Assembly (NCBI GenBank): GCA_965231135.1
Contig: OZ246419.1
Location: 8,411-72,410, forward strand
Length of the DNA stretch: 64,000 nucleotides
Source: an uncultured Gammaproteobacteria bacterium
GTDB lineage: Bacteria > Patescibacteriota > Microgenomatia > UBA8517
Direction of reading: 5' to 3'
Below the pieces are notes generated by a model. That model saw nothing but the letters and a program-made list of their open reading frames with translations. It ran no database searches and had not been told where the DNA came from. The stretch's first letter is position 1. Each line of letters opens with the position of its first letter. The translations under genes and the position numbers were made by a program. Shown in pieces: positions 1 to 64,000 of the stretch.

Positions 1-48
1 ATTAGAGCAGTTTATAAATTTACTTAAAAAGGTGATTACGACACATTC

Positions 49-1110
49 GTGATAAAATATCCACAGATGCAAATTCTTAAAAATATTTGGCAGAAAATTA
101 AAAACAGCGGACGAAGAACAAAAATAATTGGAATTGTTGTGATTTTGTTTTTCCTGTTTTTAATTTTGCGCGGTGGCAAAAAACCAGCACAATTAACTTA
201 TACAACAGCCGAAACAAATAATATTGCAAGCAGTGTGAGTGCATCAGGCGTGCTTAGCGGAAAAACAGTTGCAACACTTCATTTTAATCAAGCTGGAAAA
301 TTAAATTATTTAGCAGTAAATAATGGGGATACTGTCATAAAGGGACAGACAATTGCATCACTTGATTCGACACAAGCAAATGCTACTTATCAGGATGCAT
401 TAAATAATAGAAGAGAAACACAGGCAGCAGTTGATGCAGAACATGATGCAGATAAAAATAACGGAAGTAATGAAACATTTGCACAAAAAGCTGCAAGAAC
501 TGCGGCTGAAGTTGCAAACGATAATGCATGGAACACCTTGCTTGCAGCACAAGATGCATTAAGCCAAACAAATCTTACTTCGCCGATTTCAGGAATTGTT
601 GTAACTCAAGGAAATTTAGCGACAGGACAAAATGTAACTCCTACTGATGTGATAGCTCAAGTCGTTGATTTTAGTTCTAAAGACTTTGATGCAACAGTTG
701 ACGAAAGTGATATTGCAAGTGTGCAGGTTGGACAGAGCGCACAAATAACACTAAACGCTTACGGAGACACAACTTTTGACGGAAAAGTAGTTGAAATAGA
801 ACCAACAACTCAAACTGATACAACTGGAGCAGTTACAGTAACTGTCAAAATAGAAGTCAGCGATCCAAGAATTTCCCAAATTTATGGACTTAATGGAAAT
901 GCAAATATAATTACTGCGCAAAAACAAAATACACTAACTATTCCACAAGATGCATTAATTGATGACACACATGTGTATATAAAAGACGCAAACGGAAAAG
1001 TCGAAAAGCGAACAATAACAACTGGTATAAAATCTGATACTGATGTGGAAGTATTGTCGGGACTTAACGCTGGAGACAAGATAGTTACTAACCCACAAGA
1101 TGTCAAATGA
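49..1110 (+). CDS. HlyD-family efflux pump periplasmic adaptor subunit (MacA/YknX-like)
   Basis: Has an N-terminal TM anchor, a long coiled-coil-rich middle and a C-terminal beta-barrel region with motifs such as TSPISGIVV and [20 protein letters not shown]. Its stop overlaps the start of the downstream ABC ATPase (ATGA), so it reads as the first gene of a three-gene adaptor/ATPase/FtsX-permease operon. Confidence 0.8.
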
Positions 1111-1787
1111 TGTCCAAACTTTCTGTTGATTTACAAAAGGTAAATAAAATTTTTGAAGCCGAAGGAGTAACTTTTCAAGCTCTTTATGATATTGACTTAG
1201 ATATTAAAAAAGGAGAATTTGTAGCAATCGTTGGTCCTTCTGGAAGCGGCAAATCTACACTAATGAATATTTTGGGACTACTGGACCATCCAACAAACGG
1301 GAAATATTTTTTAGATGGACAAGATGTTTCTAAACTTAAAGAAACTACACTTGCAAATATACGCAATAAAAAAATTGGATTTGTATTTCAATCTTTTAAT
1401 TTATTAAAAAGAACAAGCGCTCTTGATAATGTAATACTTCCACTTATTTATAGCGGAGTTAATGCTAGCGAGAGAAAAAGCTTAGCAGCAAAAGCTTTGC
1501 AATCTGTTGGGCTTGGGGAAAAATTAAATTCAAAACCAAATCAATTATCTGGAGGGCAACAACAAAGAGTTGCAATCGCACGAGCACTGGTAACAAACCC
1601 GGAGATAATTTTAGCTGATGAACCAACTGGAAACCTTGACAGCAAAACAGGAGAAGAAGTGATGCAAATATTTAAAGATTTAAATAAGGAAGGGCGAACA
1701 ATAATACTTATCACCCACTCCGACGAAATAGCAAAAGAAGCAAAAAGACGCGTGACAATAAAAGACGGGCATTTGTATGGACATTAA
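1107..1787 (+). CDS. ABC transporter ATP-binding protein (MacB/LolD-type ATPase)
   Basis: Carries Walker [10 protein letters not shown], the ABC signature [15 protein letters not shown] and Walker [12 protein letters not shown]. Confidence 0.9.
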
Positions 1788-2967
1788 CGAAACATTATCA
1801 AGTTCACTGACTGCAATACTTGCAAATAGACTTAGAAGTTTTTTGACAATTCTTGGAATTGTTATTGGAGTCATGTCTGTAATTTTACTTGTATCTGTCG
1901 TTTCCGGACTTCAGATTTATATAACTCAGCAAATTCAGGGATTAGGATCTAATTTAATGTTTGTAATTCCTGGAACTATTGGCGGAGGAAGAGGCCCTGG
2001 AGGAGTGCAAGCAAATAAATTATTACTAACTGATGCAAGTAACCTAAAAACCAAACTTCAAGGGCAAGCTGAAGTTTCAGCTTCAATACAAAGCGTTGGA
2101 ACGCTTAAAAATGGAAATAAAATTGATAAAGGAGTAACAATTGGCGGGGTTGATGCAAATTATACAAAACTAATTACGGCAATAAAATTTGATGAAGGAA
2201 ATTTTTTCAGCCAATCACAGGAAGATGGTTCAAGACATGTTGCAGTAATAGGAAAAACTGTAGTTACAAAACTTTTTAACTCTGATCCAATTAACAAACA
2301 AATTGATGTTGGAGGAATAAAATACACAGTAATCGGAGTAATGGGAGCACGAGGAAGTACATTTGGAATTGATATGGATAATGCAATTTTTATTCCCTTA
2401 ACTGCTGCACAAAAACAATTTGGGATAACAAACCCTAATGCAATTTATGTTTCTGCAAACTCGACTGATAATGTTAACCAAATACAAGATAAAGTGAAAG
2501 AAATACTACTTCGGCGGCTTAAAGAAGATGATTTTAGCGTCATGACACAAAGCGAAACGCTTTCAACTGTTGCACAAATAACAGGCGTACTTACAATTGC
2601 ACTTGGAGGAATTGCGGCGATATCACTTCTTGTTGGAGGAATTGGAGTAATGAATATTATGTTAGTTAGCGTTACAGAACGCACTCGAGAAATAGGACTT
2701 CGTAAAGCGCTTGGAGCAAAGCCAGATGATATAAGAAATCAATTTTTAGTTGAAGCTGTAATTTTGTCAAGCATTGGTGGAATTGTGGGAATTGGTCTTG
2801 GGTTTTTATTTTCGCAAATAATAAATCATTTTATAACAACATCTGTTCCCCTTTGGTCTGTAATTTTATCTTTTGGATTTTCAATGATTGTAGGAGTTGT
2901 TTTTGGAGTAGCACCAGCAATAAGAGCTTCAAAGCTTGATCCAATTCAAGCACTTAGATATGAGTAG
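1777..2967 (+). CDS. ABC transporter permease, FtsX/MacB-type
   Basis: Has an N-terminal TM, a large periplasmic domain and a C-terminal 3-TM FtsX-like region ([16 protein letters not shown]). It overlaps the ATPase gene. Confidence 0.85.
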
Positions 2968-3005
2968 GTTGTATTTGTAAATAATATGTTAGAATTTAGT
3001 TAATT

Positions 3006-3473
3006 ATGGCGGAAGATTTTTTAGTAGAAGCTCCAGGTGTGAGAAAAGTAGAATATTTGAATGATTCAAAAGACAGGAAATTTGTTTTTGAAAGACATTC
3101 TGGTTCCTATAAGGTTGATGTTATTGAATTTAGTGTTAAATTGGGAGGAAGATGGTTTGAAATGCTGAATTGCATAAATACACCAGAACAACAAAATATA
3201 TCAATTTTTACAATTCCTGATAAAAGTATGTATGGTGAACAGCAACTTATGTATCAAGCAACTGGGGATGGGAAATTAGTAAGGGCTAGTTATCCAAGTA
3301 GAGATAGAATTGACGACCATGATGCAAGAATGAAAGCAGCAGGTTTTATGACTGTGGAAGAATTACCAAAAGAAATAGACATAAAGGCAACTTTCCACAG
3401 ATTGGCAGACCAAATTAGAGAAAAAGATTTTAGCATCCCACAATTAGTTCCTAAAGGGACTATGTTAGAATGA
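3006..3473 (+). CDS. hypothetical protein
   Basis: Rests on the ORF alone; I recognise no motif. Confidence 0.45.
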   Translation: MAEDFLVEAPGVRKVEYLNDSKDRKFVFERHSGSYKVDVIEFSVKLGGRWFEMLNCINTPEQQNISIFTIPDKSMYGEQQLMYQATGDGKLVRASYPSRDRIDDHDARMKAAGFMTVEELPKEIDIKATFHRLADQIREKDFSIPQLVPKGTMLE

Positions 3474-3485
3474 TGATTTTATATC

Positions 3486-3515
3486 TTGACAAGTCTTTTT
3501 GAAACTTTTTATATT
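3486..3515 (+). promoter_or_regulatory. sigma70-like promoter (TTGACA-17-TTATAT) about 6 nt upstream of the ATG at 3521; putative leaderless transcript
   Basis: Read directly: TTGACA at 3486-3491, a 17-nt spacer, then TTATAT/TATATT at 3509-3515, with the ATG at 3521. Confidence 0.4.
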
Positions 3516-3520
3516 TAATT

Positions 3521-3757
3521 ATGGCAACAAAGAAGAAAAGCAAGAAAACAACAAAGAAAACTTCAGCAAAGAAAAGTTATTCTAAGTCATACACGAAAGG
3601 TTATGGGAAAAGGCCTCTCTGGCAATGGATTGTGATTTATTTAGTTATTGGTGCGGTAGTTTATTTTGTAATTTATTATTTTTTTATAGCAAGAAATAAT
3701 ATGAATAATGGCTACATTTCTCCAACTACTTCTTCTTACGTGGCGCCGAATTATTAA
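3521..3757 (+). CDS. small membrane protein with a Lys-rich N-terminus (hypothetical)
   Basis: Has a KKKSKKTTKK N-terminus followed by one TM helix; a consensus promoter lies immediately upstream. Confidence 0.5.
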   Translation: MATKKKSKKTTKKTSAKKSYSKSYTKGYGKRPLWQWIVIYLVIGAVVYFVIYYFFIARNNMNNGYISPTTSSYVAPNY

Positions 3758-3786
3758 AAGCGGCTTGTTTTTGGTAAAATAGCAAT

Positions 3787-4323
3787 ATGCAAAAATTAAA
3801 ACCTGGAGTGCTTCGTCATCAGACACCTTCTGAAGAGGATTTAAAAACGATCAGACATAATCCTATCTATATAGTAAGCGATAATGTGATTGATACATAT
3901 AATATTGGATCTCTTTTTAGACTTTCTGATGCGGTTTCTGCAAAAAGACTGTTTATTTGTGGCGAGAGCGAATATCCCCCATCTTCAAGAATCCATAAAG
4001 CGGCAGTGGGAACAGAAAATTGGGTACCTTGGAGCAAGATTGATGACATAATGGAGGTAATTAATAAATTAAAAAGTGAGGGTGTACAGATAATTGCTGT
4101 AGAACAAGATAAAAGATCAATACCAATAAAAGAGTTAAGTTCTAAAGTTAAATTCCCCTGTGCGATTGTGGTGGGAAATGAAACTGGTGGAGTTAAGAAA
4201 GAGGTTTTGGAGACAGCTGATATCATTGTAGAGTTGCCAATGTACGGAATAAATCATTCATTTAATGTCTGGGGGGCTGCTGCAGTGGTGGCCTACAAAA
4301 TTACTGAATTACTTGAGAGCTGA
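3787..4323 (+). CDS. RNA 2'-O-methyltransferase, SpoU/TrmH family
   Basis: Shows SpoU-type motifs (IVVGNETGGV, a C-terminal knot region) and has the size of a standalone TrmH-like enzyme. Confidence 0.75.
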   Translation: MQKLKPGVLRHQTPSEEDLKTIRHNPIYIVSDNVIDTYNIGSLFRLSDAVSAKRLFICGESEYPPSSRIHKAAVGTENWVPWSKIDDIMEVINKLKSEGVQIIAVEQDKRSIPIKELSSKVKFPCAIVVGNETGGVKKEVLETADIIVELPMYGINHSFNVWGAAAVVAYKITELLES

Positions 4324-5208
4324 ATTTACTGTAGACTGCATGTCTGTCCAGGAATATGCACCTGGATACAAGGTTGAATTAACAAAAAAACCTGGAGTTC
4401 CTGTTACTCCAAGTGATGTTGCTAAATTTGTATCATCAGTAAGTTGAGAAACATATTTCTTGCTATTAATGCACGAAGTCATGAAATTGGTATCAACAGC
4501 GGATTTCAAGAAGTTTGCCATTGTTGTAGCGTCTTGTGGTTGATAAGCTCTAAAACCATTAGTTATATCAGTTTGTGTTGGATTAAATTTAATTTTCGTA
4601 TTATTCATTAGATTATAGCCAGCATTTGACATAAGAAGGTTATTAACCTGCCAAAATTTACTCTGTTCGTTTGCACAATATAAAGCTGTCATTCCAACTT
4701 CTCCATCACCATGGCCAGGATAATAAACAAATGCCATTGAGGCTTTTCCTTGTTTTACTAAATTTTCCATTTCGCTTGCTGGTGGTTGGTAACTACCTCC
4801 ATTAGCTGAATAAGTAAATTGAGTCCCCATTTGTTGACCAACTTCGGGATCATATCCACCGGCGGCATGGCAATATGGACAGCTAGGATCAACAACTTCT
4901 ACGAATAATAATTTAGAGTTTGCATTACCCAATTTTATGATGTTTTTATCCCATAAACCTTTAATTGTATCTAGCGAAACTGTTGGAGTGGTTGTACCAG
5001 TTGTACCTGTTCCAGTTGTTGTAGCTGTAGTATTTGTTGTTGCAGAAACTCCTGTAAGATCTTCAACTTTTTGAGTGAGGCGGCCGATTACAAATGCCAT
5101 TAAGATAACTGCAACAATTAAAATTGATTTTATATTAAACTTTTTTAAGTTTTCTAAAATACTGTTTTGTTTTGTAGTAACAGTTTCTTTTTGTTTTGCC
5201 TTAGCCAT
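4309..5208 (-). CDS. DsbA-like thiol:disulfide oxidoreductase (thioredoxin fold), membrane-anchored
   Basis: Has an N-terminal TM, a Thr/Gly-rich linker and the CPYC active site (DPSCPYCHAAGG). It sits immediately downstream of trxB. Confidence 0.75.
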   Translation of the reverse strand: MAKAKQKETVTTKQNSILENLKKFNIKSILIVAVILMAFVIGRLTQKVEDLTGVSATTNTTATTTGTGTTGTTTPTVSLDTIKGLWDKNIIKLGNANSKLLFVEVVDPSCPYCHAAGGYDPEVGQQMGTQFTYSANGGSYQPPASEMENLVKQGKASMAFVYYPGHGDGEVGMTALYCANEQSKFWQVNNLLMSNAGYNLMNNTKIKFNPTQTDITNGFRAYQPQDATTMANFLKSAVDTNFMTSCINSKKYVSQLTDDTNLATSLGVTGTPGFFVNSTLYPGAYSWTDMQSTVNSALK

Positions 5209-5217
5209 ATGCGCATT

Positions 5218-6117
5218 TTAGCCGAGATATTTCAAGGCGTCAAGAGCAGCCATACACCCCAAACCTGCCGCTGTGATTGCTTGCTTATAATGATAATCAT
5301 GAACATCGCCTGCAACAAAAACTCCCTCAACAGAAGTTAATGTGTGATATCCATCTTTTTCAAACATTTTTATAAAACCTTTTTCATCTAATTCAATTTT
5401 TCCTTGGAAAATATTGGATGACGGCGAATGACCGATTGCTACAAAAACTCCATCAACTACTAACTCTCCGTTGTTTAAAATTAATTTTTCCAGTTTTTGA
5501 TCTCCTACCATTTCTTTAATTTCTGTATTAAACATCACTTTTATTTTTGGATTTTTTAAAACTTTTTCCTGCATTATTTTTGATGCACGAAAAACATCTT
5601 TTCTACAAAGAATTGTTACTTCGCTTGCAACTTTTTCTAAAACTAAGGCTTCTTCCATTGCTGAATCTCCTCCACCAACTACTGCGACTTTTTTATTTTT
5701 AAAAAACGGTGCATCGCAGGGAGCACAAGAAGAAACACCGCGGCCAATTAATTTTTGTTCACCAGGAACTCCCAACCACACAGTTTCGGCGCCAGTTGCT
5801 ATAATCACGACTTTTGCTTTATATGAATTATTGATAGTAAAGGGCTTACTACTAAAATCTACTGAAGTTACTTTTTCGTTTACAATTTTTGCGCCAACAT
5901 TTTCTGTTTGCTTCCTCATATTGGCCATTAAATCCGGGCCCTGAATTCCATCAGGAAAGCCAGGGTAATTTTCAACTAACGTGGTAAGCATTAATTGCCC
6001 GCCCCAACTTTCTCCTGCAAAAAGAATAGTTTTTGCAGATCCTCTTGTAGTGTAAATAGCTGCGGTCAGACCGGCTGGGCCGGATCCGATCACAGCTATA
6101 TCAAAAACTTCATTCAT
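5218..6117 (-). CDS. trxB: thioredoxin-disulfide reductase
   Basis: Has the FAD-binding GSGPAGLTAA, the redox CxxC (SCAPCD) and an NADPH-binding GGGDSA motif. Confidence 0.9.
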   Translation of the reverse strand: MNEVFDIAVIGSGPAGLTAAIYTTRGSAKTILFAGESWGGQLMLTTLVENYPGFPDGIQGPDLMANMRKQTENVGAKIVNEKVTSVDFSSKPFTINNSYKAKVVIIATGAETVWLGVPGEQKLIGRGVSSCAPCDAPFFKNKKVAVVGGGDSAMEEALVLEKVASEVTILCRKDVFRASKIMQEKVLKNPKIKVMFNTEIKEMVGDQKLEKLILNNGELVVDGVFVAIGHSPSSNIFQGKIELDEKGFIKMFEKDGYHTLTSVEGVFVAGDVHDYHYKQAITAAGLGCMAALDALKYLG

Positions 6118-6119
6118 TA

Positions 6120-6350
6120 TTACATTGTTTGTCCACCGTTTGCTGGTGGCATGTTTACTCCTGAATCACCTTGACCTTCTGGTTTTGGCATTTCACCTGG
6201 CATTCCAGTTGGTTGTCCTTCTGGTGCTGGTGCTGGTGTTGCTGGTTGAGTTGGTTCTGGTGTAGGTGGCATGACTGGTGCATTTGGATCAGCTGGCATT
6301 GTTGGTTGCTGTCCTGGCATTTGTCCGCCGTTATTTTGATCTTGTTGCAT
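6120..6350 (-). CDS. Pro/Met/Gln-rich low-complexity small protein (hypothetical)
   Basis: This 76-aa ORF has repeated MP/PT/PE units and sits between trxA and trxB. A consensus SD (AAGGAGGTGA) lies 5 nt upstream of its ATG. Confidence 0.55.
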   Translation of the reverse strand: MQQDQNNGGQMPGQQPTMPADPNAPVMPPTPEPTQPATPAPAPEGQPTGMPGEMPKPEGQGDSGVNMPPANGGQTM

Positions 6351-6369
6351 TTAAATCACCTCCTTAAAA

Positions 6370-6690
6370 TTAAATTCCTTTTTTGATTAAATCTTCAAAG
6401 CTTCCTTTACCTGAAAAACCTACTTGTCTACCAATTTCTTTTCCGTCTTTAAATAAAACAGTTGTCGGAATTGACATTATTCCTAATTTTCCTGATTCGA
6501 GCGGATTTGCATCAACATCAACCTTGAGAATTGTAACTTTACCTGCATATTCATTTGACAGTTCTTCTAAAACCGGCTCTGCCATTTTGCATGGGCCGCA
6601 CCATGTTGCCCAGAAATCTACCAATACAGGAGTCGAACTTTTTAAAACTTTTTCTTCCCAATCACTGTCCGCAATATTAATAGTTGCCAT
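6370..6690 (-). CDS. trxA: thioredoxin
   Basis: Carries the WCGPC active site and is 106 aa. Confidence 0.9.
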   Translation of the reverse strand: MATINIADSDWEEKVLKSSTPVLVDFWATWCGPCKMAEPVLEELSNEYAGKVTILKVDVDANPLESGKLGIMSIPTTVLFKDGKEIGRQVGFSGKGSFEDLIKKGI

Positions 6691-6732
6691 ATTTTAAGCT
6701 GTCCACACTATATCTTTAAATTATTAATGAAG

Positions 6733-7203
6733 TCAAGAGATAAATTTATTTTTTGAGAACCTTAAAATTACCTTATTGCAGATATAAGAAAATGGTAAAG
6801 TCCAAAAAATGGTTCCCGCAAAAATAAATAAAATTATTCCGCTTCCACTTATCAATGAACCTTCTTCATAACAAACAGGGTTAGTGTTGCAAGTTAATTC
6901 TAAGACAATGAATAAAAATAAATTTAAAAGAGCTGCAATAAAGGTGATATAAATATTAGAGTTAATTATCTTCTTGAATTTAACTAAATATAAGTTTCCT
7001 AAAATAACAAAAATTATATTAAAAATATTTATTAAAAACGATCCACAAAGAAGAATAAGCATTATTAGGATTCCAACAAAAAAATAACTGATCTTAGAAT
7101 AAGAAACTGCTTCTTCTATTGGAAATAGAAGAGAGATTATTGCGATTGGGAACCAAAAAATTAAGTTTAAAGTTTTGATTACTCTTAACCAATTAACTTT
7201 CAT
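6733..7203 (-). CDS. hypothetical polytopic membrane protein
   Basis: Predicted multi-TM protein; its stop overlaps the upstream M32 gene. Confidence 0.45.
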   Translation of the reverse strand: MKVNWLRVIKTLNLIFWFPIAIISLLFPIEEAVSYSKISYFFVGILIMLILLCGSFLINIFNIIFVILGNLYLVKFKKIINSNIYITFIAALLNLFLFIVLELTCNTNPVCYEEGSLISGSGIILFIFAGTIFWTLPFSYICNKVILRFSKNKFIS

Positions 7204-8596
7204 ATTTTTCTTTTAAATAATTTACAAAATAATCTGGATTAAGAGATTCTCCTGTAACGCGTTTAACTAATTCATCTGGATAATAAAAACTTCCATACTG
7301 GTGAATATTTTTTCTTAGCCAATTTAAAATTGGTTTGAAGTTTCCAGATTCGACCAACTTATCAAAATTTTTAATATCTTTTTTAAGAAAATAATACCAT
7401 TGCCCTGCATACAAATTTCCCAAAGTATATGTTGGAAAATAGCCAAAAGAATTGTGAGCCCAATGAATATCCTGCAAAACTCCTTCGGAATTATTTTTTG
7501 GAGTGATTCCTAAATATTTTTTCATTTTCGAATTCCAGACTTCAGGCAAATCTTTAACTTTTATTTTTCCGTTAATTAGATCATTTTCAATTTCAAAACG
7601 AATTGCTATATGTAAATTGTAAGTTACCTCATCTGCATCAACTCTGATGAAACTTTTTTCAACTTTATTTAATAAATTATAAATTTCATCCGGAGTTAAA
7701 TTATATTTTGATGAAATATATTTACAAAATTGTCTACTTCTTCCAATCATATTTTCCCAGAATCTGGACTGACTTTCGTGAATCCCAAGGGAGACACCGT
7801 GATCTAAGGGAGTGTTTTCGTATTTAAGGTCTGCTCCCTGCTCGTATAAGGCGTGGCCGCCTTCATGCATTGCGCCAGTTAAACTTTCCAAACTTTTTTC
7901 GTCGTAACGATTTGTAATACGAACGTCAAACCTTCCCAAAGTCGTTTCAAAAGGGTGAGGAGCAACATCCATTCTTCCGGCATTAAAATCGTAACCCATT
8001 TTTTGCAAAACAAATCCAGCAATTTCTTTTTGTTTATTAATATTCATATTAAATTTAGTATGTTTTTTAGTTTGTTTTATATTTTTTATAATTTCTAACA
8101 ACTGTGGAGTTAATTTAGAAAATAAATTTTCGACAAATTCTGCAGTTAAACCTGGCTCGTGGAGGTCTAATAATGCATCGTATGGATTATTTTTATATCC
8201 TAAATATTTCGCTTTTTTTCTACTTATATAAATTAATTTTTCCAGATACGGAGCAAAAATATTAAAATCTTTTTTCTTTCTCGCTTCAACCCAAGCTGTA
8301 AAACTTTCAGAAATTAATTTTGATTCTTCTATTAATAATTTCTTTGGGATTTTATTGTAAATTTTTAATGATCTCTCTAAAATTCTTTTTGTATTTTTGT
8401 TTTTTTCTTTTGAAATTAAATCCTGAAAAGTTTTATCCTGCCATTTATCAGCTAGTAGTGAAACTAAAAACGCAGTTTGTTCTCCTCTGTTTTCAGCAGC
8501 TTTTTCTGGCATATTAACTTCTTCATCCCAGCTTAAAATCGCTTGGATATCAGAAAGAAGAGAAATTTCTTTATATTTTTCCTGGAGTTTGGTCAC
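7193..8596 (-). CDS. carboxypeptidase Taq-like (M32 family metallocarboxypeptidase)
   Basis: Has the HEGGHALYEQG zinc motif plus the M32 signatures HESQSRFWEN and DIHWAHNSFGYFPTYTLG. Confidence 0.9.
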   Translation of the reverse strand: MTKLQEKYKEISLLSDIQAILSWDEEVNMPEKAAENRGEQTAFLVSLLADKWQDKTFQDLISKEKNKNTKRILERSLKIYNKIPKKLLIEESKLISESFTAWVEARKKKDFNIFAPYLEKLIYISRKKAKYLGYKNNPYDALLDLHEPGLTAEFVENLFSKLTPQLLEIIKNIKQTKKHTKFNMNINKQKEIAGFVLQKMGYDFNAGRMDVAPHPFETTLGRFDVRITNRYDEKSLESLTGAMHEGGHALYEQGADLKYENTPLDHGVSLGIHESQSRFWENMIGRSRQFCKYISSKYNLTPDEIYNLLNKVEKSFIRVDADEVTYNLHIAIRFEIENDLINGKIKVKDLPEVWNSKMKKYLGITPKNNSEGVLQDIHWAHNSFGYFPTYTLGNLYAGQWYYFLKKDIKNFDKLVESGNFKPILNWLRKNIHQYGSFYYPDELVKRVTGESLNPDYFVNYLKEKYES

Positions 8597-8605
8597 AAGA
8601 GGATT

Positions 8606-9157
8606 TTACATCAGAAATGCAAAAATTAAAATGATCGCGAAATTTGTAAGAAGATAAATTGTTAACTGGTTTTGGTCTAATTGAATTGGAATATTTTTAA
8701 ACCAGTTTTGTAAATTTATATTAGTTTTTAAATCAAGATATTCATCTAAAAGAAGATGTAGTAAAAAAGCTATAACAAGACCTTTCCCAAGCAAACTACT
8801 TGATGAAGTAATGACAAGAAAACTTAAAATTACAAAAATAATTTGAAATAATATGGAATGAAAAATTAAATTCGTTCGCTCGCTTCGAGTGTTTGATAAA
8901 ATGTTCCAGCTTTCTGTTAAATTTCCTTTTTGAGCTTGATACATTACACGCTGGCTGGTTAACTCATAAGGCTTTAAATAATAAACATAAATCACGTGAT
9001 CAATATCTGGCAAGACTGCGCCAATAAGACCGCCAATTAAATATGGAAGGAAAATTAAATTATTAGAAAGATTTTGTAGATTCAAAAAGCGCAAAAGAAA
9101 AACTGGAATAAATAATAGAATGGTTGTAATTAAATGGAGGGCAAGCTCTTTTTTCAT
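8606..9157 (-). CDS. membrane protein, possible YdjM/DUF457-like metal-dependent hydrolase
   Basis: Multi-TM protein with an LPDIDH motif. Confidence 0.35.
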   Translation of the reverse strand: MKKELALHLITTILLFIPVFLLRFLNLQNLSNNLIFLPYLIGGLIGAVLPDIDHVIYVYYLKPYELTSQRVMYQAQKGNLTESWNILSNTRSERTNLIFHSILFQIIFVILSFLVITSSSSLLGKGLVIAFLLHLLLDEYLDLKTNINLQNWFKNIPIQLDQNQLTIYLLTNFAIILIFAFLM

Positions 9158-9172
9158 TTAAATCATTTTAAA

Positions 9173-10141
9173 CTAATTTGTGAATTCTTGCACAAAAATT
9201 TTGCCGTAAAAACCATTATCAATTACTCCGATTCCAATTTTTTTGAAATCTTTATCTAAAATATTTGCCTTATGACCGGGAGAATTCATTAATCCAGTGT
9301 GGGCAACTTCGACTGTTGGAGCAAGCGCCAGATTTTCCCCTGCTACTTGATAGCTAATTTCTGCTTGTTGCATACGGTAAGCAACATCGTGGCCTTCTTG
9401 ATCATAATGGCCAAAATAATGATTTTGCCACATAAATTTTCCATAATTTTCCCCAAGAACTACTAATTTTATATCCCATGTGAGAGCTTGTATTCCGCGC
9501 ATAGTTCGCTCTTCATTAACTAACTGAAACATTTTTGTTTCATCATCGCGATCAATCGTTAAATTATTACTTGGGGCATCAAGGGGAACTGAAGTTTTAC
9601 TTTCTGGCTCAACAGTTAAATAAGTGAGCGACTGGTTTATGGCTCCTCCGAAAACATTATCAATTTCTTTTTCTAAACCAGCGGTTTTGCTGAGGATATA
9701 ATTTCCAATTTGAGAATTACTGATATCTGTTTTAATTTTAGGATTTATTGGAAGAGCAATTGCTAAAGTAATGACAAAGGCAACTAAAATAACTCCTTGA
9801 GCAAAAGAAAGAATACAGCCAATAATTTTGTTTACTGGATGATGAAGAATTTTTGTGGGGATTTTTGAAATGAGTAAAGTTAGAAAATAACTAATAATAA
9901 TTTCAATAAAAACTGCAGAAACTAAAAAACCAACTGCGTTTGCGATTTGTAAATTAATTGCAAAATTTTTCTGGAGAATACTGCTTATAAATTGATAAGT
10001 CTTTAAAGATAATAAAAGCGAACCAAAAAAGGAAATAAAATCAATAAGAATTGACCAGAAACCATTTACAAAACCTTGGTAAGTAAAAATGATTAAAACT
10101 AAAATTATTACAAGATCTACCCAATTACCAGAAAAATTCAT
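9173..10141 (-). CDS. CvpA-family membrane protein fused to a C-terminal CAP/SCP (YkwD-like) domain
   Basis: The N-terminal ~160 aa form a 4-TM CvpA-like segment. The C-terminus has a CAP signature (LVNEERT..., GENLA, MNSPGHKANIL, IGIGV). Confidence 0.65.
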   Translation of the reverse strand: MNFSGNWVDLVIILVLIIFTYQGFVNGFWSILIDFISFFGSLLLSLKTYQFISSILQKNFAINLQIANAVGFLVSAVFIEIIISYFLTLLISKIPTKILHHPVNKIIGCILSFAQGVILVAFVITLAIALPINPKIKTDISNSQIGNYILSKTAGLEKEIDNVFGGAINQSLTYLTVEPESKTSVPLDAPSNNLTIDRDDETKMFQLVNEERTMRGIQALTWDIKLVVLGENYGKFMWQNHYFGHYDQEGHDVAYRMQQAEISYQVAGENLALAPTVEVAHTGLMNSPGHKANILDKDFKKIGIGVIDNGFYGKIFVQEFTN

Positions 10142-10167
10142 GTTTATATTATATAATAGATTTAATT

Positions 10168-10521
10168 ATGAGCTCAGGCATAGAAAGAGATTATGAAACA
10201 GGAGAAATTACAATTATAAATCCTGATGCAATGAGTTTCAAAGAAAAAGGACAACAATATTTCAGAGCTATTAAGGGTGGTGTATTACATAATTCTTTTT
10301 TTCTATTTCAACAAGCTCGCATATTGATACAATTGCCGTCCGCGCCTAATGGCGAAATAAGACAAAATAATGAAATTATTGCTAGAGGGAAAATTGTAAC
10401 TTTAGCTTCTACAATAGTTACTGACGAAGATGGTAATACTTACCATAAAAATATGAAAGGAATTTATGAAAAAGGCTCAATTACAGTTGCTAATACTCCT
10501 GGAGTAATATTTTTTAGATAA
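10168..10521 (+). CDS. hypothetical protein
   Basis: Rests on the ORF alone. Confidence 0.4.
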   Translation: MSSGIERDYETGEITIINPDAMSFKEKGQQYFRAIKGGVLHNSFFLFQQARILIQLPSAPNGEIRQNNEIIARGKIVTLASTIVTDEDGNTYHKNMKGIYEKGSITVANTPGVIFFR

Positions 10522-10800
10522 CTACTTTTTCTTTTCTTCTTTTAACTGTTTTAACTTCCACATAAAAAGTCTTGCTTTACTTCTAGCGTTATCTGCATCT
10601 TTGACAAAAGTGCGGGCATTTTCAAGCAAGATTCTTGGAGTCGTTTTTGCTAATTTCATATAAAGAGATTTATGTTCTAAATCTCCTAATTCAACTGCTA
10701 AATCGTATGCATATTTTTGGAATTCAGCGGAAATGAATTTATCTTTATCAGTTAATTGATATTTTTTAAGCGTATCGGAGAGATTCGAAAAATTCGTCAT
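10522..10800 (-). CDS. hypothetical protein
   Basis: ORF overlapping the start of pth by 35 nt, so its true start may be internal. Confidence 0.35.
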   Translation of the reverse strand: MTNFSNLSDTLKKYQLTDKDKFISAEFQKYAYDLAVELGDLEHKSLYMKLAKTTPRILLENARTFVKDADNARSKARLFMWKLKQLKEEKKK

Positions 10801-11338
10801 GGATTAACTTTTGTATAGTCCAATTTATAACAGGTTTTTCATCAGCTGTGAAGTCTTGTAAAACATACTTGTCTCCAGGAATGCGACCTTTCGATTCACT
10901 TTGTTCACTCAAGGCCTGACGGTTTTCAATTCCAATTCTAATTCTTCCAAATTGATCAGTTCCTAATTCATCGATAATACTTTGAATGCCATTATGGACT
11001 TTTGGACCTTTTCCAAACTGGATTTTATATTCACCGAGGGCTATATCTAAATCATCGTGAACGATATATAGATCTTTTAAATCTAATTTATATGCATCAA
11101 CTAATTTTTTAACTGAAATACCTGAATCGTTCATATACTTTAAGGGCTTTGCAAGACATGCAAACGGAGAATAATCCCAAATAATGCTTTGTAGAAATTT
11201 TTCAGAATTTGCTCCTGGTTTTCTTTTATATTTTGTTTTAAGGTTTTCGTTCATTGCGTCAATAAATTTGTAGCCAATGTTATGACGAGTATTAAAATAT
11301 TTGGCTTCTGGATTTCCAAGACCAACAAGAAGTTTCAT
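10766..11338 (-). CDS. pth: peptidyl-tRNA hydrolase
   Basis: Has the N-terminal MKLLVGLGNPEAKYFNTRHNIGYKFID and a catalytic His region. Confidence 0.9.
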   Translation of the reverse strand: MKLLVGLGNPEAKYFNTRHNIGYKFIDAMNENLKTKYKRKPGANSEKFLQSIIWDYSPFACLAKPLKYMNDSGISVKKLVDAYKLDLKDLYIVHDDLDIALGEYKIQFGKGPKVHNGIQSIIDELGTDQFGRIRIGIENRQALSEQSESKGRIPGDKYVLQDFTADEKPVINWTIQKLIHDEFFESLRYA

Positions 11339-11383
11339 ATGGGTATTGTAACAGAAAACGAATTTGTATATATTATTTAAATT

Positions 11384-11692
11384 ATGACAGTTGAAGGAAC
11401 TTATGAGAAATCTGTGAGATCTTATAACATTTATTGTGATTTTTTGGACACAGCTATAGACGTAACATTTCCCGGATTAATACAAAGACTAAAAGAACTT
11501 TCAAAACTTGATTGGGAGGAAGGATTGGATCTTGGGCTTGCTAAACTTGAAGCTCGAGATTCATTAAAAGCAAATGGAACTTTTAATGAGGAGGAGATGC
11601 GAGAAAAAGCCTGTCAATTAGTTTACGAAGATGAACAGACCATACAAGATGCAATTAATGAATATAGACAGAGTTTGAGTAACTCCAGTTAA
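11384..11692 (+). CDS. hypothetical protein
   Basis: ORF with a plausible TTGTAA/TATATT promoter-like upstream region. Confidence 0.4.
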   Translation: MTVEGTYEKSVRSYNIYCDFLDTAIDVTFPGLIQRLKELSKLDWEEGLDLGLAKLEARDSLKANGTFNEEEMREKACQLVYEDEQTIQDAINEYRQSLSNSS

Positions 11693-11708
11693 TTGGGCAG
11701 GAATTAAA

Positions 11709-11957
11709 TTATTCTACGAATTCATGAAAAGGAATGTTTCTTGTTGCTTGTCCCATTACGATTCCTTTTGATGCACAGATTCGATATGAATGTGCTATTT
11801 GGAAATTATGTCTTTTGTCTTGTTCATCGGTATCTCTTTGAAAAGTTTTAACTACTTTGACGTATTCTGGGTTGGTTAAATGTCTAAGAGAAAAATCAAA
11901 AGCAATTTTTAAGTCGCTTTCTGTTGTTAAATTAAATGGTTTATGTTTTTCCATCAA
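11709..11957 (-). CDS. hypothetical protein
   Basis: Rests on the ORF alone. Confidence 0.4.
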   Translation of the reverse strand: MMEKHKPFNLTTESDLKIAFDFSLRHLTNPEYVKVVKTFQRDTDEQDKRHNFQIAHSYRICASKGIVMGQATRNIPFHEFVE

Positions 11958-12145
11958 TAGTTATTTCTTTGCTACACAAACTTACTATTCCATTTATTAA
12001 GATGTCTGAATTAGTTTGTATTATATCTTCCTGTGTTGTTGTTTGAGGTCTAAATTCTCTGGCAGATTCTTTTGTTTTAAAAGAATTTCTTCTTGTTCGT
12101 TGATCTGAAAAACATGCTCATGATAGTGAATATTATATTCTTGAC

Positions 12146-14038
12146 TCATTTATTCTCACCTGCCTTGGACTTATTTTTATCTCCAACTATTTTTTCAAAT
12201 TGATCACGGTCTAGAGTTTCGTCTTTTAATAAGCTTAAAGCAACTGCGTCTAATTTCTTTCTTTCTTTTTTCAAAACTGCAACTGCGGTTTTATGAGCGG
12301 TATCCATAAACTTTTTAACTTCCAAATCAATTTTTTCCTGCATAGCTGGTGAAACACTTGAAGCTTCGGTCCAGTTTACATTTCCAAAGTCATCATAACC
12401 TGTTTGGGCACCCATATTGATTGGGCCTAAATCGCTCATTCCAAAATCTGTGACCATGGCTCTTGCAAGTCTTGTGGCATTTTCAATGTCATTGCTCGCT
12501 CCTGCAGTTATATCGTTAAATATAATTTCTTCAGCAGCCCGGCCTCCCATCATTGCTGCAAGCTGTGCTTCAAAATGTTTTTTAGTTTCATGAGTGCGAT
12601 CTGCTGCTGGCGGAATTAAGGTGTGACCTAAACTCATACCGCGTGCCACAATTGAAATTCTATGAACTGGATCCATATTGGGAATTGAATTTGTGACAAT
12701 AGCATGGCCGCCTTCATGATAAGCAGTAATACGCCTATCTTCTTCACTTTGAAGACGATGCCTCGCTGGGCCCATTTTAACTTTAGTTGCAGCTTCTTCT
12801 ACATCTTCCATATTAATTTCTTTTTTGTCTGCACGAGCTGCAGCAATTGCTGCTTCATTTAGCATATTTTCCAAATCAGCTCCTGAAAAACCAACTGTAC
12901 GGTCTGCAATTCTGTCCCAATTAATATCTTTGACAAATTTTTTACCACGAGCATGAATTTGCAAAATTGCTTTTCTGCCGTCTTTATCTGGCATATCAAG
13001 AGTAATTCTTCTATCAAAACGGCCAGGCCTTAAAAGCGCCGGATCAAGCAAATCTCCACGATTGGTTGCTGCCATAACAATAACATTGTCATTTGGAGTG
13101 AAGCCGTCCATTTCTACCAAGATTTGATTTAAAGTTTGTTCTCTTTCATCATGACCGCCGACAAAACCGCTTCGACCTCGTTGACGGCCAATTGCATCAA
13201 TTTCATCGATAAAAATTATAGAAGGAGCAGCTGCTTTGGCATTTGCAAATAAATCTCTAACGCGGCTTGCACCAACTCCAACAAGCATTTCCATAAATTC
13301 AGAACCTGCCATGCTGAAAAACGGAACATTTGCTTCACCTGCTACTGCTCTTGCAAGCAAAGTTTTTCCAACTCCTGCCGGGCCAAATAATAAAACTCCT
13401 TTTGGAGTCCTGGCACCAATAGCGCGGTATTTTGCAGGATGTTTTAGAAAATCAACAATTTCTTCTAATTCTTTTTTGGCTTCATCAACTCCTGCAACAT
13501 CTTTAAAAGTAATAGTTTGTTTGCCTTTAGCAAATAATTTTGCCTTACTTCTTCCAAAGGAAAAAATGTCTCCTGCATTTCTGGTTTGCATTCTAAAAAG
13601 TAAATAAATAATTCCGCCTGTGAATAAAACCGGTAAAACAATTCCTGCAACATCGCCAAGAGTTTTACTTATTGTTTGGTCTTGAATAGTGTAATTTACA
13701 CTTGAAGGATCGATGTTTGCTCTGCTTAAAATTTCTGTAAAGCTAATTGTGTCTTCTTTGGTTGCAGTCTTTGTACTGCCGTTTTTGTAATCAAAAGTTA
13801 AAGTATCATTATCAACTTCAACTTTACTTACTTTTCCACCTTTAATATCATCTAAGCCTACCGATAAAGGAATTTCTGAACTTTGGATTTGATTCTGGAA
13901 AAAAGCTAAAACAAAAGGAGCAATCGTTAGGAAAATTAAAATTGCAATACCAACTCGAAATAAATTTATTTTTACTTTGATGCCTTTCTGGGGAATCTTG
14001 GGAATTTTTGAATTATTTTTTTTATTTTCGTCTTCCAT
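12146..14038 (-). CDS. ftsH: ATP-dependent zinc metalloprotease FtsH
   Basis: Has an N-terminal TM, the AAA+ Walker A GPAGVGKT, the SRH region, the zinc motif HEGGHA and an FtsH C-terminal domain. Confidence 0.95.
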   Translation of the reverse strand: MEDENKKNNSKIPKIPQKGIKVKINLFRVGIAILIFLTIAPFVLAFFQNQIQSSEIPLSVGLDDIKGGKVSKVEVDNDTLTFDYKNGSTKTATKEDTISFTEILSRANIDPSSVNYTIQDQTISKTLGDVAGIVLPVLFTGGIIYLLFRMQTRNAGDIFSFGRSKAKLFAKGKQTITFKDVAGVDEAKKELEEIVDFLKHPAKYRAIGARTPKGVLLFGPAGVGKTLLARAVAGEANVPFFSMAGSEFMEMLVGVGASRVRDLFANAKAAAPSIIFIDEIDAIGRQRGRSGFVGGHDEREQTLNQILVEMDGFTPNDNVIVMAATNRGDLLDPALLRPGRFDRRITLDMPDKDGRKAILQIHARGKKFVKDINWDRIADRTVGFSGADLENMLNEAAIAAARADKKEINMEDVEEAATKVKMGPARHRLQSEEDRRITAYHEGGHAIVTNSIPNMDPVHRISIVARGMSLGHTLIPPAADRTHETKKHFEAQLAAMMGGRAAEEIIFNDITAGASNDIENATRLARAMVTDFGMSDLGPINMGAQTGYDDFGNVNWTEASSVSPAMQEKIDLEVKKFMDTAHKTAVAVLKKERKKLDAVALSLLKDETLDRDQFEKIVGDKNKSKAGENK

Positions 14039-14098
14039 AATTTATTAAAAGCTAAGCTTGCGAGAGTTATATTAGCACACAAAGTAGACAAGCGCTAG

Positions 14099-14467
14099 TT
14101 AGAGTACTTTACTGCCGTTTTCCACTTTTTCTTTTAGATTAAATAAAGCTGGTTTGTCTTCTTCTGTCTCGCCAGTAGAGACTGCCATGAGCATTCCATT
14201 ACTATAATCTCCTTGCGGTCCTATCTTTTTGGGAACTAAATTTACAACAAATGGAAATTGTTTATTTTCCAAATCTTTGGCTTTATAAAACTTCATAATT
14301 CCAGAAAAAATAATTTTCTCACCAATTTCTGATCCAAAATCAATTGTAAGCTTTATTACCCAATGAGACCACTCTGGCACTTCTGCTTTTTTTACAGTTC
14401 CAATTCTAATATCAACTTTGCCAAAATCCTGAATTGTAATGTGATCCATATTATTTATTAACGACAA
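14099..14467 (-). CDS. tRNA-binding protein (CsaA/YgjH/Trbp111-like OB-fold)
   Basis: Shows the EMAP-II/Myf-domain pattern (DIRIGTVKKAE..., SNGMLMA). Its start overlaps the trpS stop by 17 nt. Confidence 0.65.
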   Translation of the reverse strand: MSLINNMDHITIQDFGKVDIRIGTVKKAEVPEWSHWVIKLTIDFGSEIGEKIIFSGIMKFYKAKDLENKQFPFVVNLVPKKIGPQGDYSNGMLMAVSTGETEEDKPALFNLKEKVENGSKVL

Positions 14468-15440
14468 AACCTAATTTCTTATATGTTTCTTGTAATTTTG
14501 GATGAGAAAGTTTAAATGATTTCTCGCTTCCTGCTTTTAATATTTCTAGAACTTTATTATTATCGTCAAATTCACTGTATTTTTCCTGAAAATCTGAAAG
14601 AAAATCGCCAACAATAATTGAAACTGCTTCTTTAAATTCTTTATATGACTTACCAGCAAATTCACTTTCAATTTCTTCGATGCTTTGGCCTGATAATTGA
14701 TTCATAATTTCTATTAAATTAGAAATTCCCGGTTTTTCTTTCCAATTATATTTAATTTGATTATCGCTATCAGTTGTTGCTGACATAATTTTTTTCTTTG
14801 CAATTGATGGATCATCTAATAAATAAATAGTTGCATTTGGATTAGTATCTGATTTGCTCATTTTTTTAGTTGGATCAACTAAGCTCATGATTCTACCTCC
14901 TGCGGACGGAATCACTGGCTTAGGAATTACAAAAGTTTCACCGAACTTTGAATTAAAGCGCTCAGCAATATCTCTTGTTAATTCAACATGTTGTTTTTGG
15001 TCTTCGCCTACTGGAACTTCTGTCGTGTCATACAACAAAATATCTGCTGCCATTAAGGCTGGATAATCAAAAAGTCCAGCGCTTACAAAATCTTTTCCTT
15101 CGCTTTTGTCTTTATACTGAGTCATGCGATTAAGTTGGCCCATTGAAACGAAGCAATTTAGAATCCAACCAAGATTTGCATGGTCCGGGTTATGAGATTG
15201 AAGAAATAAAATATTTTTATCCGGATCAATTCCTGATGCCAAATAAATTTTTGCTAATTCTAAAGATTTGCTATGCAACTTTTCTGGCTCCTGCGGAACT
15301 GTGATTGCATGCATATCCACAATGCAAAAAATATTTAACCCATCATTTTGGCCTTTGACCCATTGACTAATAGAGCCGATATAATTTCCAATGTGAAGAT
15401 TTCCAGATGGCTGAATACCCGAGAAAACAATTTTGTCCAT
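14451..15440 (-). CDS. trpS: tryptophan--tRNA ligase
   Basis: Class I HIGH motif (SGIQPSGNLHIGNYIG) and KMSKS are both present; size is 329 aa. Confidence 0.9.
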   Translation of the reverse strand: MDKIVFSGIQPSGNLHIGNYIGSISQWVKGQNDGLNIFCIVDMHAITVPQEPEKLHSKSLELAKIYLASGIDPDKNILFLQSHNPDHANLGWILNCFVSMGQLNRMTQYKDKSEGKDFVSAGLFDYPALMAADILLYDTTEVPVGEDQKQHVELTRDIAERFNSKFGETFVIPKPVIPSAGGRIMSLVDPTKKMSKSDTNPNATIYLLDDPSIAKKKIMSATTDSDNQIKYNWKEKPGISNLIEIMNQLSGQSIEEIESEFAGKSYKEFKEAVSIIVGDFLSDFQEKYSEFDDNNKVLEILKAGSEKSFKLSHPKLQETYKKLGFVVNK

Positions 15441-15476
15441 GACCTGATTGTAATTGATTGAAGGAAGAATTGGAAG

Positions 15477-15761
15477 TTATCTTTCTTTAGAAAACGGCAA
15501 CATCTTTGCGAACAAGTCTTGGTCTCGGTAAATCGGCAACGAACCACCGGTTCTTTCATGGTGCATTTGTAAATATCTGTAAATGTGATTTCCGTCATTA
15601 TTAGAAAGAGCTGGGTATGTTAATTTATCTCCTTCTTTGAAATTAAAAAGTCGAGATTCTTTGTTTATTCTTTCTGCTCCTTCTTTTGAAAAGACAAATT
15701 GTGTCCCTTTTTTAGGTTTAATTGTTTCGCTTTCTAAAAAATCGTTAATACTTGGTGACAT
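15477..15761 (-). CDS. hypothetical protein (start adjusted to an internal Met)
   Basis: The listed ORF (to 15806) begins with a TTG lying inside the tRNA acceptor stem, so I moved the start to the first in-frame ATG (MSPSIND...). I recognise no motif. Confidence 0.3.
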   Translation of the reverse strand: MSPSINDFLESETIKPKKGTQFVFSKEGAERINKESRLFNFKEGDKLTYPALSNNDGNHIYRYLQMHHERTGGSLPIYRDQDLFAKMLPFSKER

Positions 15762-15800
15762 TAGTTGAAGTATAGAATTTATTTTACTGAAATCAAATAG

Positions 15801-15873
15801 TGCCAACGGGTAGAATCGGACTACCGACCGCAGCGTTATGAATGCTGTGCTCTAACCACTGAGCTACGTTGGC
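15801..15873 (-). tRNA. tRNA with anticodon CAT (elongator tRNA-Met or lysidine-type tRNA-Ile2)
   Basis: I folded it by eye. The 7-bp acceptor stem is GCCAACG/CGTTGGC with discriminator A. The D-arm is GCTC-AGTGGTTA-GAGC, the anticodon loop is TTCATAA and the T-arm is GGTAG-TCCGATT-CTACC. G1-C72 is paired, so it is not an initiator. No encoded CCA. Confidence 0.7.
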
Positions 15874-15900
15874 AATAAGCGTATTTTACTAAAAAAAGAG

Positions 15901-16353
15901 TTAAATTCCTAACTTTTCTTTATAAAGTTTAAGGAACAGTGGAAATTGAGAATGAATTTCTTTTGGTAAATCTTTAACAGAAAACATTTTTACGTCATCA
16001 AATTTATGCGGTTCGCCATTTTTTACTTTTGAAGGATCGATTAGAACTTTAAAATCTAAAGCAATCCAATGAGTTGGTTTATTGTTATTAATTCTATGAA
16101 CATCTCTATATCCTAAAAATTCGTAATCCAAAACATCTGTGCCATATTCTTGTTGTATTTCTTGTCTTAAGGTATTTTCAACGGTATCACCAAATTCAAT
16201 TCCACCGCCGCCAATATCCCATACTCCTTTTTCGTCTCTTGCGTTTTGTCCTCTTTTTGACATAACGACGTTTCCTTTGCCATCATGGCAGAAAAAAACT
16301 ACGCAATTTCCTATGAAGTCCTCACCTTTTTTAAGTTCTTTCACCTCAATCAT
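15901..16353 (-). CDS. NUDIX hydrolase
   Basis: Carries the Nudix box GGGIEFGDTVENTLRQEIQQEYG. Confidence 0.85.
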   Translation of the reverse strand: MIEVKELKKGEDFIGNCVVFFCHDGKGNVVMSKRGQNARDEKGVWDIGGGGIEFGDTVENTLRQEIQQEYGTDVLDYEFLGYRDVHRINNNKPTHWIALDFKVLIDPSKVKNGEPHKFDDVKMFSVKDLPKEIHSQFPLFLKLYKEKLGI

Positions 16354-16442
16354 TCGTGTTGCGGGGCTAGGAGTTGCGCCTAGCCTGAGAGATTATGAGC
16401 CTCCCGTGCACTGTACACTACCCCGCATGTGAGCGTATTATA
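16354..16442 (-). other. GC-rich structured intergenic element; noncanonical tRNA-like cloverleaf (possible degenerate tRNA or ncRNA)
   Basis: This stretch is about 60% GC in a ~35% GC genome. The minus strand folds into an acceptor-like GCGGGGT/GCCCCGC stem and a 5-bp arm with the loop CTCATAA. It also has a perfect CTAGG-CGCAACT-CCTAG hairpin, but lacks canonical D- and T-loops. Confidence 0.3.
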
Positions 16443-16808
16443 TCACAAAAATAGCTTCAACCAATCACGCCAAACTGGATCTGGGAGAGAATAAGTCTTA
16501 ACTTCTACTTTTGGGGCAAGAGCTTTGAGACTATTTTCATCGGGAAGAACCACTACAATTTCCCCTTTTTTGGCTAAACCAAGTTTATCCCGAGCTTGAC
16601 TTTCGATAAATTGCGGGGTTTGGACGCTTTGAAGCTCACTATTTAAAATTTCGTTTTGCTTTTGGAGTGCTATTACTTTTACTTCTTCATCAGTTATTTT
16701 ACTTCCAGAACCAGTGATTTTTACAATACTTTTGATAAGAGAAAAAGCCAATAAAACGGCTAAAAAAAGCGATAAAACTTGTAATAATGATTTGATTCTG
16801 GTTAACAT
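16443..16808 (-). CDS. septum formation initiator family protein (FtsB/DivIC-like)
   Basis: Has an N-terminal TM, a coiled coil and a conserved ARDKLGLAKKGEIVVV motif. Confidence 0.6.
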   Translation of the reverse strand: MLTRIKSLLQVLSLFLAVLLAFSLIKSIVKITGSGSKITDEEVKVIALQKQNEILNSELQSVQTPQFIESQARDKLGLAKKGEIVVVLPDENSLKALAPKVEVKTYSLPDPVWRDWLKLFL

Positions 16809-16826
16809 TGTGCTAATATATAGGAT

Positions 16827-17690
16827 ATGGCGAACACAGAGCCTATTAATAATATATTACCTAAATTTATCGATGATTTAAAAGAGAAACATCGATCACC
16901 TGCTACTATTTTAGCTTACAGAGCAGACCTTGACCAGTTAATTAATTATTTGACTGAAAAGAATAAGGCTATGCCTGAAAATGTTAAAAAAGAGGATATT
17001 GAAGGATTTAGGGATTATTTGCTTTCACAAAAATATACACCAAAATCTACAAGCCGAAAATTAAACGCTGTAAAGACCTTTTTTAGGTGGATGGTTGAGA
17101 AACAAATAATTTTGGTTGACCCAAGCAAAGAAGTAACTCATCCAAAATTAACTGTAAGTAATCCAAAGTTTTTGAGTGAACTTGAGTATAGAGCACTTCG
17201 AGATGTAGTACGAGCAGACAGACGAATTGCAACAATTGTAGAACTTATTTTACAAACAGGACTTCGTATTTCAGAGGTCGCAAACTTAAAAGTTGCAAAC
17301 GTTAAAGATGCAGAGATAACTATTGAAGCATACGCAACACAACCAACCAGAAACGTGCCTTTAAATAAACTTGCAAAAATGGCATTAACAAACTATTTAA
17401 TTGAAGTTCCAAAAGATTCTACTTTTGTTTTTATAAGCAAAAACGGGAAGCAACTTGCTATCAGGAATATTCGCGCTTCGGTTGACAGATATATTCAAAA
17501 AGCTGGAATTGGAAAATTTTCAGTAAATGACTTAAGAACAACTTTTATTATTGAAAACTTAAAGCGCGGAGTTGATTTGGTTACTATAAGTCAAGTTGCA
17601 GGACACAAAAGACTTTCTACAACAGAGCGCTATTTGGAACTTGTTGAGATAAAAGAAACAGGAAAGAAACAGTACCTTGAAGAACTTTAA
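16827..17690 (+). CDS. site-specific tyrosine recombinase, XerC/XerD-like
   Basis: Has an N-terminal SAM-like domain (ATILAYRADLDQL) and C-terminal catalytic residues (GLRISEV, HKRLSTTERY); 287 aa. Confidence 0.8.
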   Translation: MANTEPINNILPKFIDDLKEKHRSPATILAYRADLDQLINYLTEKNKAMPENVKKEDIEGFRDYLLSQKYTPKSTSRKLNAVKTFFRWMVEKQIILVDPSKEVTHPKLTVSNPKFLSELEYRALRDVVRADRRIATIVELILQTGLRISEVANLKVANVKDAEITIEAYATQPTRNVPLNKLAKMALTNYLIEVPKDSTFVFISKNGKQLAIRNIRASVDRYIQKAGIGKFSVNDLRTTFIIENLKRGVDLVTISQVAGHKRLSTTERYLELVEIKETGKKQYLEEL

Positions 17691-18019
17691 TTGTTAACTT
17701 TTGAGAGAAACTGACGAGCAAATTTTCCCAAAACTGGGATTTCCCATTCCTCTCCTTGCCAGGCCTTGTAAACCAAGACTAACCAAAGAATAAATGCTGC
17801 AATAAAGAAAATTGGAGCGAAAAATAAGAGAATAATTGTAAATCCAAGAACCATCCAAATTAAAGTAGTTGCAACCCAGAAAACGATTGATTGCATAGCG
17901 TGAAACCTGACGTATTTATCTTTTTCGATCATTAAAAATGCTATTCCGCCAAGAAGAGGGATAATGTAGCTAAGTGCTGCTTCTTCGTTTTTACCTAAAC
18001 CTGTTGGGTTTGCTGCCAT
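17687..18019 (-). CDS. small membrane protein (DUF4870-like)
   Basis: Two-TM protein with an FHAMQSIVFW motif. Confidence 0.45.
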   Translation of the reverse strand: MAANPTGLGKNEEAALSYIIPLLGGIAFLMIEKDKYVRFHAMQSIVFWVATTLIWMVLGFTIILLFFAPIFFIAAFILWLVLVYKAWQGEEWEIPVLGKFARQFLSKVNN

Positions 18020-18074
18020 GACTTAATAATAATGACTTGAATGTTGGTTGGTCAAGAGGAAGAATAAAAAAACG

Positions 18075-18083
18075 TGATATAAT
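18075..18083 (+). promoter_or_regulatory. extended -10 element TGATATAAT, 6 nt upstream of the ATG at 18090 (putative leaderless mRNA)
   Basis: Read directly; no SD lies between the -10 and the start codon. Confidence 0.3.
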
Positions 18084-18089
18084 TTCAAC

Positions 18090-18563
18090 ATGAAGAATTC
18101 TAAAAAAGCCATGTTTGTGGCAAATATTGGCTTATACAATGGAGAGTTAGTAGAAGATGTTTGTAATAAATTTGGAATTACCAAGCATACTTTAAAAAAT
18201 TATATCAATCTTTATGGTGGTGGTTGTATAAAAATTAGTAGAGATGGATATTTATCTGTAAGTGAGAGCTGGAACGAGCTTAATTCTATAAATTCTACTG
18301 ATGGTAGTTTTACCAAAAACATACAGATTGCAGAAAGTGCTAATGGAGCACGAGAAAGAATAAAAAATGATATAAATTATTTACCGATTGGCGGACTGGC
18401 GAAAAATCACGACTTACTTAATTTAGGAAGAAGAGATATTGCAGATTTAATATTCACCACTATAGAAGAAATGTTAGAAGCGGATTCTGACGAAGGAAAT
18501 TTGTATATTATTGATGAAATAAGACGAAATGGAACAATTGGTGGTTCGGAGAGATTAGGCTGA
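18090..18563 (+). CDS. hypothetical protein
   Basis: Rests on the ORF alone. Confidence 0.45.
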   Translation: MKNSKKAMFVANIGLYNGELVEDVCNKFGITKHTLKNYINLYGGGCIKISRDGYLSVSESWNELNSINSTDGSFTKNIQIAESANGARERIKNDINYLPIGGLAKNHDLLNLGRRDIADLIFTTIEEMLEADSDEGNLYIIDEIRRNGTIGGSERLG

Positions 18564-20240
18564 TTATTTCTTTTGAAGTTTGTATAAACTTTCAACTTCT
18601 TTTAATGTAGTTGCATCTTTCACTTCTTTGTCATCACGAAAGTTGACGAGGCGAGGGAAACGAAGAGCATACTTACTTGTGTGATTTGGACTAATTGTTA
18701 AATCATCGGCTGCAATTTCAACAACCACTTTTGGCTCGACAAAATAATCTGGCTCCAGTATTTTATTTACCTCATATTCTTTTGGTTTGTCTTTTACTAC
18801 TAACTTTTCCAATCTGGTTTTTAGTTCTTTAAACTGTTCGTCTGTTAAACCAGTTCCAACTTTTGTGATAGTTTTAATCTTGTCACCATCTAAAATTCCT
18901 ACTAAAAATTGGCCAATACCAAAACCTGCTCTTTTCCCTTTTCCGACTGTGTAACCCATGACAACGCAATCAACAGTATCTGATAGTTTACCTTGAGCAG
19001 ACTCGGCCTGCTTCATTTTTACCCATCGCCAACCTGTACGGCCTGGAACATATGTGCTATCTGCTTTTTTGACCATAATTCCCTCTAATCCTTTTTTAAT
19101 ATAATCTTCGTGCAATTTTGCGATTTCTTTTGGATCTGTTGTTGTTATTTCTTCATCGACTTTTAATAATTCGCCTGATTTAACTGTATCTCTTAGGATT
19201 TTTCGCCTTTCTAAATATGGTTTGTCCATTAAATTAACGCCATCTTTATATAAAATATCAAAACAATAAAAATTGGCAGGAATTTTTGTTGCAATTTCTG
19301 CAATATCGTGTTTGCGGCGACGAGTCATTATTGTCTGAAAATCTAAAATCTTTTTTGTTTCTTCATCGATACCAATTCCTTCAGAATCCAAAATTACCTC
19401 CTTTGCTTTTAAATGTTTACTTAGGTTTGCTAATTCTGGAAACATTAGAGAAATATTATGAAGATTTCTAGTGAACGCAAAGTACTCGCCATCTTTAAAA
19501 TGGATTTGGACACGAAGCCCGTCAAATTTTGGCTCAACTGCCACTTCTCCCATTTTTTCCAACATTTCCCGTGGACTATTTAATCTTTGAGCAAGCATGG
19601 GAGAAACTGGAATACCAATTTTGGGAGATGGGTGCATTGGCAGTTCTTTTGCAATCAAACCAATATCGGGCATGACTTCAAAAGCTTTTACAAGGCGTGA
19701 CTTTTTGGATTTGTCACCAAACTTACTAATGGCAAGAGCATCAATAATTGTTTTTTCTGAAAAACCTAATCTTAGTTTTCCAAGAGGAATTCTAGTAATA
19801 AACTTTGCGGAAAGCGGATCAACTGATTTTAGAATATCTGCAATTTTATTAACACGTCTTTCCTGACTACCAACTCCTTCTTCGATTGCCGCTTCGCGCA
19901 ATCGGTTGAACACCTCTGAAACGCTTAAACCACTATCTTTATTTTTGGAAAGTTTTTCTGATACTAGACCAAGATCTCCAAGCTTTTTATATTCATCTTT
20001 AACTTTTTCTATTTTTTCATTAAATGCCAAGGAGATACTTCTAATTATCATCTGGTCTGCAGCATTAAAAACAATTCCTCTGAAACTTGGCGCTAAAATG
20101 CCAAGCGATAAGTATATAACCTTATCGATTTCATTTTTGTCAGATTTTTTTAAAAGATCTGCTAATATATCCGTAATTTTTAATCTGGAAGAAGTTTCTT
20201 CTAATTTCTCGAGATATTTTGAAAATTCATTAAATTTCAT
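18564..20240 (-). CDS. ATP-dependent DNA ligase
   Basis: Has the motif I Lys in EPKFDGLRVQIH, the adenylation-domain motifs (EGIMVKK), and an OB domain. Confidence 0.9.
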   Translation of the reverse strand: MKFNEFSKYLEKLEETSSRLKITDILADLLKKSDKNEIDKVIYLSLGILAPSFRGIVFNAADQMIIRSISLAFNEKIEKVKDEYKKLGDLGLVSEKLSKNKDSGLSVSEVFNRLREAAIEEGVGSQERRVNKIADILKSVDPLSAKFITRIPLGKLRLGFSEKTIIDALAISKFGDKSKKSRLVKAFEVMPDIGLIAKELPMHPSPKIGIPVSPMLAQRLNSPREMLEKMGEVAVEPKFDGLRVQIHFKDGEYFAFTRNLHNISLMFPELANLSKHLKAKEVILDSEGIGIDEETKKILDFQTIMTRRRKHDIAEIATKIPANFYCFDILYKDGVNLMDKPYLERRKILRDTVKSGELLKVDEEITTTDPKEIAKLHEDYIKKGLEGIMVKKADSTYVPGRTGWRWVKMKQAESAQGKLSDTVDCVVMGYTVGKGKRAGFGIGQFLVGILDGDKIKTITKVGTGLTDEQFKELKTRLEKLVVKDKPKEYEVNKILEPDYFVEPKVVVEIAADDLTISPNHTSKYALRFPRLVNFRDDKEVKDATTLKEVESLYKLQKK

Positions 20241-20437
20241 TATTTTTGATAATAACGAGTGAAGAAAATATATGCAATAGCAACGACACCGAGAAAAACG
20301 AGACCAAAAATAATATTAATTAAACCACTATTATCTTCTGTTGTGATTTTGTGAACTCCTTCACCAATCATTGTTAGACCAAAAAGACCTGGCAAAACTA
20401 AAATCATGAATAAAAATTGCGGATCACTTATTGGCAT
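20240..20437 (-). CDS. small two-TM membrane protein (hypothetical)
   Basis: Overlaps the Fic stop by 14 nt and the ligase start by 1 nt, which suggests an operon member. Confidence 0.4.
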   Translation of the reverse strand: MPISDPQFLFMILVLPGLFGLTMIGEGVHKITTEDNSGLINIIFGLVFLGVVAIAYIFFTRYYQK

Positions 20438-21491
20438 TTATAATTACATAACGGGCAGATTTTGTTTGCCCTTCCTTTTTAATAATACCTTTTTTAATCA
20501 AATCTGTAAGATCTCTTAAAACTGTATCTTCTGAGACAAAATTCAAAACGCTTTTTAATTCTTTCATACCAGCGCTTTCTTCATCAGATAAAAATTCTAC
20601 TAATTTCATTTGCCTTTCAGAAAGGGCAACTTGATTGCCGATTTTTGTTTTTAGACGAGTGTCAACAGACAATTTTCTGACTCTTTCTTTTATTTTTGCA
20701 AGCTCGCTTGCAACAACCAAAGTAAAATATTCAAGCCAAGGAGTCAGATCTCTTAATCCCAAATTTTCATTTGCAGAGTCTACTTTACCAAGCGCCTCAT
20801 AATAAGCTCCCAAATCGTTATCAAAATGTTCTTCAAGAGCGAAAAAGCGCCTGATATCATAACCTTCTTTCAGCATGACAAGAGTTGTGAAAGCGCGAAC
20901 AGTACGACCATTTCCTTCAACATAAGGATGTATGGAAACTAAAACATAATGAGTGATACCAGCTCTGATTATTGGATGAATATCTTTTGCATCTGCCGAA
21001 TTAAGCCATTCAAAAAAATCTTCTAAAAGATAAGGAACTTCGATGAAATTGGGAGGAGAAAAAATAATCTTTCCAGTTCCCTCTTCTTTGATAACAACTT
21101 GAGTATTTCGAAGATGGCCAACTTTTGATGGATCAATTAATTTATCAACTGTGCTTTGGTGAATTAAATTTAATTCGGCTGTGTCGTATTTTTCTCTTTC
21201 TGATAACTGCCCCAAAAGATTTACAACGTTTCTGTAATTAATAACTTCCTGAATATCGCGGTCACGGGCATATACTTCTTCTCCTTCCAAAACTTTTTTG
21301 GTTTGGATCATAGTAAGATCATTTCCTTCAATATGAGTTCCGTGATAAACAGTGCGAACTAAAGCATCTGATTGAAATTGTTTTTCGAATGAAGGAACTA
21401 AGGGTGCGTTTTCGATAACTTCTTTGGAAGCTTCAGCTGCTGAAATATTTTTTAGAATTTTGTTTGAAATCGCAAATTTTGGAGAATACAT
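20424..21491 (-). CDS. Fic family protein (putative AMPylase) with a C-terminal wHTH
   Basis: Carries the Fic motif HPYVEGNGRTVRAF, which matches the HPFx[DE]GNGR consensus. Its N-terminal region has THIEGN, which resembles the class II inhibitory helix. Confidence 0.85.
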   Translation of the reverse strand: MYSPKFAISNKILKNISAAEASKEVIENAPLVPSFEKQFQSDALVRTVYHGTHIEGNDLTMIQTKKVLEGEEVYARDRDIQEVINYRNVVNLLGQLSEREKYDTAELNLIHQSTVDKLIDPSKVGHLRNTQVVIKEEGTGKIIFSPPNFIEVPYLLEDFFEWLNSADAKDIHPIIRAGITHYVLVSIHPYVEGNGRTVRAFTTLVMLKEGYDIRRFFALEEHFDNDLGAYYEALGKVDSANENLGLRDLTPWLEYFTLVVASELAKIKERVRKLSVDTRLKTKIGNQVALSERQMKLVEFLSDEESAGMKELKSVLNFVSEDTVLRDLTDLIKKGIIKKEGQTKSARYVIINANK

Positions 21492-21554
21492 AAATTATGA
21501 ACTTGTTCACAAGCTATGCTTATTTTAACCGCAAAGAATGCGGGAAACAAGAAG

Positions 21555-21809
21555 TTATTTTTCTTGAAGTATTGTCTTGTGGAATGGACTTCCCATGGTT
21601 GTTATTGCATATCTTATGCCAGGATATCTGTTAACATTTCTGCCTAGAAACCCCATATAACAATAGTCAGGATGTTCTTCTGAAGATCTTCCAACTTCAA
21701 ACATGTGTTTAATTATTAATGTTTGTTCTTGTTTTGTTAATGATTCCAGATTTAATAAATCGTGAGTGCCTTGTTCTTCTTGATAAATACAAATACATTT
21801 TTCTTGCAT
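21555..21809 (-). CDS. hypothetical protein
   Basis: Rests on the ORF alone. Confidence 0.4.
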   Translation of the reverse strand: MQEKCICIYQEEQGTHDLLNLESLTKQEQTLIIKHMFEVGRSSEEHPDYCYMGFLGRNVNRYPGIRYAITTMGSPFHKTILQEK

Positions 21810-21826
21810 AGAAATAGTATTTTATC

Positions 21827-22678
21827 TTAATTTATTAATTTATTCAAAGCTTCTGGGATTTTAGAGGCGAGATCATCTGAGTTGTAATAAAACCCAACTT
21901 TCTTTTGCAATTCGTCGGCTGTGTATTTAATGATAAAACTTCCAGCACATGCACTTAAAACAGGATCGTTTTTGGCAAGCAAAGCTACTGTTAAACCAGC
22001 CTGAGTATCTCCTGTTCCGCCTTTGGTTAGACCAGCATTCCCGCCATGAATTTCAAAAACTTCGTCTTTGGAAAAAACAAAAGTCACCGGGCCTTTAACA
22101 ACAATAATGCAGTTATATTCTTTGGCTTTTTTACTTGCGACATCATGAGAAAATTCGGCGCCAAATAATAATTTAAATTCTTTTTTATTAGGGGTGAGAA
22201 TTGCATTTTCTGGAATAACATCAGGAGTTATTGTTTGCAGACTGCCGGCATCAATGACCCATTTTTTATTGGGGAATTTTTTAAGTAAAGATTCTGTGAT
22301 TTTTTTTGTTTCCATACAAACTTCATCGCAGATTTCGAATCGTTTATCATAGGGAGTTTTTTCGCTGTGGTAACGCATAAAACCAGGACCAATTAAAATA
22401 GCATCTGATTTTTCTACATAGCTTTCTACCTCGTTCCAAGGAACCCAAATGAAGGAAAATAATTTACTTTTTAAGCTTTCTGCAATCATGCCAACACTTT
22501 TTTCAGGAGATGAAAAGAAGACCATGTCAACAATTCGAGAAGCTACAATTAAGCCAAAAAGCGGAGCACCATGGAAGAGCGAGGATCCACCTATGATTGT
22601 TACCTGACCGTTATCTTCCCCACTACTGTCCTTGTGCGGGAAATATAGTTTTTTAAGCTGAGCTTTGTCGAAAATCAT
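21827..22678 (-). CDS. ADP-dependent NAD(P)H-hydrate dehydratase (YjeF C-terminal/Nnr family)
   Basis: Shows GGSSLFHGAPLF and GGTGDTQAGL, which are carbohydrate-kinase-like YjeF_C signatures. Confidence 0.8.
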   Translation of the reverse strand: MIFDKAQLKKLYFPHKDSSGEDNGQVTIIGGSSLFHGAPLFGLIVASRIVDMVFFSSPEKSVGMIAESLKSKLFSFIWVPWNEVESYVEKSDAILIGPGFMRYHSEKTPYDKRFEICDEVCMETKKITESLLKKFPNKKWVIDAGSLQTITPDVIPENAILTPNKKEFKLLFGAEFSHDVASKKAKEYNCIIVVKGPVTFVFSKDEVFEIHGGNAGLTKGGTGDTQAGLTVALLAKNDPVLSACAGSFIIKYTADELQKKVGFYYNSDDLASKIPEALNKLIN

Positions 22679-22708
22679 ATATCAACTATACTATACATAT
22701 TCTTAAAT

Positions 22709-22966
22709 ATGGCTGACAAGGAAACACAGAAAGAAAAGAATTTGCGAGAACAGACAGTTGAGCAAATGCTAACTCTTATAACCAGCGCTTTTGGGCTTGT
22801 TGCAGCACTTGCATGGAACCAAGTTATACAAGAAATAATTACTGACTATGTAAAACCATTTTTTGGTAAGGATTCAGGCTTAATCAGCCTGCTTATTTAT
22901 GCAGTAATTGTGACGGTATTTGCAGTACTTGTTACCTATTTTGTGGCAAGACTGAAGAAAGATTAA
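22709..22966 (+). CDS. small membrane protein (hypothetical)
   Basis: Two predicted TM helices. Confidence 0.45.
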   Translation: MADKETQKEKNLREQTVEQMLTLITSAFGLVAALAWNQVIQEIITDYVKPFFGKDSGLISLLIYAVIVTVFAVLVTYFVARLKKD

Positions 22967-23142
22967 TACTTATCTGGGTCTTCAAACCAAACAGGCGTTG
23001 GTGTTGGATGTTTTAAATAATCAGGCTTCTCGTTGGAAACTTGTTTGGATGGGTTTTTTAATTTTTCTGTTTTATTGAGTCGAGCAGCTTCTTGAAAACC
23101 TGGAGCAATTTGTTTAATAATACCTTCTTTTATTTCAGGCAT
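22963..23142 (-). CDS. hypothetical 59-aa protein downstream of recF (not in ORF track)
   Basis: Starts with an ATG 8 nt after the recF stop (MPEIKEGIIKQIAPGF...); its RBS is weak. Confidence 0.25.
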   Translation of the reverse strand: MPEIKEGIIKQIAPGFQEAARLNKTEKLKNPSKQVSNEKPDYLKHPTPTPVWFEDPDKY

Positions 23143-23150
23143 TTAATGAA

Positions 23151-24161
23151 TTATATTCCTAACTCTATTTTTTCGTCAACTTTGAAGTTTTCTAAAAATT
23201 CCGGGTCTGCAGTTGTAATAATAGTTTGTTGATTTTTGGTTACATTAAAAACAATTTCTCTGTGGAATTCATCTAATTCTGAGAAGATATCATCTAATAA
23301 AAGAGTTGGCTTTTTATTTGTTTTGTTAAAAATAAACTCTAACTCCGACAATTTGATCCACAAAATTCCCATTCTTTGCTCTCCTCTGCTTCCAAAAGAA
23401 CTTAAATTTTTTCCTTTATATTGAAAAATAAAATCATCTCTATGGGGGCCAACTAAAGTTGTAGCGGATGCTATTTCAGCTATTTCGTAGTCGCTTAATC
23501 TTTTTTCGCTAATTACACTTTTATCGTATGTAATTTTATATTCACCACTTAAAGAATTATTTTCATTTATAAAATTAATAAAATTTTCTCTTGACATACT
23601 TATATAATCTCCAGCTTTTATTAAAAGTTGATTCCAAAAAAGTAATTGAGATGAAGGCAAATGCTCTTCGCGAATTCTAAATAATAATTTATTTCTTGAT
23701 CGCAAACCTTTTTCATAAGACAATAATTGTCTGCGATATTCTCTATCAACTTGCGACAATGCATTATCCAAAAATTTTCTTCTTAAAGAAGGAGAGGAAG
23801 TAACTAAATCTAAATCAGAAGGAGCAAATAAAACTGTTTTTAAATTACCTGCAAAATCAACCATTCGTTTATTAACTGCGTTTACTAAAAACTTTTTGTG
23901 AGATATTTTACTTAAAATAACTTCTAATTTTGCATTATCAGACAACAGCCCCTTTATCCTTGCGAAGTCTTTTTTTTCTTTAATTATTTCATTTTCTAAA
24001 TTGGATTTGAAAGATTTACCAATAGAAAGCATAAAAATACTTTCTAAAAGATTTGTTTTACCTGCTGCATTTGGGCCAACAATAACTGTTGTGTCTTTTG
24101 CAAACGTAAAAACATCATCAGGAAGATTTCTAAAATTTTGAAGACGGACTTTTTGGATCAT
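23151..24161 (-). CDS. recF: DNA replication and repair protein RecF
   Basis: Carries Walker A VGPNAAGKTNLLESI and the ABC-like signature and D-loop regions. I moved the start to the internal ATG (MIQKVRLQNF...), which forms an ATGA overlap with the stop of the upstream membrane-protein gene. The listed 23-aa Cys-rich N-terminal extension is probably not translated. Confidence 0.85.
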   Translation of the reverse strand: MIQKVRLQNFRNLPDDVFTFAKDTTVIVGPNAAGKTNLLESIFMLSIGKSFKSNLENEIIKEKKDFARIKGLLSDNAKLEVILSKISHKKFLVNAVNKRMVDFAGNLKTVLFAPSDLDLVTSSPSLRRKFLDNALSQVDREYRRQLLSYEKGLRSRNKLLFRIREEHLPSSQLLFWNQLLIKAGDYISMSRENFINFINENNSLSGEYKITYDKSVISEKRLSDYEIAEIASATTLVGPHRDDFIFQYKGKNLSSFGSRGEQRMGILWIKLSELEFIFNKTNKKPTLLLDDIFSELDEFHREIVFNVTKNQQTIITTADPEFLENFKVDEKIELGI

Positions 24162-24592
24162 ACTAAACGTATTACCAAATGCAGTACACCGCGCGCAAGT
24201 GCAAGAGCAACGAAAGAAGATGTGGCGCAAATGAAAATAACTAATAAATATTTATATTTAAAATCTTTTAAAATTAAATGGGAAGTTAAACTTGCAAAAA
24301 GCGGGCCACCAATATAACCAATAAGAATTGTTGCTGTAACTGCTCCAAATTTTATAAATTTATCCAGAAATTTTTGTTCTGCAGATTTTTTCTTGTTTTT
24401 AATAATTTTTACAAACGAGAAAAGGTTTTCGTGTTCAAAAAAATAAAGCCATAAAAATCCAAAAAAAGAAGCTGAGGAGACTTCAATTAAGAAAGCTGCT
24501 GGAGTGTTTGGAAATAAAACCATTGCAATAAATAAGCTTCTAGTAAAAACAACATAAATTATTAAAACAATTAAAGCTTTTATGTATTGCAT
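24158..24592 (-). CDS. hypothetical 4-TM membrane protein
   Basis: Translationally coupled at both ends: TAATG with fpg and ATGA with recF. Confidence 0.5.
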   Translation of the reverse strand: MQYIKALIVLIIYVVFTRSLFIAMVLFPNTPAAFLIEVSSASFFGFLWLYFFEHENLFSFVKIIKNKKKSAEQKFLDKFIKFGAVTATILIGYIGGPLFASLTSHLILKDFKYKYLLVIFICATSSFVALALARGVLHLVIRLV

Positions 24593-25461
24593 TAAAATAG
24601 TTTACTTTCTTTTGTTTCGGGCTGACAATATGGACAATAATAAGTACCGCGGCCGCCAAGCATTATTTTGATTATCTTCTCTTTTTTACAGACAGGACAT
24701 AAAATACCTTGTTTTCCATAAACCAAGGTGTGACGCTGATATCCTCCTTCTCCACCGTCTGGAGTTACAAAAGTATTTTCTGAAGAACCACCGTGTTTCA
24801 TTCCCTCGTTTAAAACTTCATGAATAGCATCAAAAAGTTTTTTAGTTTCATTTTCGTTTAAAGAGTTTGCAGGACGAGCAGGATTTATTTTTGATAAATA
24901 AAGAGCATCGTTTGCATAAATATTTCCAACCCCTGCAACTTTGCTTTGGTCCATAATTACGACTTTTACTGGACGACGAGTTTTTGATAAGACATTTTTG
25001 AAATATTCTAAGGTTAAATTTTTAAAAGGCTCTGGACCCATTTTGCCCACTAAATCAGTTTTTTCAACATCTTTTGTGTCGACAATTTTAAACCAACCAA
25101 ATTTTCGAAAATCATTGTAATAAATTTTCCCATCGTTATCTAAAGTAAAAATTACATGAGTATGAGGGCCGCCAAGACCTCCAGAAATTTTTGGAGATAA
25201 TAATGGCTTTTTTAAATTCGGACCTCTATAAATAACTTGGCCGGTCATTTTGACATGAATCATTAAAGATTTATTGTTATCAAGATCCAATACTGTGACT
25301 TTGCCAAAACGCCTTGCTTTAATAAATTTTGCGCCAATGATTTCTTTTTCATCTCCTTGAAAAATTCTTCTATCTTTAACTTCTAAGGAAATAATTTTGT
25401 GTCCTAATAAAAACTTTTCTAATTGTAAACGAATTGATTCAACTTCTGGAAGCTCTGGCAT
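24592..25461 (-). CDS. mutM: formamidopyrimidine-DNA glycosylase (Fpg/MutM, Fpg/Nei family)
   Basis: Has the N-terminal MPELPEVE (catalytic Pro2/Glu3), an H2TH region and a C-terminal zinc finger CPVC...CPYC. Confidence 0.9.
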   Translation of the reverse strand: MPELPEVESIRLQLEKFLLGHKIISLEVKDRRIFQGDEKEIIGAKFIKARRFGKVTVLDLDNNKSLMIHVKMTGQVIYRGPNLKKPLLSPKISGGLGGPHTHVIFTLDNDGKIYYNDFRKFGWFKIVDTKDVEKTDLVGKMGPEPFKNLTLEYFKNVLSKTRRPVKVVIMDQSKVAGVGNIYANDALYLSKINPARPANSLNENETKKLFDAIHEVLNEGMKHGGSSENTFVTPDGGEGGYQRHTLVYGKQGILCPVCKKEKIIKIMLGGRGTYYCPYCQPETKESKLF

Positions 25462-25685
25462 AGTTGCATTATAACAAAAATTTTCATATTATAATTTTGT
25501 GGTAACTAAAGAAAGGAGATATCATCCGGAGGCGTTGGGTAGCGGTATTGGTTTGATGGTGGGATCGTTTGAACGAGTAATTGTAAATATAAATCTATTT
25601 GGACCTTTATTTTTTTCTGGGTTAATAATAACAGCAACAACTTTTATTATCGATGGGACGAGATTTGTTGATTCTACCAAAAAAG

Positions 25686-26858
25686 TTAAGTAACTTTTTT
25701 AATAAAGCTTCTAATTTTTTGTTTGAATTTTTCTTTTGAAAACTTCTTGGCATTATCTTGAATTGTTTTTTTATTCCATTTTATTTTTTCAAATTTCGAA
25801 ATTGCTTTTGATAAACTATCAATTGTTAACTCATCAAAGAAAATTCCAGTTTTATTTTCGATAACACTTTCCAAATAACCACCTCCACGATATGCAATTA
25901 CAGGAGTTCCTGTGATTTGAGATTCAATTGCAGTGATTCCAAAATCCTCGTCTTTTTGGGCAACAATAAATCCTGATGCACCTGCATATAAATCATATAA
26001 ATTTTTGTCGTCTACTTTCCCTAAAAATTCTACCAACGAAGTTGCGCGAGCTTTGCTCATATTTTTATTGGCAAGACTTTTTAATTCATTGTCTAAAATC
26101 CCGGTACCAAAGATTTTTAATTTAACATTTGCTTTCATACAAGCTTTGATTATTAAATCAAAATTTTTAGCAGCGACCAATCTTCCTCCAGCTAGGAAAT
26201 ATCTCTCGTTCGAATCGTAAAAACTCGCTCCTTCGGACTTCGTGGCCAGTCGACTCGTTTTTACTGGATTCTCACTTTGCAATTCCACTGGCGGATAAAT
26301 TACTACAGAATCTTTGTGATAAAAATCCTGGATGCGATTTGCTACATTTTTGGAATTGGCTATAAAATAGTCTACTTTTTGAGACATTTTGGAGTCATAA
26401 TTTCTTAAAAATTCATTCACAAAACCTGCATATATTTTTATTAACGGTCCGTACCATTTATTTTTCCAAGATCTCGAAGTATCAAAACCATAAATATATC
26501 TAGGAGGAGTATGACAATAGCAAATTTCTATTTGATTATCTTTTGTTTTAAAACCACGAGTAATTGCCCAGGCGGAACTATCGATAATTAAATCGTAATC
26601 GCTTAAATCAAATTCTTTCCAAATAATTGGTAAGCAAAAGCGAAGAGGAGAAATTAAAATGTCTGCAAAAGGAAGATTTCCAAACCAACTTTGGATAATT
26701 TTTATGTTTTTAAAATCTTCTTTAAATTTTCCTAATTTGTCTGGTCTGTAAATAGAAACATATACCGGCGCATCAGGATAAATTTCATGGAGAGCTAAAA
26801 GAACGCGCTCTGCGCCGCCGAAATCTATTAAATAATCATGGACAATAGCTACTTTCAT
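25686..26858 (-). CDS. glycosyltransferase family 4 (GT-B)
   Basis: Shows the GT4 C-terminal domain motifs (GGRLVAAKNFDL, EDFGITAIESQITGTPVIA). It contains an in-frame GC-rich insertion. Confidence 0.85.
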   Translation of the reverse strand: MKVAIVHDYLIDFGGAERVLLALHEIYPDAPVYVSIYRPDKLGKFKEDFKNIKIIQSWFGNLPFADILISPLRFCLPIIWKEFDLSDYDLIIDSSAWAITRGFKTKDNQIEICYCHTPPRYIYGFDTSRSWKNKWYGPLIKIYAGFVNEFLRNYDSKMSQKVDYFIANSKNVANRIQDFYHKDSVVIYPPVELQSENPVKTSRLATKSEGASFYDSNERYFLAGGRLVAAKNFDLIIKACMKANVKLKIFGTGILDNELKSLANKNMSKARATSLVEFLGKVDDKNLYDLYAGASGFIVAQKDEDFGITAIESQITGTPVIAYRGGGYLESVIENKTGIFFDELTIDSLSKAISKFEKIKWNKKTIQDNAKKFSKEKFKQKIRSFIKKVT

Positions 26859-26882
26859 ATTAACTATTATATCTTTTATATT

Positions 26883-26911
26883 TGACTTCTAAAAATAGAA
26901 ATTATATAAGC
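26883..26911 (+). promoter_or_regulatory. sigma70-like promoter TTGACT-17-TATAAG upstream of ORF 26914
   Basis: Read directly. Confidence 0.35.
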
Positions 26912-26913
26912 AA

Positions 26914-27267
26914 TTGATGCCGGAAAATATTGGGGTTGGTTATTCATTTGAAGTAAACGGAGAAATTACAAAACAACATGAAACCGGCGACGTTTTGTTC
27001 TTTTTTGTCCCGGGGAACTGGCATTTTTTGAATGACATTAAAACATTAAACGAAAGTGAGATTTTTGAGATTGAATACAAACTAAAAGAACAGGAAAGAA
27101 CGAAATTGAGCAGACAAATTGTTGAAGAGAAAGGTTTTAATAAACATTTTTTATTTTCTTATATGGCAGAAACCGGATGTTATTTTGCATATATAAAAAG
27201 CTGGCCTGCTTTGGAGGAATATAATGCTGGAATTTATGCTTATAAAAAGATAGGCGAATTTAAATAA
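26914..27267 (+). CDS. hypothetical protein
   Basis: Rests on the ORF alone. Confidence 0.4.
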   Translation: MMPENIGVGYSFEVNGEITKQHETGDVLFFFVPGNWHFLNDIKTLNESEIFEIEYKLKEQERTKLSRQIVEEKGFNKHFLFSYMAETGCYFAYIKSWPALEEYNAGIYAYKKIGEFK

Positions 27268-28141
27268 GAGGAAGTTGTTTAACACGAGCGGTTAAAGTTT
27301 TAAAACCAATTTCGGCAAATTCATCTAGGACTTTTTGACTATTTAAACTCCATTTCCCGGAATCTTCTAAATTAAAAGTTATTGGGACATCAACCATAAT
27401 AGTTGCTAAGTTTTTAGACATTACAGCGGACTCGGCACCAAGAGCTAATTTTTTGGAAATTTTCTCGGGAATATTTGAAATGTCTTTGTAGATATCTTCA
27501 AGAGTTTTATATTGCCTTAATAACTTTGTTGCTGTCCCCGGGCCTATTCCTGGGACTCCGGGATAATTGTCTGATGAATCCCCTGCAAGACCTTTGTAAT
27601 CAATAATTTGTGAAGCTTTGACACCCATCCTGTCAAAAACTTCTTTTTCATTATAAAGCTTTGCTTTATTTATTCCCTGGACTGGCATGTAAACTTGAAC
27701 TTTATTTTTATCATTTACTAATTGCAAAATATCACGATCACCTGTAACGATTACAACTTCGTCGACCAAACCAACGCATTGGTGAACAATTGTGCCGATG
27801 CAATCGTCTGCCTCATAACGCTCTTTTTTGTAAATTGGAATATTCATCGCTTTTAAAACTTTATAAGTTAACTCGAATTGACTTGATAAATCTGATTGAA
27901 GGCGAGGACGAGTTGCTTGATAACCGACATATTGAGCTTTTCTCAAGGTTTCAACCGGCGTATCAAAACAAACTGCAATGTGAGTTGGATTTTGAGCTGT
28001 TACTAAATTAATCAAAATCGCTACAAAGCCGTAAACAGCATTAACCGGCTCACCTCTCTTACTTTTTAAATTTGAAGGAAGAGCGTGAAAGGCACGGTGC
28101 AAAATTGCATTGCCATCAATGAGAATCAGTTTTGTCTGCAT
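27260..28141 (-). CDS. 5'-3' exonuclease (standalone Pol I N-terminal/FEN-like domain)
   Basis: Has LILIDGNAILHRAFHALP, a run of acidic metal-binding residues and an H3TH region; 293 aa. Confidence 0.85.
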   Translation of the reverse strand: MQTKLILIDGNAILHRAFHALPSNLKSKRGEPVNAVYGFVAILINLVTAQNPTHIAVCFDTPVETLRKAQYVGYQATRPRLQSDLSSQFELTYKVLKAMNIPIYKKERYEADDCIGTIVHQCVGLVDEVVIVTGDRDILQLVNDKNKVQVYMPVQGINKAKLYNEKEVFDRMGVKASQIIDYKGLAGDSSDNYPGVPGIGPGTATKLLRQYKTLEDIYKDISNIPEKISKKLALGAESAVMSKNLATIMVDVPITFNLEDSGKWSLNSQKVLDEFAEIGFKTLTARVKQLPLI

Positions 28142-28352
28142 TATCTTCTGATTCTAATTGTTTTATTTCTGTATTTAAAGACTCAACAAAACTTTCATAA
28201 ACTTTGATTTGAGCGTACTTAATTTCAGATGCTGAATCTTCATGGTGCACTCCCCTAAAGTTTTTATGCAAAATTTCAAGATGAGCAATAATTTCATCAC
28301 GTTTAGTGTGAAGTTCTTTTAATTTTTCTGGTTTGGATTTTTGATCTTTCAT
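28116..28352 (-). CDS. hypothetical small protein
   Basis: Charged, probably coiled-coil ORF that overlaps the exonuclease start. Confidence 0.3.
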   Translation of the reverse strand: MKDQKSKPEKLKELHTKRDEIIAHLEILHKNFRGVHHEDSASEIKYAQIKVYESFVESLNTEIKQLESEDNADKTDSH

Positions 28353-28354
28353 AT

Positions 28355-28429
28355 TGGTGGGCCCTGATGGAGTCGGACCATCCTTTGGTCTTTATAAGAG
28401 ACCCGTCCTAGCCGATGAACGAAGGGCCC
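28355..28429 (-). tRNA. tRNA-Ile (anticodon TAT/UAU), CCA encoded
   Basis: I folded it by eye. Acceptor GGGCCCT/AGGGCCC with discriminator A and an encoded CCA. T8 and A14 are present, the D-stem is GTTC/GGAC with GG in the D-loop, and the anticodon stem is GGTCT/AGACC. The anticodon loop is CTTATAA (U33, anticodon TAT, A37). The T-arm is GATGG-TCCGACT-CCATC. It is not in the ORF track, and coordinates carry ±1 uncertainty. Confidence 0.8.
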
Positions 28430-28446
28430 AAACTGAAGCTATTATA

Positions 28447-28797
28447 TCATTTCATTACTTCTTTTACTCGAAATTCTGTAATTTGTTTTACTAAATCCCA
28501 AGGGATTTCTTTGTTTACTGGAAACTGAATTGTGCCTTTTGAAGTTTTATAATTTTTTAATTCTTTTTGGAAGTGGGAAACACCTGATGAAGTTGGGAAA
28601 AAACTGTAATGATCAGGAAAGCTTGCAAAATGAACCAAATTTTTGCCATTTAATTTGAAAGTTGGGACTCCATAATTAATTGACTCGGTTGCATTTGGTG
28701 CAATGTCATGAATTGTTTTACGAAATTTATTTAAAATTTCTTGAACTTCTTTTGGATAATAAGCGATATATTCGTCAATTGTTTTTACATTTTTCAT
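28447..28797 (-). CDS. DUF1801 domain protein (YdhG-like)
   Basis: Shows IDEYIAYYPKEVQEILNKFRKTIHDIAP and NYGVPTFKLNGKNLVHFASF. Confidence 0.65.
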   Translation of the reverse strand: MKNVKTIDEYIAYYPKEVQEILNKFRKTIHDIAPNATESINYGVPTFKLNGKNLVHFASFPDHYSFFPTSSGVSHFQKELKNYKTSKGTIQFPVNKEIPWDLVKQITEFRVKEVMK

Positions 28798-28808
28798 AAT
28801 TCAAAGGT

Positions 28809-28832
28809 CATTTGATATAATCATATCAAATG
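28809..28832. promoter_or_regulatory. perfect 10-4-10 palindrome CATTTGATAT-AATC-ATATCAAATG in the 32-nt divergent intergenic region; its right arm includes the start codon at 28830
   Basis: Read directly; this is a candidate operator for the divergent DUF1801 gene and ORF 28830. Confidence 0.3.
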
Positions 28833-29237
28833 ACAGACTATCGAGACGCAGTTGAGAGAGCTCTAGCTAAAGAAAAAGGGCAAAACATTTTTGCAAAAAA
28901 TGGTCAATGGTCTTTATCTAAACCAACAGAATATCACCCAACTGTTTCTGTTAATTGTAATTTTACAGAAGGAATTTATCCTGGAGGGATTAACATTGAA
29001 ACACCTAATTTAGAACAAGCACAGAGATTATTTAATCACAATCGGTCTAAATTGGCAGAAGCTTTTAGCATGCTTAGTTTAAATCCAATGCGCCCTCCAA
29101 ATATTGAAGAAACTGATTGGAAGTTTGAATATGATGATCATAATGAACATCCTGAATATAAATATAATGCAGTTCGCGGAACACTTAATGGTTTATTTGG
29201 AGAAGAAATTAAGTTTTCAATGACGAAACAATATTAG
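28830..29237 (+). CDS. hypothetical protein
   Basis: Rests on the ORF alone. Confidence 0.4.
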   Translation: MTDYRDAVERALAKEKGQNIFAKNGQWSLSKPTEYHPTVSVNCNFTEGIYPGGINIETPNLEQAQRLFNHNRSKLAEAFSMLSLNPMRPPNIEETDWKFEYDDHNEHPEYKYNAVRGTLNGLFGEEIKFSMTKQY

Positions 29238-29238
29238 T

Positions 29239-31608
29239 TTACAATTTTGCACGTCTTGTAATTTCGGCTTCGACTAACCTTGCGTCTTTGCCATAGCGAA
29301 GTCGGCTCATTTCTTTAATTATTTCTGCGACACGTTTATTGGCTTTTTCTTTATCTCCTTTAATATCTTTTGTGGTATCAATTGAAAAAGGCGCGACGGG
29401 CTCATTATTTACAATTGTTTTCATAAAAGCGTGATATCGTTCGACATTTAATAAATCGTCTTCTGAAAATACAGGCGTAAATTCATGAGACAAATAACTG
29501 GCATCAGTTACACCGACACGAAAAGAAATAATTGAACCGACATTTCCAAAAATAGCAGCTTTAACTTCTTCTTCAACCTGGCCGATAAACTGATTGGCAA
29601 CTGTTAATCCCAAACGATATTTTCTTGCCTCTGATAAAATGACAGCAAAATCAGGAGTCGCAAAGTTTTGAAACTCGTCAACATAAAGGAAAAAGTCGCG
29701 GCGATTTTCCATAGGAGTATCAGCTCGAGACATTGCAGCCATAAGAATGCGAGGAACTAAAATTAATCCCAAGAAATTAGAATTCTCTTCTCCTAAAGTT
29801 CCCTTTGATAAATTAATTAGCAAAATTTTTCCGGTGTCCATTACTTCTCTTAAATCAAACGAAGATTGCGACTGACCAATAATATTTCTCACCAATTTAT
29901 TGGTAACAAATCTTCCAAATTTGGAAGTAATATAATCAAGAACTTCTGATTTATGGAAATCACTTGTTTGAGCAATCTGGTCTGTCCAGTAACGCCTGAC
30001 AATTGGATCAGTAACTTGAGGCAATAATTCTTGAACATATCTGGCGTCTGTCAAAATGCGCATGACTTCAATAAAAGAAGTTTCTGGAGCGGACATTGCT
30101 GTAAGCATGGCATTTCTGACTGCGTGCTCAAAACGAGGACCAACAATACCAGTTTTATAGGGATCAAAAAGTTTATACATCATGTTAATAACGGCCGTAG
30201 CTGCAAAATGTTTTTGGTCTTCTGTTTTTGCTTCCATTAAATTTAGACCAACAGGACGCTCGGTGTCTGAAGGATTAAAGTAAATAACATCTTCGGCGCG
30301 CTCTGGAGGAATCATTTCAAGGATCTGCTCAACAGCATCGCCGTGCGGATCCATAAAACATAAACCTTTGCCTTCATTAATATCCTGAAGAATCATTTGC
30401 TTTAAAAATTCTGACTTGCCTGTTCCTGTCTTTCCAATAATGTACATATGGCGAAGACGATCTTCGTTGCCGATATAAACAGGCCTTTCAACGCCACGGT
30501 AAACGCTTTTGCCAAGATATAAACCACTGGTTGGAATTTCTGCTGGGGCCGGAGCAGTTTTTGCATTTACCCAAAAAATATGAGGAGTTGTGATTGCGCG
30601 ATTTGGAAAGTGATAAAGAGTTGCAAGTTCTTCTGAATTTAAAACTGACTTGTGATTGCCGCGGACATTGAACTCTGGCTGATAGCGATACAGAAAATCT
30701 TCCATAAACATGGATTTATTAAAAATTTTACGCCCTCCTAAGCCATTTAATTCACCGTTAAATTGTTCAAAGGTACTACTAATATTGCTTAAATGGGCTT
30801 TGGCTGATTCTTCGGTTGCCGCAACGACAACAATACGAACTGAAGTTTCAAAACCTGGTTTATTAACTTTGGTTTCTACATTTTCAAGAGATTTTCCAGA
30901 AACACTAAACTTTGCTTTTTCAGGATCACTTTCCTGCTTTTTGGTCTTACTAATGAAATCTTTTCCTTCTTTGCTCCAGGGAATTTCTGCAGGAGAGATT
31001 ACAATCTGGATTGCAGCGCCCTCACCTGCTCCCATTTTGGCAAGAGCTGAAGTCAAACTTGAAAGCGGATCGGTTGCTAGATCTTTGTAAACTCTAATTG
31101 GATTAAAGTTTGGCTTTTTTAATTGAAAAGATTTGTATGCAACTTTTCCATCTTCTGTAAAAATATTATATTCATCAACTTGTTTTACTTCAGCTTGAGG
31201 GTAAGCGCCGTGAACCTGTTTTTCAATTAAATCTACTAATTTTTTTGGCGTCCAAATATAAAACCTAATGTCTTCGGGGCGCGCTACAATTTCAAATGAA
31301 ACAACAGGCTGAACATCGTATTTTTGTTTCCAACCTCCTTTTTTAATGGAATTAAGACTAGAAAATAACTGTTCCATGGCGTCAATTTTGATGTCATTTG
31401 TTTGAGGAACTGCAATTTGAAGTAGAACTGATTTTAAAGATCTCTCTTCTCGGTGACGATTTTTGTAAAAAGTAAAACCAATGAAACCTAAAACTGCGAG
31501 AATTAAAACTGCGATACAAAAAAAGAGAGCAGCAAAAAATAATACCGGAAAGTTTATTGCCGGCAAAGAAGATACAGAAACTGGAACTGATGAACTAGTT
31601 ATTGGCAT
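29239..31608 (-). CDS. TraD/VirD4-like type IV secretion coupling ATPase (DUF87/FtsK-HerA superfamily)
   Basis: Two N-terminal TM helices and P-loop Walker A IIGKTGTGKSEF. Walker B is YVDEFQNF (hydrophobics then DE). 789 aa. Confidence 0.65.
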   Translation of the reverse strand: MPITSSSVPVSVSSLPAINFPVLFFAALFFCIAVLILAVLGFIGFTFYKNRHREERSLKSVLLQIAVPQTNDIKIDAMEQLFSSLNSIKKGGWKQKYDVQPVVSFEIVARPEDIRFYIWTPKKLVDLIEKQVHGAYPQAEVKQVDEYNIFTEDGKVAYKSFQLKKPNFNPIRVYKDLATDPLSSLTSALAKMGAGEGAAIQIVISPAEIPWSKEGKDFISKTKKQESDPEKAKFSVSGKSLENVETKVNKPGFETSVRIVVVAATEESAKAHLSNISSTFEQFNGELNGLGGRKIFNKSMFMEDFLYRYQPEFNVRGNHKSVLNSEELATLYHFPNRAITTPHIFWVNAKTAPAPAEIPTSGLYLGKSVYRGVERPVYIGNEDRLRHMYIIGKTGTGKSEFLKQMILQDINEGKGLCFMDPHGDAVEQILEMIPPERAEDVIYFNPSDTERPVGLNLMEAKTEDQKHFAATAVINMMYKLFDPYKTGIVGPRFEHAVRNAMLTAMSAPETSFIEVMRILTDARYVQELLPQVTDPIVRRYWTDQIAQTSDFHKSEVLDYITSKFGRFVTNKLVRNIIGQSQSSFDLREVMDTGKILLINLSKGTLGEENSNFLGLILVPRILMAAMSRADTPMENRRDFFLYVDEFQNFATPDFAVILSEARKYRLGLTVANQFIGQVEEEVKAAIFGNVGSIISFRVGVTDASYLSHEFTPVFSEDDLLNVERYHAFMKTIVNNEPVAPFSIDTTKDIKGDKEKANKRVAEIIKEMSRLRYGKDARLVEAEITRRAKL

Positions 31609-31888
31609 TTTCTTTTGCTAACATCCTCAAGAAAAATCTAGCGAGCCAAGTAGCAGCGTCATTAATAGAACCTCCCGCTTTTTGAATTAGTGAATTTCTA
31701 TCGGATGGAATCTGTATTTTAGCAGATTGAGTTCCATTTTGCGTTATAGGCTGATTATTACTATTTAAAGTGGCTTTGGGAGTTTGAGGAGTAGAAGCGA
31801 TACCTGCACTAGCTAGATTTTCCGAAAAAATTTCAGACGGGTGCTCAACTACTTTTTGATCTACTGGAATTTCCGGAGTCACGGGCAT
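31595..31888 (-). CDS. hypothetical protein (doubtful)
   Basis: Overlaps both neighbouring genes and has a low-complexity sequence. Confidence 0.2.
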   Translation of the reverse strand: MPVTPEIPVDQKVVEHPSEIFSENLASAGIASTPQTPKATLNSNNQPITQNGTQSAKIQIPSDRNSLIQKAGGSINDAATWLARFFLRMLAKENANN

Positions 31889-32438
31889 GATTTATTGTAG
31901 CACGGCCAACCCATATTTCTTCCTTAATATTTTCTTTAAAATTTACATAGCGACTAAACTGAAACATAAAATCGCTTAGTCTATTTATATACATCTTTAT
32001 ATTACCGTGAACAGATTCTAATTCGCTTAATGCAGTAATTTCTCTTTCTGCTCTTCTTGTAGCTGATCTGCAAACATGTAATTGAGCTCCTAAATTTGTT
32101 CCACCAGGCAAAATAAAATTACTAAGTTTGGGAAGCTCTTTATCCCACTCGTCAATCTTTTTCTCCAGAAAATTAGTTTTGGATTTTGAAAATTTTAAAC
32201 CAGAACCACCGAGATGGGATCCAATGGTTAAAAGATTTCTTTGAACTTCTGAAAGAAGTTTTGTGTAAGATTTATCGTTAGTAAAACTCTTGGCTAGACC
32301 AATAAAGGAATCTAATTCGTCAATTGCGCCAATTGCTCGAACCCTTAAAGATGATTTGGAAATTCTGATTTTTTGCTCAGGGTTATGAGAAAATAATCCA
32401 GTTTCTCCTTTATCACCTTTTTTAGTATAGATTGGCAT
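31845..32438 (-). CDS. ATP:cob(I)alamin adenosyltransferase, PduO-type
   Basis: Has the N-terminal MPIYTKKGDKGETGLF (the PduO/MMAB signature) and is 197 aa. Confidence 0.85.
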   Translation of the reverse strand: MPIYTKKGDKGETGLFSHNPEQKIRISKSSLRVRAIGAIDELDSFIGLAKSFTNDKSYTKLLSEVQRNLLTIGSHLGGSGLKFSKSKTNFLEKKIDEWDKELPKLSNFILPGGTNLGAQLHVCRSATRRAEREITALSELESVHGNIKMYINRLSDFMFQFSRYVNFKENIKEEIWVGRATINHARDSGNSSRSKSS

Positions 32439-32684
32439 TTATTTTACAATAGTAAACTTTTGTAAAAATTCTTCAAGAGGGCGGACCCAGACAATGCCTT
32501 TGCCATATAAGGCGCGATAAACTACTGCAACTTCTTCAGAGCTTTCTATAAAACCAACTGATTCAATAACATAATAATGGTTTGGATTTTTATAATGAAA
32601 ATAAATACCGCCAACTTTAACTTTTTTAATTCCTTTGTTTAATTTTTCTTCAAGAACATCAAATGGAGTATGAGACATTAACAC
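32439..32684 (-). CDS. DUF1653 domain protein
   Basis: GGIYFHYKN...YVIESV...VVYRALYG matches DUF1653. It overlaps the RNR stop. Confidence 0.55.
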   Translation of the reverse strand: MLMSHTPFDVLEEKLNKGIKKVKVGGIYFHYKNPNHYYVIESVGFIESSEEVAVVYRALYGKGIVWVRPLEEFLQKFTIVK

Positions 32685-35077
32685 TCAGAATAACCACAGC
32701 TATAACACTTCTTACAACCTTCTTCGAGGACTAGACTTGCCTGGCCACAGCTTGGACATAAATCTTTTTTAAGACTTGGGCTACTATTAATAGTTAACTG
32801 GGCTGATTCAACTGTTATTTCTAAACTTTGCTGAACCGCCTGAGTTTCATCTTTATGGACTGGCATAAGACCAAAATGCATTGAGATTGCTTTGGCAACA
32901 GCATCGGGAAGACTTCTCACTTTGTTTGGACCAAAGCCAACAGAACTTCCGCCGCCGATTCCCTGCAACTGCTCCACTAAATCTTTTGCTCTTTCAAGAG
33001 GAGGCATATGATTTCCAAATCTTAAAGTTGTAGAAATTAATCTTCCAATCGCTTCTGCCATTGCTGCAACTTCCGAGCCGGCTTTGCCGATTGCGACGAA
33101 AACTTCAAAGGGATTGCCATTTTGATCTTGATTTACTGTGATAAATGCACTTCCCATAGGGGTTGGAATTCTATAAGTTGCTCCTTCAACTTTGGTTGGG
33201 CGAGGTTTAATTTCAAGAGCTACAGGTGCCTCTTCTTTCTTTTCATCGACTTTTGATAAAACTCCAGTTCTGCTTCCATCTCTAAAATAAGTGACACCTT
33301 TACAACCCAATTCGTAAGCCAAGTTGTAAAGCTTTTTGACATCCTCAACACTGTGACTTTCTGGAGCATTCACAGTTTTACTTATTGATGAGTCAACATA
33401 TTCTTGAATTTTTGCCTGGACTCTGACATGTTCTTCAGGACTTAATTGACTGGCGCTTACAAAATAATCTGGAACCTTATCGCCTGGATGTTTATCAATC
33501 CATTCCTGATATAAAGGATGGTTGACTACATGTACTCCTGTTCTATCAGTTCGCTTAAAAGTAAATTCGTAAACTGGCTCAATACCTGAGCTAACTCCCG
33601 CCAATATAGAGATCGTACCAGTTGGAGCTTGGGTTAGGATAACTGCATTTCTAATGCCATTTTTCTCTATTTTTTCCTGTAATTCGACTGGAAGCTTTTT
33701 AATAAACTGGCCTTTCATATATTTTTCTTTAATAAATCCACCAAAAGGTCCTTTTTCTTTTGAAAGAGATGCTGAGGTAGAATAAGCGCTATCGCGAATT
33801 GTTTTATAAATTTTATCAATTGCTACCAAACTTTCATCACTTCCATATTTGATTCCCATTTTGATTAAAGCATCGCCAAGACCTAAAGTGCCAAGGCCTG
33901 TGCGCCTTATTTTTTTAGCAGCTTCTTCATTTTCTTTGTAGAAATAATAATTTGCATCAACAACATTATCTAAAAATCTAGTTGCAATAGCTGCGTGCTC
34001 TTTTAAAGCATCGTAATCCATTTGCCCATCTTTAACGAACATTGGCAAATTAAGATGACCTAAATTACAAACTCCCCAGGGGCCAAGGCCTTGCTCACCG
34101 CAAGGATTGGTTGCAATAATTTTTTCAAAATACCAAGTGTTGCTCATTTTGTTGTAGCGATCAATGAAAACAACTCCGGGCTCTGCAGATCTCCAGGCCG
34201 CTTTTGCAATCATTTCCCAAATATCTTTTGCTTTAACTGTTTTATAAACTTTGGTTGGATAACCTTTTTTCTGCCAAGATTTTATATCTCCATCCCATTC
34301 GTCATCATACTTTTCAAATGAAGTATCTGGGAATTTTAATTCCCAGTCTAAATCTCCCTTAACGGCAGCCATAAAATCATCTGAAACACAGACTGAAAGG
34401 TTTGCTCCAGGAATTTTACTTAGATCTTCTTTGACTGTAATGAATTCTTCAATATCTGGATGCCAATCATTAAGCATTAACATTAATGCACCGCGGCGAG
34501 AACCTCCCTGCTGGATAACATCGTGATTTGCAGTTGAATAAAGAGAAGCCCAATTAACAGGACCGCTTGATGTGCCGTTTACCTTTTTAACTCGGGCGCC
34601 GCGAGGGCGAAGTGTACTTAAATTTAAACCAACTCCACCAGCACGGGATTGAATTTCAACAGTTGTAGTTATATTTTCCATAATTCCTCCACGAGAATCT
34701 GAAGGAGACGGAATTACATAACAATTATAATAAGTAACTTCATAAGGAGTTCCGGCGCCGGATAAAATCCTTCCAGCTGGAATAAATTTGAAATCTTTCA
34801 TTGCCTGATAAAACTTTTCTTCCCAGAATTTTTGAAGTTTTGTAGCTTCTTGTTGGCTTATTCCCCATGCAACACGCCTCCACATTTGTTCTGGATATTT
34901 CTCGAGAGCTTTTCCCTCTTCGTCTTTGAGAGAATATCTATCAAGAAAAATTTCCTGTCTAAAGCCATCTAATACAGTAGGGTTTACTGGAGAGGCAAAA
35001 ACAAAATCTTTATTTAATAAATTTTTCTTAGTTTCTTTTACTTCTTTTTCTTTTTGTGTTGGAACAACTGTTGGCAT
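32678..35077 (-). CDS. nrdJ: adenosylcobalamin-dependent ribonucleotide reductase (class II, NrdJ-like) with a C-terminal Zn ribbon
   Basis: Has the active-site region ATNPCGEQ...CNLG and a C-terminal CPSCG...CKKCYSCG. It is 799 aa and the PduO adenosyltransferase gene is adjacent. Confidence 0.9.
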   Translation of the reverse strand: MPTVVPTQKEKEVKETKKNLLNKDFVFASPVNPTVLDGFRQEIFLDRYSLKDEEGKALEKYPEQMWRRVAWGISQQEATKLQKFWEEKFYQAMKDFKFIPAGRILSGAGTPYEVTYYNCYVIPSPSDSRGGIMENITTTVEIQSRAGGVGLNLSTLRPRGARVKKVNGTSSGPVNWASLYSTANHDVIQQGGSRRGALMLMLNDWHPDIEEFITVKEDLSKIPGANLSVCVSDDFMAAVKGDLDWELKFPDTSFEKYDDEWDGDIKSWQKKGYPTKVYKTVKAKDIWEMIAKAAWRSAEPGVVFIDRYNKMSNTWYFEKIIATNPCGEQGLGPWGVCNLGHLNLPMFVKDGQMDYDALKEHAAIATRFLDNVVDANYYFYKENEEAAKKIRRTGLGTLGLGDALIKMGIKYGSDESLVAIDKIYKTIRDSAYSTSASLSKEKGPFGGFIKEKYMKGQFIKKLPVELQEKIEKNGIRNAVILTQAPTGTISILAGVSSGIEPVYEFTFKRTDRTGVHVVNHPLYQEWIDKHPGDKVPDYFVSASQLSPEEHVRVQAKIQEYVDSSISKTVNAPESHSVEDVKKLYNLAYELGCKGVTYFRDGSRTGVLSKVDEKKEEAPVALEIKPRPTKVEGATYRIPTPMGSAFITVNQDQNGNPFEVFVAIGKAGSEVAAMAEAIGRLISTTLRFGNHMPPLERAKDLVEQLQGIGGGSSVGFGPNKVRSLPDAVAKAISMHFGLMPVHKDETQAVQQSLEITVESAQLTINSSPSLKKDLCPSCGQASLVLEEGCKKCYSCGYSEC

Positions 35078-35182
35078 ATTTGAAAAAAATTAAAAGTTTT
35101 CATATATGAAAACTTTTTAAGATAAATTCATATTATCTTCTCAAAATTTTTCGTCAACTGGATTTTAATAATTCAAAAGAGG

Positions 35183-35857
35183 TCAATTTAAAAGATATGG
35201 ATTTTGAGGAACTGGAAGATGTACTTCGTTTAAATTATCGCGGCCAAAACCATAAAGAGTATTTGGAGAATTTTCAATTTTAATAATTAACGGTTTAACA
35301 TTTTCCGGAGCAACAGTTGCAAGACTATTTATAACTTTTGCATGCTCAATTGTTGAAAGTGTGTATTTTTGTAAAAAATCTTTCATGTCACTACCTTCTT
35401 GTGAAGCTAAATATTCTTCCCTATTTGATTCGCTTAAATAATTTTCAGCCTTTGATAAAACAGAAAAACCTAAATTTGATTTACCTTCTTCAAATAAGAC
35501 AACTGCTGCTGCCAACCTTTTGTTGGCGAGAGCTAAATTAAGATTTGCTTTTTGAGCGGGATTTATTGTTAACAAACTCCAGACTTTATCTCTTAACGCG
35601 ATCATTGGCCAAAAAGGACTATCAGGCAAAATATGGCCTGGATAAGGAAGATTGCTAACTATTGTTAAATTTGTAGATTTTACCGGTGAAGGAGTTGGAA
35701 GATCTTGAGAAAAAGCTTGAACCTGAGAGACCCTAAGTATTGAAATTATTAGTATTAACGAAGCTAGAAGTGAACTCCCGAAAAAGAGTAATAAATTCTT
35801 AAGCATTGGGTAAGAATAATAGTACAAACTAAGTGCAAGTACGTCAAGACAAAACAA
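35183..35857 (-). CDS. hypothetical secreted/membrane-anchored protein
   Basis: The true start is probably the internal Met MLKNLLLFF (signal/TM). It lies downstream of the CPBP protease gene. Confidence 0.4.
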   Translation of the reverse strand: MFCLDVLALSLYYYSYPMLKNLLLFFGSSLLASLILIISILRVSQVQAFSQDLPTPSPVKSTNLTIVSNLPYPGHILPDSPFWPMIALRDKVWSLLTINPAQKANLNLALANKRLAAAVVLFEEGKSNLGFSVLSKAENYLSESNREEYLASQEGSDMKDFLQKYTLSTIEHAKVINSLATVAPENVKPLIIKIENSPNTLYGFGRDNLNEVHLPVPQNPYLLN

Positions 35858-35889
35858 ATGCGAACACTTACTGTCGTGAAAATATCAAA

Positions 35890-36540
35890 CTATCTAAAGA
35901 GAGCAATGGGCCATTCCCAAAGAACGTGAAGAAAAATTGATGAAGATATATTTTTGGTGCGAGCATAAACAAATGCAGATCCAAGTCCAAATACAAAAGT
36001 TAAAAATAGATAAACTGCAGCCGAAAGCGGATCTAGTTTATTTACAAAAATAGTGATTGGAATATGAATTATTGTCCAGCCAATTGTTGTAATAATATTT
36101 GCCTGCCATTCGTTTCCAAGAACTGCCCAGATGCGAGTAAAAAAATAACCTCTAAAAACTATTTCTTCTGAAATTGCTGTTGCAAAGGAAATTGCAAGCG
36201 ATGTGAAAAGAGTTTCATTTCCTAAATTTGCTGCAAAATTAAATTGACCGTATTTGAAAAAATTAGCAATTACTGCTTCGATTGTGAAAAGTGCTCCTAA
36301 AAATAAACTTAAATAAATGCCTTTAAAAAGATTTTTCCAGGTTATGCCAATACTTTGTAAATTATTTTTTTCCAATTTTACTAAATAAAAAACTGGAATG
36401 ATCCAAATAACTGGCTTAATTATTATTTCTTCAACAAAATCAGGGAGCTGAAAAAGGATGCGGTAAAATCCCCACACAAGCAAAAGGAAAGTAAAAAGAA
36501 GCGTAACATGCTTAATTAATGTAGTTTTACTTACCTTCAT
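35890..36540 (-). CDS. CPBP family intramembrane glutamic endopeptidase (CAAX protease/Abi-like)
   Basis: Shows motif 1 TAISEEIVFRGY and a conserved His in SSIFLHVLWEW; multi-TM. Confidence 0.8.
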   Translation of the reverse strand: MKVSKTTLIKHVTLLFTFLLLVWGFYRILFQLPDFVEEIIIKPVIWIIPVFYLVKLEKNNLQSIGITWKNLFKGIYLSLFLGALFTIEAVIANFFKYGQFNFAANLGNETLFTSLAISFATAISEEIVFRGYFFTRIWAVLGNEWQANIITTIGWTIIHIPITIFVNKLDPLSAAVYLFLTFVFGLGSAFVYARTKNISSSIFLHVLWEWPIALFR

Positions 36541-37030
36541 TTAACTTCATTTTACACTTATCGTAAGCTTCATCAACAGCACCAATTATCATCTCTACTC
36601 TCTTTTTTGCTTCATTAAAATCAATTGCCCGTTTTTCATCCGGGAACCAATGAAATAAAAGATTGCGGCAATTTTTCCAGGCTTCCCAAAGATTGGCACT
36701 TAGAGTTTTATCACCATTAAACATTGCTGTTAATTTATCGTAAACGCTTTCTGAGCGAAATCTTTCTTCAAGCGACGGATTTAAAGCCATACCAATCCTA
36801 AAATGTTTGCCGTAATAATCTTCACTTGTTATAAAATTTAAATCCAAAAATAATTTTTTAAGAAAACCTTCGTAAGCTTTTGCTGCTGGGAAAACTATAA
36901 AAGAATAATCATGGAAAGTGTCTTTCCATAAAGGAACGACGGCCAGGAGCTCAAAAGATTCCTCAAGAAGCTCAACTAAATCTTCTTCAAGATAATCATA
37001 CCAGGGTTTATTTTTTAAATTATCTTGCAT
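36527..37030 (-). CDS. hypothetical protein, possible HEPN-like domain (Rx4H motif)
   Basis: Predicted helical; carries CRNLLFHWF (R-x4-H). It overlaps the CPBP gene start by 14 nt. Confidence 0.35.
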   Translation of the reverse strand: MQDNLKNKPWYDYLEEDLVELLEESFELLAVVPLWKDTFHDYSFIVFPAAKAYEGFLKKLFLDLNFITSEDYYGKHFRIGMALNPSLEERFRSESVYDKLTAMFNGDKTLSANLWEAWKNCRNLLFHWFPDEKRAIDFNEAKKRVEMIIGAVDEAYDKCKMKLNEGK

Positions 37031-37058
37031 TACTTAAAAAGTATAACTTCATTGATTT

Positions 37059-37640
37059 ATGATTGTAAATATAATAAGATCACGAAAACAGATGACTATT
37101 GATAGATTGAATCCAACAAGTCACGAACAAGAATTTTTAGAAAATAATTTAGAAATTAGTGATAATGGCCGTGCTACTTGGGTAAGATGGAAGTGTAATT
37201 CTGATTTAGGAACTACTTTAGAAGCTGTTAATCATTCTTTAGGCGAACTTCGTACGCAAGGTTTTCGCATTCACAATAACCTCCAAGAGTCTTTAGTTCA
37301 AGTAGTTTGCAGAAATAAACGAACAAGACAAACTTCGTGGTTTAAATATTATAAAGAAGGCCAGCTTCCTGTTGATTTAGATTTATTAAATATTCCTGAT
37401 AAAGATTGCAATCCAGTTCAAGTAGAATTTCATTCTTCTTTAATGTTTGTCCGCTTACATCTTAGTAATGTTGAAGCCAGGGAATTGTTAGAGGAAACTG
37501 CAGTCAATAAAGTTGAGGTTTTAACTCAATATAATATGAGTGGCCATATATTTGATTTAGTTAAGTCTAGTGTCAAAAATGTAGAATTTTCTGAAGATCT
37601 TCAACAACATCTTCGCAAAAGTCTATCTATTTATCCGTAA
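37059..37640 (+). CDS. hypothetical protein
   Basis: ORF immediately upstream of PBP1A. Confidence 0.4.
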   Translation: MIVNIIRSRKQMTIDRLNPTSHEQEFLENNLEISDNGRATWVRWKCNSDLGTTLEAVNHSLGELRTQGFRIHNNLQESLVQVVCRNKRTRQTSWFKYYKEGQLPVDLDLLNIPDKDCNPVQVEFHSSLMFVRLHLSNVEARELLEETAVNKVEVLTQYNMSGHIFDLVKSSVKNVEFSEDLQQHLRKSLSIYP

Positions 37641-37664
37641 AGATGGTTTGAGTTATAATTAGTA

Positions 37665-39992
37665 ATGGCGGAGAAAAAAACTTTCAAAGATAGTACAGAG
37701 AAAAAACAAACTCTTGAAAAATTAATTGAGAAACCAATTCAAGAAAAGAAAAAAAGATTTTTTAGAGATACACATTTTAGAAAAAAAATTATTTTTTTTA
37801 CAGTTGTTATTGCAGGACTGGTATATCTTTTTTCTGGAATTCCTTTACCAACAAGCCTTGGGCAAAAAGAACCAGTTTCTACACAAATTTTTGACCGCTC
37901 GGGTAAACTAATTTACGAAATATTTGCTGATAAAAAACGTGACCCAATAAAATTATCTGACCTCCCTCCCTATGTAGGGAATGCTACTGTTTCTATTGAA
38001 GATAAAGATTTTTATAAACACAGTGCTTTCTCGCCGACTGGAATAATTAGAGCTGCTTATAGCACTGTTTTTAAAGGAGACTTACAAGGCGGAAGTACTA
38101 TTGAACAACAATATGTTAAAAATGCATTTTTGACACAAGACCGCACTATAAAGCGAAAAATTCAGGAATTATTCCTTGCAATGATTATTGAATCTATTTA
38201 TACAAAACAACAAATTTTGGAAGCTTATTTAAATCAAGTGCCATACGGAGGAGATGCATACGGAATAGAAAGCGCATCGCAACAATATTTTAACAAAAGC
38301 GCTAAAGATTTAGATTTGGCACAGGCAGCACTTCTTGCAGGACTTACACAAGCGCCGACTTATTACTCCCCTTTTGGAGCGCATCCGGAACTTGCAAAAC
38401 AGCGACAAATTGAAGTACTTAAATCAATGGTAACTAATAAATATATTACCGAAGCACAAGCTGATGCAGCTGAAGCAGAACCTCTTATTTATGCAGAACC
38501 ATCGCAAATACAGGCGCCGCATTTTGCACTCTGGATAAAAGATCAACTGGTACAACAGTACGGCGAACAAATGGTAAACGAAGGAGGGTTAAGAGTTTAT
38601 ACAACGCTTGATTTAGATTTACAGAATTTTGCACAACAAACTGTAGCTACAGAAGTTGGAAAACTTGTTAATCAAAACGTAAAAAATGGAGCCGTAATAG
38701 TAACCCGCCCCGCTGACGGAGAAATACTTGCAATGGTCGGCAGCAAAGATTATTTTGATGCAAAAAATGACGGAAATGTAAATGTTATTTTTGCTGACCG
38801 ACAACCCGGGTCTTCAATAAAACCTTTTAATTACGCACTTGCAATTCGCGACCGCAAAATAACTCCTGCAACAATACTTGCTGACGTGCCAACTTGTTTT
38901 GATGTTGCGGGACAGCAACCTTATTGTCCAGTAAATTATGATGGGCAATTTCATGGAGGCGAAGCTGTGCGATTTGCACTGGGAAATTCGTTTAACATTC
39001 CTGCTGTTCGAGTTTTGGCACTCAATGGTCTTAATAATTTTATAAATTTTGCGACAAGCGTTGGAATTACAACTTTTACAGACCCTTCAAAATACGGTCT
39101 TTCTTTAACATTGGGAGGAGGAGAAGTTACACCTTATGATATGGCTGAAGCTTACGGAACTCTGGCAAACGGCGGAATAAAAGAACCGCTTGTGGCAATT
39201 ACAAAAATTACAGACTGGAAAGGAAATGTACTTGAAGATAATAAACTTGATGATTTGACTGGAAATAGAGTCGTTCCGCAAGATGTTTCATTTTTAATTT
39301 CACAAATACTACTTGATAATAATGCAAGAGCGCAGGAATTTGGAACTTCATCTTACTTGGTAGTTTCCGGGCACCCTGAAGTATCCGTAAAAACTGGAAC
39401 AACCAATGACAGACGAGATAATTGGACTGACGGATATACGGGGCAGATTGCCGCAGTTGTTTGGGTTGGTAACAATGACAATACACCAATGAACGGAAGC
39501 GTTTCGGGAATAACTGGAGCTTCCCCTATTTTTAATAAAGTAATTGCATATGCGCTAAACAAAAGCGAGAAAGGGTTTTATAATAAGTCCGATGACGGGC
39601 ATGCCTGGCCAACACAACCGTCTGATGTTAAGGGCATGACAATTTGCGCTGATACTGGACTTGCACCAACAAGCGGCGATCCAAATAATCCTGGGTGCCC
39701 AGCAAGATTTGATTATTTTATTGACGGAACACAACCACAAGCAATTCCTACAATGACACAAAATTTAACTGTTTATAAAGATACACATATGATTGCATCA
39801 AGCAGCGCAACTCCTGACCAAGTACAACAAGAGCAACATCCGATTGTTCAAGATCCACTCGGAACAATTCTTTGTCTTGATTGCCCGCTTCCAACTTATA
39901 ATGTGACTATAAATTATCCAATATTTGGAGTAAGCGATAATTCGAAATTTACACCAACACCTATTGCAACGCCAACTCCAAGCGGACAATAA
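37665..39992 (+). CDS. class A penicillin-binding protein (PBP1A-type transglycosylase/transpeptidase)
   Basis: GT51 motifs (EDKDFYKH, GGSTIEQQYVKN) and transpeptidase motifs SSIKP, SFN and KTGT are all present; the C-terminus has a Pro/Thr-rich tail. Confidence 0.9.
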   Translation: MAEKKTFKDSTEKKQTLEKLIEKPIQEKKKRFFRDTHFRKKIIFFTVVIAGLVYLFSGIPLPTSLGQKEPVSTQIFDRSGKLIYEIFADKKRDPIKLSDLPPYVGNATVSIEDKDFYKHSAFSPTGIIRAAYSTVFKGDLQGGSTIEQQYVKNAFLTQDRTIKRKIQELFLAMIIESIYTKQQILEAYLNQVPYGGDAYGIESASQQYFNKSAKDLDLAQAALLAGLTQAPTYYSPFGAHPELAKQRQIEVLKSMVTNKYITEAQADAAEAEPLIYAEPSQIQAPHFALWIKDQLVQQYGEQMVNEGGLRVYTTLDLDLQNFAQQTVATEVGKLVNQNVKNGAVIVTRPADGEILAMVGSKDYFDAKNDGNVNVIFADRQPGSSIKPFNYALAIRDRKITPATILADVPTCFDVAGQQPYCPVNYDGQFHGGEAVRFALGNSFNIPAVRVLALNGLNNFINFATSVGITTFTDPSKYGLSLTLGGGEVTPYDMAEAYGTLANGGIKEPLVAITKITDWKGNVLEDNKLDDLTGNRVVPQDVSFLISQILLDNNARAQEFGTSSYLVVSGHPEVSVKTGTTNDRRDNWTDGYTGQIAAVVWVGNNDNTPMNGSVSGITGASPIFNKVIAYALNKSEKGFYNKSDDGHAWPTQPSDVKGMTICADTGLAPTSGDPNNPGCPARFDYFIDGTQPQAIPTMTQNLTVYKDTHMIASSSATPDQVQQEQHPIVQDPLGTILCLDCPLPTYNVTINYPIFGVSDNSKFTPTPIATPTPSGQ

Positions 39993-40122
39993 ATATGAAA
40001 CTGCCAAAATATTTAACTACTGTTACCACTTTTTCTAAATTACTTGCTTTAATTTTATTTTTTACAATGCCTGTAATTGCATTTGAACTTGGGGGGTATT
40101 TTGAAATGATTCAATTAATGAA

Positions 40123-40656
40123 ATGAAGAATTATAGAAAATATAGAACCTTAAGATACATTGCACTTTCATTTTTTGTAATTATTCCTGTGATTGCATTT
40201 TTTTTGGGAATTAAATACCAGGAAAATTTACACAGTAATTTAGTGTTACAAAATAATTCTAATTCCCCGATATTTTATACAAATACAAATTGGGGTTTTA
40301 CATTAAAGTTTCCTTCAACCTGGAATGGATATTTAGTTGATGAAACTGATGATTTAAATAAATATAAAGATCCTGGTTTTGCAAGTACTGCACAAATTTG
40401 TTTTCATTTTAATAGACCAACTTATGCTTCAGCGTGTATTTTATCAATATCTATTTTTTCTACAAAACAATGGCAAGATTGGACTAATTCCCGTGGTGGA
40501 GGTAAAATTCTTGGTGTTAAAAATAATTATTATTTTATAAGCGACAACAATATAGATAATGTTAATTGCAATATACCTGTACCTTATGATGCCTTTCAAT
40601 GTCAAAGGGCTTTAGAAATTAAGGATATTAATTCTACTTTCAAATTTACTAATTAA
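40123..40656 (+). CDS. hypothetical secreted protein (N-terminal TM, Cys-containing)
   Basis: ORF immediately upstream of the second PBP gene. Confidence 0.4.
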   Translation: MKNYRKYRTLRYIALSFFVIIPVIAFFLGIKYQENLHSNLVLQNNSNSPIFYTNTNWGFTLKFPSTWNGYLVDETDDLNKYKDPGFASTAQICFHFNRPTYASACILSISIFSTKQWQDWTNSRGGGKILGVKNNYYFISDNNIDNVNCNIPVPYDAFQCQRALEIKDINSTFKFTN

Positions 40657-40726
40657 GAACTGATTACAGTTCTTGTCATTTCGAATATTCATTCGAACAG
40701 ATAAATGATACAATACGTTCCAACTA

Positions 40727-42889
40727 ATGCTTCGTAGATTTTTTAAGTCCTTATACTTTATTGTCCTATTTATTGGGAGTTTTTGTAGTTTTTTGATCGT
40801 AGAAGCTATTAGAATTATTAAAGAGCCAAGGGAACAAGTTATCTATCAATCTAAAGATTATAGGAAGAAAAGAAAGCCGAAAATTTTCCATATTAAAATC
40901 ACTTTCTACCGAAAAATTGGAATTACTACGCGGATAAAAATATTATTTGCATTTGTTATTTTTATTTTAATAATTGTTGCTGGTATATGGTATTTTGTTT
41001 TTCGCGGACTTCCATCACCCAATCAGCTTATTAATCGCAAAGTTGATGTTTCTACAAAAATATATGACCGCAATGGAATACTTCTTTATCAAATCTACAA
41101 AGACCAAAACAGGACTCCGGTTGCCCTTCCTCAAGTACCTGACATTACTCGCAAAGCAACACTTGCTGCTGAGGATTCAAATTTTTATAACGAATATGGA
41201 TTTTCCTGGAAAGGAATCATAAGATCCTTACTTGCTGATATTACAAATCAAGATTTAACAGAAGGAGGGAGCACGATTACACAACAACTTGTAAAAAACA
41301 CACTTCTCTCCCCTGAAAAAACCTGGAGCCGCAAAATTAAAGAATTAGTTTTATCAATTGAAGTTGAACGTGAATTTAGTAAAGATCAAATTCTCTCCAT
41401 GTATTTGAATGAAGTTTCATACGGCGGAAGCGCTTATGGAATTGAAGCTGCTTCCGAACAATATTTTGGAAAGGATGTATCGCAACTGACAACCGCAGAA
41501 TCGGCACTTCTTGCCGGACTTCCAAAATCACCAACCACATATTCCCCGTTTGGTGCAGATCCAGACCTTGCAATTAACAGACAACAGGAAGTGCTTGGAC
41601 TTATGAAACAAGATAAATTTATAACCGCTGACCAATACAACGAAGCAATTAACGAAAAACTTAATTTTGCAAATAACCAAACTAATATTAAAGCGCCACA
41701 TTTTGTAATGTATGTCAGGCAAAAATTAGTTGATGAATATGGAGAAGATGAAGTTGAACGCGGAGGACTAAACGTAATTACAACACTTGATTATAATATC
41801 CAGCAAATTGCACAAGATGCTGTTACATCACAAGTTGCAAACTTAAAAGGATTGCATGTTACAAACGGAGCCGCAATTGTACTTGATCCAAAATCAGGAG
41901 ATATACTTGCAATGGTCGGGTCGACTGATTATTTTAATGCAACTAATGATGGTGAGGTAAATGTTACAACTGCACTTCGGCCACCTGGGTCCTCAATAAA
42001 AATTGTTAATTATGCATATGCCTTGGGACATGGATATACGCCGCTATCTGTAATTGATGATTCACCTATTACTTTTAAATTTGCTGGATCACCTTCTTAT
42101 ACTCCTGTAAATTATGATGGAAAATTTGTCGGGCCGATAACTTTAAGGAATGCACTTGCACAATCGAGAAATATTCCGGCGGTAAAAGTTTTGGCGTCAT
42201 ACGGAGTGCAGAACATGATTAATTTAGGACAAGCAATGGGAATTACAACCTGGAATGAAAAGAATACTTATGGGCTTTCATTAACACTTGGAGGAGGAAG
42301 CACAAGACTTATTGATATGGCGCGAGTTTATGCAACGGTTGCAGATTCTGGAAATAGGCCTGCCATAAATTCACTTCTTAAAGTAACTGATTATAAAGGA
42401 AACAATTTGCCATTTGATTGCGATACGGGAAACTGCGAAAGCGAAAATGTAATTGATCCACGAGTTTCTTACCAGCTTATTAATATTTTGTCTGATAATA
42501 ATGCACGGGCTCCAGAATTTGGGGAACATTCATCTCTAGTTATTAATGGCCATCCGGAAGTTGCTGTAAAAACTGGAACAAGTAACGATTTAAGAGATAA
42601 TCTTACAATTGGATTTAATCAGAATTATTTAACAGCTGTATGGGTTGGCAACAATGATAATTCGCCAATGGCAAGAATTGCATCAGGAATTACTGGAGCT
42701 GCACCAATTTGGAATGAGATAGAAGGTAAATTAATTGGAAGCGATAAACCAATAAATTGGAATGTACCTGATGGACTAATAGCTGCACCTTGCAGCAAAA
42801 ATGATTTATTTTTAAACGGAACTGATGTTAATAAAATTTGTGCAGGGCTTAATAAAATTGCGACGCCAAGCGCTACGCTAAATAATTAA
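40727..42889 (+). CDS. class A penicillin-binding protein (second paralog)
   Basis: Has AEDSNFYNEYGF, GGSTITQQLVKN, SSIK and KTGT, plus a long N-terminal cytoplasmic/TM region. Confidence 0.9.
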   Translation: MLRRFFKSLYFIVLFIGSFCSFLIVEAIRIIKEPREQVIYQSKDYRKKRKPKIFHIKITFYRKIGITTRIKILFAFVIFILIIVAGIWYFVFRGLPSPNQLINRKVDVSTKIYDRNGILLYQIYKDQNRTPVALPQVPDITRKATLAAEDSNFYNEYGFSWKGIIRSLLADITNQDLTEGGSTITQQLVKNTLLSPEKTWSRKIKELVLSIEVEREFSKDQILSMYLNEVSYGGSAYGIEAASEQYFGKDVSQLTTAESALLAGLPKSPTTYSPFGADPDLAINRQQEVLGLMKQDKFITADQYNEAINEKLNFANNQTNIKAPHFVMYVRQKLVDEYGEDEVERGGLNVITTLDYNIQQIAQDAVTSQVANLKGLHVTNGAAIVLDPKSGDILAMVGSTDYFNATNDGEVNVTTALRPPGSSIKIVNYAYALGHGYTPLSVIDDSPITFKFAGSPSYTPVNYDGKFVGPITLRNALAQSRNIPAVKVLASYGVQNMINLGQAMGITTWNEKNTYGLSLTLGGGSTRLIDMARVYATVADSGNRPAINSLLKVTDYKGNNLPFDCDTGNCESENVIDPRVSYQLINILSDNNARAPEFGEHSSLVINGHPEVAVKTGTSNDLRDNLTIGFNQNYLTAVWVGNNDNSPMARIASGITGAAPIWNEIEGKLIGSDKPINWNVPDGLIAAPCSKNDLFLNGTDVNKICAGLNKIATPSATLNN

Positions 42890-43764
42890 ATTTGATTTAT
42901 TACAATCATCATGAAGACAAAAAGAATTGCGCTTCCTAAAAGCGGAGGCATTTGAATTCCTACAGCTGCAACTATAAAACTTAAAAGAATTGGCAATGTA
43001 CTTCCGTGCATATCAAGTTGTAATAATTTTTTGAATGTATATTCTTTTTTCATTAACTTTAAGATTAAATAAAAAATTGCAGTGAAAATTAAAAGATAAA
43101 TTAATTGCCCTGCAAGAGACAAACCTGCAGCAATAAATGGCCAAATTACAATTGATAAAATAATTAAAATTATTATTCCTGGCTCTATATATTTTAAATA
43201 TGGAGAGATTTGTGTGATTAATTTATTGTATTCTCCTTGATTGATTGTGGTATTTGTAGATTTATCTATTGGATAAGATTGAAAACCAGTACCTGTATTA
43301 TCAACTGTAACAATTGTATCTGCCGTTACTAAAACTGCTGTATTTTTATTTTTAATATCTGACGGACTGGCATTAGTATCTATTGTTAAAGAATGAGCAT
43401 AATTTTTTGCTAAGCCAAATTGATTTAAGGAATCAATATAAATTGGCTCCTTTTCGTTTGTGCTAACTTTTCCGTCTTTGATCGTTACGACTAACCCTGT
43501 TGGATATAGCGAATTTGCTTTTGATTCAAAAGTATTTATAAATCCTGGAACTTTTGGCAAAACAATTGCACCAAGAGAGCCTGCAAAAACAATACTGCCG
43601 ATTAATGAAACTAAATAAAAAAGAAAGAATAAGTATTTAACTGAAAAAGAAAATTTTGCTTTTTTAATTTCTTTATAATATTGAAACTTGGTTAAACTTT
43701 TTACTAATACGTCGAAGAAAAATTTTATCTTTTTTACTATCTTATTCATGCGTACTCCAATCAT
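42886..43764 (-). CDS. hypothetical polytopic membrane protein (DUF1189-like?)
   Basis: Has TM helices at both ends and an extracytoplasmic middle region. Confidence 0.4.
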   Translation of the reverse strand: MIGVRMNKIVKKIKFFFDVLVKSLTKFQYYKEIKKAKFSFSVKYLFFLFYLVSLIGSIVFAGSLGAIVLPKVPGFINTFESKANSLYPTGLVVTIKDGKVSTNEKEPIYIDSLNQFGLAKNYAHSLTIDTNASPSDIKNKNTAVLVTADTIVTVDNTGTGFQSYPIDKSTNTTINQGEYNKLITQISPYLKYIEPGIIILIILSIVIWPFIAAGLSLAGQLIYLLIFTAIFYLILKLMKKEYTFKKLLQLDMHGSTLPILLSFIVAAVGIQMPPLLGSAILFVFMMIVINQI

Positions 43765-44746
43765 ACACTATTTTTGATATTTTAGGAATTTCTACATCGG
43801 CCTGGTCTTCGTCAATATCTTTGGACATGATTACTAAAATATACGGCTTTGCGGCATAAACAATACCTGCATCATTTAATTCTCCATCGTCTGCTCCATA
43901 TTTATGAACTACTTTAATGTTTGATGGAACTCCAGCTGGAATTAAATTTTCAAAATCTGTATTTGTTAAAAAGGAGTAAAATTCATCTTTTGAAGAATTG
44001 GAAATTAAATTGGTGTTATTTAATTGATAAAAAAGCGAACCGATATCATAAGGAGTTGTTTCACTTTGACTAAAATCTGTATTATTCATATTTAGATTGG
44101 ATATTTCGTTTGTCTCTGCATCCTGGCCCAATACATTTTCCATAATTTGAAAACCTGTATTATCGGAATTTTTTCCCATTGCCTGGACAATATCTTTGTA
44201 GGTTACAACTGTCCCCGGAGCCATGCTTGCTAAAATACCTGCACCTCCCTCATCATCGGAATATTTTAAAGTATATGAAGTTTGTGGATCTATTTTGCCA
44301 TTATCAACTGCCTGATAGTAAGCGATCATCAAAGGAAGCTTGAAAAGAGAAGCGCCGTCGAACTCAATATTGTCATTTATTCCAAGGGAGTAACTGCCAT
44401 CGACTGACTTCAAATAAATTCCATAAGTCCCTGTTAAATTGGAAATTTCATTATTTAATGTGGTATTTAATTCATCTGTGTCAGGAGTTGCAAGAGGGAC
44501 AAAATTATTTATGATTGGAGCATTTATTTTGGCAGGAACGGCAGTGCGCGAACTTTTTGATTTAATAAAGAAAATGATTGATAAAACAGGGAGACCAATT
44601 AGAAAAATAAAAATAATTAGTCGTTCTATTCTTCCCCATGGTTTTGGAGGTTCTTCTTTTTTCTTTCTACGCCTAACTGGTTTTATTTCAGGAATTGGAT
44701 CTAATTCCTCATTTTCTTCTTTCTTTTTTCTGAAAGGTAAATTCAT
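43742..44746 (-). CDS. serine hydrolase, class A beta-lactamase-like/DD-peptidase
   Basis: N-terminal TM; SxxK appears as GASLFK, there is an SDN motif, and a KYG element stands in for KTG. Confidence 0.65.
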   Translation of the reverse strand: MNLPFRKKKEENEELDPIPEIKPVRRRKKKEEPPKPWGRIERLIIFIFLIGLPVLSIIFFIKSKSSRTAVPAKINAPIINNFVPLATPDTDELNTTLNNEISNLTGTYGIYLKSVDGSYSLGINDNIEFDGASLFKLPLMIAYYQAVDNGKIDPQTSYTLKYSDDEGGAGILASMAPGTVVTYKDIVQAMGKNSDNTGFQIMENVLGQDAETNEISNLNMNNTDFSQSETTPYDIGSLFYQLNNTNLISNSSKDEFYSFLTNTDFENLIPAGVPSNIKVVHKYGADDGELNDAGIVYAAKPYILVIMSKDIDEDQADVEIPKISKIVYDWSTHE

Positions 44747-44767
44747 AAGATTATTATACCTGAAGTA

Positions 44768-45721
44768 CTATTTTGCCAAGTTTTGCGGAACTTTACCTGA
44801 AGCAACATCAAGAATTGCATTAACTGCTAACTCTCCCATTTTGTTTCTGGCCTCATTTGTGGCGGATGCTATGTGTGGAGTTAATATTACATTTTCCATA
44901 CCCATTAATTCTGGATTAATTTCCGGCTCATTATCAAAAACATCAAGAGCAGCACCTTTTACTTTTCCACTTCTTAATGCCTGAACTAGAGCATGTTCGT
45001 CGACAATTGGACCGCGAGCGGTATTAACTAAAAATACTCCGTCTTTCATTTTTGAAAAAGCTAATTCATTTATTATGTGACGGGTTTCTTCGTTTAAAGG
45101 AACATGAAGACTTATAAAATCGCTTTTCATAAATAATTCGTCAAGACTTCCACACATAACACAAAATTCTTCGTTTTCATCTTTGTGGTGCTGACTATAA
45201 ATAACATTCATTCCAAAAGCATGGGCGCGAACTGCTGCCATTTTTCCAATACGGCCAAGTCCGATTACTCCCAAGGTTTTTCCCATTAAACTTTCGCCAA
45301 CAAAAAGATCAGGTTCCCAGCCATGATATGCGCCTTCGTGCACTGCGTGATCTGCTTCACTAACGCGGCGGGCAATATTTAAAATTAAGGCAATTGTATG
45401 CTCGGCAACCGCAACATTTACTTCATCGCAGGGAGTATTGGTTACGTAAATATTTTTTCTTTTAGCATCGTCTAAATTAATATTATCGAAACCGACTGCA
45501 TAATTACTGATTAATTTTAATTGTGGACCTGCTGCGTCCATTACTTCGGCGTCAATTTTGTCTGTTAATTGACTTAAAATAACATCAACCCCGCGAATTT
45601 TTTCAACTAATTCTTCGGCTGTTAATGGTCTGTCAAAATCAGAGACAACTACATCGTGATGTGCATCAATTAATTTTTGAATATGATTGCCGGGAATTTT
45701 TCTTGTGACTAAAATTTTCAT
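44768..45721 (-). CDS. D-isomer-specific 2-hydroxyacid dehydrogenase (GhrB/glycerate DH-like)
   Basis: NAD-binding motif GVIGLGRIGKMAAVRAHAFGM, a catalytic R/E/H triad region, and 317 aa. Confidence 0.85.
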   Translation of the reverse strand: MKILVTRKIPGNHIQKLIDAHHDVVVSDFDRPLTAEELVEKIRGVDVILSQLTDKIDAEVMDAAGPQLKLISNYAVGFDNINLDDAKRKNIYVTNTPCDEVNVAVAEHTIALILNIARRVSEADHAVHEGAYHGWEPDLFVGESLMGKTLGVIGLGRIGKMAAVRAHAFGMNVIYSQHHKDENEEFCVMCGSLDELFMKSDFISLHVPLNEETRHIINELAFSKMKDGVFLVNTARGPIVDEHALVQALRSGKVKGAALDVFDNEPEINPELMGMENVILTPHIASATNEARNKMGELAVNAILDVASGKVPQNLAK

Positions 45722-46713
45722 AATTCTTCTACTTTAATGTTACTACTTCTTACTTTTTCAAGCCAAGATGGAATTTCACTATCATGTAATAATCCTTTTT
45801 GAGAACCGATGAAACTTATCACAGAACTAGAATTACACATCCCCCAAACTAGGGCTTCTTCTAAAGATTTACCTTTAATTAGTGCCGATAAACAGCCACT
45901 TCCGAATGCATCTCCTGCACCAGTTCTTTCAATCACTGGAATATTAAGAGTTCCTAACTTCCAATATTTGCCATCGGCTTTTGCAAAACAGCCATTTCCG
46001 CCATCTGTGATAATTGGAATTTGGACTCCAAGATTTGATAAACCATCTAATAAACTTTTGTGATTATTTTCAGATTTTTCAATCCCTGTTAATTTTTCGG
46101 CTTCTTCTTTGTTTACAAATAAACATACGGTACGAGATAAAATGTTTTTTAAACTTTCTATTCCGGCTTTTAGTTGCCAGCTGCCTGGATTAAAACCTAA
46201 CTTTATGTTTGGATTTTGCGCTAAAAGCTCATAAACCGATTCATAAAATTCTGCAAAATTTTCCCCCATTGAAGTTAAATAGATCCACTGAGGAATGGGA
46301 ACATCTACCGGAAATTGATAGATTTTTGGAGAATGATATGTAAAAATAGTACGCTCGCCAAGATATCTTATTACAATTGATGAGTTTGAAGTTGTGTTTT
46401 CATCTTTTTTAATAAAACCTGTATAAACTCTTTCTTTTTCAAGTGTCTCATATATTTGATTACCTGAATTATCCTGACCAATTGTTAGAAGAATTGCAGT
46501 CTCGACACCTAAACGACTTGCACCAACTGCGTTATTGGCAGCATTGCCGCCGACTGAATAATCAAGAGATTTAACTGGAATTTTATCTCCATAAGTAAAA
46601 CTAATCAGACATTTTTTATTGTCAATTTCGCAAGTTGTATCAACTTCACTTGGTTCTATAAAAGTATCAAGCGAGGCATCACCAATACTAAGAAGAGTGA
46701 AATTATTTGCCAT
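45718..46713 (-). CDS. PfkB-family carbohydrate kinase
   Basis: GG motif near the N-terminus, the C-terminal DTTGAGDAF anion hole, and 331 aa. Confidence 0.8.
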   Translation of the reverse strand: MANNFTLLSIGDASLDTFIEPSEVDTTCEIDNKKCLISFTYGDKIPVKSLDYSVGGNAANNAVGASRLGVETAILLTIGQDNSGNQIYETLEKERVYTGFIKKDENTTSNSSIVIRYLGERTIFTYHSPKIYQFPVDVPIPQWIYLTSMGENFAEFYESVYELLAQNPNIKLGFNPGSWQLKAGIESLKNILSRTVCLFVNKEEAEKLTGIEKSENNHKSLLDGLSNLGVQIPIITDGGNGCFAKADGKYWKLGTLNIPVIERTGAGDAFGSGCLSALIKGKSLEEALVWGMCNSSSVISFIGSQKGLLHDSEIPSWLEKVRSSNIKVEEL

Positions 46714-47686
46714 TTCGAGCGTTAGAATTTACCTTAGCAACTTCTAAAAATTTATCTTGAGCATCTTTAACCATTGTAGGATTTCCTTTCCAAATTTCTA
46801 AAGCTGAATTTTGAAGAGCTCTTCCAAAAGAGAAAGATAATTCCCAAGGAACGTCATCTCTTTTATTCATTTCTCTTAAATTATTTGCAGCTTCTTCTTC
46901 AGACTGACCACCAGATAAAAAGACAATACCTGGAATTTCTTGAGGTACACAATCTTTAAGAACTTCAATGGTTTTTTGGGCAACAGTTTCTGAAGTTGCA
47001 GTGCCCGATCCACTTCCAGGAAGAACCATATTTGGCTTGAGGAGCATTGCTCTAAAATTTACATTTTTGTCTTTTAGTTTCATAAAAACAATTCGCAAAA
47101 CACTACGAGTCACTTCATAGCATTTATCAATAGTGTGACTTCCGTCCATTAAAACTTCTGGCTCAACTATTGGGACAAAACCTGAGCTTTGTGCGATGGA
47201 TGCATACTCAGCCAGACGATTGGCATTTTCTTCAACACATTGAATTGAAGGATTGACTTCGGAAATAGAAAAAGCTGCACGCCATTTGGTAAATTGTAGT
47301 TTTAATTCTTTGTAATCTACCAATCTTTCTTTTAGACCTGTTAAACCGTCTGTTAATTTATCTCCCGGATAGCCTGCCATGTCTTCCATACCCTGATCAA
47401 CTTTTATTCCTGGGATAATTCCTTTTTTAATTAAAACATCTGTAAAGTTTTCTCCGGTTGATGTTTTATCTCTTGAAGTTTCATCAAACATTATCACACC
47501 GCTTATAAAATTTTCAATGCCTTGAGTTGTAAAAAGCATTTCGCGATAAGCGCGCCTTGCTTCTTGGGTTGAGCTTATTCCGACTGCAGTAAATCTTTTT
47601 TCAATTGTCGGGAAAGATTCATCAGCTGCCAAAATACCTTTTCCTTTTGTGACCAAGGCTTTGGCTAAATTTTCTAATTCGTCCAT
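46703..47686 (-). CDS. fructose-bisphosphate aldolase, class I
   Basis: ILAADES, the Schiff-base Lys region and a C-terminal Tyr are visible; similar to DhnA/archaeal-bacterial class I FBA. Confidence 0.8.
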   Translation of the reverse strand: MDELENLAKALVTKGKGILAADESFPTIEKRFTAVGISSTQEARRAYREMLFTTQGIENFISGVIMFDETSRDKTSTGENFTDVLIKKGIIPGIKVDQGMEDMAGYPGDKLTDGLTGLKERLVDYKELKLQFTKWRAAFSISEVNPSIQCVEENANRLAEYASIAQSSGFVPIVEPEVLMDGSHTIDKCYEVTRSVLRIVFMKLKDKNVNFRAMLLKPNMVLPGSGSGTATSETVAQKTIEVLKDCVPQEIPGIVFLSGGQSEEEAANNLREMNKRDDVPWELSFSFGRALQNSALEIWKGNPTMVKDAQDKFLEVAKVNSNARNGK

Positions 47687-47703
47687 AAATTAACTATAAC
47701 ACG

Positions 47704-48696
47704 TCAGGAGTTTTTGCGCGCGATAACTTTTTTAACTTTTTCAATTATATTTTCTTTAGTTAAATTATATTTTTCTAATAATTCATCTGGACTTCCACTT
47801 TCTCCAAATTTGTCTTCAACTGCAACCATTTCAATTGGAGTTGGGAAATTTTTTGATAAACACTCAGCAACTGCAGAGCCGAGTCCTCCATTAATTTGAT
47901 GGTCCTCTACTGTAATAATTGCCCCACAAGTTTTGGCGGCTCTAATTATTGCTAATTCATCAAGAGGTTTTATCGTGTGACAATTTATAACTAAAACATC
48001 CATTCTATTTTGCAACCCTTTAGCGGCAAGTAAACTTTCATAAACTAATGGACCTGTTGCAATTATTGCAACTAATGGATTTTTGCTTTCCCAAAAAGTT
48101 TCAGCTTTACCAATATTAAATGGGGTTCTATCAGTTGTAAAAACAGGAGTACTGGCGCGAGTTAATCTAAGATAGCTTGGTTTATTATTTTTGGCAATTT
48201 CAAGCGTTGCTTTTTTGGCTTCTTCGGCGTCACAAGGAGAAATTACAATCATATTGGGAAGACTTCTCATTAAAGCAAAATCCTCAAGCATTTGGTGAGT
48301 TGCACCGTCTGGGCCAACAGTTAATCCTGTATGACTGCCGATAATTTTTACTGGAACATTGTTAATACAAATAGTGGTACGAATTTGTTCCCAGGTGCGA
48401 CCTGGAGAAAATACAGAATAACTTGCTGCAAAAGGAATTTTACCGTAATTTGCAAGACCTGATGAAACTGTTATCATTGCCTGTTCGGCAACACCGGTTT
48501 CAAAAAAACGTTGCGGGAATTTTTCTTTAAATAAATTTACATGAACGGACTCTTCAAGATCTGCAGATAAGGCAACAACATTTATATTTTTTTCTCCTGC
48601 AATTAATAATCCTTCGCCAAAACCAATACGAGTGGAAGCTTGTTCAATATTTTTTTTGAAAATATTTTCTGAAAGATTTTGTTTGGGATTAATCAT
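47704..48696 (-). CDS. transketolase, C-terminal subunit
   Basis: Pyrimidine-binding and C-terminal domains of a split transketolase. Confidence 0.9.
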   Translation of the reverse strand: MINPKQNLSENIFKKNIEQASTRIGFGEGLLIAGEKNINVVALSADLEESVHVNLFKEKFPQRFFETGVAEQAMITVSSGLANYGKIPFAASYSVFSPGRTWEQIRTTICINNVPVKIIGSHTGLTVGPDGATHQMLEDFALMRSLPNMIVISPCDAEEAKKATLEIAKNNKPSYLRLTRASTPVFTTDRTPFNIGKAETFWESKNPLVAIIATGPLVYESLLAAKGLQNRMDVLVINCHTIKPLDELAIIRAAKTCGAIITVEDHQINGGLGSAVAECLSKNFPTPIEMVAVEDKFGESGSPDELLEKYNLTKENIIEKVKKVIARKNS

Positions 48697-49531
48697 TTTC
48701 TTTTATCCTTTCTTTAATTTCATCACGCGTTTTTTCTAATTCCTTTAATGCCAATTTTGCCTCTTCTTTATTTGGAGCTTTGCCATGCCATACATATTTA
48801 TTTTCCATAAAGCTAACTCCTTTACCTGGAATAGTATTTGCAATAATTACTGTTGGTCTATCATAAATATCTTTTGCCTTTTTAATAGCAGTCGCAATTT
48901 CTTTGAAATTAGACCCATCAATTTCTTCAACATTCCAATGAAAAGATTTATATTTATCAACTAAAAAATTAATGGGCATTATCTCTTCTGTGTTACCACT
49001 TAATTGAATTTTATTTCTATCAATAATTGCAGTTAAATTTCCTAATTTGTATTTGACTGCAAATAAAACTGCCTCCCAAGTATTTCCTTCATCCTGCTCC
49101 CCGTCAGACATGACACAATAAACTCTAAATCTTTTATTATCTAATTTCGCACCAAGAGCAATCCCAGCAGCTTGGCCCAAACCAGAACCTAATGGGCCAG
49201 AAGTTGTTTCTAAACCTGGCAATTTACCGCGTTCCGGATGACCTTGCAATCTAGAATTTAATTTGCGAAGTGTTTTTAATTCTTTAACGTCAAAATAACC
49301 ACTTTCTGCCATGGCTGCATAACGCACAGGTACGATATGGCCATTGCTTAAAATTAATCTGTCGCGTTCTTCCCAATCAGGATTACTTGGATCGTGATTT
49401 AAAATACTAAAATAAAGACTTGCAAAAATATCTGCCATTCCAAGAGCGCCGCCGGGATGACCAGAACCGGCGCGCTCAAGCATAGTGATAATATCAATTC
49501 TTATTTGGTTGGCAGCTAATTCTAAATCCAT
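48689..49531 (-). CDS. transketolase, N-terminal (TPP-binding) subunit
   Basis: GHPGG, the TPP-binding GDG...N region and an overlap with the C-terminal subunit gene mark it as the N-terminal subunit. Confidence 0.9.
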   Translation of the reverse strand: MDLELAANQIRIDIITMLERAGSGHPGGALGMADIFASLYFSILNHDPSNPDWEERDRLILSNGHIVPVRYAAMAESGYFDVKELKTLRKLNSRLQGHPERGKLPGLETTSGPLGSGLGQAAGIALGAKLDNKRFRVYCVMSDGEQDEGNTWEAVLFAVKYKLGNLTAIIDRNKIQLSGNTEEIMPINFLVDKYKSFHWNVEEIDGSNFKEIATAIKKAKDIYDRPTVIIANTIPGKGVSFMENKYVWHGKAPNKEEAKLALKELEKTRDEIKERIKEND

Positions 49532-49544
49532 GGCAGTAGATCTT

Positions 49545-50147
49545 TTATAGCTCGAAAGCTTTTTCGTTGCTATTTGCGTTTTCTTTATCTTTAATTAACC
49601 TTTCAAAAGTTAGAATTTCTTCATATGCCTTTTCCGGAGTTTCTACAATTTTATAAACTTTTAAATCTTCAGGACGAATTCTCATATTATTAATAAATGA
49701 ATCAATGATTGCTTTCCAGAATTTTCCATACAAAATTAAAGGTTTGTGATGACCATAATAAAGTTTTGCTAATCCCCAAGCCATTCCAAATTCTGAAATT
49801 GTTCCTGTTCCCCCTGCGAAAATAACATACAAATCTCCTAATTCAAGAAGTTTAAGTGTTCGCTCAAGATAATTTTTAGTGACAACTTCCTGATCAATTG
49901 GATTATTCGGGTCGCGTCCTTCAAAATTTGTAATATCTTTTGGATAAAAAGTAACTCCAATTGTTGTCCCGCCGCCAGCTTTAGCGCCTTCAGAAACAGC
50001 ACGCATAGTTCCCGGACCGCCGCCGTTTATTGTGACAAATCCTTTTTGCGCTAAAAATTTTGCACATTCGTAAGCTTCTTTGTACAACGGGTCGGACGGC
50101 GCTGTGTCTGCAAAACCAAAATAAGAGATGTGTTTAATTTTGACCAT
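49545..50147 (-). CDS. LOG family protein (TIGR00730; cytokinin riboside 5'-monophosphate phosphoribohydrolase-like)
   Basis: Carries GGGPGTMRAV and GGTGTISEF. Confidence 0.8.
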   Translation of the reverse strand: MVKIKHISYFGFADTAPSDPLYKEAYECAKFLAQKGFVTINGGGPGTMRAVSEGAKAGGGTTIGVTFYPKDITNFEGRDPNNPIDQEVVTKNYLERTLKLLELGDLYVIFAGGTGTISEFGMAWGLAKLYYGHHKPLILYGKFWKAIIDSFINNMRIRPEDLKVYKIVETPEKAYEEILTFERLIKDKENANSNEKAFEL

Positions 50148-50772
50148 TGAATAATTTTAGATTATCTACAAGACTTGGTTCAAATATTCTTTTTCCGACT
50201 GCAACTTCATCAACTCCCAAACTTTCCATTTCGTGAACTAATTCAACTGTTACTCCGCCATCAACCAATAATTTAAAATTTAAATTTAGTTTGTGTCGTA
50301 ATTCATTAGCTGCTTTTATTTTGTCAAAAACTGAAAGATCAAATTCCTGACCGCCAAAACCAGCTTTAACACTCATTAAAAGCAAGACATCTAATTTGGG
50401 TAAAACATTTTGACTCACTTTTTCAATTGGTGTATCCAAATCAATTGCGAGACCAGCTTCTGTGGTCGTTGCCTTTACTTTATCGACAAATTCCATTTGA
50501 TTTTGCATAAATTCAATTTGGCCAATCATTCTATTGGCGCTATTTGGCACACAATGCTCTACCCATTCAACTGGATCTTTGACCATTAAATGAAAATCCA
50601 AATTTAAAACAGTTGTTATATTTTTTAAAACTGCTGGATCAACTGTGGAATTGTTGGCAAATTTATTATCAATAACATCAATTTGAATTCGATCAACAAT
50701 GCCTTCAGCTTTATTTTCAAGGGACGTTAATTCGCTAATGTCATCAGTTAAAATGGCAGGAATGATCTTCAT
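50134..50772 (-). CDS. rpe: ribulose-phosphate 3-epimerase
   Basis: Shows IQIDVIDNKF, LDFHLMVKDP, LLLMSVKAGFGGQEF and LLVDGGV. Confidence 0.75.
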   Translation of the reverse strand: MKIIPAILTDDISELTSLENKAEGIVDRIQIDVIDNKFANNSTVDPAVLKNITTVLNLDFHLMVKDPVEWVEHCVPNSANRMIGQIEFMQNQMEFVDKVKATTTEAGLAIDLDTPIEKVSQNVLPKLDVLLLMSVKAGFGGQEFDLSVFDKIKAANELRHKLNLNFKLLVDGGVTVELVHEMESLGVDEVAVGKRIFEPSLVDNLKLFNGQN

Positions 50773-50795
50773 AAATTCATTTTAGCACGAAGAGA

Positions 50796-51902
50796 TTATT
50801 TTTGAGGAGTGAAACTTAGAGTTATTGGATCAGTTGGAGCCGTGTTACTATTTAAACTTCTGCTAACACGGACTACTTGCTCAACGAGGCGATTTGTATA
50901 ACCCCATTCGTTATCATACCAGGCAAAAACTTTAACTAAATTGCCGCCAATAACCTGCGTTAATCCTAAATCAACAATTGCTGATTCGCTTCTGCCAATA
51001 ATATCTGATGAAACTAAAGGCTCGTTACTTACTGCAAGAATGCCCTTGTATAACGCATTTTCCGAAGCGTCGATAAATGCCTGATTAACTTCTTCTATAG
51101 AAGTAACTTTTTTGGTAATAATTGCAAAATCTGTAATGGATCCTGTGACAACTGGGACTCTTAAAGCACGGCCGTCAAATAAACCTTTTAGATCGGGAAT
51201 GGTTTCAGTTGTTGAAATTGCTGCTCCTGTAGTTGTGGGCACAATATTAACTGCAGCAGCGCGCGCGCGGCGCAAATCTGAATGAGATCCATCTTCCAAA
51301 ACTTGGTCATCTGTATATGCGTGGGCTGTTGTCATTGCAGCTTTTTCAATTCCAAATTTTGCATGCATTACTGCTGCAACTGGAGCAATACAATTTGTAG
51401 TACAGCTGGCATTTGAAACAACTTGTGATTTACCGTCATATTCATTAACCCCAATTACATAAGTGTTAACATTACTCCCCTTCGGAGGGGCTGAAATAAT
51501 TACGCGCTTTGCGCCACCTTTGGCGTGCTTTGCGGCGCCTTCTGCATCTGTAAAATGGCCAGTAGATTCAATTACAACGTCAACTCCGTATTTGCTCCAA
51601 GGAAGTTTTTCGGGATCTTTTTGAGCAAGAACTGGAATTTTTACACCATCAACAATTAGATTTCCAATTTGGGGATTTTCATCTGTTGCTTCTTTTGGAT
51701 CTTTTAATTCCTCAGATTTAATTTCTTTTGCAAATTTCCTATATGTTGTGTCGTAATTTACAAGATGTGCCCAACTTGCTGTCGGCATGCTGCCTGAAGT
51801 ATTAATTGCTGCAAATTCGATTTCGCCAGTGTGCTTTAATAAACCAATTCTAAAAGCTAAACGCCCAATTCTACCAAAACCATTTATGCCAACTTTGACC
51901 AT
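50796..51902 (-). CDS. gapA: glyceraldehyde-3-phosphate dehydrogenase (type I)
   Basis: Has the N-terminal NGFGRIGR motif and the catalytic ASCTTNCIAP. Confidence 0.95.
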   Translation of the reverse strand: MVKVGINGFGRIGRLAFRIGLLKHTGEIEFAAINTSGSMPTASWAHLVNYDTTYRKFAKEIKSEELKDPKEATDENPQIGNLIVDGVKIPVLAQKDPEKLPWSKYGVDVVIESTGHFTDAEGAAKHAKGGAKRVIISAPPKGSNVNTYVIGVNEYDGKSQVVSNASCTTNCIAPVAAVMHAKFGIEKAAMTTAHAYTDDQVLEDGSHSDLRRARAAAVNIVPTTTGAAISTTETIPDLKGLFDGRALRVPVVTGSITDFAIITKKVTSIEEVNQAFIDASENALYKGILAVSNEPLVSSDIIGRSESAIVDLGLTQVIGGNLVKVFAWYDNEWGYTNRLVEQVVRVSRSLNSNTAPTDPITLSFTPQK

Positions 51903-51940
51903 TTGTATTCACTATACTATAATTTTTTTAATAAAAAAAT

Positions 51941-52459
51941 ATGTCAGAACAAAGAGCTAATGAAATGCTAAGACAAGAAGACGAGAGATTTATAACGGAA
52001 CTTATAAAAAATGGTGCAATTACTGAGGCTGGTGGAGATTGTTTAAAGTTTATCATTAGTTTTAGGAGAAGTTTAACACAAGCGAATTCCAATTCACTAT
52101 TTGCAGATGGTAAAGAATATAAAGAGTTAGTTCAAAAATCTGGTTTTAGAGATGAAGATATTAACAGTATAAAGTCTAGCGCAGACGCTTTCTTTGCAGA
52201 AGCTAGAAGTTCACAACTTTCTATATTAGAAATGGATTTTAAATTTATGATTGGAATGTCGGCCATATTCATGTCTCGTATGCAAAGAGAAGAATTGGAG
52301 AGGTTAGATATAAATGAGGTTTCTCTAGAGAGACTAAAAGATTTAAATGCTAAAAATTTTACCGAGCTTATGAAAATAATAGACCTAGCACAGGCAAGAG
52401 TTCCTATTTTTCCAGAACAAGTTATAGAGAGAATGAAACTTTCAGATAGCAACTCCTGA
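51941..52459 (+). CDS. hypothetical protein
   Basis: The only plus-strand gene inside a long minus-strand glycolytic block. Confidence 0.4.
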   Translation: MSEQRANEMLRQEDERFITELIKNGAITEAGGDCLKFIISFRRSLTQANSNSLFADGKEYKELVQKSGFRDEDINSIKSSADAFFAEARSSQLSILEMDFKFMIGMSAIFMSRMQREELERLDINEVSLERLKDLNAKNFTELMKIIDLAQARVPIFPEQVIERMKLSDSNS

Positions 52460-53002
52460 AATCTCAATATGAGAAATTTCAAATTTAAAATTTTCGCCTT
52501 TGATATTTTTTGGCAGCTTAACTGATTCTTCAATTAAAATTTTATTTACAACTCCACTATCTTCTGCGATTTTACTGGCGACATTTACCGGTCCGCCGGC
52601 AATTTCCCATCCTTCTTTTTGAAGATCAAATAATAAAACATTGCCACGACATAAACCAATACTAATATTAAAATTGTCACTTAAATTATCCTGCAAATCT
52701 TTGGCAAAATTAATTGCTACTTCATTTTTATCTGTAACAAAAATCCCTAAACTTCCGTTTGATTTAATTTTTTGGACTTCATGAAATTCTAATAATTTTT
52801 CAATTAATGAATTTGCAAGCAACCAATCGCTTAATTCATCTAATAAAAATTTTCTTTTTGGGTGAAGGATTTTGACTAAAATAACTGTTTTTGTAAAAGA
52901 ATATTTTTTATAGACTGCATCATAAACTTTTTTATCTGATAAATTTTTAGTCAAATCGTCGTAAAAGTCTTTGTTAAATGGTATTGGATATATGTTTGTC
53001 AT
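52442..53002 (-). CDS. class III nucleotidyl cyclase homology domain protein, C2-like subunit (lacks metal-binding Asp; retains Lys/Asn/Lys)
   Basis: Shows KIKSNGSLGIFV (aligned to KxxGDxxM) and ISIGLCRGNVLL...GGPVNVASKIAEDSGVVNKILIEESV, aligned to RIGIHxG...GDTVNxASRLE...IxVSe.t. The first-strand Asp is replaced by Lys (LVKIL). Confidence 0.6.
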   Translation of the reverse strand: MTNIYPIPFNKDFYDDLTKNLSDKKVYDAVYKKYSFTKTVILVKILHPKRKFLLDELSDWLLANSLIEKLLEFHEVQKIKSNGSLGIFVTDKNEVAINFAKDLQDNLSDNFNISIGLCRGNVLLFDLQKEGWEIAGGPVNVASKIAEDSGVVNKILIEESVKLPKNIKGENFKFEISHIEISGVAI

Positions 53003-53546
53003 TTAGTAATTTAGAAAAGGATTTAGTTAATTTTATTTCTCCTCCTTCAGTATGATTTTCCGCCAAATCTTCAACAAAATCTGCTTCATCACCAAATAAA
53101 CCTCCACCGATTTTAATAAATTTTCCGTAGTGAATCGCCATGCCGATGTGAAGTGAGAAATTTTCTAATTCTTTTTGGACTTGTTGCATTTTCTCATAAA
53201 TTAATTTAGGCGAAACAGATTTTGGATAAAACATTTCTGTATTGTCTGCTGCCCATATTCCAATTCCAACTCCTCCAATTTCGCTGCCGTATTTATAAAC
53301 TAAATCTTTAGGATGACTTACTATTTTCATAACTTCCAATAAATCTAATTCTTCACTTAATTTACTAAGGCCCGCGGAGTCTGATGCAACGACGGTTCCT
53401 TCAACTAAATAATTTTTTAAAATATCTTCGTGAAGTTTTTTTGTTTTATTACTTGTAATCCATTTCTGAATAATTTCTAAGGGAACAGCGCCTGCGATAT
53501 CTTCAGTAACGTCAGCTAATGATGGATTTATAAAACGCTTTGGCAT
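52974..53546 (-). CDS. class III nucleotidyl cyclase homology domain protein, C1-like subunit (retains first metal Asp; lacks Asn/Arg)
   Basis: VVASDSAGLSKL aligns to FxDIxGFT. LHIGMAIHYGKFIKIGGG aligns to RIGIHTG. GDEADFVEDLAE sits in place of GDTVNxASRxE. Confidence 0.55.
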   Translation of the reverse strand: MPKRFINPSLADVTEDIAGAVPLEIIQKWITSNKTKKLHEDILKNYLVEGTVVASDSAGLSKLSEELDLLEVMKIVSHPKDLVYKYGSEIGGVGIGIWAADNTEMFYPKSVSPKLIYEKMQQVQKELENFSLHIGMAIHYGKFIKIGGGLFGDEADFVEDLAENHTEGGEIKLTKSFSKLLNDKHISNTI

Positions 53547-53549
53547 AAG

Positions 53550-54503
53550 TTATTTTTCAAGAAGGGAAACAATTCCAGGGAGAGTGCCTTTGGCAAGAAA
53601 CTCTAGCATTGCTCCTCCGCCGACACTTATCCAATTAAATTTATCTTTTAGATTAAGTAAATTAATTGCAGTTTCTGTATCCCCCCCTCCTGCAATTTTA
53701 AATGAATTACTATTTGTAACATTAAAGAAAACTCGGGAAGTCCCCTGCCTGTGGCCTTCTTCTTCAAATTTTCCAATTGGGCCACTTACAACTATTGTTT
53801 TAGATTTTATTATTTCAGTTTCAAACTTTTCAATTGAATGAATAGTGATATCTTCTTTGTCTGGTAATAAGTCGGCAACAACAACTTTCTCATTATGTCG
53901 AAGAGGACTGTCATCGTGAATATAATCCGGCATTCTTCCTCCAATTAAAATTTTATCTGATAATTTTAAAAAACTTTCCATATATGAAAGCTTGTCGTCT
54001 TTTAATCCGCTAATGATAAAAATTAATGGTCTTTGCGGGTTTTCTAAAACTTTGGAAAGATTTTCTATTTCAGAAACAAACCTAAAGCCTGCTGCATGAG
54101 GAAGTAATTTCGGTAAACCGACAATTGATGCGTGTTCGCGGTGGCTTACGCCAAAAGCTTCATTAACATAAAAATCCTGACCTGCTGACAATTCTTTGGC
54201 AAAGCTTTCGTCATTTTTTTCTTCTCTTTCGTCAAAACGAAGATTTTCCAAAACTCTTGCTTCCCATTTTTTAAAATATTGTTCAAAAGGCTTTAGACTT
54301 AAGCTTTCATCAAGCCCTTGTGGGCGGCCGCGATGTCCAATAATTGTAATTAATGCATTTTGATTTTTTAGATAATCGAGAGTTTGAGAAAGCGAAGTTA
54401 AACGAATATTATTTATATCTTCCGGGGAAATATCCAAATCAGCGCGAACAATTACGCGTTTGCCTGTTAAATTAAAATCAGAAAGCTTGGGAAGAGAGAT
54501 CAT
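53550..54503 (-). CDS. pgk: phosphoglycerate kinase (compact, 317 aa)
   Basis: Has LTGKRVIVRADLDISPE, FYVNEAFGVSHREHAS and the C-terminal GGGAMLEFLAKGTLPG. Confidence 0.8.
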   Translation of the reverse strand: MISLPKLSDFNLTGKRVIVRADLDISPEDINNIRLTSLSQTLDYLKNQNALITIIGHRGRPQGLDESLSLKPFEQYFKKWEARVLENLRFDEREEKNDESFAKELSAGQDFYVNEAFGVSHREHASIVGLPKLLPHAAGFRFVSEIENLSKVLENPQRPLIFIISGLKDDKLSYMESFLKLSDKILIGGRMPDYIHDDSPLRHNEKVVVADLLPDKEDITIHSIEKFETEIIKSKTIVVSGPIGKFEEEGHRQGTSRVFFNVTNSNSFKIAGGGDTETAINLLNLKDKFNWISVGGGAMLEFLAKGTLPGIVSLLEK

Positions 54504-54973
54504 GATTTATTATCTTCTATATTCTTGATTTCTTCCAGCCTTCTTTCGTGACGAGGTAAATTATCAAATTTTGTTTCTAAAAAAACTTTAAGCATGTTTT
54601 GTGCCTCTTCGTCTGTCGTAAAGTCGCTTGCAAGAACTAAAATATTTATATTGTCGTCATTTTTCGCTGCCTTTACCTGATCTTGTGTTTTACCAATTCC
54701 AGCTCTAATTCCATGAAATTTGTTTGCAGTGATGTCTACCCCTACTCCACTGCCACAAAGAAGAATACCTAGACAATTTTTTTCTTCGCTTACTTTTTTG
54801 GCAACTGATGAAGCATAAGTTGTGTAATCATCATCCGGATTTAATTTATCCGGACCTAAATCTTCAAATTCGTAATTCCAACTTTCAAGCCATGTTGCTA
54901 TTTTATTTTTTAAAGCGAAACCTCTATGGTCTGATCCAAGATATATTTTCATTTTCCAATAATCATTAAACAT
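54500..54973 (-). CDS. rpiB: ribose-5-phosphate isomerase B
   Basis: N-terminal MKIYLGSDHRGFALK, the LCGSGVG region containing the catalytic Cys, and 157 aa. Confidence 0.85.
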   Translation of the reverse strand: MFNDYWKMKIYLGSDHRGFALKNKIATWLESWNYEFEDLGPDKLNPDDDYTTYASSVAKKVSEEKNCLGILLCGSGVGVDITANKFHGIRAGIGKTQDQVKAAKNDDNINILVLASDFTTDEEAQNMLKVFLETKFDNLPRHERRLEEIKNIEDNKS

Positions 54974-55079
54974 AAAATAGAACCAGGTATTAAAATTTCC
55001 AGGAAACCCAAAACTCGAACCGCAGTTCCACTACTAAACTCAATTCGACTCCAGTTGACACCTTTTATTGAATTTTCGT

Positions 55080-55739
55080 TCATTTGTAGCCTTCTACCAA
55101 TTGGAGTAATTCTTTTTTTGGGTCTTCGGCTTTTACAATGCTGCTTGCGATTGCAAAACCTGCAGCGCCTAATTGTAAACCAATTCTCATATCTTCTTCG
55201 CTTTTTACTCCTGCTCCAATTATTAGAGGAATGCCAGCATCTTTTGCCAGCGCGACGGCATCTTTTATAACTTCTGGCTTTGCCTGACTAACAGAAGTAT
55301 CAGTGCTTCCAACCAACTCAGGAGGCTCGTAAGAAATAAAATCTGGAGATATATCGAGGTTCCTTTTTAGTTCTTCCAGATCTGCCGCAAATACTAAAGT
55401 TTTTAAACCAACTTCTTTACAGACTTTAACAGTGTTTGTTAATACATTAAAATCTGAAATTTTATTTTCTGAATGATTTAAAAAAGTTCCATATGCACCC
55501 GCTTCGCGAACTTCTTTTGGCAGAATACTTCCTGTGTGAGCACCAAAATCAACTGGATCAACTTTTTGAGCCCAAATTTCTAAATTACTTTCAGAAACTA
55601 TTTCTTTCAAATCAAGAGCTTGAACAACTGGAATGATTTTTATCTGAGATTCTTTACTTACTTCTTCGATTATTTTTGTTAAAGAAAGAGCGTTGTCTCC
55701 TGAAGACTCTTCATATGTTTTGTAATTTACAAAAATCAT
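55080..55739 (-). CDS. tpiA: triosephosphate isomerase (short, archaeal-type)
   Basis: FVNYKTY..., the LNHSENK catalytic His region, and a Glu and GAGV phosphate loop; only 219 aa. Confidence 0.85.
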   Translation of the reverse strand: MIFVNYKTYEESSGDNALSLTKIIEEVSKESQIKIIPVVQALDLKEIVSESNLEIWAQKVDPVDFGAHTGSILPKEVREAGAYGTFLNHSENKISDFNVLTNTVKVCKEVGLKTLVFAADLEELKRNLDISPDFISYEPPELVGSTDTSVSQAKPEVIKDAVALAKDAGIPLIIGAGVKSEEDMRIGLQLGAAGFAIASSIVKAEDPKKELLQLVEGYK

Positions 55740-55745
55740 TTCTCT

Positions 55746-56468
55746 TTAGACTATTCTAGTTATTAGAAAAATAAATGCAACTCCAATAAGGGTCATAAGA
55801 ATGGTTAAATAAGAAGAATGCTCTCTATGAGCTTCTGGTAAGATATCAGAAGATCCAATATAAAGCAAAAACCCCGCAAAAAAACCTAAATATAAAACAA
55901 GAAAACTATCTGGAACTTTAAAAAATAATGTTGAAATTACACCAATAACTGGCGTAATCGCATCTAATAATAATAAATAAAGAGCCTGTTTGTCTTTATT
56001 TTTATTGACTAGAACTAAGGTTACAGTGTTTAGTCCATCTGAGAAATCATGAGCAATTACCGCAATTGCAACGAGTACTCCAATTGCAGGGCTTACTTGA
56101 AAACCCAAACCAATTCCAACTCCGTCCATAAAAGAATGACCTGATAAAGCAATGGCTGATGCAATACCCACTTGCGGATGGTGATGGGAACCGTATGCGT
56201 CTTCTTCTTCGTGATGAATAAGAATTGTTTTTTCGAATACATGGAAAAGCAGAAAACCAAAAACAAGAGCTATCATTGGATAAACTGATTCAACTTTGGT
56301 TTTTTCAACTAATTCAAAAATTTCTGGAAAAATATCAAAAGCAACAACTGCCACAAGCACTCCAGCCGTAAACCCCAAGATGAGATGTAGTTTATCTTTG
56401 TACTTTAGACCCACAAGCCCACCTATAAGGGTCGAGAAGAAAGTACAGATTGTAAAGAATATTGCCAT
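55746..56468 (-). CDS. ZIP family metal (zinc) transporter, ZupT-like
   Basis: About 8 TM helices with His-rich motifs (GSHHHPQ, HDFSDG, GHSFMDG). It is divergent from zur. Confidence 0.8.
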   Translation of the reverse strand: MAIFFTICTFFSTLIGGLVGLKYKDKLHLILGFTAGVLVAVVAFDIFPEIFELVEKTKVESVYPMIALVFGFLLFHVFEKTILIHHEEEDAYGSHHHPQVGIASAIALSGHSFMDGVGIGLGFQVSPAIGVLVAIAVIAHDFSDGLNTVTLVLVNKNKDKQALYLLLLDAITPVIGVISTLFFKVPDSFLVLYLGFFAGFLLYIGSSDILPEAHREHSSYLTILMTLIGVAFIFLITRIV

Positions 56469-56487
56469 TTTTTAATTTTAACACAAT

Positions 56488-56516
56488 TTGACTTATGCAA
56501 CTTGGTTGCATATAAT
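56488..56516 (+). promoter_or_regulatory. sigma70 promoter TTGACT-17-TATAAT for zur, with a perfect 8-3-8 palindromic operator TATGCAAC-TTG-GTTGCATA (56494-56512) covering the spacer and -10
   Basis: Read directly. The -10 ends 6 nt before the zur ATG at 56523, so the transcript is putatively leaderless. On the other strand the palindrome overlaps the likely -35 of the divergent ZIP gene. Confidence 0.5.
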
Positions 56517-56522
56517 ACATGA

Positions 56523-56870
56523 ATGATAAAAACGAAATTACAAAAATTACTTGCGAAATCTAAATCTCCTATTTCTGTTCCAGAGATCTTGGAAGAAATT
56601 GATGCAAATAAAACTACAATTTATCGAGAACTTACATCTTTTATAAAAGACGGGCTTATAACAGAAATTGAATTTGGAGATGGAAAAAAAAGATATGAAT
56701 GGAAAGATCACGGACATCATCATCATTTAATTTGTAAAACTTGCGGCAAGATTGAGGATGTCAAAGTTGACGAGAAGAAATTAATAAAAAGTATTACAAA
56801 TAAAAATTTTTTAATTGAGAGTCATAGTTTAGAGTTTTTTGGAAAATGCAAAAATTGTATAACGAAATAA
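56523..56870 (+). CDS. Fur-family transcriptional regulator (Zur-like)
   Basis: Has a wHTH N-terminus, an HHHH metal site and a C-terminal CxxC...CxxC (CKTCG...CKNC). Confidence 0.85.
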   Translation: MIKTKLQKLLAKSKSPISVPEILEEIDANKTTIYRELTSFIKDGLITEIEFGDGKKRYEWKDHGHHHHLICKTCGKIEDVKVDEKKLIKSITNKNFLIESHSLEFFGKCKNCITK

Positions 56871-57574
56871 CTAATTTAGATAACTACTTACCAAGCGAAA
56901 AAGTTAATAGACTTTTTAGTACCCTTGTTGAAAATACATTAAAAGAGGAAAAAAATAATTTAAACAAAAAGCAAATTGAAAATTTACAAAAAGTTTGCAG
57001 TAGCGCAGAATACGAACTAGAAAAATATTGGTCTCAAAAAAATATTTACAAATTCCCCTATTTTGAAAATTACTTAAAACTTACCAAACTGGAGTGGTTT
57101 AGTTTAAAAAGTTGTAGTGTTCACAAGAAACATAAAATACTTTTTGTTGGTGGAGGGCCATTACCAATGACCGCAATAATGCTTGCAAAGATCTACAGGC
57201 AAAAAGTTACAATATTGGAAAAAGAAAAAGAGGCAGTTGATCTTTCAAGCAGTTTAATAAAAGAACTTAAATTACAAAATAAAATTAAAGTTATCCAGGT
57301 GGATGCATTAGATTTTGAGGGTTATAAAAATTTTAATGCTATTTTTGTGGCAGCACTGGCTGGTATTAATTCAAATATAAAAGATAAAATTTTGGAAAAA
57401 ATTAAAAAACAAACTTTGAAAAATACTCACATACTTGCAAGATCTTCGTGGGGGGCAAGACGGATTTTGTATAAACCTTTATCTAAACATTCTTTCAAGA
57501 TATTTAAGCCAGTAATGGAGGTAAAACCTATGAACGACATTGTTAATTCTTTTGTTATTTTTCAAAACATATGA
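56846..57574 (+). CDS. nicotianamine synthase-like protein (CntL/NAS-type SAM aminobutyryl transferase)
   Basis: Carries YLPSEKVNRLFSTLVENTL and KILFVGGGPLPMTAIMLA, which match the hallmark NAS motifs (PS..VNRLF..LV; aFvGSGPLPlTsivLA). It overlaps zur by 25 nt. Confidence 0.65.
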   Translation: MQKLYNEITNLDNYLPSEKVNRLFSTLVENTLKEEKNNLNKKQIENLQKVCSSAEYELEKYWSQKNIYKFPYFENYLKLTKLEWFSLKSCSVHKKHKILFVGGGPLPMTAIMLAKIYRQKVTILEKEKEAVDLSSSLIKELKLQNKIKVIQVDALDFEGYKNFNAIFVAALAGINSNIKDKILEKIKKQTLKNTHILARSSWGARRILYKPLSKHSFKIFKPVMEVKPMNDIVNSFVIFQNI

Positions 57575-58485
57575 CACACAAAATACCAACATATTTAATA
57601 CACGGATCTTTAGGAAGCGGTAAAACTACCTTCATAAAAGGAATGTTAAAAACAGATGATTTTAAAAATTCAGTTGTTATTGAGAATGAGTTTGCGAATA
57701 TAAATATAGACGAAGCAAGTTTAAAAGATACATGTGATATTGATATTTACGGAATTGCTGGAGGATGTATTTGTTGTTCATCAGGACGTGAACTTTTCGA
57801 TGCTTTTGATAAGATAGCAAAATTAGAAAATGTTAAATCTTTGATAATTGAAACAACTGGTGTAGCAAGCTCTGTAAAACTTATTCAACAGTTTATGCTT
57901 AATAGCGAATTTGATGATAATTTTTATTTAAGTAGAAATATTCTTGTTATCGACTCTCTTGAAAATTCAATAGATTATTTAAAGAAAAATAAAAAATTAG
58001 ATATAGAACTCGCTGATATAGTCATATTATCAAAAATTGATTTAGTTGATGCTCAAGTTGTAAGAAAAATGAAGAAATTTATAATATCAATTAATTCAAA
58101 AGTAGAAATAAATCCTCAAAAAATTGCGGAGAGAGATGAATCAAAATCAAGCGATAAACTTCTTAAACATCTTGCAGAGCTAACAAAAATATTAAATGAA
58201 GATCATACAAAAAATATTGATTATATTGTTGTAAATCCAAATAAAAATATTGAAATTGCAAGTATAAATTTATTTATTAAGCAAATATATGATAAGAAAA
58301 TAAATTTAAAAAGAGTTAAAGGAACTTTTGAGACGAAAAATAAATTAAATTATGAAATTCAAGCAACACCAAAAAAGATAAATTATGTGAAATTAAAAGC
58401 AAAACCAGAAAAAGATTATCTAGTTTTCATTGGCGAAAAATTAGATAAAAATGTTTTTAATGATTTTATAAAAAAATATGAATAA
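57571..58485 (+). CDS. COG0523/CobW-family GTPase (zinc metallochaperone, ZigA/YeiR-like)
   Basis: Has the G1 motif GSLGSGKTT, the CxCC motif GGCICCSS and the switch LIIETTG, and overlaps the NAS-like gene. Confidence 0.85.
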   Translation: MTHKIPTYLIHGSLGSGKTTFIKGMLKTDDFKNSVVIENEFANINIDEASLKDTCDIDIYGIAGGCICCSSGRELFDAFDKIAKLENVKSLIIETTGVASSVKLIQQFMLNSEFDDNFYLSRNILVIDSLENSIDYLKKNKKLDIELADIVILSKIDLVDAQVVRKMKKFIISINSKVEINPQKIAERDESKSSDKLLKHLAELTKILNEDHTKNIDYIVVNPNKNIEIASINLFIKQIYDKKINLKRVKGTFETKNKLNYEIQATPKKINYVKLKAKPEKDYLVFIGEKLDKNVFNDFIKKYE

Positions 58486-59008
58486 CTTAGATTTTGCTAA
58501 AAAGACAGTTAAAAGATTAATTTTACAGTACAAAGAATATGAAATATTAAATGAAGAAATTAAAAAATTTGAAAACGAAAAATTTAAATTAATTTTGAAA
58601 AAGGATAATAAAAAAATAAAAGAGCTTGATAAAAAAATAAATTTACTGAAACTTGATTTACAACAAATTTCAGATGAAATGACATTTAGCAATCCAATTA
58701 TTTGGATGATGTATAAAAATGAAGCTTATAAAAATACCTCTAAAGAAATAGAAACAATGCGAGATTTCAGAAAACATTGTGAGCCAGATGGTTATATCTG
58801 TACAAACAGATTCAGATTTTTAAATAACTATTTAAATAATGTGCTGGAGGATAAAAATATATTTCCAGATGATATGTTGCTAATTAATTTATATAAACAG
58901 AAGATTATCGTGGATCTTTTGGATAATCCAGAATTTATGAAAAAATGGAAGGACAGTGAATATCTAAAAACCAATAATCAAATTAATAAATGGCATACAG
59001 CTATTTAA
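58478..59008 (+). CDS. hypothetical protein (last gene of the zur operon)
   Basis: Charged, probably coiled-coil ORF that overlaps the COG0523 gene. Confidence 0.4.
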   Translation: MNNLDFAKKTVKRLILQYKEYEILNEEIKKFENEKFKLILKKDNKKIKELDKKINLLKLDLQQISDEMTFSNPIIWMMYKNEAYKNTSKEIETMRDFRKHCEPDGYICTNRFRFLNNYLNNVLEDKNIFPDDMLLINLYKQKIIVDLLDNPEFMKKWKDSEYLKTNNQINKWHTAI

Positions 59009-59011
59009 GAA

Positions 59012-59152
59012 TTAATTTTGATTTTTGTTTTGATGACACTCTTTACAATGTTTCCCTTTTTTATGGTCGCAATTTTCCTCATTACAAAAACATTGTCCAT
59101 CACAGTCGCACATATTTTCGTTAGTTAAAGATTTACCGCAATTAGTACACAT
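59012..59152 (-). CDS. Cys/His-rich 46-aa small protein (metallothionein-like or zinc-ribbon), not in ORF track
   Basis: Sequence MCTNCGKSLTNENMCDCDGQCFCNEENCDHKKGKHCKECHQNKNQN (9 Cys, 3 His). A consensus SD (AAGGAGGTGA) lies 5 nt upstream of the ATG. It is convergent with the zur operon. Confidence 0.5.
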   Translation of the reverse strand: MCTNCGKSLTNENMCDCDGQCFCNEENCDHKKGKHCKECHQNKNQN

Positions 59153-59188
59153 AATTATCACCTCCTTTAAGAAATTAATAATATCACA

Positions 59189-60277
59189 TTATTTTCTTTT
59201 AACCCACCAGCTTGCAAGGAAAGTACAAATAGGAATTGCTAAAATTAAACCACATGTTCCTGCGATAGTGCGGACGACTTCATCAATTATGATTTCATTG
59301 TTTAAAACTACCCAAAGAGGCTGACCGCCAGGATTTAATTCAAAATAAATAAAAATTGCTAAGGCACTTCCTGCATAAGCCAAAACTAAAGTATTAACCA
59401 AGGAAACGATATGTTCACGGCCTACTCTACTTCCCTTTTTGACTAGATCGTCAAATGATAAATTTTTATTTGTTTCGTGTAATTCAAAAATAGTTGCTGA
59501 TTGGGTTGTTGTTATGTCATTTAATGCTCCAAGAGTACCGATAATAATTCCTGAGAGAAGTAGACCTTGTAAGTTAATATTTTGAGTAGCTCCTGCTGTC
59601 AGGAGAGAGACTGCCTCATCATCTCCAATTCCTGCAAGATTTGTGAAATTTACAAAAGCAATTGAAAGAATGCTTGCAATAATTAGGGCAATGAAAGTTG
59701 AAGTTAATGCAATGGTTGTCTTTTTACTTATACCATGGGCAAGATATGTTGAAACAACTAATATAACAAGAGAGCCAATAATTGTTACGAAAAGCGGATT
59801 TGCGCCATGAAGAATTTGCGGAATTATAAATAACAAAATAACTGCAAGGCTTATTATTAAACCTGCAATTGAACCAATTCCAGAAAGACCTGCGACTAAT
59901 AGAAGCAAAATTACAAAACCAATTATTAAAAACGGAATACTATTTAAGCGATATTTATCAAGAATATTAATACCGTTATCAGTTTTATCTAGAATTAAAA
60001 TATCCCCTACTTTTGCTAATTGACTATCTGTAAGAAAGGAATCGCCACCGTTTTCTAACTCAATAGTTTTGCCAACATCACTTCCGTCAATTATTTTTAA
60101 AGTAAGATCCTGAAATCTTAATTTGGCACCAAAAGAATTGTTTACTCCTTCTTTATCAACAGATATAACCTGAGCTTTTTCAAATTCTTCTTTTGACTGG
60201 GCGAATATATTCTGCCTACCGGCGGTTTGAAAAATAACAAGAAATAAAACAAGAAACAAAATTATCTTTTTTATCAT
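59189..60277 (-). CDS. YibE/F family membrane protein
   Basis: N-terminal signal/TM, an extracytoplasmic domain and about 8 C-terminal TM helices. Confidence 0.6.
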   Translation of the reverse strand: MIKKIILFLVLFLVIFQTAGRQNIFAQSKEEFEKAQVISVDKEGVNNSFGAKLRFQDLTLKIIDGSDVGKTIELENGGDSFLTDSQLAKVGDILILDKTDNGINILDKYRLNSIPFLIIGFVILLLLVAGLSGIGSIAGLIISLAVILLFIIPQILHGANPLFVTIIGSLVILVVSTYLAHGISKKTTIALTSTFIALIIASILSIAFVNFTNLAGIGDDEAVSLLTAGATQNINLQGLLLSGIIIGTLGALNDITTTQSATIFELHETNKNLSFDDLVKKGSRVGREHIVSLVNTLVLAYAGSALAIFIYFELNPGGQPLWVVLNNEIIIDEVVRTIAGTCGLILAIPICTFLASWWVKRK

Positions 60278-60933
60278 TTAGAAAACATGAATGTAAGAAA
60301 ATGTAACCACACTGGTTCATTTGTATTTAGAACCGCTCCAGTTGAAGCAGAAACACTCGCTGCAATATCTTCTTTTAAACTAACAACATTAAATAAATTT
60401 AAATTTTTAACTCCATCAATATTATATTGAAGCTCACCGTTACTTGATTCTTCCAGCGCAATTTGATTATTTTTAATTGAGTCTACAGTACCTGCACGCA
60501 TTAAAGTAAGACTTGCTTCATAAGGCAAAATACTGACAAGACGATTTCCGGAATTTGTTTGTACAGATAATTCGTTTTGGGAGGGATCGATTGTAATTGG
60601 AAAAGAAGTTAAAGCTGTAATATTATTTTCTGTGATTGAAAACTTTCCATTTGAATTTCCAATTTGGATTTCATTAGAATTTGGACGTGACTCTATATCA
60701 ACTAAAGTTTCGTGCATATTTGTTACATCTACGCCATTTAGCTCAATTTTGCCGTTATTGTTTGCAAGAGAAATTTCATTACTGTTTACATTTTCAGCAA
60801 TATTTTTGACTTGAATTTGAGATTTGGCGGGAATTTGGAGAGATGTTGAATCTCCTAAAACCTGGTAAACAGTTTTTCCTTGAGGAGTAATTACAACAAA
60901 CGCTGCAGCGAGAGATAATAGTGTTTTCTTCAC
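60274..60933 (-). CDS. hypothetical secreted protein with internal repeats
   Basis: Signal peptide plus repeated NG(K)xELNGVD/IQIGNSNGKFSI units; it overlaps the YibE/F start. Confidence 0.45.
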   Translation of the reverse strand: MKKTLLSLAAAFVVITPQGKTVYQVLGDSTSLQIPAKSQIQVKNIAENVNSNEISLANNNGKIELNGVDVTNMHETLVDIESRPNSNEIQIGNSNGKFSITENNITALTSFPITIDPSQNELSVQTNSGNRLVSILPYEASLTLMRAGTVDSIKNNQIALEESSNGELQYNIDGVKNLNLFNVVSLKEDIAASVSASTGAVLNTNEPVWLHFLTFMFSK

Positions 60934-60961
60934 AAGTAATTGTAACAGGAATAAGGTGAAA

Positions 60962-61477
60962 CTAGAAACTGCCTTCTAGGACGTGGGTTTCTGGAGTCGC
61001 GTCAAAAACCTTTTCAAGAGTTATCCAAACTACTTTATGGTCAGATATATTAACTGGGGAATTATAATTTAATAAATATCCTGCTTTTGTGACTGATAAT
61101 TTTCCAAGGGAAATATAATTTGTACCGTTTACAAGCCAGGCTTGATAGAAATATCCAGCTGAAGGATCATTTAAATTTGCAACAATTGTATATTTATTTA
61201 AGCCGTTTGAGGTATCAAGAGTTGCAAGGCCCATTTGATTACTTCCTGTTACATCATGCAAGTTTGCTGTAGTTGCTCCAGATGGAACTGTAATTCCAAA
61301 ATTGTTTGGAAGAGTTGGATTAAAAGTTGCAACTGGAGTAGGCAAAGCAGAATTTGTATTTATTAAATTATTTGTTTGGTTTCTTCTAATAAGAAAAACT
61401 GCAAAAAGAATAACAATAATAATTACTACGACACCTACAAGGATGTTTCTTGTGGAACTTGTGTTTTGAGGATTCAT
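60962..61477 (-). CDS. hypothetical membrane-anchored extracytoplasmic protein
   Basis: N-terminal TM followed by a beta-rich C-terminal domain. Confidence 0.45.
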   Translation of the reverse strand: MNPQNTSSTRNILVGVVVIIIVILFAVFLIRRNQTNNLINTNSALPTPVATFNPTLPNNFGITVPSGATTANLHDVTGSNQMGLATLDTSNGLNKYTIVANLNDPSAGYFYQAWLVNGTNYISLGKLSVTKAGYLLNYNSPVNISDHKVVWITLEKVFDATPETHVLEGSF

Positions 61478-61510
61478 TTTGTCCGATAGTAACAGACTGA
61501 AATTAAGAAG

Positions 61511-62194
61511 TCAATCGTATTTAATTTTTTTTGTAAAAAAATACTTGATCATTTTATATTCATAAACAAGCCGACCTTCTCTTTTTATTCTTCTTGTTGA
61601 ATAATAGATTTTTATTGAATCAATTATTTGAAATTTAAAACCCTTTTCAACAATCCTTTTTACATAATCTGTGTCTTCTGCAAAAATTAGATTTTCATTA
61701 AACCCGTTGATGCTTTTGTGAGCAATTTTAGTTGACAAAATAATAAAACCATAAACAACTGGATTAAAATTTGCTGTGAGCCTTTGATAAAAATTATAAA
61801 TAGTACTTAAAAAAGTATCTAAAAAATTATGATCATCTGGGAAACTTGCCACTGTCCCTACTCCATAATCTTTAGTATTAAATTCTTTGACTATTTTTTC
61901 TAGAAAATTATTTTCAAAACTAACATCAGCGTCTAAAAATAATAAAATTTCTGCGGAAGCATTTGATGCTCCAAGATTTCTTTGAAATGAAACACCTTTA
62001 TGAGGAGCTTTAATTATTTTTAAATTAAGTTTATTTTTAAATTTCTCTACAACTTTAATTGTATTATCAGTTGATTTACCGTCAACAACAATTACTTCAA
62101 AATTTTTTAAAGATTGGTTAACTAAAATTTGCAAAAGATTACCGATATATTTTTCTTCATTTAAAACCGGAATTATTATGGAGAGATTATTCAC
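61511..62194 (-). CDS. glycosyltransferase family 2
   Basis: Has NLSIIIPVLNEEKYI and the DxD motif LLFLDADV. The listed ORF itself begins with a GTG. I moved the start to the in-frame GTG (VNNLSIIIP), which overlaps the stop of the upstream small ORF (GTGAATAA). Confidence 0.8.
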   Translation of the reverse strand: MNNLSIIIPVLNEEKYIGNLLQILVNQSLKNFEVIVVDGKSTDNTIKVVEKFKNKLNLKIIKAPHKGVSFQRNLGASNASAEILLFLDADVSFENNFLEKIVKEFNTKDYGVGTVASFPDDHNFLDTFLSTIYNFYQRLTANFNPVVYGFIILSTKIAHKSINGFNENLIFAEDTDYVKRIVEKGFKFQIIDSIKIYYSTRRIKREGRLVYEYKMIKYFFTKKIKYD

Positions 62195-62309
62195 AGCAAG
62201 AGTCTTTGAAACCACAATTTTTACAGATTGCGTCACGACTACCTGCGACTACTCCAATTGGAGAGCCACAAACAGGACAAGGACGCTTGACAAACTTTTT
62301 CTTTTTCAT
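62187..62309 (-). CDS. small zinc-ribbon protein (40 aa, CPVCG...CKNCG), not in ORF track
   Basis: Encodes MKKKKFVKRPCPVCGSPIGVVAGSRDAICKNCGFKDSCCE. Its stop overlaps the GT2 GTG start (translational coupling). The RBS is weak. Confidence 0.4.
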   Translation of the reverse strand: MKKKKFVKRPCPVCGSPIGVVAGSRDAICKNCGFKDSCCE

Positions 62310-62322
62310 CAGTATTAATTAT

Positions 62323-62529
62323 ATGAACAAGATTATAGATAAACAAATGAAGTATTTTTCCAAATATCCTTTTTATAATTCACTGGTTCACGCTGCTGGA
62401 GGAATTGCTCTTGGAATAATTATTGCAAGGCCACTTGACGGCGGACATCCATTACAGCTTGCAGCAATATTTTTTGTGATAGCAGTTGTAGGACACTTGA
62501 TTCCACTTTTCATGAAGAAAGTAAGATAA
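62323..62529 (+). CDS. hypothetical small membrane protein (internal start of listed ORF 62206..62529)
   Basis: MNKIIDKQMKYF... with two TM helices. The listed N-terminal extension lies antisense to the zinc-ribbon ORF. Confidence 0.3.
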   Translation: MNKIIDKQMKYFSKYPFYNSLVHAAGGIALGIIIARPLDGGHPLQLAAIFFVIAVVGHLIPLFMKKVR

Positions 62530-62544
62530 ATGAGTTCGTCGCTT

Positions 62545-63306
62545 TTAGCGCGTATTTATCAGATCCCCTGCTACAGTTTTCATTACTTCTTGAATGCTTG
62601 TCATAAATTGAGCTGGGAAAATGATGGTGGAATTTTTCTCTGTAGAAATTTCTGACATGGTTTGAAGCGTTCTAAGTTGTAATGCAATTGGGTGCTTTGC
62701 AATAATATCGCTTGCCTCTCCTAATTTAGTCGCTGCGAGCATTTCTCCTTCTGCTGCAATAATATTTGCTCTTTTGTCTCGCTCTGCTTCGGCTTCACGC
62801 GCCATCGCTCTTTGCATATTATCTGGAAGCTGAATATCTTTTATTTCAACTGCTGTTACTTGCACTCCCCAACCTTCAGTGTGTTTGTCGATAACATTTT
62901 TAATTTGGTCGTTAATGTCAGCAGTTTTAGATAATAATTGATCTAAGACAAATTGGCCAATTACATTTCTTACTGTAGTTTGGCTTATTTGATTAACTGC
63001 TGAGTGTACATTTTCAATTGCAATAACTGCTTTTTGAGGATCAACAATGTGATAATAAGCAACAGCTGCGATGTCTATAGAAACATTATCTTTAGTAATA
63101 ATTTTTTGGGAAGGAATTTCCATTGTAATGGTACGAAGACTAACCTTAGTTGCAGTTTCAAGAATTGGAACTAAAAAGAATATTCCAGCATCTGCAACTT
63201 TTTTAAAACGACCGAGCTGAAAAACAACTGCCCTTTCATATTCCTGATTAACGCGAAGAGAAAGTAAAACTAAAATAATTATTACAGCTAAGATAGCTAA
63301 TTCCAT
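62545..63306 (-). CDS. SPFH/band 7 family protein (stomatin/slipin-like)
   Basis: N-terminal TM, an SPFH domain and an Ala/Glu-rich coiled-coil tail (REAEAERDKRANIIAAEGE). Confidence 0.85.
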   Translation of the reverse strand: MELAILAVIIILVLLSLRVNQEYERAVVFQLGRFKKVADAGIFFLVPILETATKVSLRTITMEIPSQKIITKDNVSIDIAAVAYYHIVDPQKAVIAIENVHSAVNQISQTTVRNVIGQFVLDQLLSKTADINDQIKNVIDKHTEGWGVQVTAVEIKDIQLPDNMQRAMAREAEAERDKRANIIAAEGEMLAATKLGEASDIIAKHPIALQLRTLQTMSEISTEKNSTIIFPAQFMTSIQEVMKTVAGDLINTR

Positions 63307-63581
63307 GAGAACATTATACTACTTTTTAATGGTGATGCTTTTGTTTTTTCAAAGGTCGATTTTGAGACTCATAAATATTTATAATTTGACAGGGAGTTAA
63401 ATTTGTTTTAATCCCATATTGAGCATTTATGGGATTTTCTTTTCTAATTTCTGGTTTATAGGTATCTTGCATTCTTTCTATCCAAAGACGTTCTTGTTTC
63501 ATAAATTAATATTTAACTGTTACAGAAATAAATTCAATCCTGTAATTTTTTAAAAACGGAGTGTAAACTGAAGTAGTCTTC

Positions 63582-63956
63582 TTAAAAACCTATTTCTTCT
63601 TTAACAAATAAAATTTTAACTCTGTCTGGATTAAATTCTTTATTTACTATTAATATTTTACTGACGTTACTTTTTATTTCGGGATTTCCATACTGCTCGG
63701 CCAACCTCACAGATTCTTTTGGCAGGATATAATCATAAATACGTGCTATTGCATCTTTATCATCTTTAACTATTTTTTGAGTACCTATAACCCAAATAAC
63801 ATGACTTGCGCCGTAAACATAAGCTGACAACTGACTTCCAGTATTGCTTGCAATAAAGACGTGGCCGTCTGAAGTAACGGCATGAACACTTCCAAGACAA
63901 TATTCCGGAGCTGATCCAAGCTTTTGCATTTTTAAACTATCAGTCTCGCGATTCAT
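63582..63956 (-). CDS. hypothetical protein (possibly LUD/DUF162-like)
   Basis: ORF near the window edge with a weak resemblance to the LutC-type fold (ASNTGSQLSAYVYGASHVIWVIGTQKIV). Confidence 0.3.
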   Translation of the reverse strand: MNRETDSLKMQKLGSAPEYCLGSVHAVTSDGHVFIASNTGSQLSAYVYGASHVIWVIGTQKIVKDDKDAIARIYDYILPKESVRLAEQYGNPEIKSNVSKILIVNKEFNPDRVKILFVKEEIGF

Positions 63957-64000
63957 TTTATTTAGCTCATTTTTTACGGAATTATATTTACCACTTTCGT

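Follow-up and report, generated by a model that had tools for sequence, protein, structure and literature searches.

Gene organization of the locus

The 64-kb window analysed is part of a contig no shorter than 810 kb and belongs to a member of the Patescibacteria (CPR) with a tiny genome. It contains an operon, inferred to be metal-repressed, that codes for a Fur-family regulator, a nicotianamine synthase (NAS) family enzyme, a COG0523 GTPase and an uncharacterised protein, here named G5. The open reading frames follow one another in this order and overlap by 25 nt (Fur-family/NAS), 4 nt (NAS/COG0523) and 8 nt (COG0523/G5). A gene for a ZIP-family metal importer lies divergent from the operon, and a gene for a YibE/F-family membrane protein is convergent with it. 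A sequence-only reading had reported the open reading frames, their overlaps and a palindrome in the promoter, all of which held on re-examination. Its proposal of a single transcription unit with a divergent ZIP gene is supported by the overlaps and by the layout of promoter and operator; its description of the locus as a complete zinc-starvation module rests on inference from context.

The first gene of the operon (56523..56870, forward strand) encodes a Fur-family metalloregulator of 115 aa (PF01475, FUR, 9.3e-20) with a structural CxxC...CxxC site (residues 71-74 and 109-112) and an HGHHHH motif (residues 63-68). Scores against the NCBIfam models for Fur, PerR and Zur were all far under the cutoff, those for Fur and PerR being slightly above that for Zur, and the PDB matches were a mixture of Fur, Zur (FurB, ScZur) and PerR proteins at similar E-values. 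The earlier label zur held in part: membership in the Fur family was confirmed, but a Zur cannot be separated from a Fur or PerR by sequence, and 'Zur-like' is a designation from context only. The linkage of the regulator gene, the lack of which in relatives was to refute the earlier reading, is conserved; a Fur-family gene was located within a few kilobases in 27 of 80 related genome loci, and the operator is conserved as well.

The divergent gene (55746..56468, reverse strand) codes for a ZIP-family importer of 240 aa (Pfam Zip, 1.2e-22; the NCBIfam ZupT-like match of 3.7e-16 was under the cutoff). The protein has many hydrophobic windows along its sequence and a histidine-rich loop with HH at 85-86 and HHH at 95-97. 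Zur regulons typically carry a zinc importer and a COG0523 GTPase, and this cargo is matched here by the ZIP and cobW-domain genes flanking the operator. The same cargo recurs across related loci, with operator-adjacent ZIP genes in L007, L011, L018, L019, L023 and L034.

Promoter and operator

The intergenic region between the ZIP gene and the Fur-family gene comprises only 54 nt. On the forward strand, the operon promoter (56488..56516) consists of a -35 element TTGACT (56488..56493), a spacer of 17 nt and a -10 element TATAAT (56511..56516). It was the top sigma-70-like match of a consensus scan of positions 55600..60400, with 11 of 12 positions. A candidate extended -10 element for the ZIP gene, TGnTAAAAT, was read on the reverse strand (56475..56483); this element was not scored by the consensus scan and is an inference. 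Since both -10 elements end 6 nt before an ATG, that of the regulator and that of the ZIP gene, respectively, both transcripts are inferred from sequence alone to be leaderless.

The spacer of the operon promoter is occupied by a perfect palindrome, TATGCAAC-TTG-GTTGCATA (56494..56512), with the core TGCAA-N5-TTGCA and an architecture similar to the 7-1-7 sites of the Fur family. It is the sole perfect site within the 64-kb window. The statistics within the window are weak, as 27 of 100 shuffled sequences had one or more matches with three mismatches or fewer; the palindrome is compelling because of its conservation in related loci. In 1.04 Mb of these loci the core occurs in 28 perfect copies against about one expected, nearly always within approximately 100 nt upstream of a NAS gene, a Fur-family gene or a long COG0523 gene, and such copies are also present in loci that have no regulator gene next to them. 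The arrangement of -35 element, operator and -10 element is repeated in L003, L007 and L026. The locus possesses two features expected of a Zur regulon, namely a gene for a Fur-family repressor and a palindromic operator that overlaps an uptake-gene promoter.

A nicotianamine synthase family enzyme

The second gene (56846..57574, forward strand) encodes a protein of 242 aa that matched PF03059 with 151.5 bits (3.8e-44; cutoff 27.1) over profile positions 14-270 of 276. The profile search confirmed the earlier assignment as NAS-like and established a true family member. NCBI lists an identical protein under the name 'nicotianamine synthase family protein [Patescibacteria group bacterium]'. A generic class I methyltransferase without NAS-specific motifs, which would have refuted the earlier assignment, was rejected, as no methyltransferase family exceeded 32 bits against the 151 bits of PF03059. 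Identity as CntL was also rejected (40 bits on the CntL equivalog NF033601, cutoff 350). The catalytic residues Glu59 and Tyr76 (E81/Y107 in MtNAS, E77/Y106 in AtNAS1) and the SAM loop GGGPLP (102-107) are present and invariant in 28 homologues. For the fold, a model of the homologue P0136, a NAS-G5 fusion and not the protein of the window, was superposed by Foldseek on MtNAS with a TM-score of 0.86-0.87 and an rmsd of 2.3-2.5 Å.

In pairwise comparisons the enzyme is closest to plant and fungal NAS, members of the same PF03059 family. BLAST bit scores were 120 for AtNAS1 (33 % identity), 85 for NcNAS, 82 for MtNAS and 44-47 for the CntL proteins Sa, Fm and Pa; the family profile matched MtNAS at 2e-34 and CntL at just 2e-11. 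Besides the catalytic pair, the Patescibacteria enzyme has the plant-type residues Cys51 and Glu55 and a four-residue insertion, AGIN (A172-N175) in place of the VGMD of AtNAS1. Equivalents of C69, E73, E77 and Y106 of AtNAS1 and of its insertion are found throughout the family, whereas the Cys/Glu pair (C69/E73) and the insertion are missing in MtNAS and in three CntL sequences. In AtNAS1, the exchanges E73Q, E77Q and Y106F and the deletion of VGMD each abolish nicotianamine synthesis (PMC10248798). The protein has a short 'core-NAS' length and lacks a C-terminal autoinhibitory tail. Differences to the eukaryotic enzymes are the bacterial origin, the position in an operon under a Fur-family operator and the translational coupling to COG0523 and G5 genes; to our knowledge, eukaryotic NAS have no such links to an operon, an operator, COG0523 or G5. 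With MtNAS, the archaeal thermonicotianamine synthase (PDB 3FPE), the enzyme has the fold and the catalytic residues in common, and MtNAS is likewise a stand-alone NAS without CntM, as had been remarked before. Methanobacterial NAS loci, however, have no Fur, COG0523, G5 or YibE/F neighbours.

The Cnt operons for staphylopine, pseudopaline and yersinopine combine CntL and CntM, with or without CntK, with an exporter and importer under Zur control. Common to both systems are an aminobutyryl transferase of the NAS superfamily and, by inference for the present locus, Zur-type regulation of the operon and use under zinc limitation. Here the places of the Cnt partners are taken by COG0523, G5 and often YibE/F. 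The opine dehydrogenase CntM (PF10100), CntK and Cnt-type transporters were absent from the operon, from the scanned open reading frames of the window and from the neighbours of the related CPR loci, in agreement with the earlier statement on CntM and CntK; the search covered 64 kb of the contig and the related loci, so that copies elsewhere are not excluded. The suggestion of a nicotianamine-type rather than a staphylopine-type product is supported and sharpened by the low CntL score, the lack of CntM and the plant-specific residues. It remains an inference from sequence, for which the plant-type residues give correlative support only.

The COG0523 GTPase and its partner G5

The third gene (57571..58485, forward strand) codes for a COG0523 (G3E P-loop) GTPase of 304 aa, a putative metallochaperone (cobW, PF02492, 1.1e-34). 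Membership in COG0523 is established by a cobW nucleotide-binding domain with Walker A (GSLGSGKT, 12-19), CxCC (CICC, 66-69), Walker B (ETTG, 94-97) and NKxD-like (SKID, 154-157) motifs. The closest relative in the PDB was YjiA of E. coli (3.5e-15). The motif set is that of the Zur-regulated COG0523 metallochaperones (ZigA, YeiR, YjiA, ZagA, eukaryotic ZNG1), and the shared Fur-family operator with the gene of a presumed zinc importer is a further resemblance. The protein differs from them in its short length, a CobW_C domain that is only borderline (PF07683, 21.7 bits, cutoff 22) and its genetic coupling to G5 and NAS, which extends to fusions in other genomes. No description of a partnership of COG0523 with G5 or NAS was found in the literature searched.

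The last gene (58478..59008, forward strand) encodes G5, a soluble all-alpha protein of 176 aa. Searches of Pfam and NCBIfam profiles gave no significant match and a Foldseek search of the PDB no fold match; neither a relative of known function nor a similarity to any enzyme was detected by profile and fold searches. The family is small, with 184 clusters in 1.84e9 representatives. The AF2 model (pLDDT 95.7) is globular and all-alpha, with a coiled-coil-like N-terminal helical hairpin followed by a conserved core of about 115 aa (residues ~62-176). Among 169 domain sequences W76, Y79, K80, Y84, H100, C108, R111, W157, E161, K171 and W172 are near-invariant, H100, C108 and E161 being conserved at 99-100 %. 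A metal or ligand site formed by H100/C108/E161 together with K80/R111/K171 and the aromatic residues is the likely reading, based on conservation alone.

G5 adjoins NAS, or comes after NAS-COG0523, in 24 genome loci, and no other gene accompanies NAS as faithfully in Patescibacteria. In the reverse direction, all three G5 homologues located on long contigs were found in a FUR-NAS-cobW-G5 arrangement. Natural fusions comprise at least five clusters of NAS with G5, at least nine of COG0523 with G5 and two of G5 with a methyltransferase; the fusions keep the order of the operon. In some operons a HemK/METTL5-like N-methyltransferase adjoins or is fused with G5. G5 represents an undescribed family that is tied to NAS and COG0523 by conserved adjacency and by fusions. 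Among the closest relatives of this NAS, several (L003, L005, L007-L011) have neither G5 nor COG0523 within 7 kb, so G5 is not obligatory for NAS or is encoded elsewhere. The last gene had been considered a candidate partner or exporter. The partner part held on the evidence of adjacency and fusions, while an exporter is ruled out by the solubility, the absence of a hydrophobic segment and the all-alpha globular model.

IcmF, in which a MeaB-like chaperone is joined to its client isobutyryl-CoA mutase, sets a precedent for a covalent fusion between a G3E GTPase and the protein that it serves. By analogy, the COG0523-G5 fusions may be read in the same way, although IcmF differs in GTPase subfamily, cofactor (B12) and client, and G5 is not established as a client.

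The convergent YibE/F unit

The YibE/F-family gene (59189..60277, reverse strand; 362 aa, PF07907, 1.7e-66) has no operator upstream in this window. In 14 related loci a YibE/F gene is located beside the Fur-family gene or G5, and in at least nine it is co-directional with and directly downstream of the regulator. YibE/F is a recurrent member of the regulon across related loci and possibly a regulon-associated transporter; no function of the family was described in the literature searched.

A cysteine-rich mini-ORF (59012..59152, reverse strand; 46 aa with 10 Cys and 3 His) is an orphan of uncertain status. It had been counted as a convergent part of the zinc module, which is corrected here. 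The start is most likely the ATG at 59152, just preceded by AGGAGGTG, a strong Shine-Dalgarno sequence. Located 27 nt downstream of the YibE/F gene on the same strand, the mini-ORF is assigned to the transcription unit of that gene rather than to the zinc operon. Two independent metagenome contigs carry it as a predicted gene of 46 aa; no homologue was found, and related loci contained no comparable small Cys-rich open reading frame.

Proposed function and alternative explanations

We favour, with moderate confidence, an autoregulated metal-repressed module that makes a nicotianamine-type chelator and has G5 as a cytosolic partner. The Fur-family repressor, judged from its gene context to be a likely zinc sensor, would bind the single palindromic operator. 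This operator fills the -35/-10 spacer of the repressor's own promoter, inferred to be leaderless, which would cause autoregulation, and it also overlaps the candidate promoter of the divergent ZIP gene. Under metal scarcity the ZIP importer, the regulator, NAS, the COG0523 GTPase and G5 would all be made. NAS is predicted to polymerise SAM-derived aminocarboxypropyl units to a nicotianamine-type polyamino-polycarboxylate chelator, not a histidine-based opine, the CntM step being absent. G5 would serve NAS as well as COG0523 as a dedicated partner in the cytosol. Its His100/Cys108/Glu161 and Lys80/Arg111/Lys171/aromatic cluster may bind metal, the chelator or both, and G5 may connect a small-molecule zinc pool to the COG0523 GTPase as client or adaptor. 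The analysis directly supports the gene content, the operon structure, the membership of the enzyme in the NAS family, the conservation of the operator and of the NAS-(COG0523)-G5 cassette, and the existence of natural fusions. Zinc as the metal, nicotianamine as the product, action of the chelator inside the cell and the biochemistry of G5 are inferred.

The strongest alternative, to which we give well below an even chance, is a secreted zincophore. It overlaps with the favoured explanation and differs solely in where the chelator acts: the NAS product would be exported and its metal complex re-imported via YibE/F, perhaps also ZIP, with the cytoplasmic COG0523 and G5 stripping zinc from the complex. 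The bacterial NAS-like systems characterised so far, those for staphylopine, pseudopaline and yersinopine, all produce metallophores that are secreted (PMC7438024). The conserved YibE/F membrane protein, with its frequent position beside the regulator or G5 and its co-transcription with the regulator, leaves room for export or import of a chelator. Against secretion, the conserved neighbourhood contains no MFS/EamA exporter and no Opp/FecCD-type importer, YibE/F here forms a separate convergent unit without operator, and the conserved partners are cytosolic. Eukaryotic NAS, the closest relatives, make a product acting inside cells.

It is also possible that G5 acts as a tailoring enzyme with a role analogous to that of CntM or NAAT, which converts the NAS product into a different final metallophore and is metallated by COG0523. 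The chemistry could come either from a triad of Cys, His and Glu or from a His/Cys/Glu zinc site with catalytic function, in line with the conservation of H100, C108 and E161. Fusions like that of NAS with G5 typically join successive steps of a pathway, those of COG0523 with G5 are reminiscent of IcmF with its chaperone and client, and the N-methyltransferase that adjoins G5 or is fused to it in some operons suggests further tailoring. However, the small all-alpha core without a cofactor-binding fold and the coiled-coil-like hairpin are more binding- or adaptor-like, G5 resembles no enzyme, and many NAS genes have no G5 nearby.

A module for iron, nickel or cobalt, with a regulator of the Fur, Nur or Mur type and chelator and GTPase serving that metal, is considered unlikely. 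Arguments in its favour are the slightly higher Fur and PerR scores of the regulator, all far below cutoff, and its mixed PDB matches. Nicotianamine is a good ligand of Fe(II), Ni and Cu and also binds Co; among the COG0523 proteins there are types for cobalt (CobW) and for iron (Nha3), and Fe or Mn can be substrates of ZIP proteins. On the other hand, a His-loop ZIP importer and a CxCC COG0523 GTPase under a Fur-family operator are the classical make-up of a Zur regulon (for reviews see PMC6103462, PMC8000910), and no iron-uptake, nickel-enzyme or cobalamin genes were found in the window or the related loci. Very unlikely is a nucleic-acid-binding regulator without a metal or chelator role, since the helix-turn-helix-like segment SDEMTF..WMMYKxxAYK of G5 matches helices 2-3 of the engrailed homeodomain only weakly (E-value 0.008 for the whole sequence, above 10 for each stretch alone, not significant per domain), fusions to NAS, COG0523 and a methyltransferase are unexpected for a transcription factor, and the operon already has its own regulator.

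Under the favoured explanation of a nicotianamine-type chelator with a cytosolic partner, and with zinc as the inferred metal, the association of G5 with NAS and COG0523 points to an unstudied mode of handling scarce zinc.

Operon layout

The genes under study stand on both sides of a short divergent intergenic region. A ZIP transporter gene (55746..56468, minus strand; Pfam Zip, 1.2e-22) is followed on the plus strand by a Fur-family gene (56523..56870; FUR, 9.3e-20), a NAS-like gene (56846..57574; NAS, 3.8e-44, 151.5 bits with nearly the full profile covered), a COG0523 gene (57571..58485; cobW, 1.1e-34) and a hypothetical gene (58478..59008) without a Pfam family, the product of which is called G5 here. 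The sequence-only reading had placed five ORFs at these positions and had named the first four ZIP, zur, nicotianamine synthase-like and COG0523; all positions held, and each of the four assignments was backed by Pfam, with the reservation that the regulator was confirmed as a Fur-family member and that its Zur type rests on inference from the cargo only. NCBIfam offered nothing decisive beyond Pfam. The four plus-strand genes overlap consecutively by 25, 4 and 8 nt, and none of them has a Shine-Dalgarno sequence. All five genes were present, identical in sequence, on two independent metagenome contigs, and an identical NAS protein is named in NCBI 'nicotianamine synthase family protein [Patescibacteria group bacterium]'. 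The nearest genome was a Candidatus Microgenomatus MAG with 62% identity; the low G+C content of the window (0.27-0.39) is consistent with a Patescibacteria genome. On its other side the module borders directly on a compact cluster of glycolysis and pentose-phosphate genes (46703..55739, minus strand) with class I aldolase, a transketolase split in two genes, GAPDH, PGK, RpiB and TIM, and the ZIP gene begins 7 nt from the end of the TIM gene.

Affiliation of the NAS protein

A generic methyltransferase, which would have refuted the sequence-only reading, was excluded by a PF03059 score of 151 bits versus at most 32 for methyltransferase families. With reference NAS and CntL sequences taken from the published alignment of Seebach et al. 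(PMC10248798), the window protein scored 120 bits with Arabidopsis NAS1 (AtNAS1), 85 with the Neurospora NAS, 82 with the archaeal thermonicotianamine synthase MtNAS and 44-47 with three CntLs, a ranking that holds for nearly all of 28 family members. A profile from these 28 members matched MtNAS at 2e-34 and CntL at only 2e-11, and the CntL equivalog model reached 40 bits versus a cutoff of 350. The joint alignment revealed that the catalytic Glu59 and Tyr76 are kept in the window protein and its family, as are Cys51 and Glu55, the equivalents of AtNAS1 Cys69 and Glu73, and a four-residue insertion (AGIN, 172-175) at the position of the AtNAS1 VGMD; MtNAS and the CntLs, in contrast, lack the Cys69 and Glu73 equivalents and a VGMD-type insertion. 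According to the same paper, nicotianamine formation by AtNAS1 is abolished by each of the changes E73Q, E77Q and Y106F and by deletion of VGMD (PMC10248798). The structure of one family member, modelled with confidence, superposed on MtNAS with a TM score of 0.86. The equivalog score, the residues and the absence of CntM led to rejection of the staphylopine type; neither an opine dehydrogenase nor a Cnt-type transporter was found in the operon, in the scanned window ORFs or in related neighbourhoods. No CntM seed could be taken from a Paenibacillus locus (L079), where the neighbouring genes were ABC transporter and GntR genes without CntM. The protein is thus placed as a NAS-family member of the eukaryote-like (nicotianamine-type) sort. 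The earlier preference for a nicotianamine-type over a staphylopine-type enzyme held as a family placement, on scores and residues; nicotianamine as the product is itself inferred.

The plant-type Cys/Glu/Glu/Tyr signature with the four-residue insertion was also present in NAS of Actinomycetospora, Alphaproteobacteria, Pyxidicoccus, Chloroflexi and Acidimicrobiales (loci L028, L029, L032, L033, L036, L056, L062 and L070 outside the Patescibacteria, with NAS each time at about 7001..7780). Plant and fungal NAS were nested in this bacterial radiation in a rough neighbour-joining tree, which put the MtNAS type and CntL outside. Such nesting fits a study from 2025 in which plant NAS is inferred to have come from bacterial donors and what is known of its occurrence in bacteria is described as 'scant' (PMC12454661). 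No paper tying NAS to Patescibacteria operons or to COG0523 was found in the literature searched.

Conserved gene neighbourhood

A scan of one genome per species yielded 80 loci with NAS relatives, the ORFs of which were searched with the window proteins and compared in gene order. A recurrent Patescibacteria module emerged: YibE/F and the Fur-family gene on one strand, divergent to an optional long COG0523 gene, NAS, an optional COG0523 gene, G5 and sometimes a further YibE/F gene. A Fur-family gene was near NAS in 27 of the 80 loci, so that a lack of zur linkage in related genomes, the second outcome that would have spoken against the sequence-only reading, was not observed. G5 was a neighbour in 24 loci, COG0523 of either length in about 18, YibE/F in 14 and ZIP in 5-6. 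Neither G5 nor COG0523 nor YibE/F occurred at the Actinomycetospora, proteobacterial and methanogen NAS loci, nor at any of the eight plant-type-signature loci outside the Patescibacteria; the flanks of NAS genes without such partners were unrelated housekeeping genes. A NAS gene with no G5 beside it is, for example, that of Ca. Microgenomatus DYGS01000001.

In a Doudnabacteria MAG (L009, 7717..8874) the gene of an HI0933-like FAD oxidoreductase overlaps the NAS end by 4 nt and is therefore translationally coupled to NAS; G5 and COG0523 are absent from this locus, and the oxidoreductase may represent an alternative downstream step. The NAS-COG0523-G5 cassette was also found in a MAG labelled Candidatus Woesearchaeota (archaeal, DPANN; L020, 6968..9185), possibly by cross-domain transfer between ultra-small symbionts or else on a mis-binned contig.

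Promoter and operator

The 54-nt intergenic region (56469..56522) contains a sigma-70-like promoter, TTGACT-17-TATAAT, at 56488..56516, which with 11 of 12 positions was the top match in 55600..60400. A perfect palindrome, TATGCAAC-TTG-GTTGCATA (56494..56512), occupies the promoter spacer and overlaps the -10 element. The ATG of the regulator lies 6 nt past the end of this -10 element, and on the opposite strand a TGnTAAAAT element ends 6 nt ahead of the ZIP ATG; with such distances both divergent transcripts are therefore probably leaderless. We infer that a single operator is likely able to control both. Taken by itself, the palindrome does not exceed chance expectation in the window. Additional operator copies in the window were ruled out: no second perfect copy was present, and the nine one-mismatch matches, versus 6.1 expected, are at chance level. 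The operator is convincing because of the related loci: in 1.04 Mb of fetched sequence the core TGCAA-N5-TTGCA occurred 28 times versus about one expected, almost always within some 100 nt upstream of a NAS, Fur-family or long COG0523 gene, and even at loci without an adjacent regulator gene. The 7-1-7 architecture is typical of Fur-family boxes; the sequence is unlike the classical Fur, PerR and Zur boxes. At one related locus (L023, 1..8416) three operator copies (1963, 2765 and 6926) frame an extended regulon of a ParA-like NTPase, a Fur-family gene, YibE/F, ZIP, an ArsP_1-type permease containing a CxC motif, a 452-aa COG0523 protein whose CobW_C domain is clear, a Pyr_redox_3 flavoprotein, and then NAS and G5.

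The G5 family

The 176-aa G5 belongs to no Pfam or NCBIfam family. A word-index search retrieved 32 homologues, all unnamed, and when 1.84 billion representatives were searched exhaustively with a profile, only 184 clusters appeared. The AlphaFold model, very confident at pLDDT 95.7, has a long helical hairpin at the N-terminus and a small globule of helices behind it; Foldseek against the PDB found nothing (best E 1.8), and the sequence profile search gave nothing significant. The last operon gene had been proposed as a partner or exporter. The exporter part failed, because G5 has no hydrophobic segment and its model is that of a soluble helical protein. The partner part is supported: G5 is the most faithful neighbour of NAS, and in the reverse test all three homologues on long contigs were located in Fur-NAS-cobW-G5 operons. 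Natural fusions carry G5 at the C-terminus of NAS (at least 5 clusters) or of COG0523 (at least 9 clusters, probably about 25), and in two clusters at the N-terminus of a HemK/METTL5-like methyltransferase. The fusions keep the operon order, with cobW and NAS-G5 (L087) or NAS and cobW-G5 (L088) divergent to the Fur-family gene, and one genome-derived example is known (L049). A natural NAS-G5 fusion was modelled with overall confidence (pLDDT 95.6, pTM 0.85). With 24 loci, the outcome of the reverse test and the fusions, a chance neighbourhood is rejected. Nor do the long COG0523 proteins encoded upstream of NAS (about 566 aa) all carry a G5 domain: one is present only in the protein of L049 and in the fusion clusters of the representative search.

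Eleven residues (W76, Y79, K80, Y84, H100, C108, R111, W157, E161, K171 and W172) are 97-100% conserved in 169 G5 domain sequences. Together with the three cationic and five aromatic residues among them, the His/Cys/Glu trio might suit a metal site beside a polycarboxylate pocket, an inference from conservation only. At one locus (L083, 8606..9367) the gene of a HemK/METTL5/RsmC-like (MTS-type) methyltransferase follows G5 in the operon, and in the clusters P0093 and P0095 the methyltransferase is fused to the G5 C-terminus. An AzeJ-like azetidine-carboxylate synthase was excluded, as the best PDB relatives were methyltransferases of the CbiT, HemK, METTL5 and RsmC type; the enzyme could be a tailoring N-methyltransferase or act on protein.

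NTPases, YibE/F and a Cys-rich mini-ORF

The COG0523 protein has the full set of GTPase and CxCC motifs and a borderline CobW_C domain; its closest solved relative is YjiA. At some loci a CbiA/ParA/MinD-class P-loop NTPase replaces COG0523 beside the regulator (L015, 1648..2529; L023, 1075..1923; L017, as a 278-aa ORF between the Fur-family and NAS genes). These three have a CooC-like layout with GKGGSGKTT. The NAS-G5 pair is thereby again linked with metallochaperone-type NTPases, and the CbiA/ParA/MinD-class protein is possibly an alternative one.

Convergent with the operon is a YibE/F gene (PF07907; 59189..60277, minus strand), for which no operator was detected in the window. YibE/F genes were recorded at L015-L019, L030, L034, L040 and L085; in at least nine Patescibacteria loci the gene is immediately downstream of and co-transcribed with the Fur-family gene, in others it is beside G5. 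This co-transcription makes YibE/F the best candidate for an associated transporter. The literature searched held nothing usable on the function of this membrane protein family. Transport of metal or chelator under the same operator as the Fur-family gene is a possibility inferred from gene context. Located 27 nt downstream of YibE/F, a mini-ORF (59012..59152, minus strand) encodes 46 aa with 10 Cys and 3 His (MCTNCGKSLTNENMCDCDGQCFCNEENCDHKKGKHCKECHQNKNQN), most likely starting at 59152 behind a strong AGGAGGTG Shine-Dalgarno sequence. It stays an orphan, since no homologue and no comparable ORF in related loci were found; a metallothionein-like or zinc-ribbon peptide is conceivable.

Proposed mechanism and alternatives

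We propose that a Fur-family repressor, probably zinc-sensing, autoregulates the leaderless operon and the divergent ZIP gene via one operator. On derepression ZIP would import zinc, NAS would make a nicotianamine-type chelator from SAM, and COG0523 and G5 would cooperate with this chelator in cytosolic metal handling. As a whole this is the best-supported explanation, and we favour it by a modest margin. In the strongest rival, the cell secretes the chelator and takes it up again, with YibE/F as transporter; this is partly compatible with the favoured mechanism, and we judge it rather less likely than not. G5 may also be a tailoring enzyme metallated by COG0523, a possibility and no more. A metal other than zinc remains open, as the sequence does not type the regulator as Zur, Fur or PerR, but is unlikely: zinc is inferred as the likely metal from a cargo that comprises COG0523 and a ZIP with a His-rich loop.

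Beyond the favoured mechanism, a bolder reading takes NAS, COG0523 and G5 as an unrecognised intracellular zinc-trafficking machine, in which a nicotianamine-type molecule would act as cytosolic zinc buffer or carrier, G5 would be a new chelator- and/or zinc-binding domain delivering metal to the GTPase at its CxCC site or receiving it from there, and YibE/F would be the transporter. Taken jointly, these parts are rather less probable than their failure.

Zur-type control, NAS, COG0523 and ZIP are known building blocks. Undescribed, as far as the literature was searched, are the NAS-COG0523-G5 cassette, the G5 family with its fusions, the operator and the YibE/F association. For COG0523 zinc metallochaperones, few clients or partners have been identified, and the exchange of zinc between cells and tight small-molecule chelators is unresolved. 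The module bears on this question as a compact, genetically defined three-part cassette with natural fusions; these show which proteins work together, and the question is therefore directly testable with recombinant proteins. G5 and YibE/F, both families for which no function has been described, gain a concrete context, and the operator is usable for regulon mapping in CPR genomes. Plant-type NAS, under a conserved metal-responsive operator, occurs widely among the ultra-small Patescibacteria. If the bolder reading is true, G5 would be the first partner to be defined for a bacterial COG0523 protein that works through a metallophore, and the orphan YibE/F family would gain a function.
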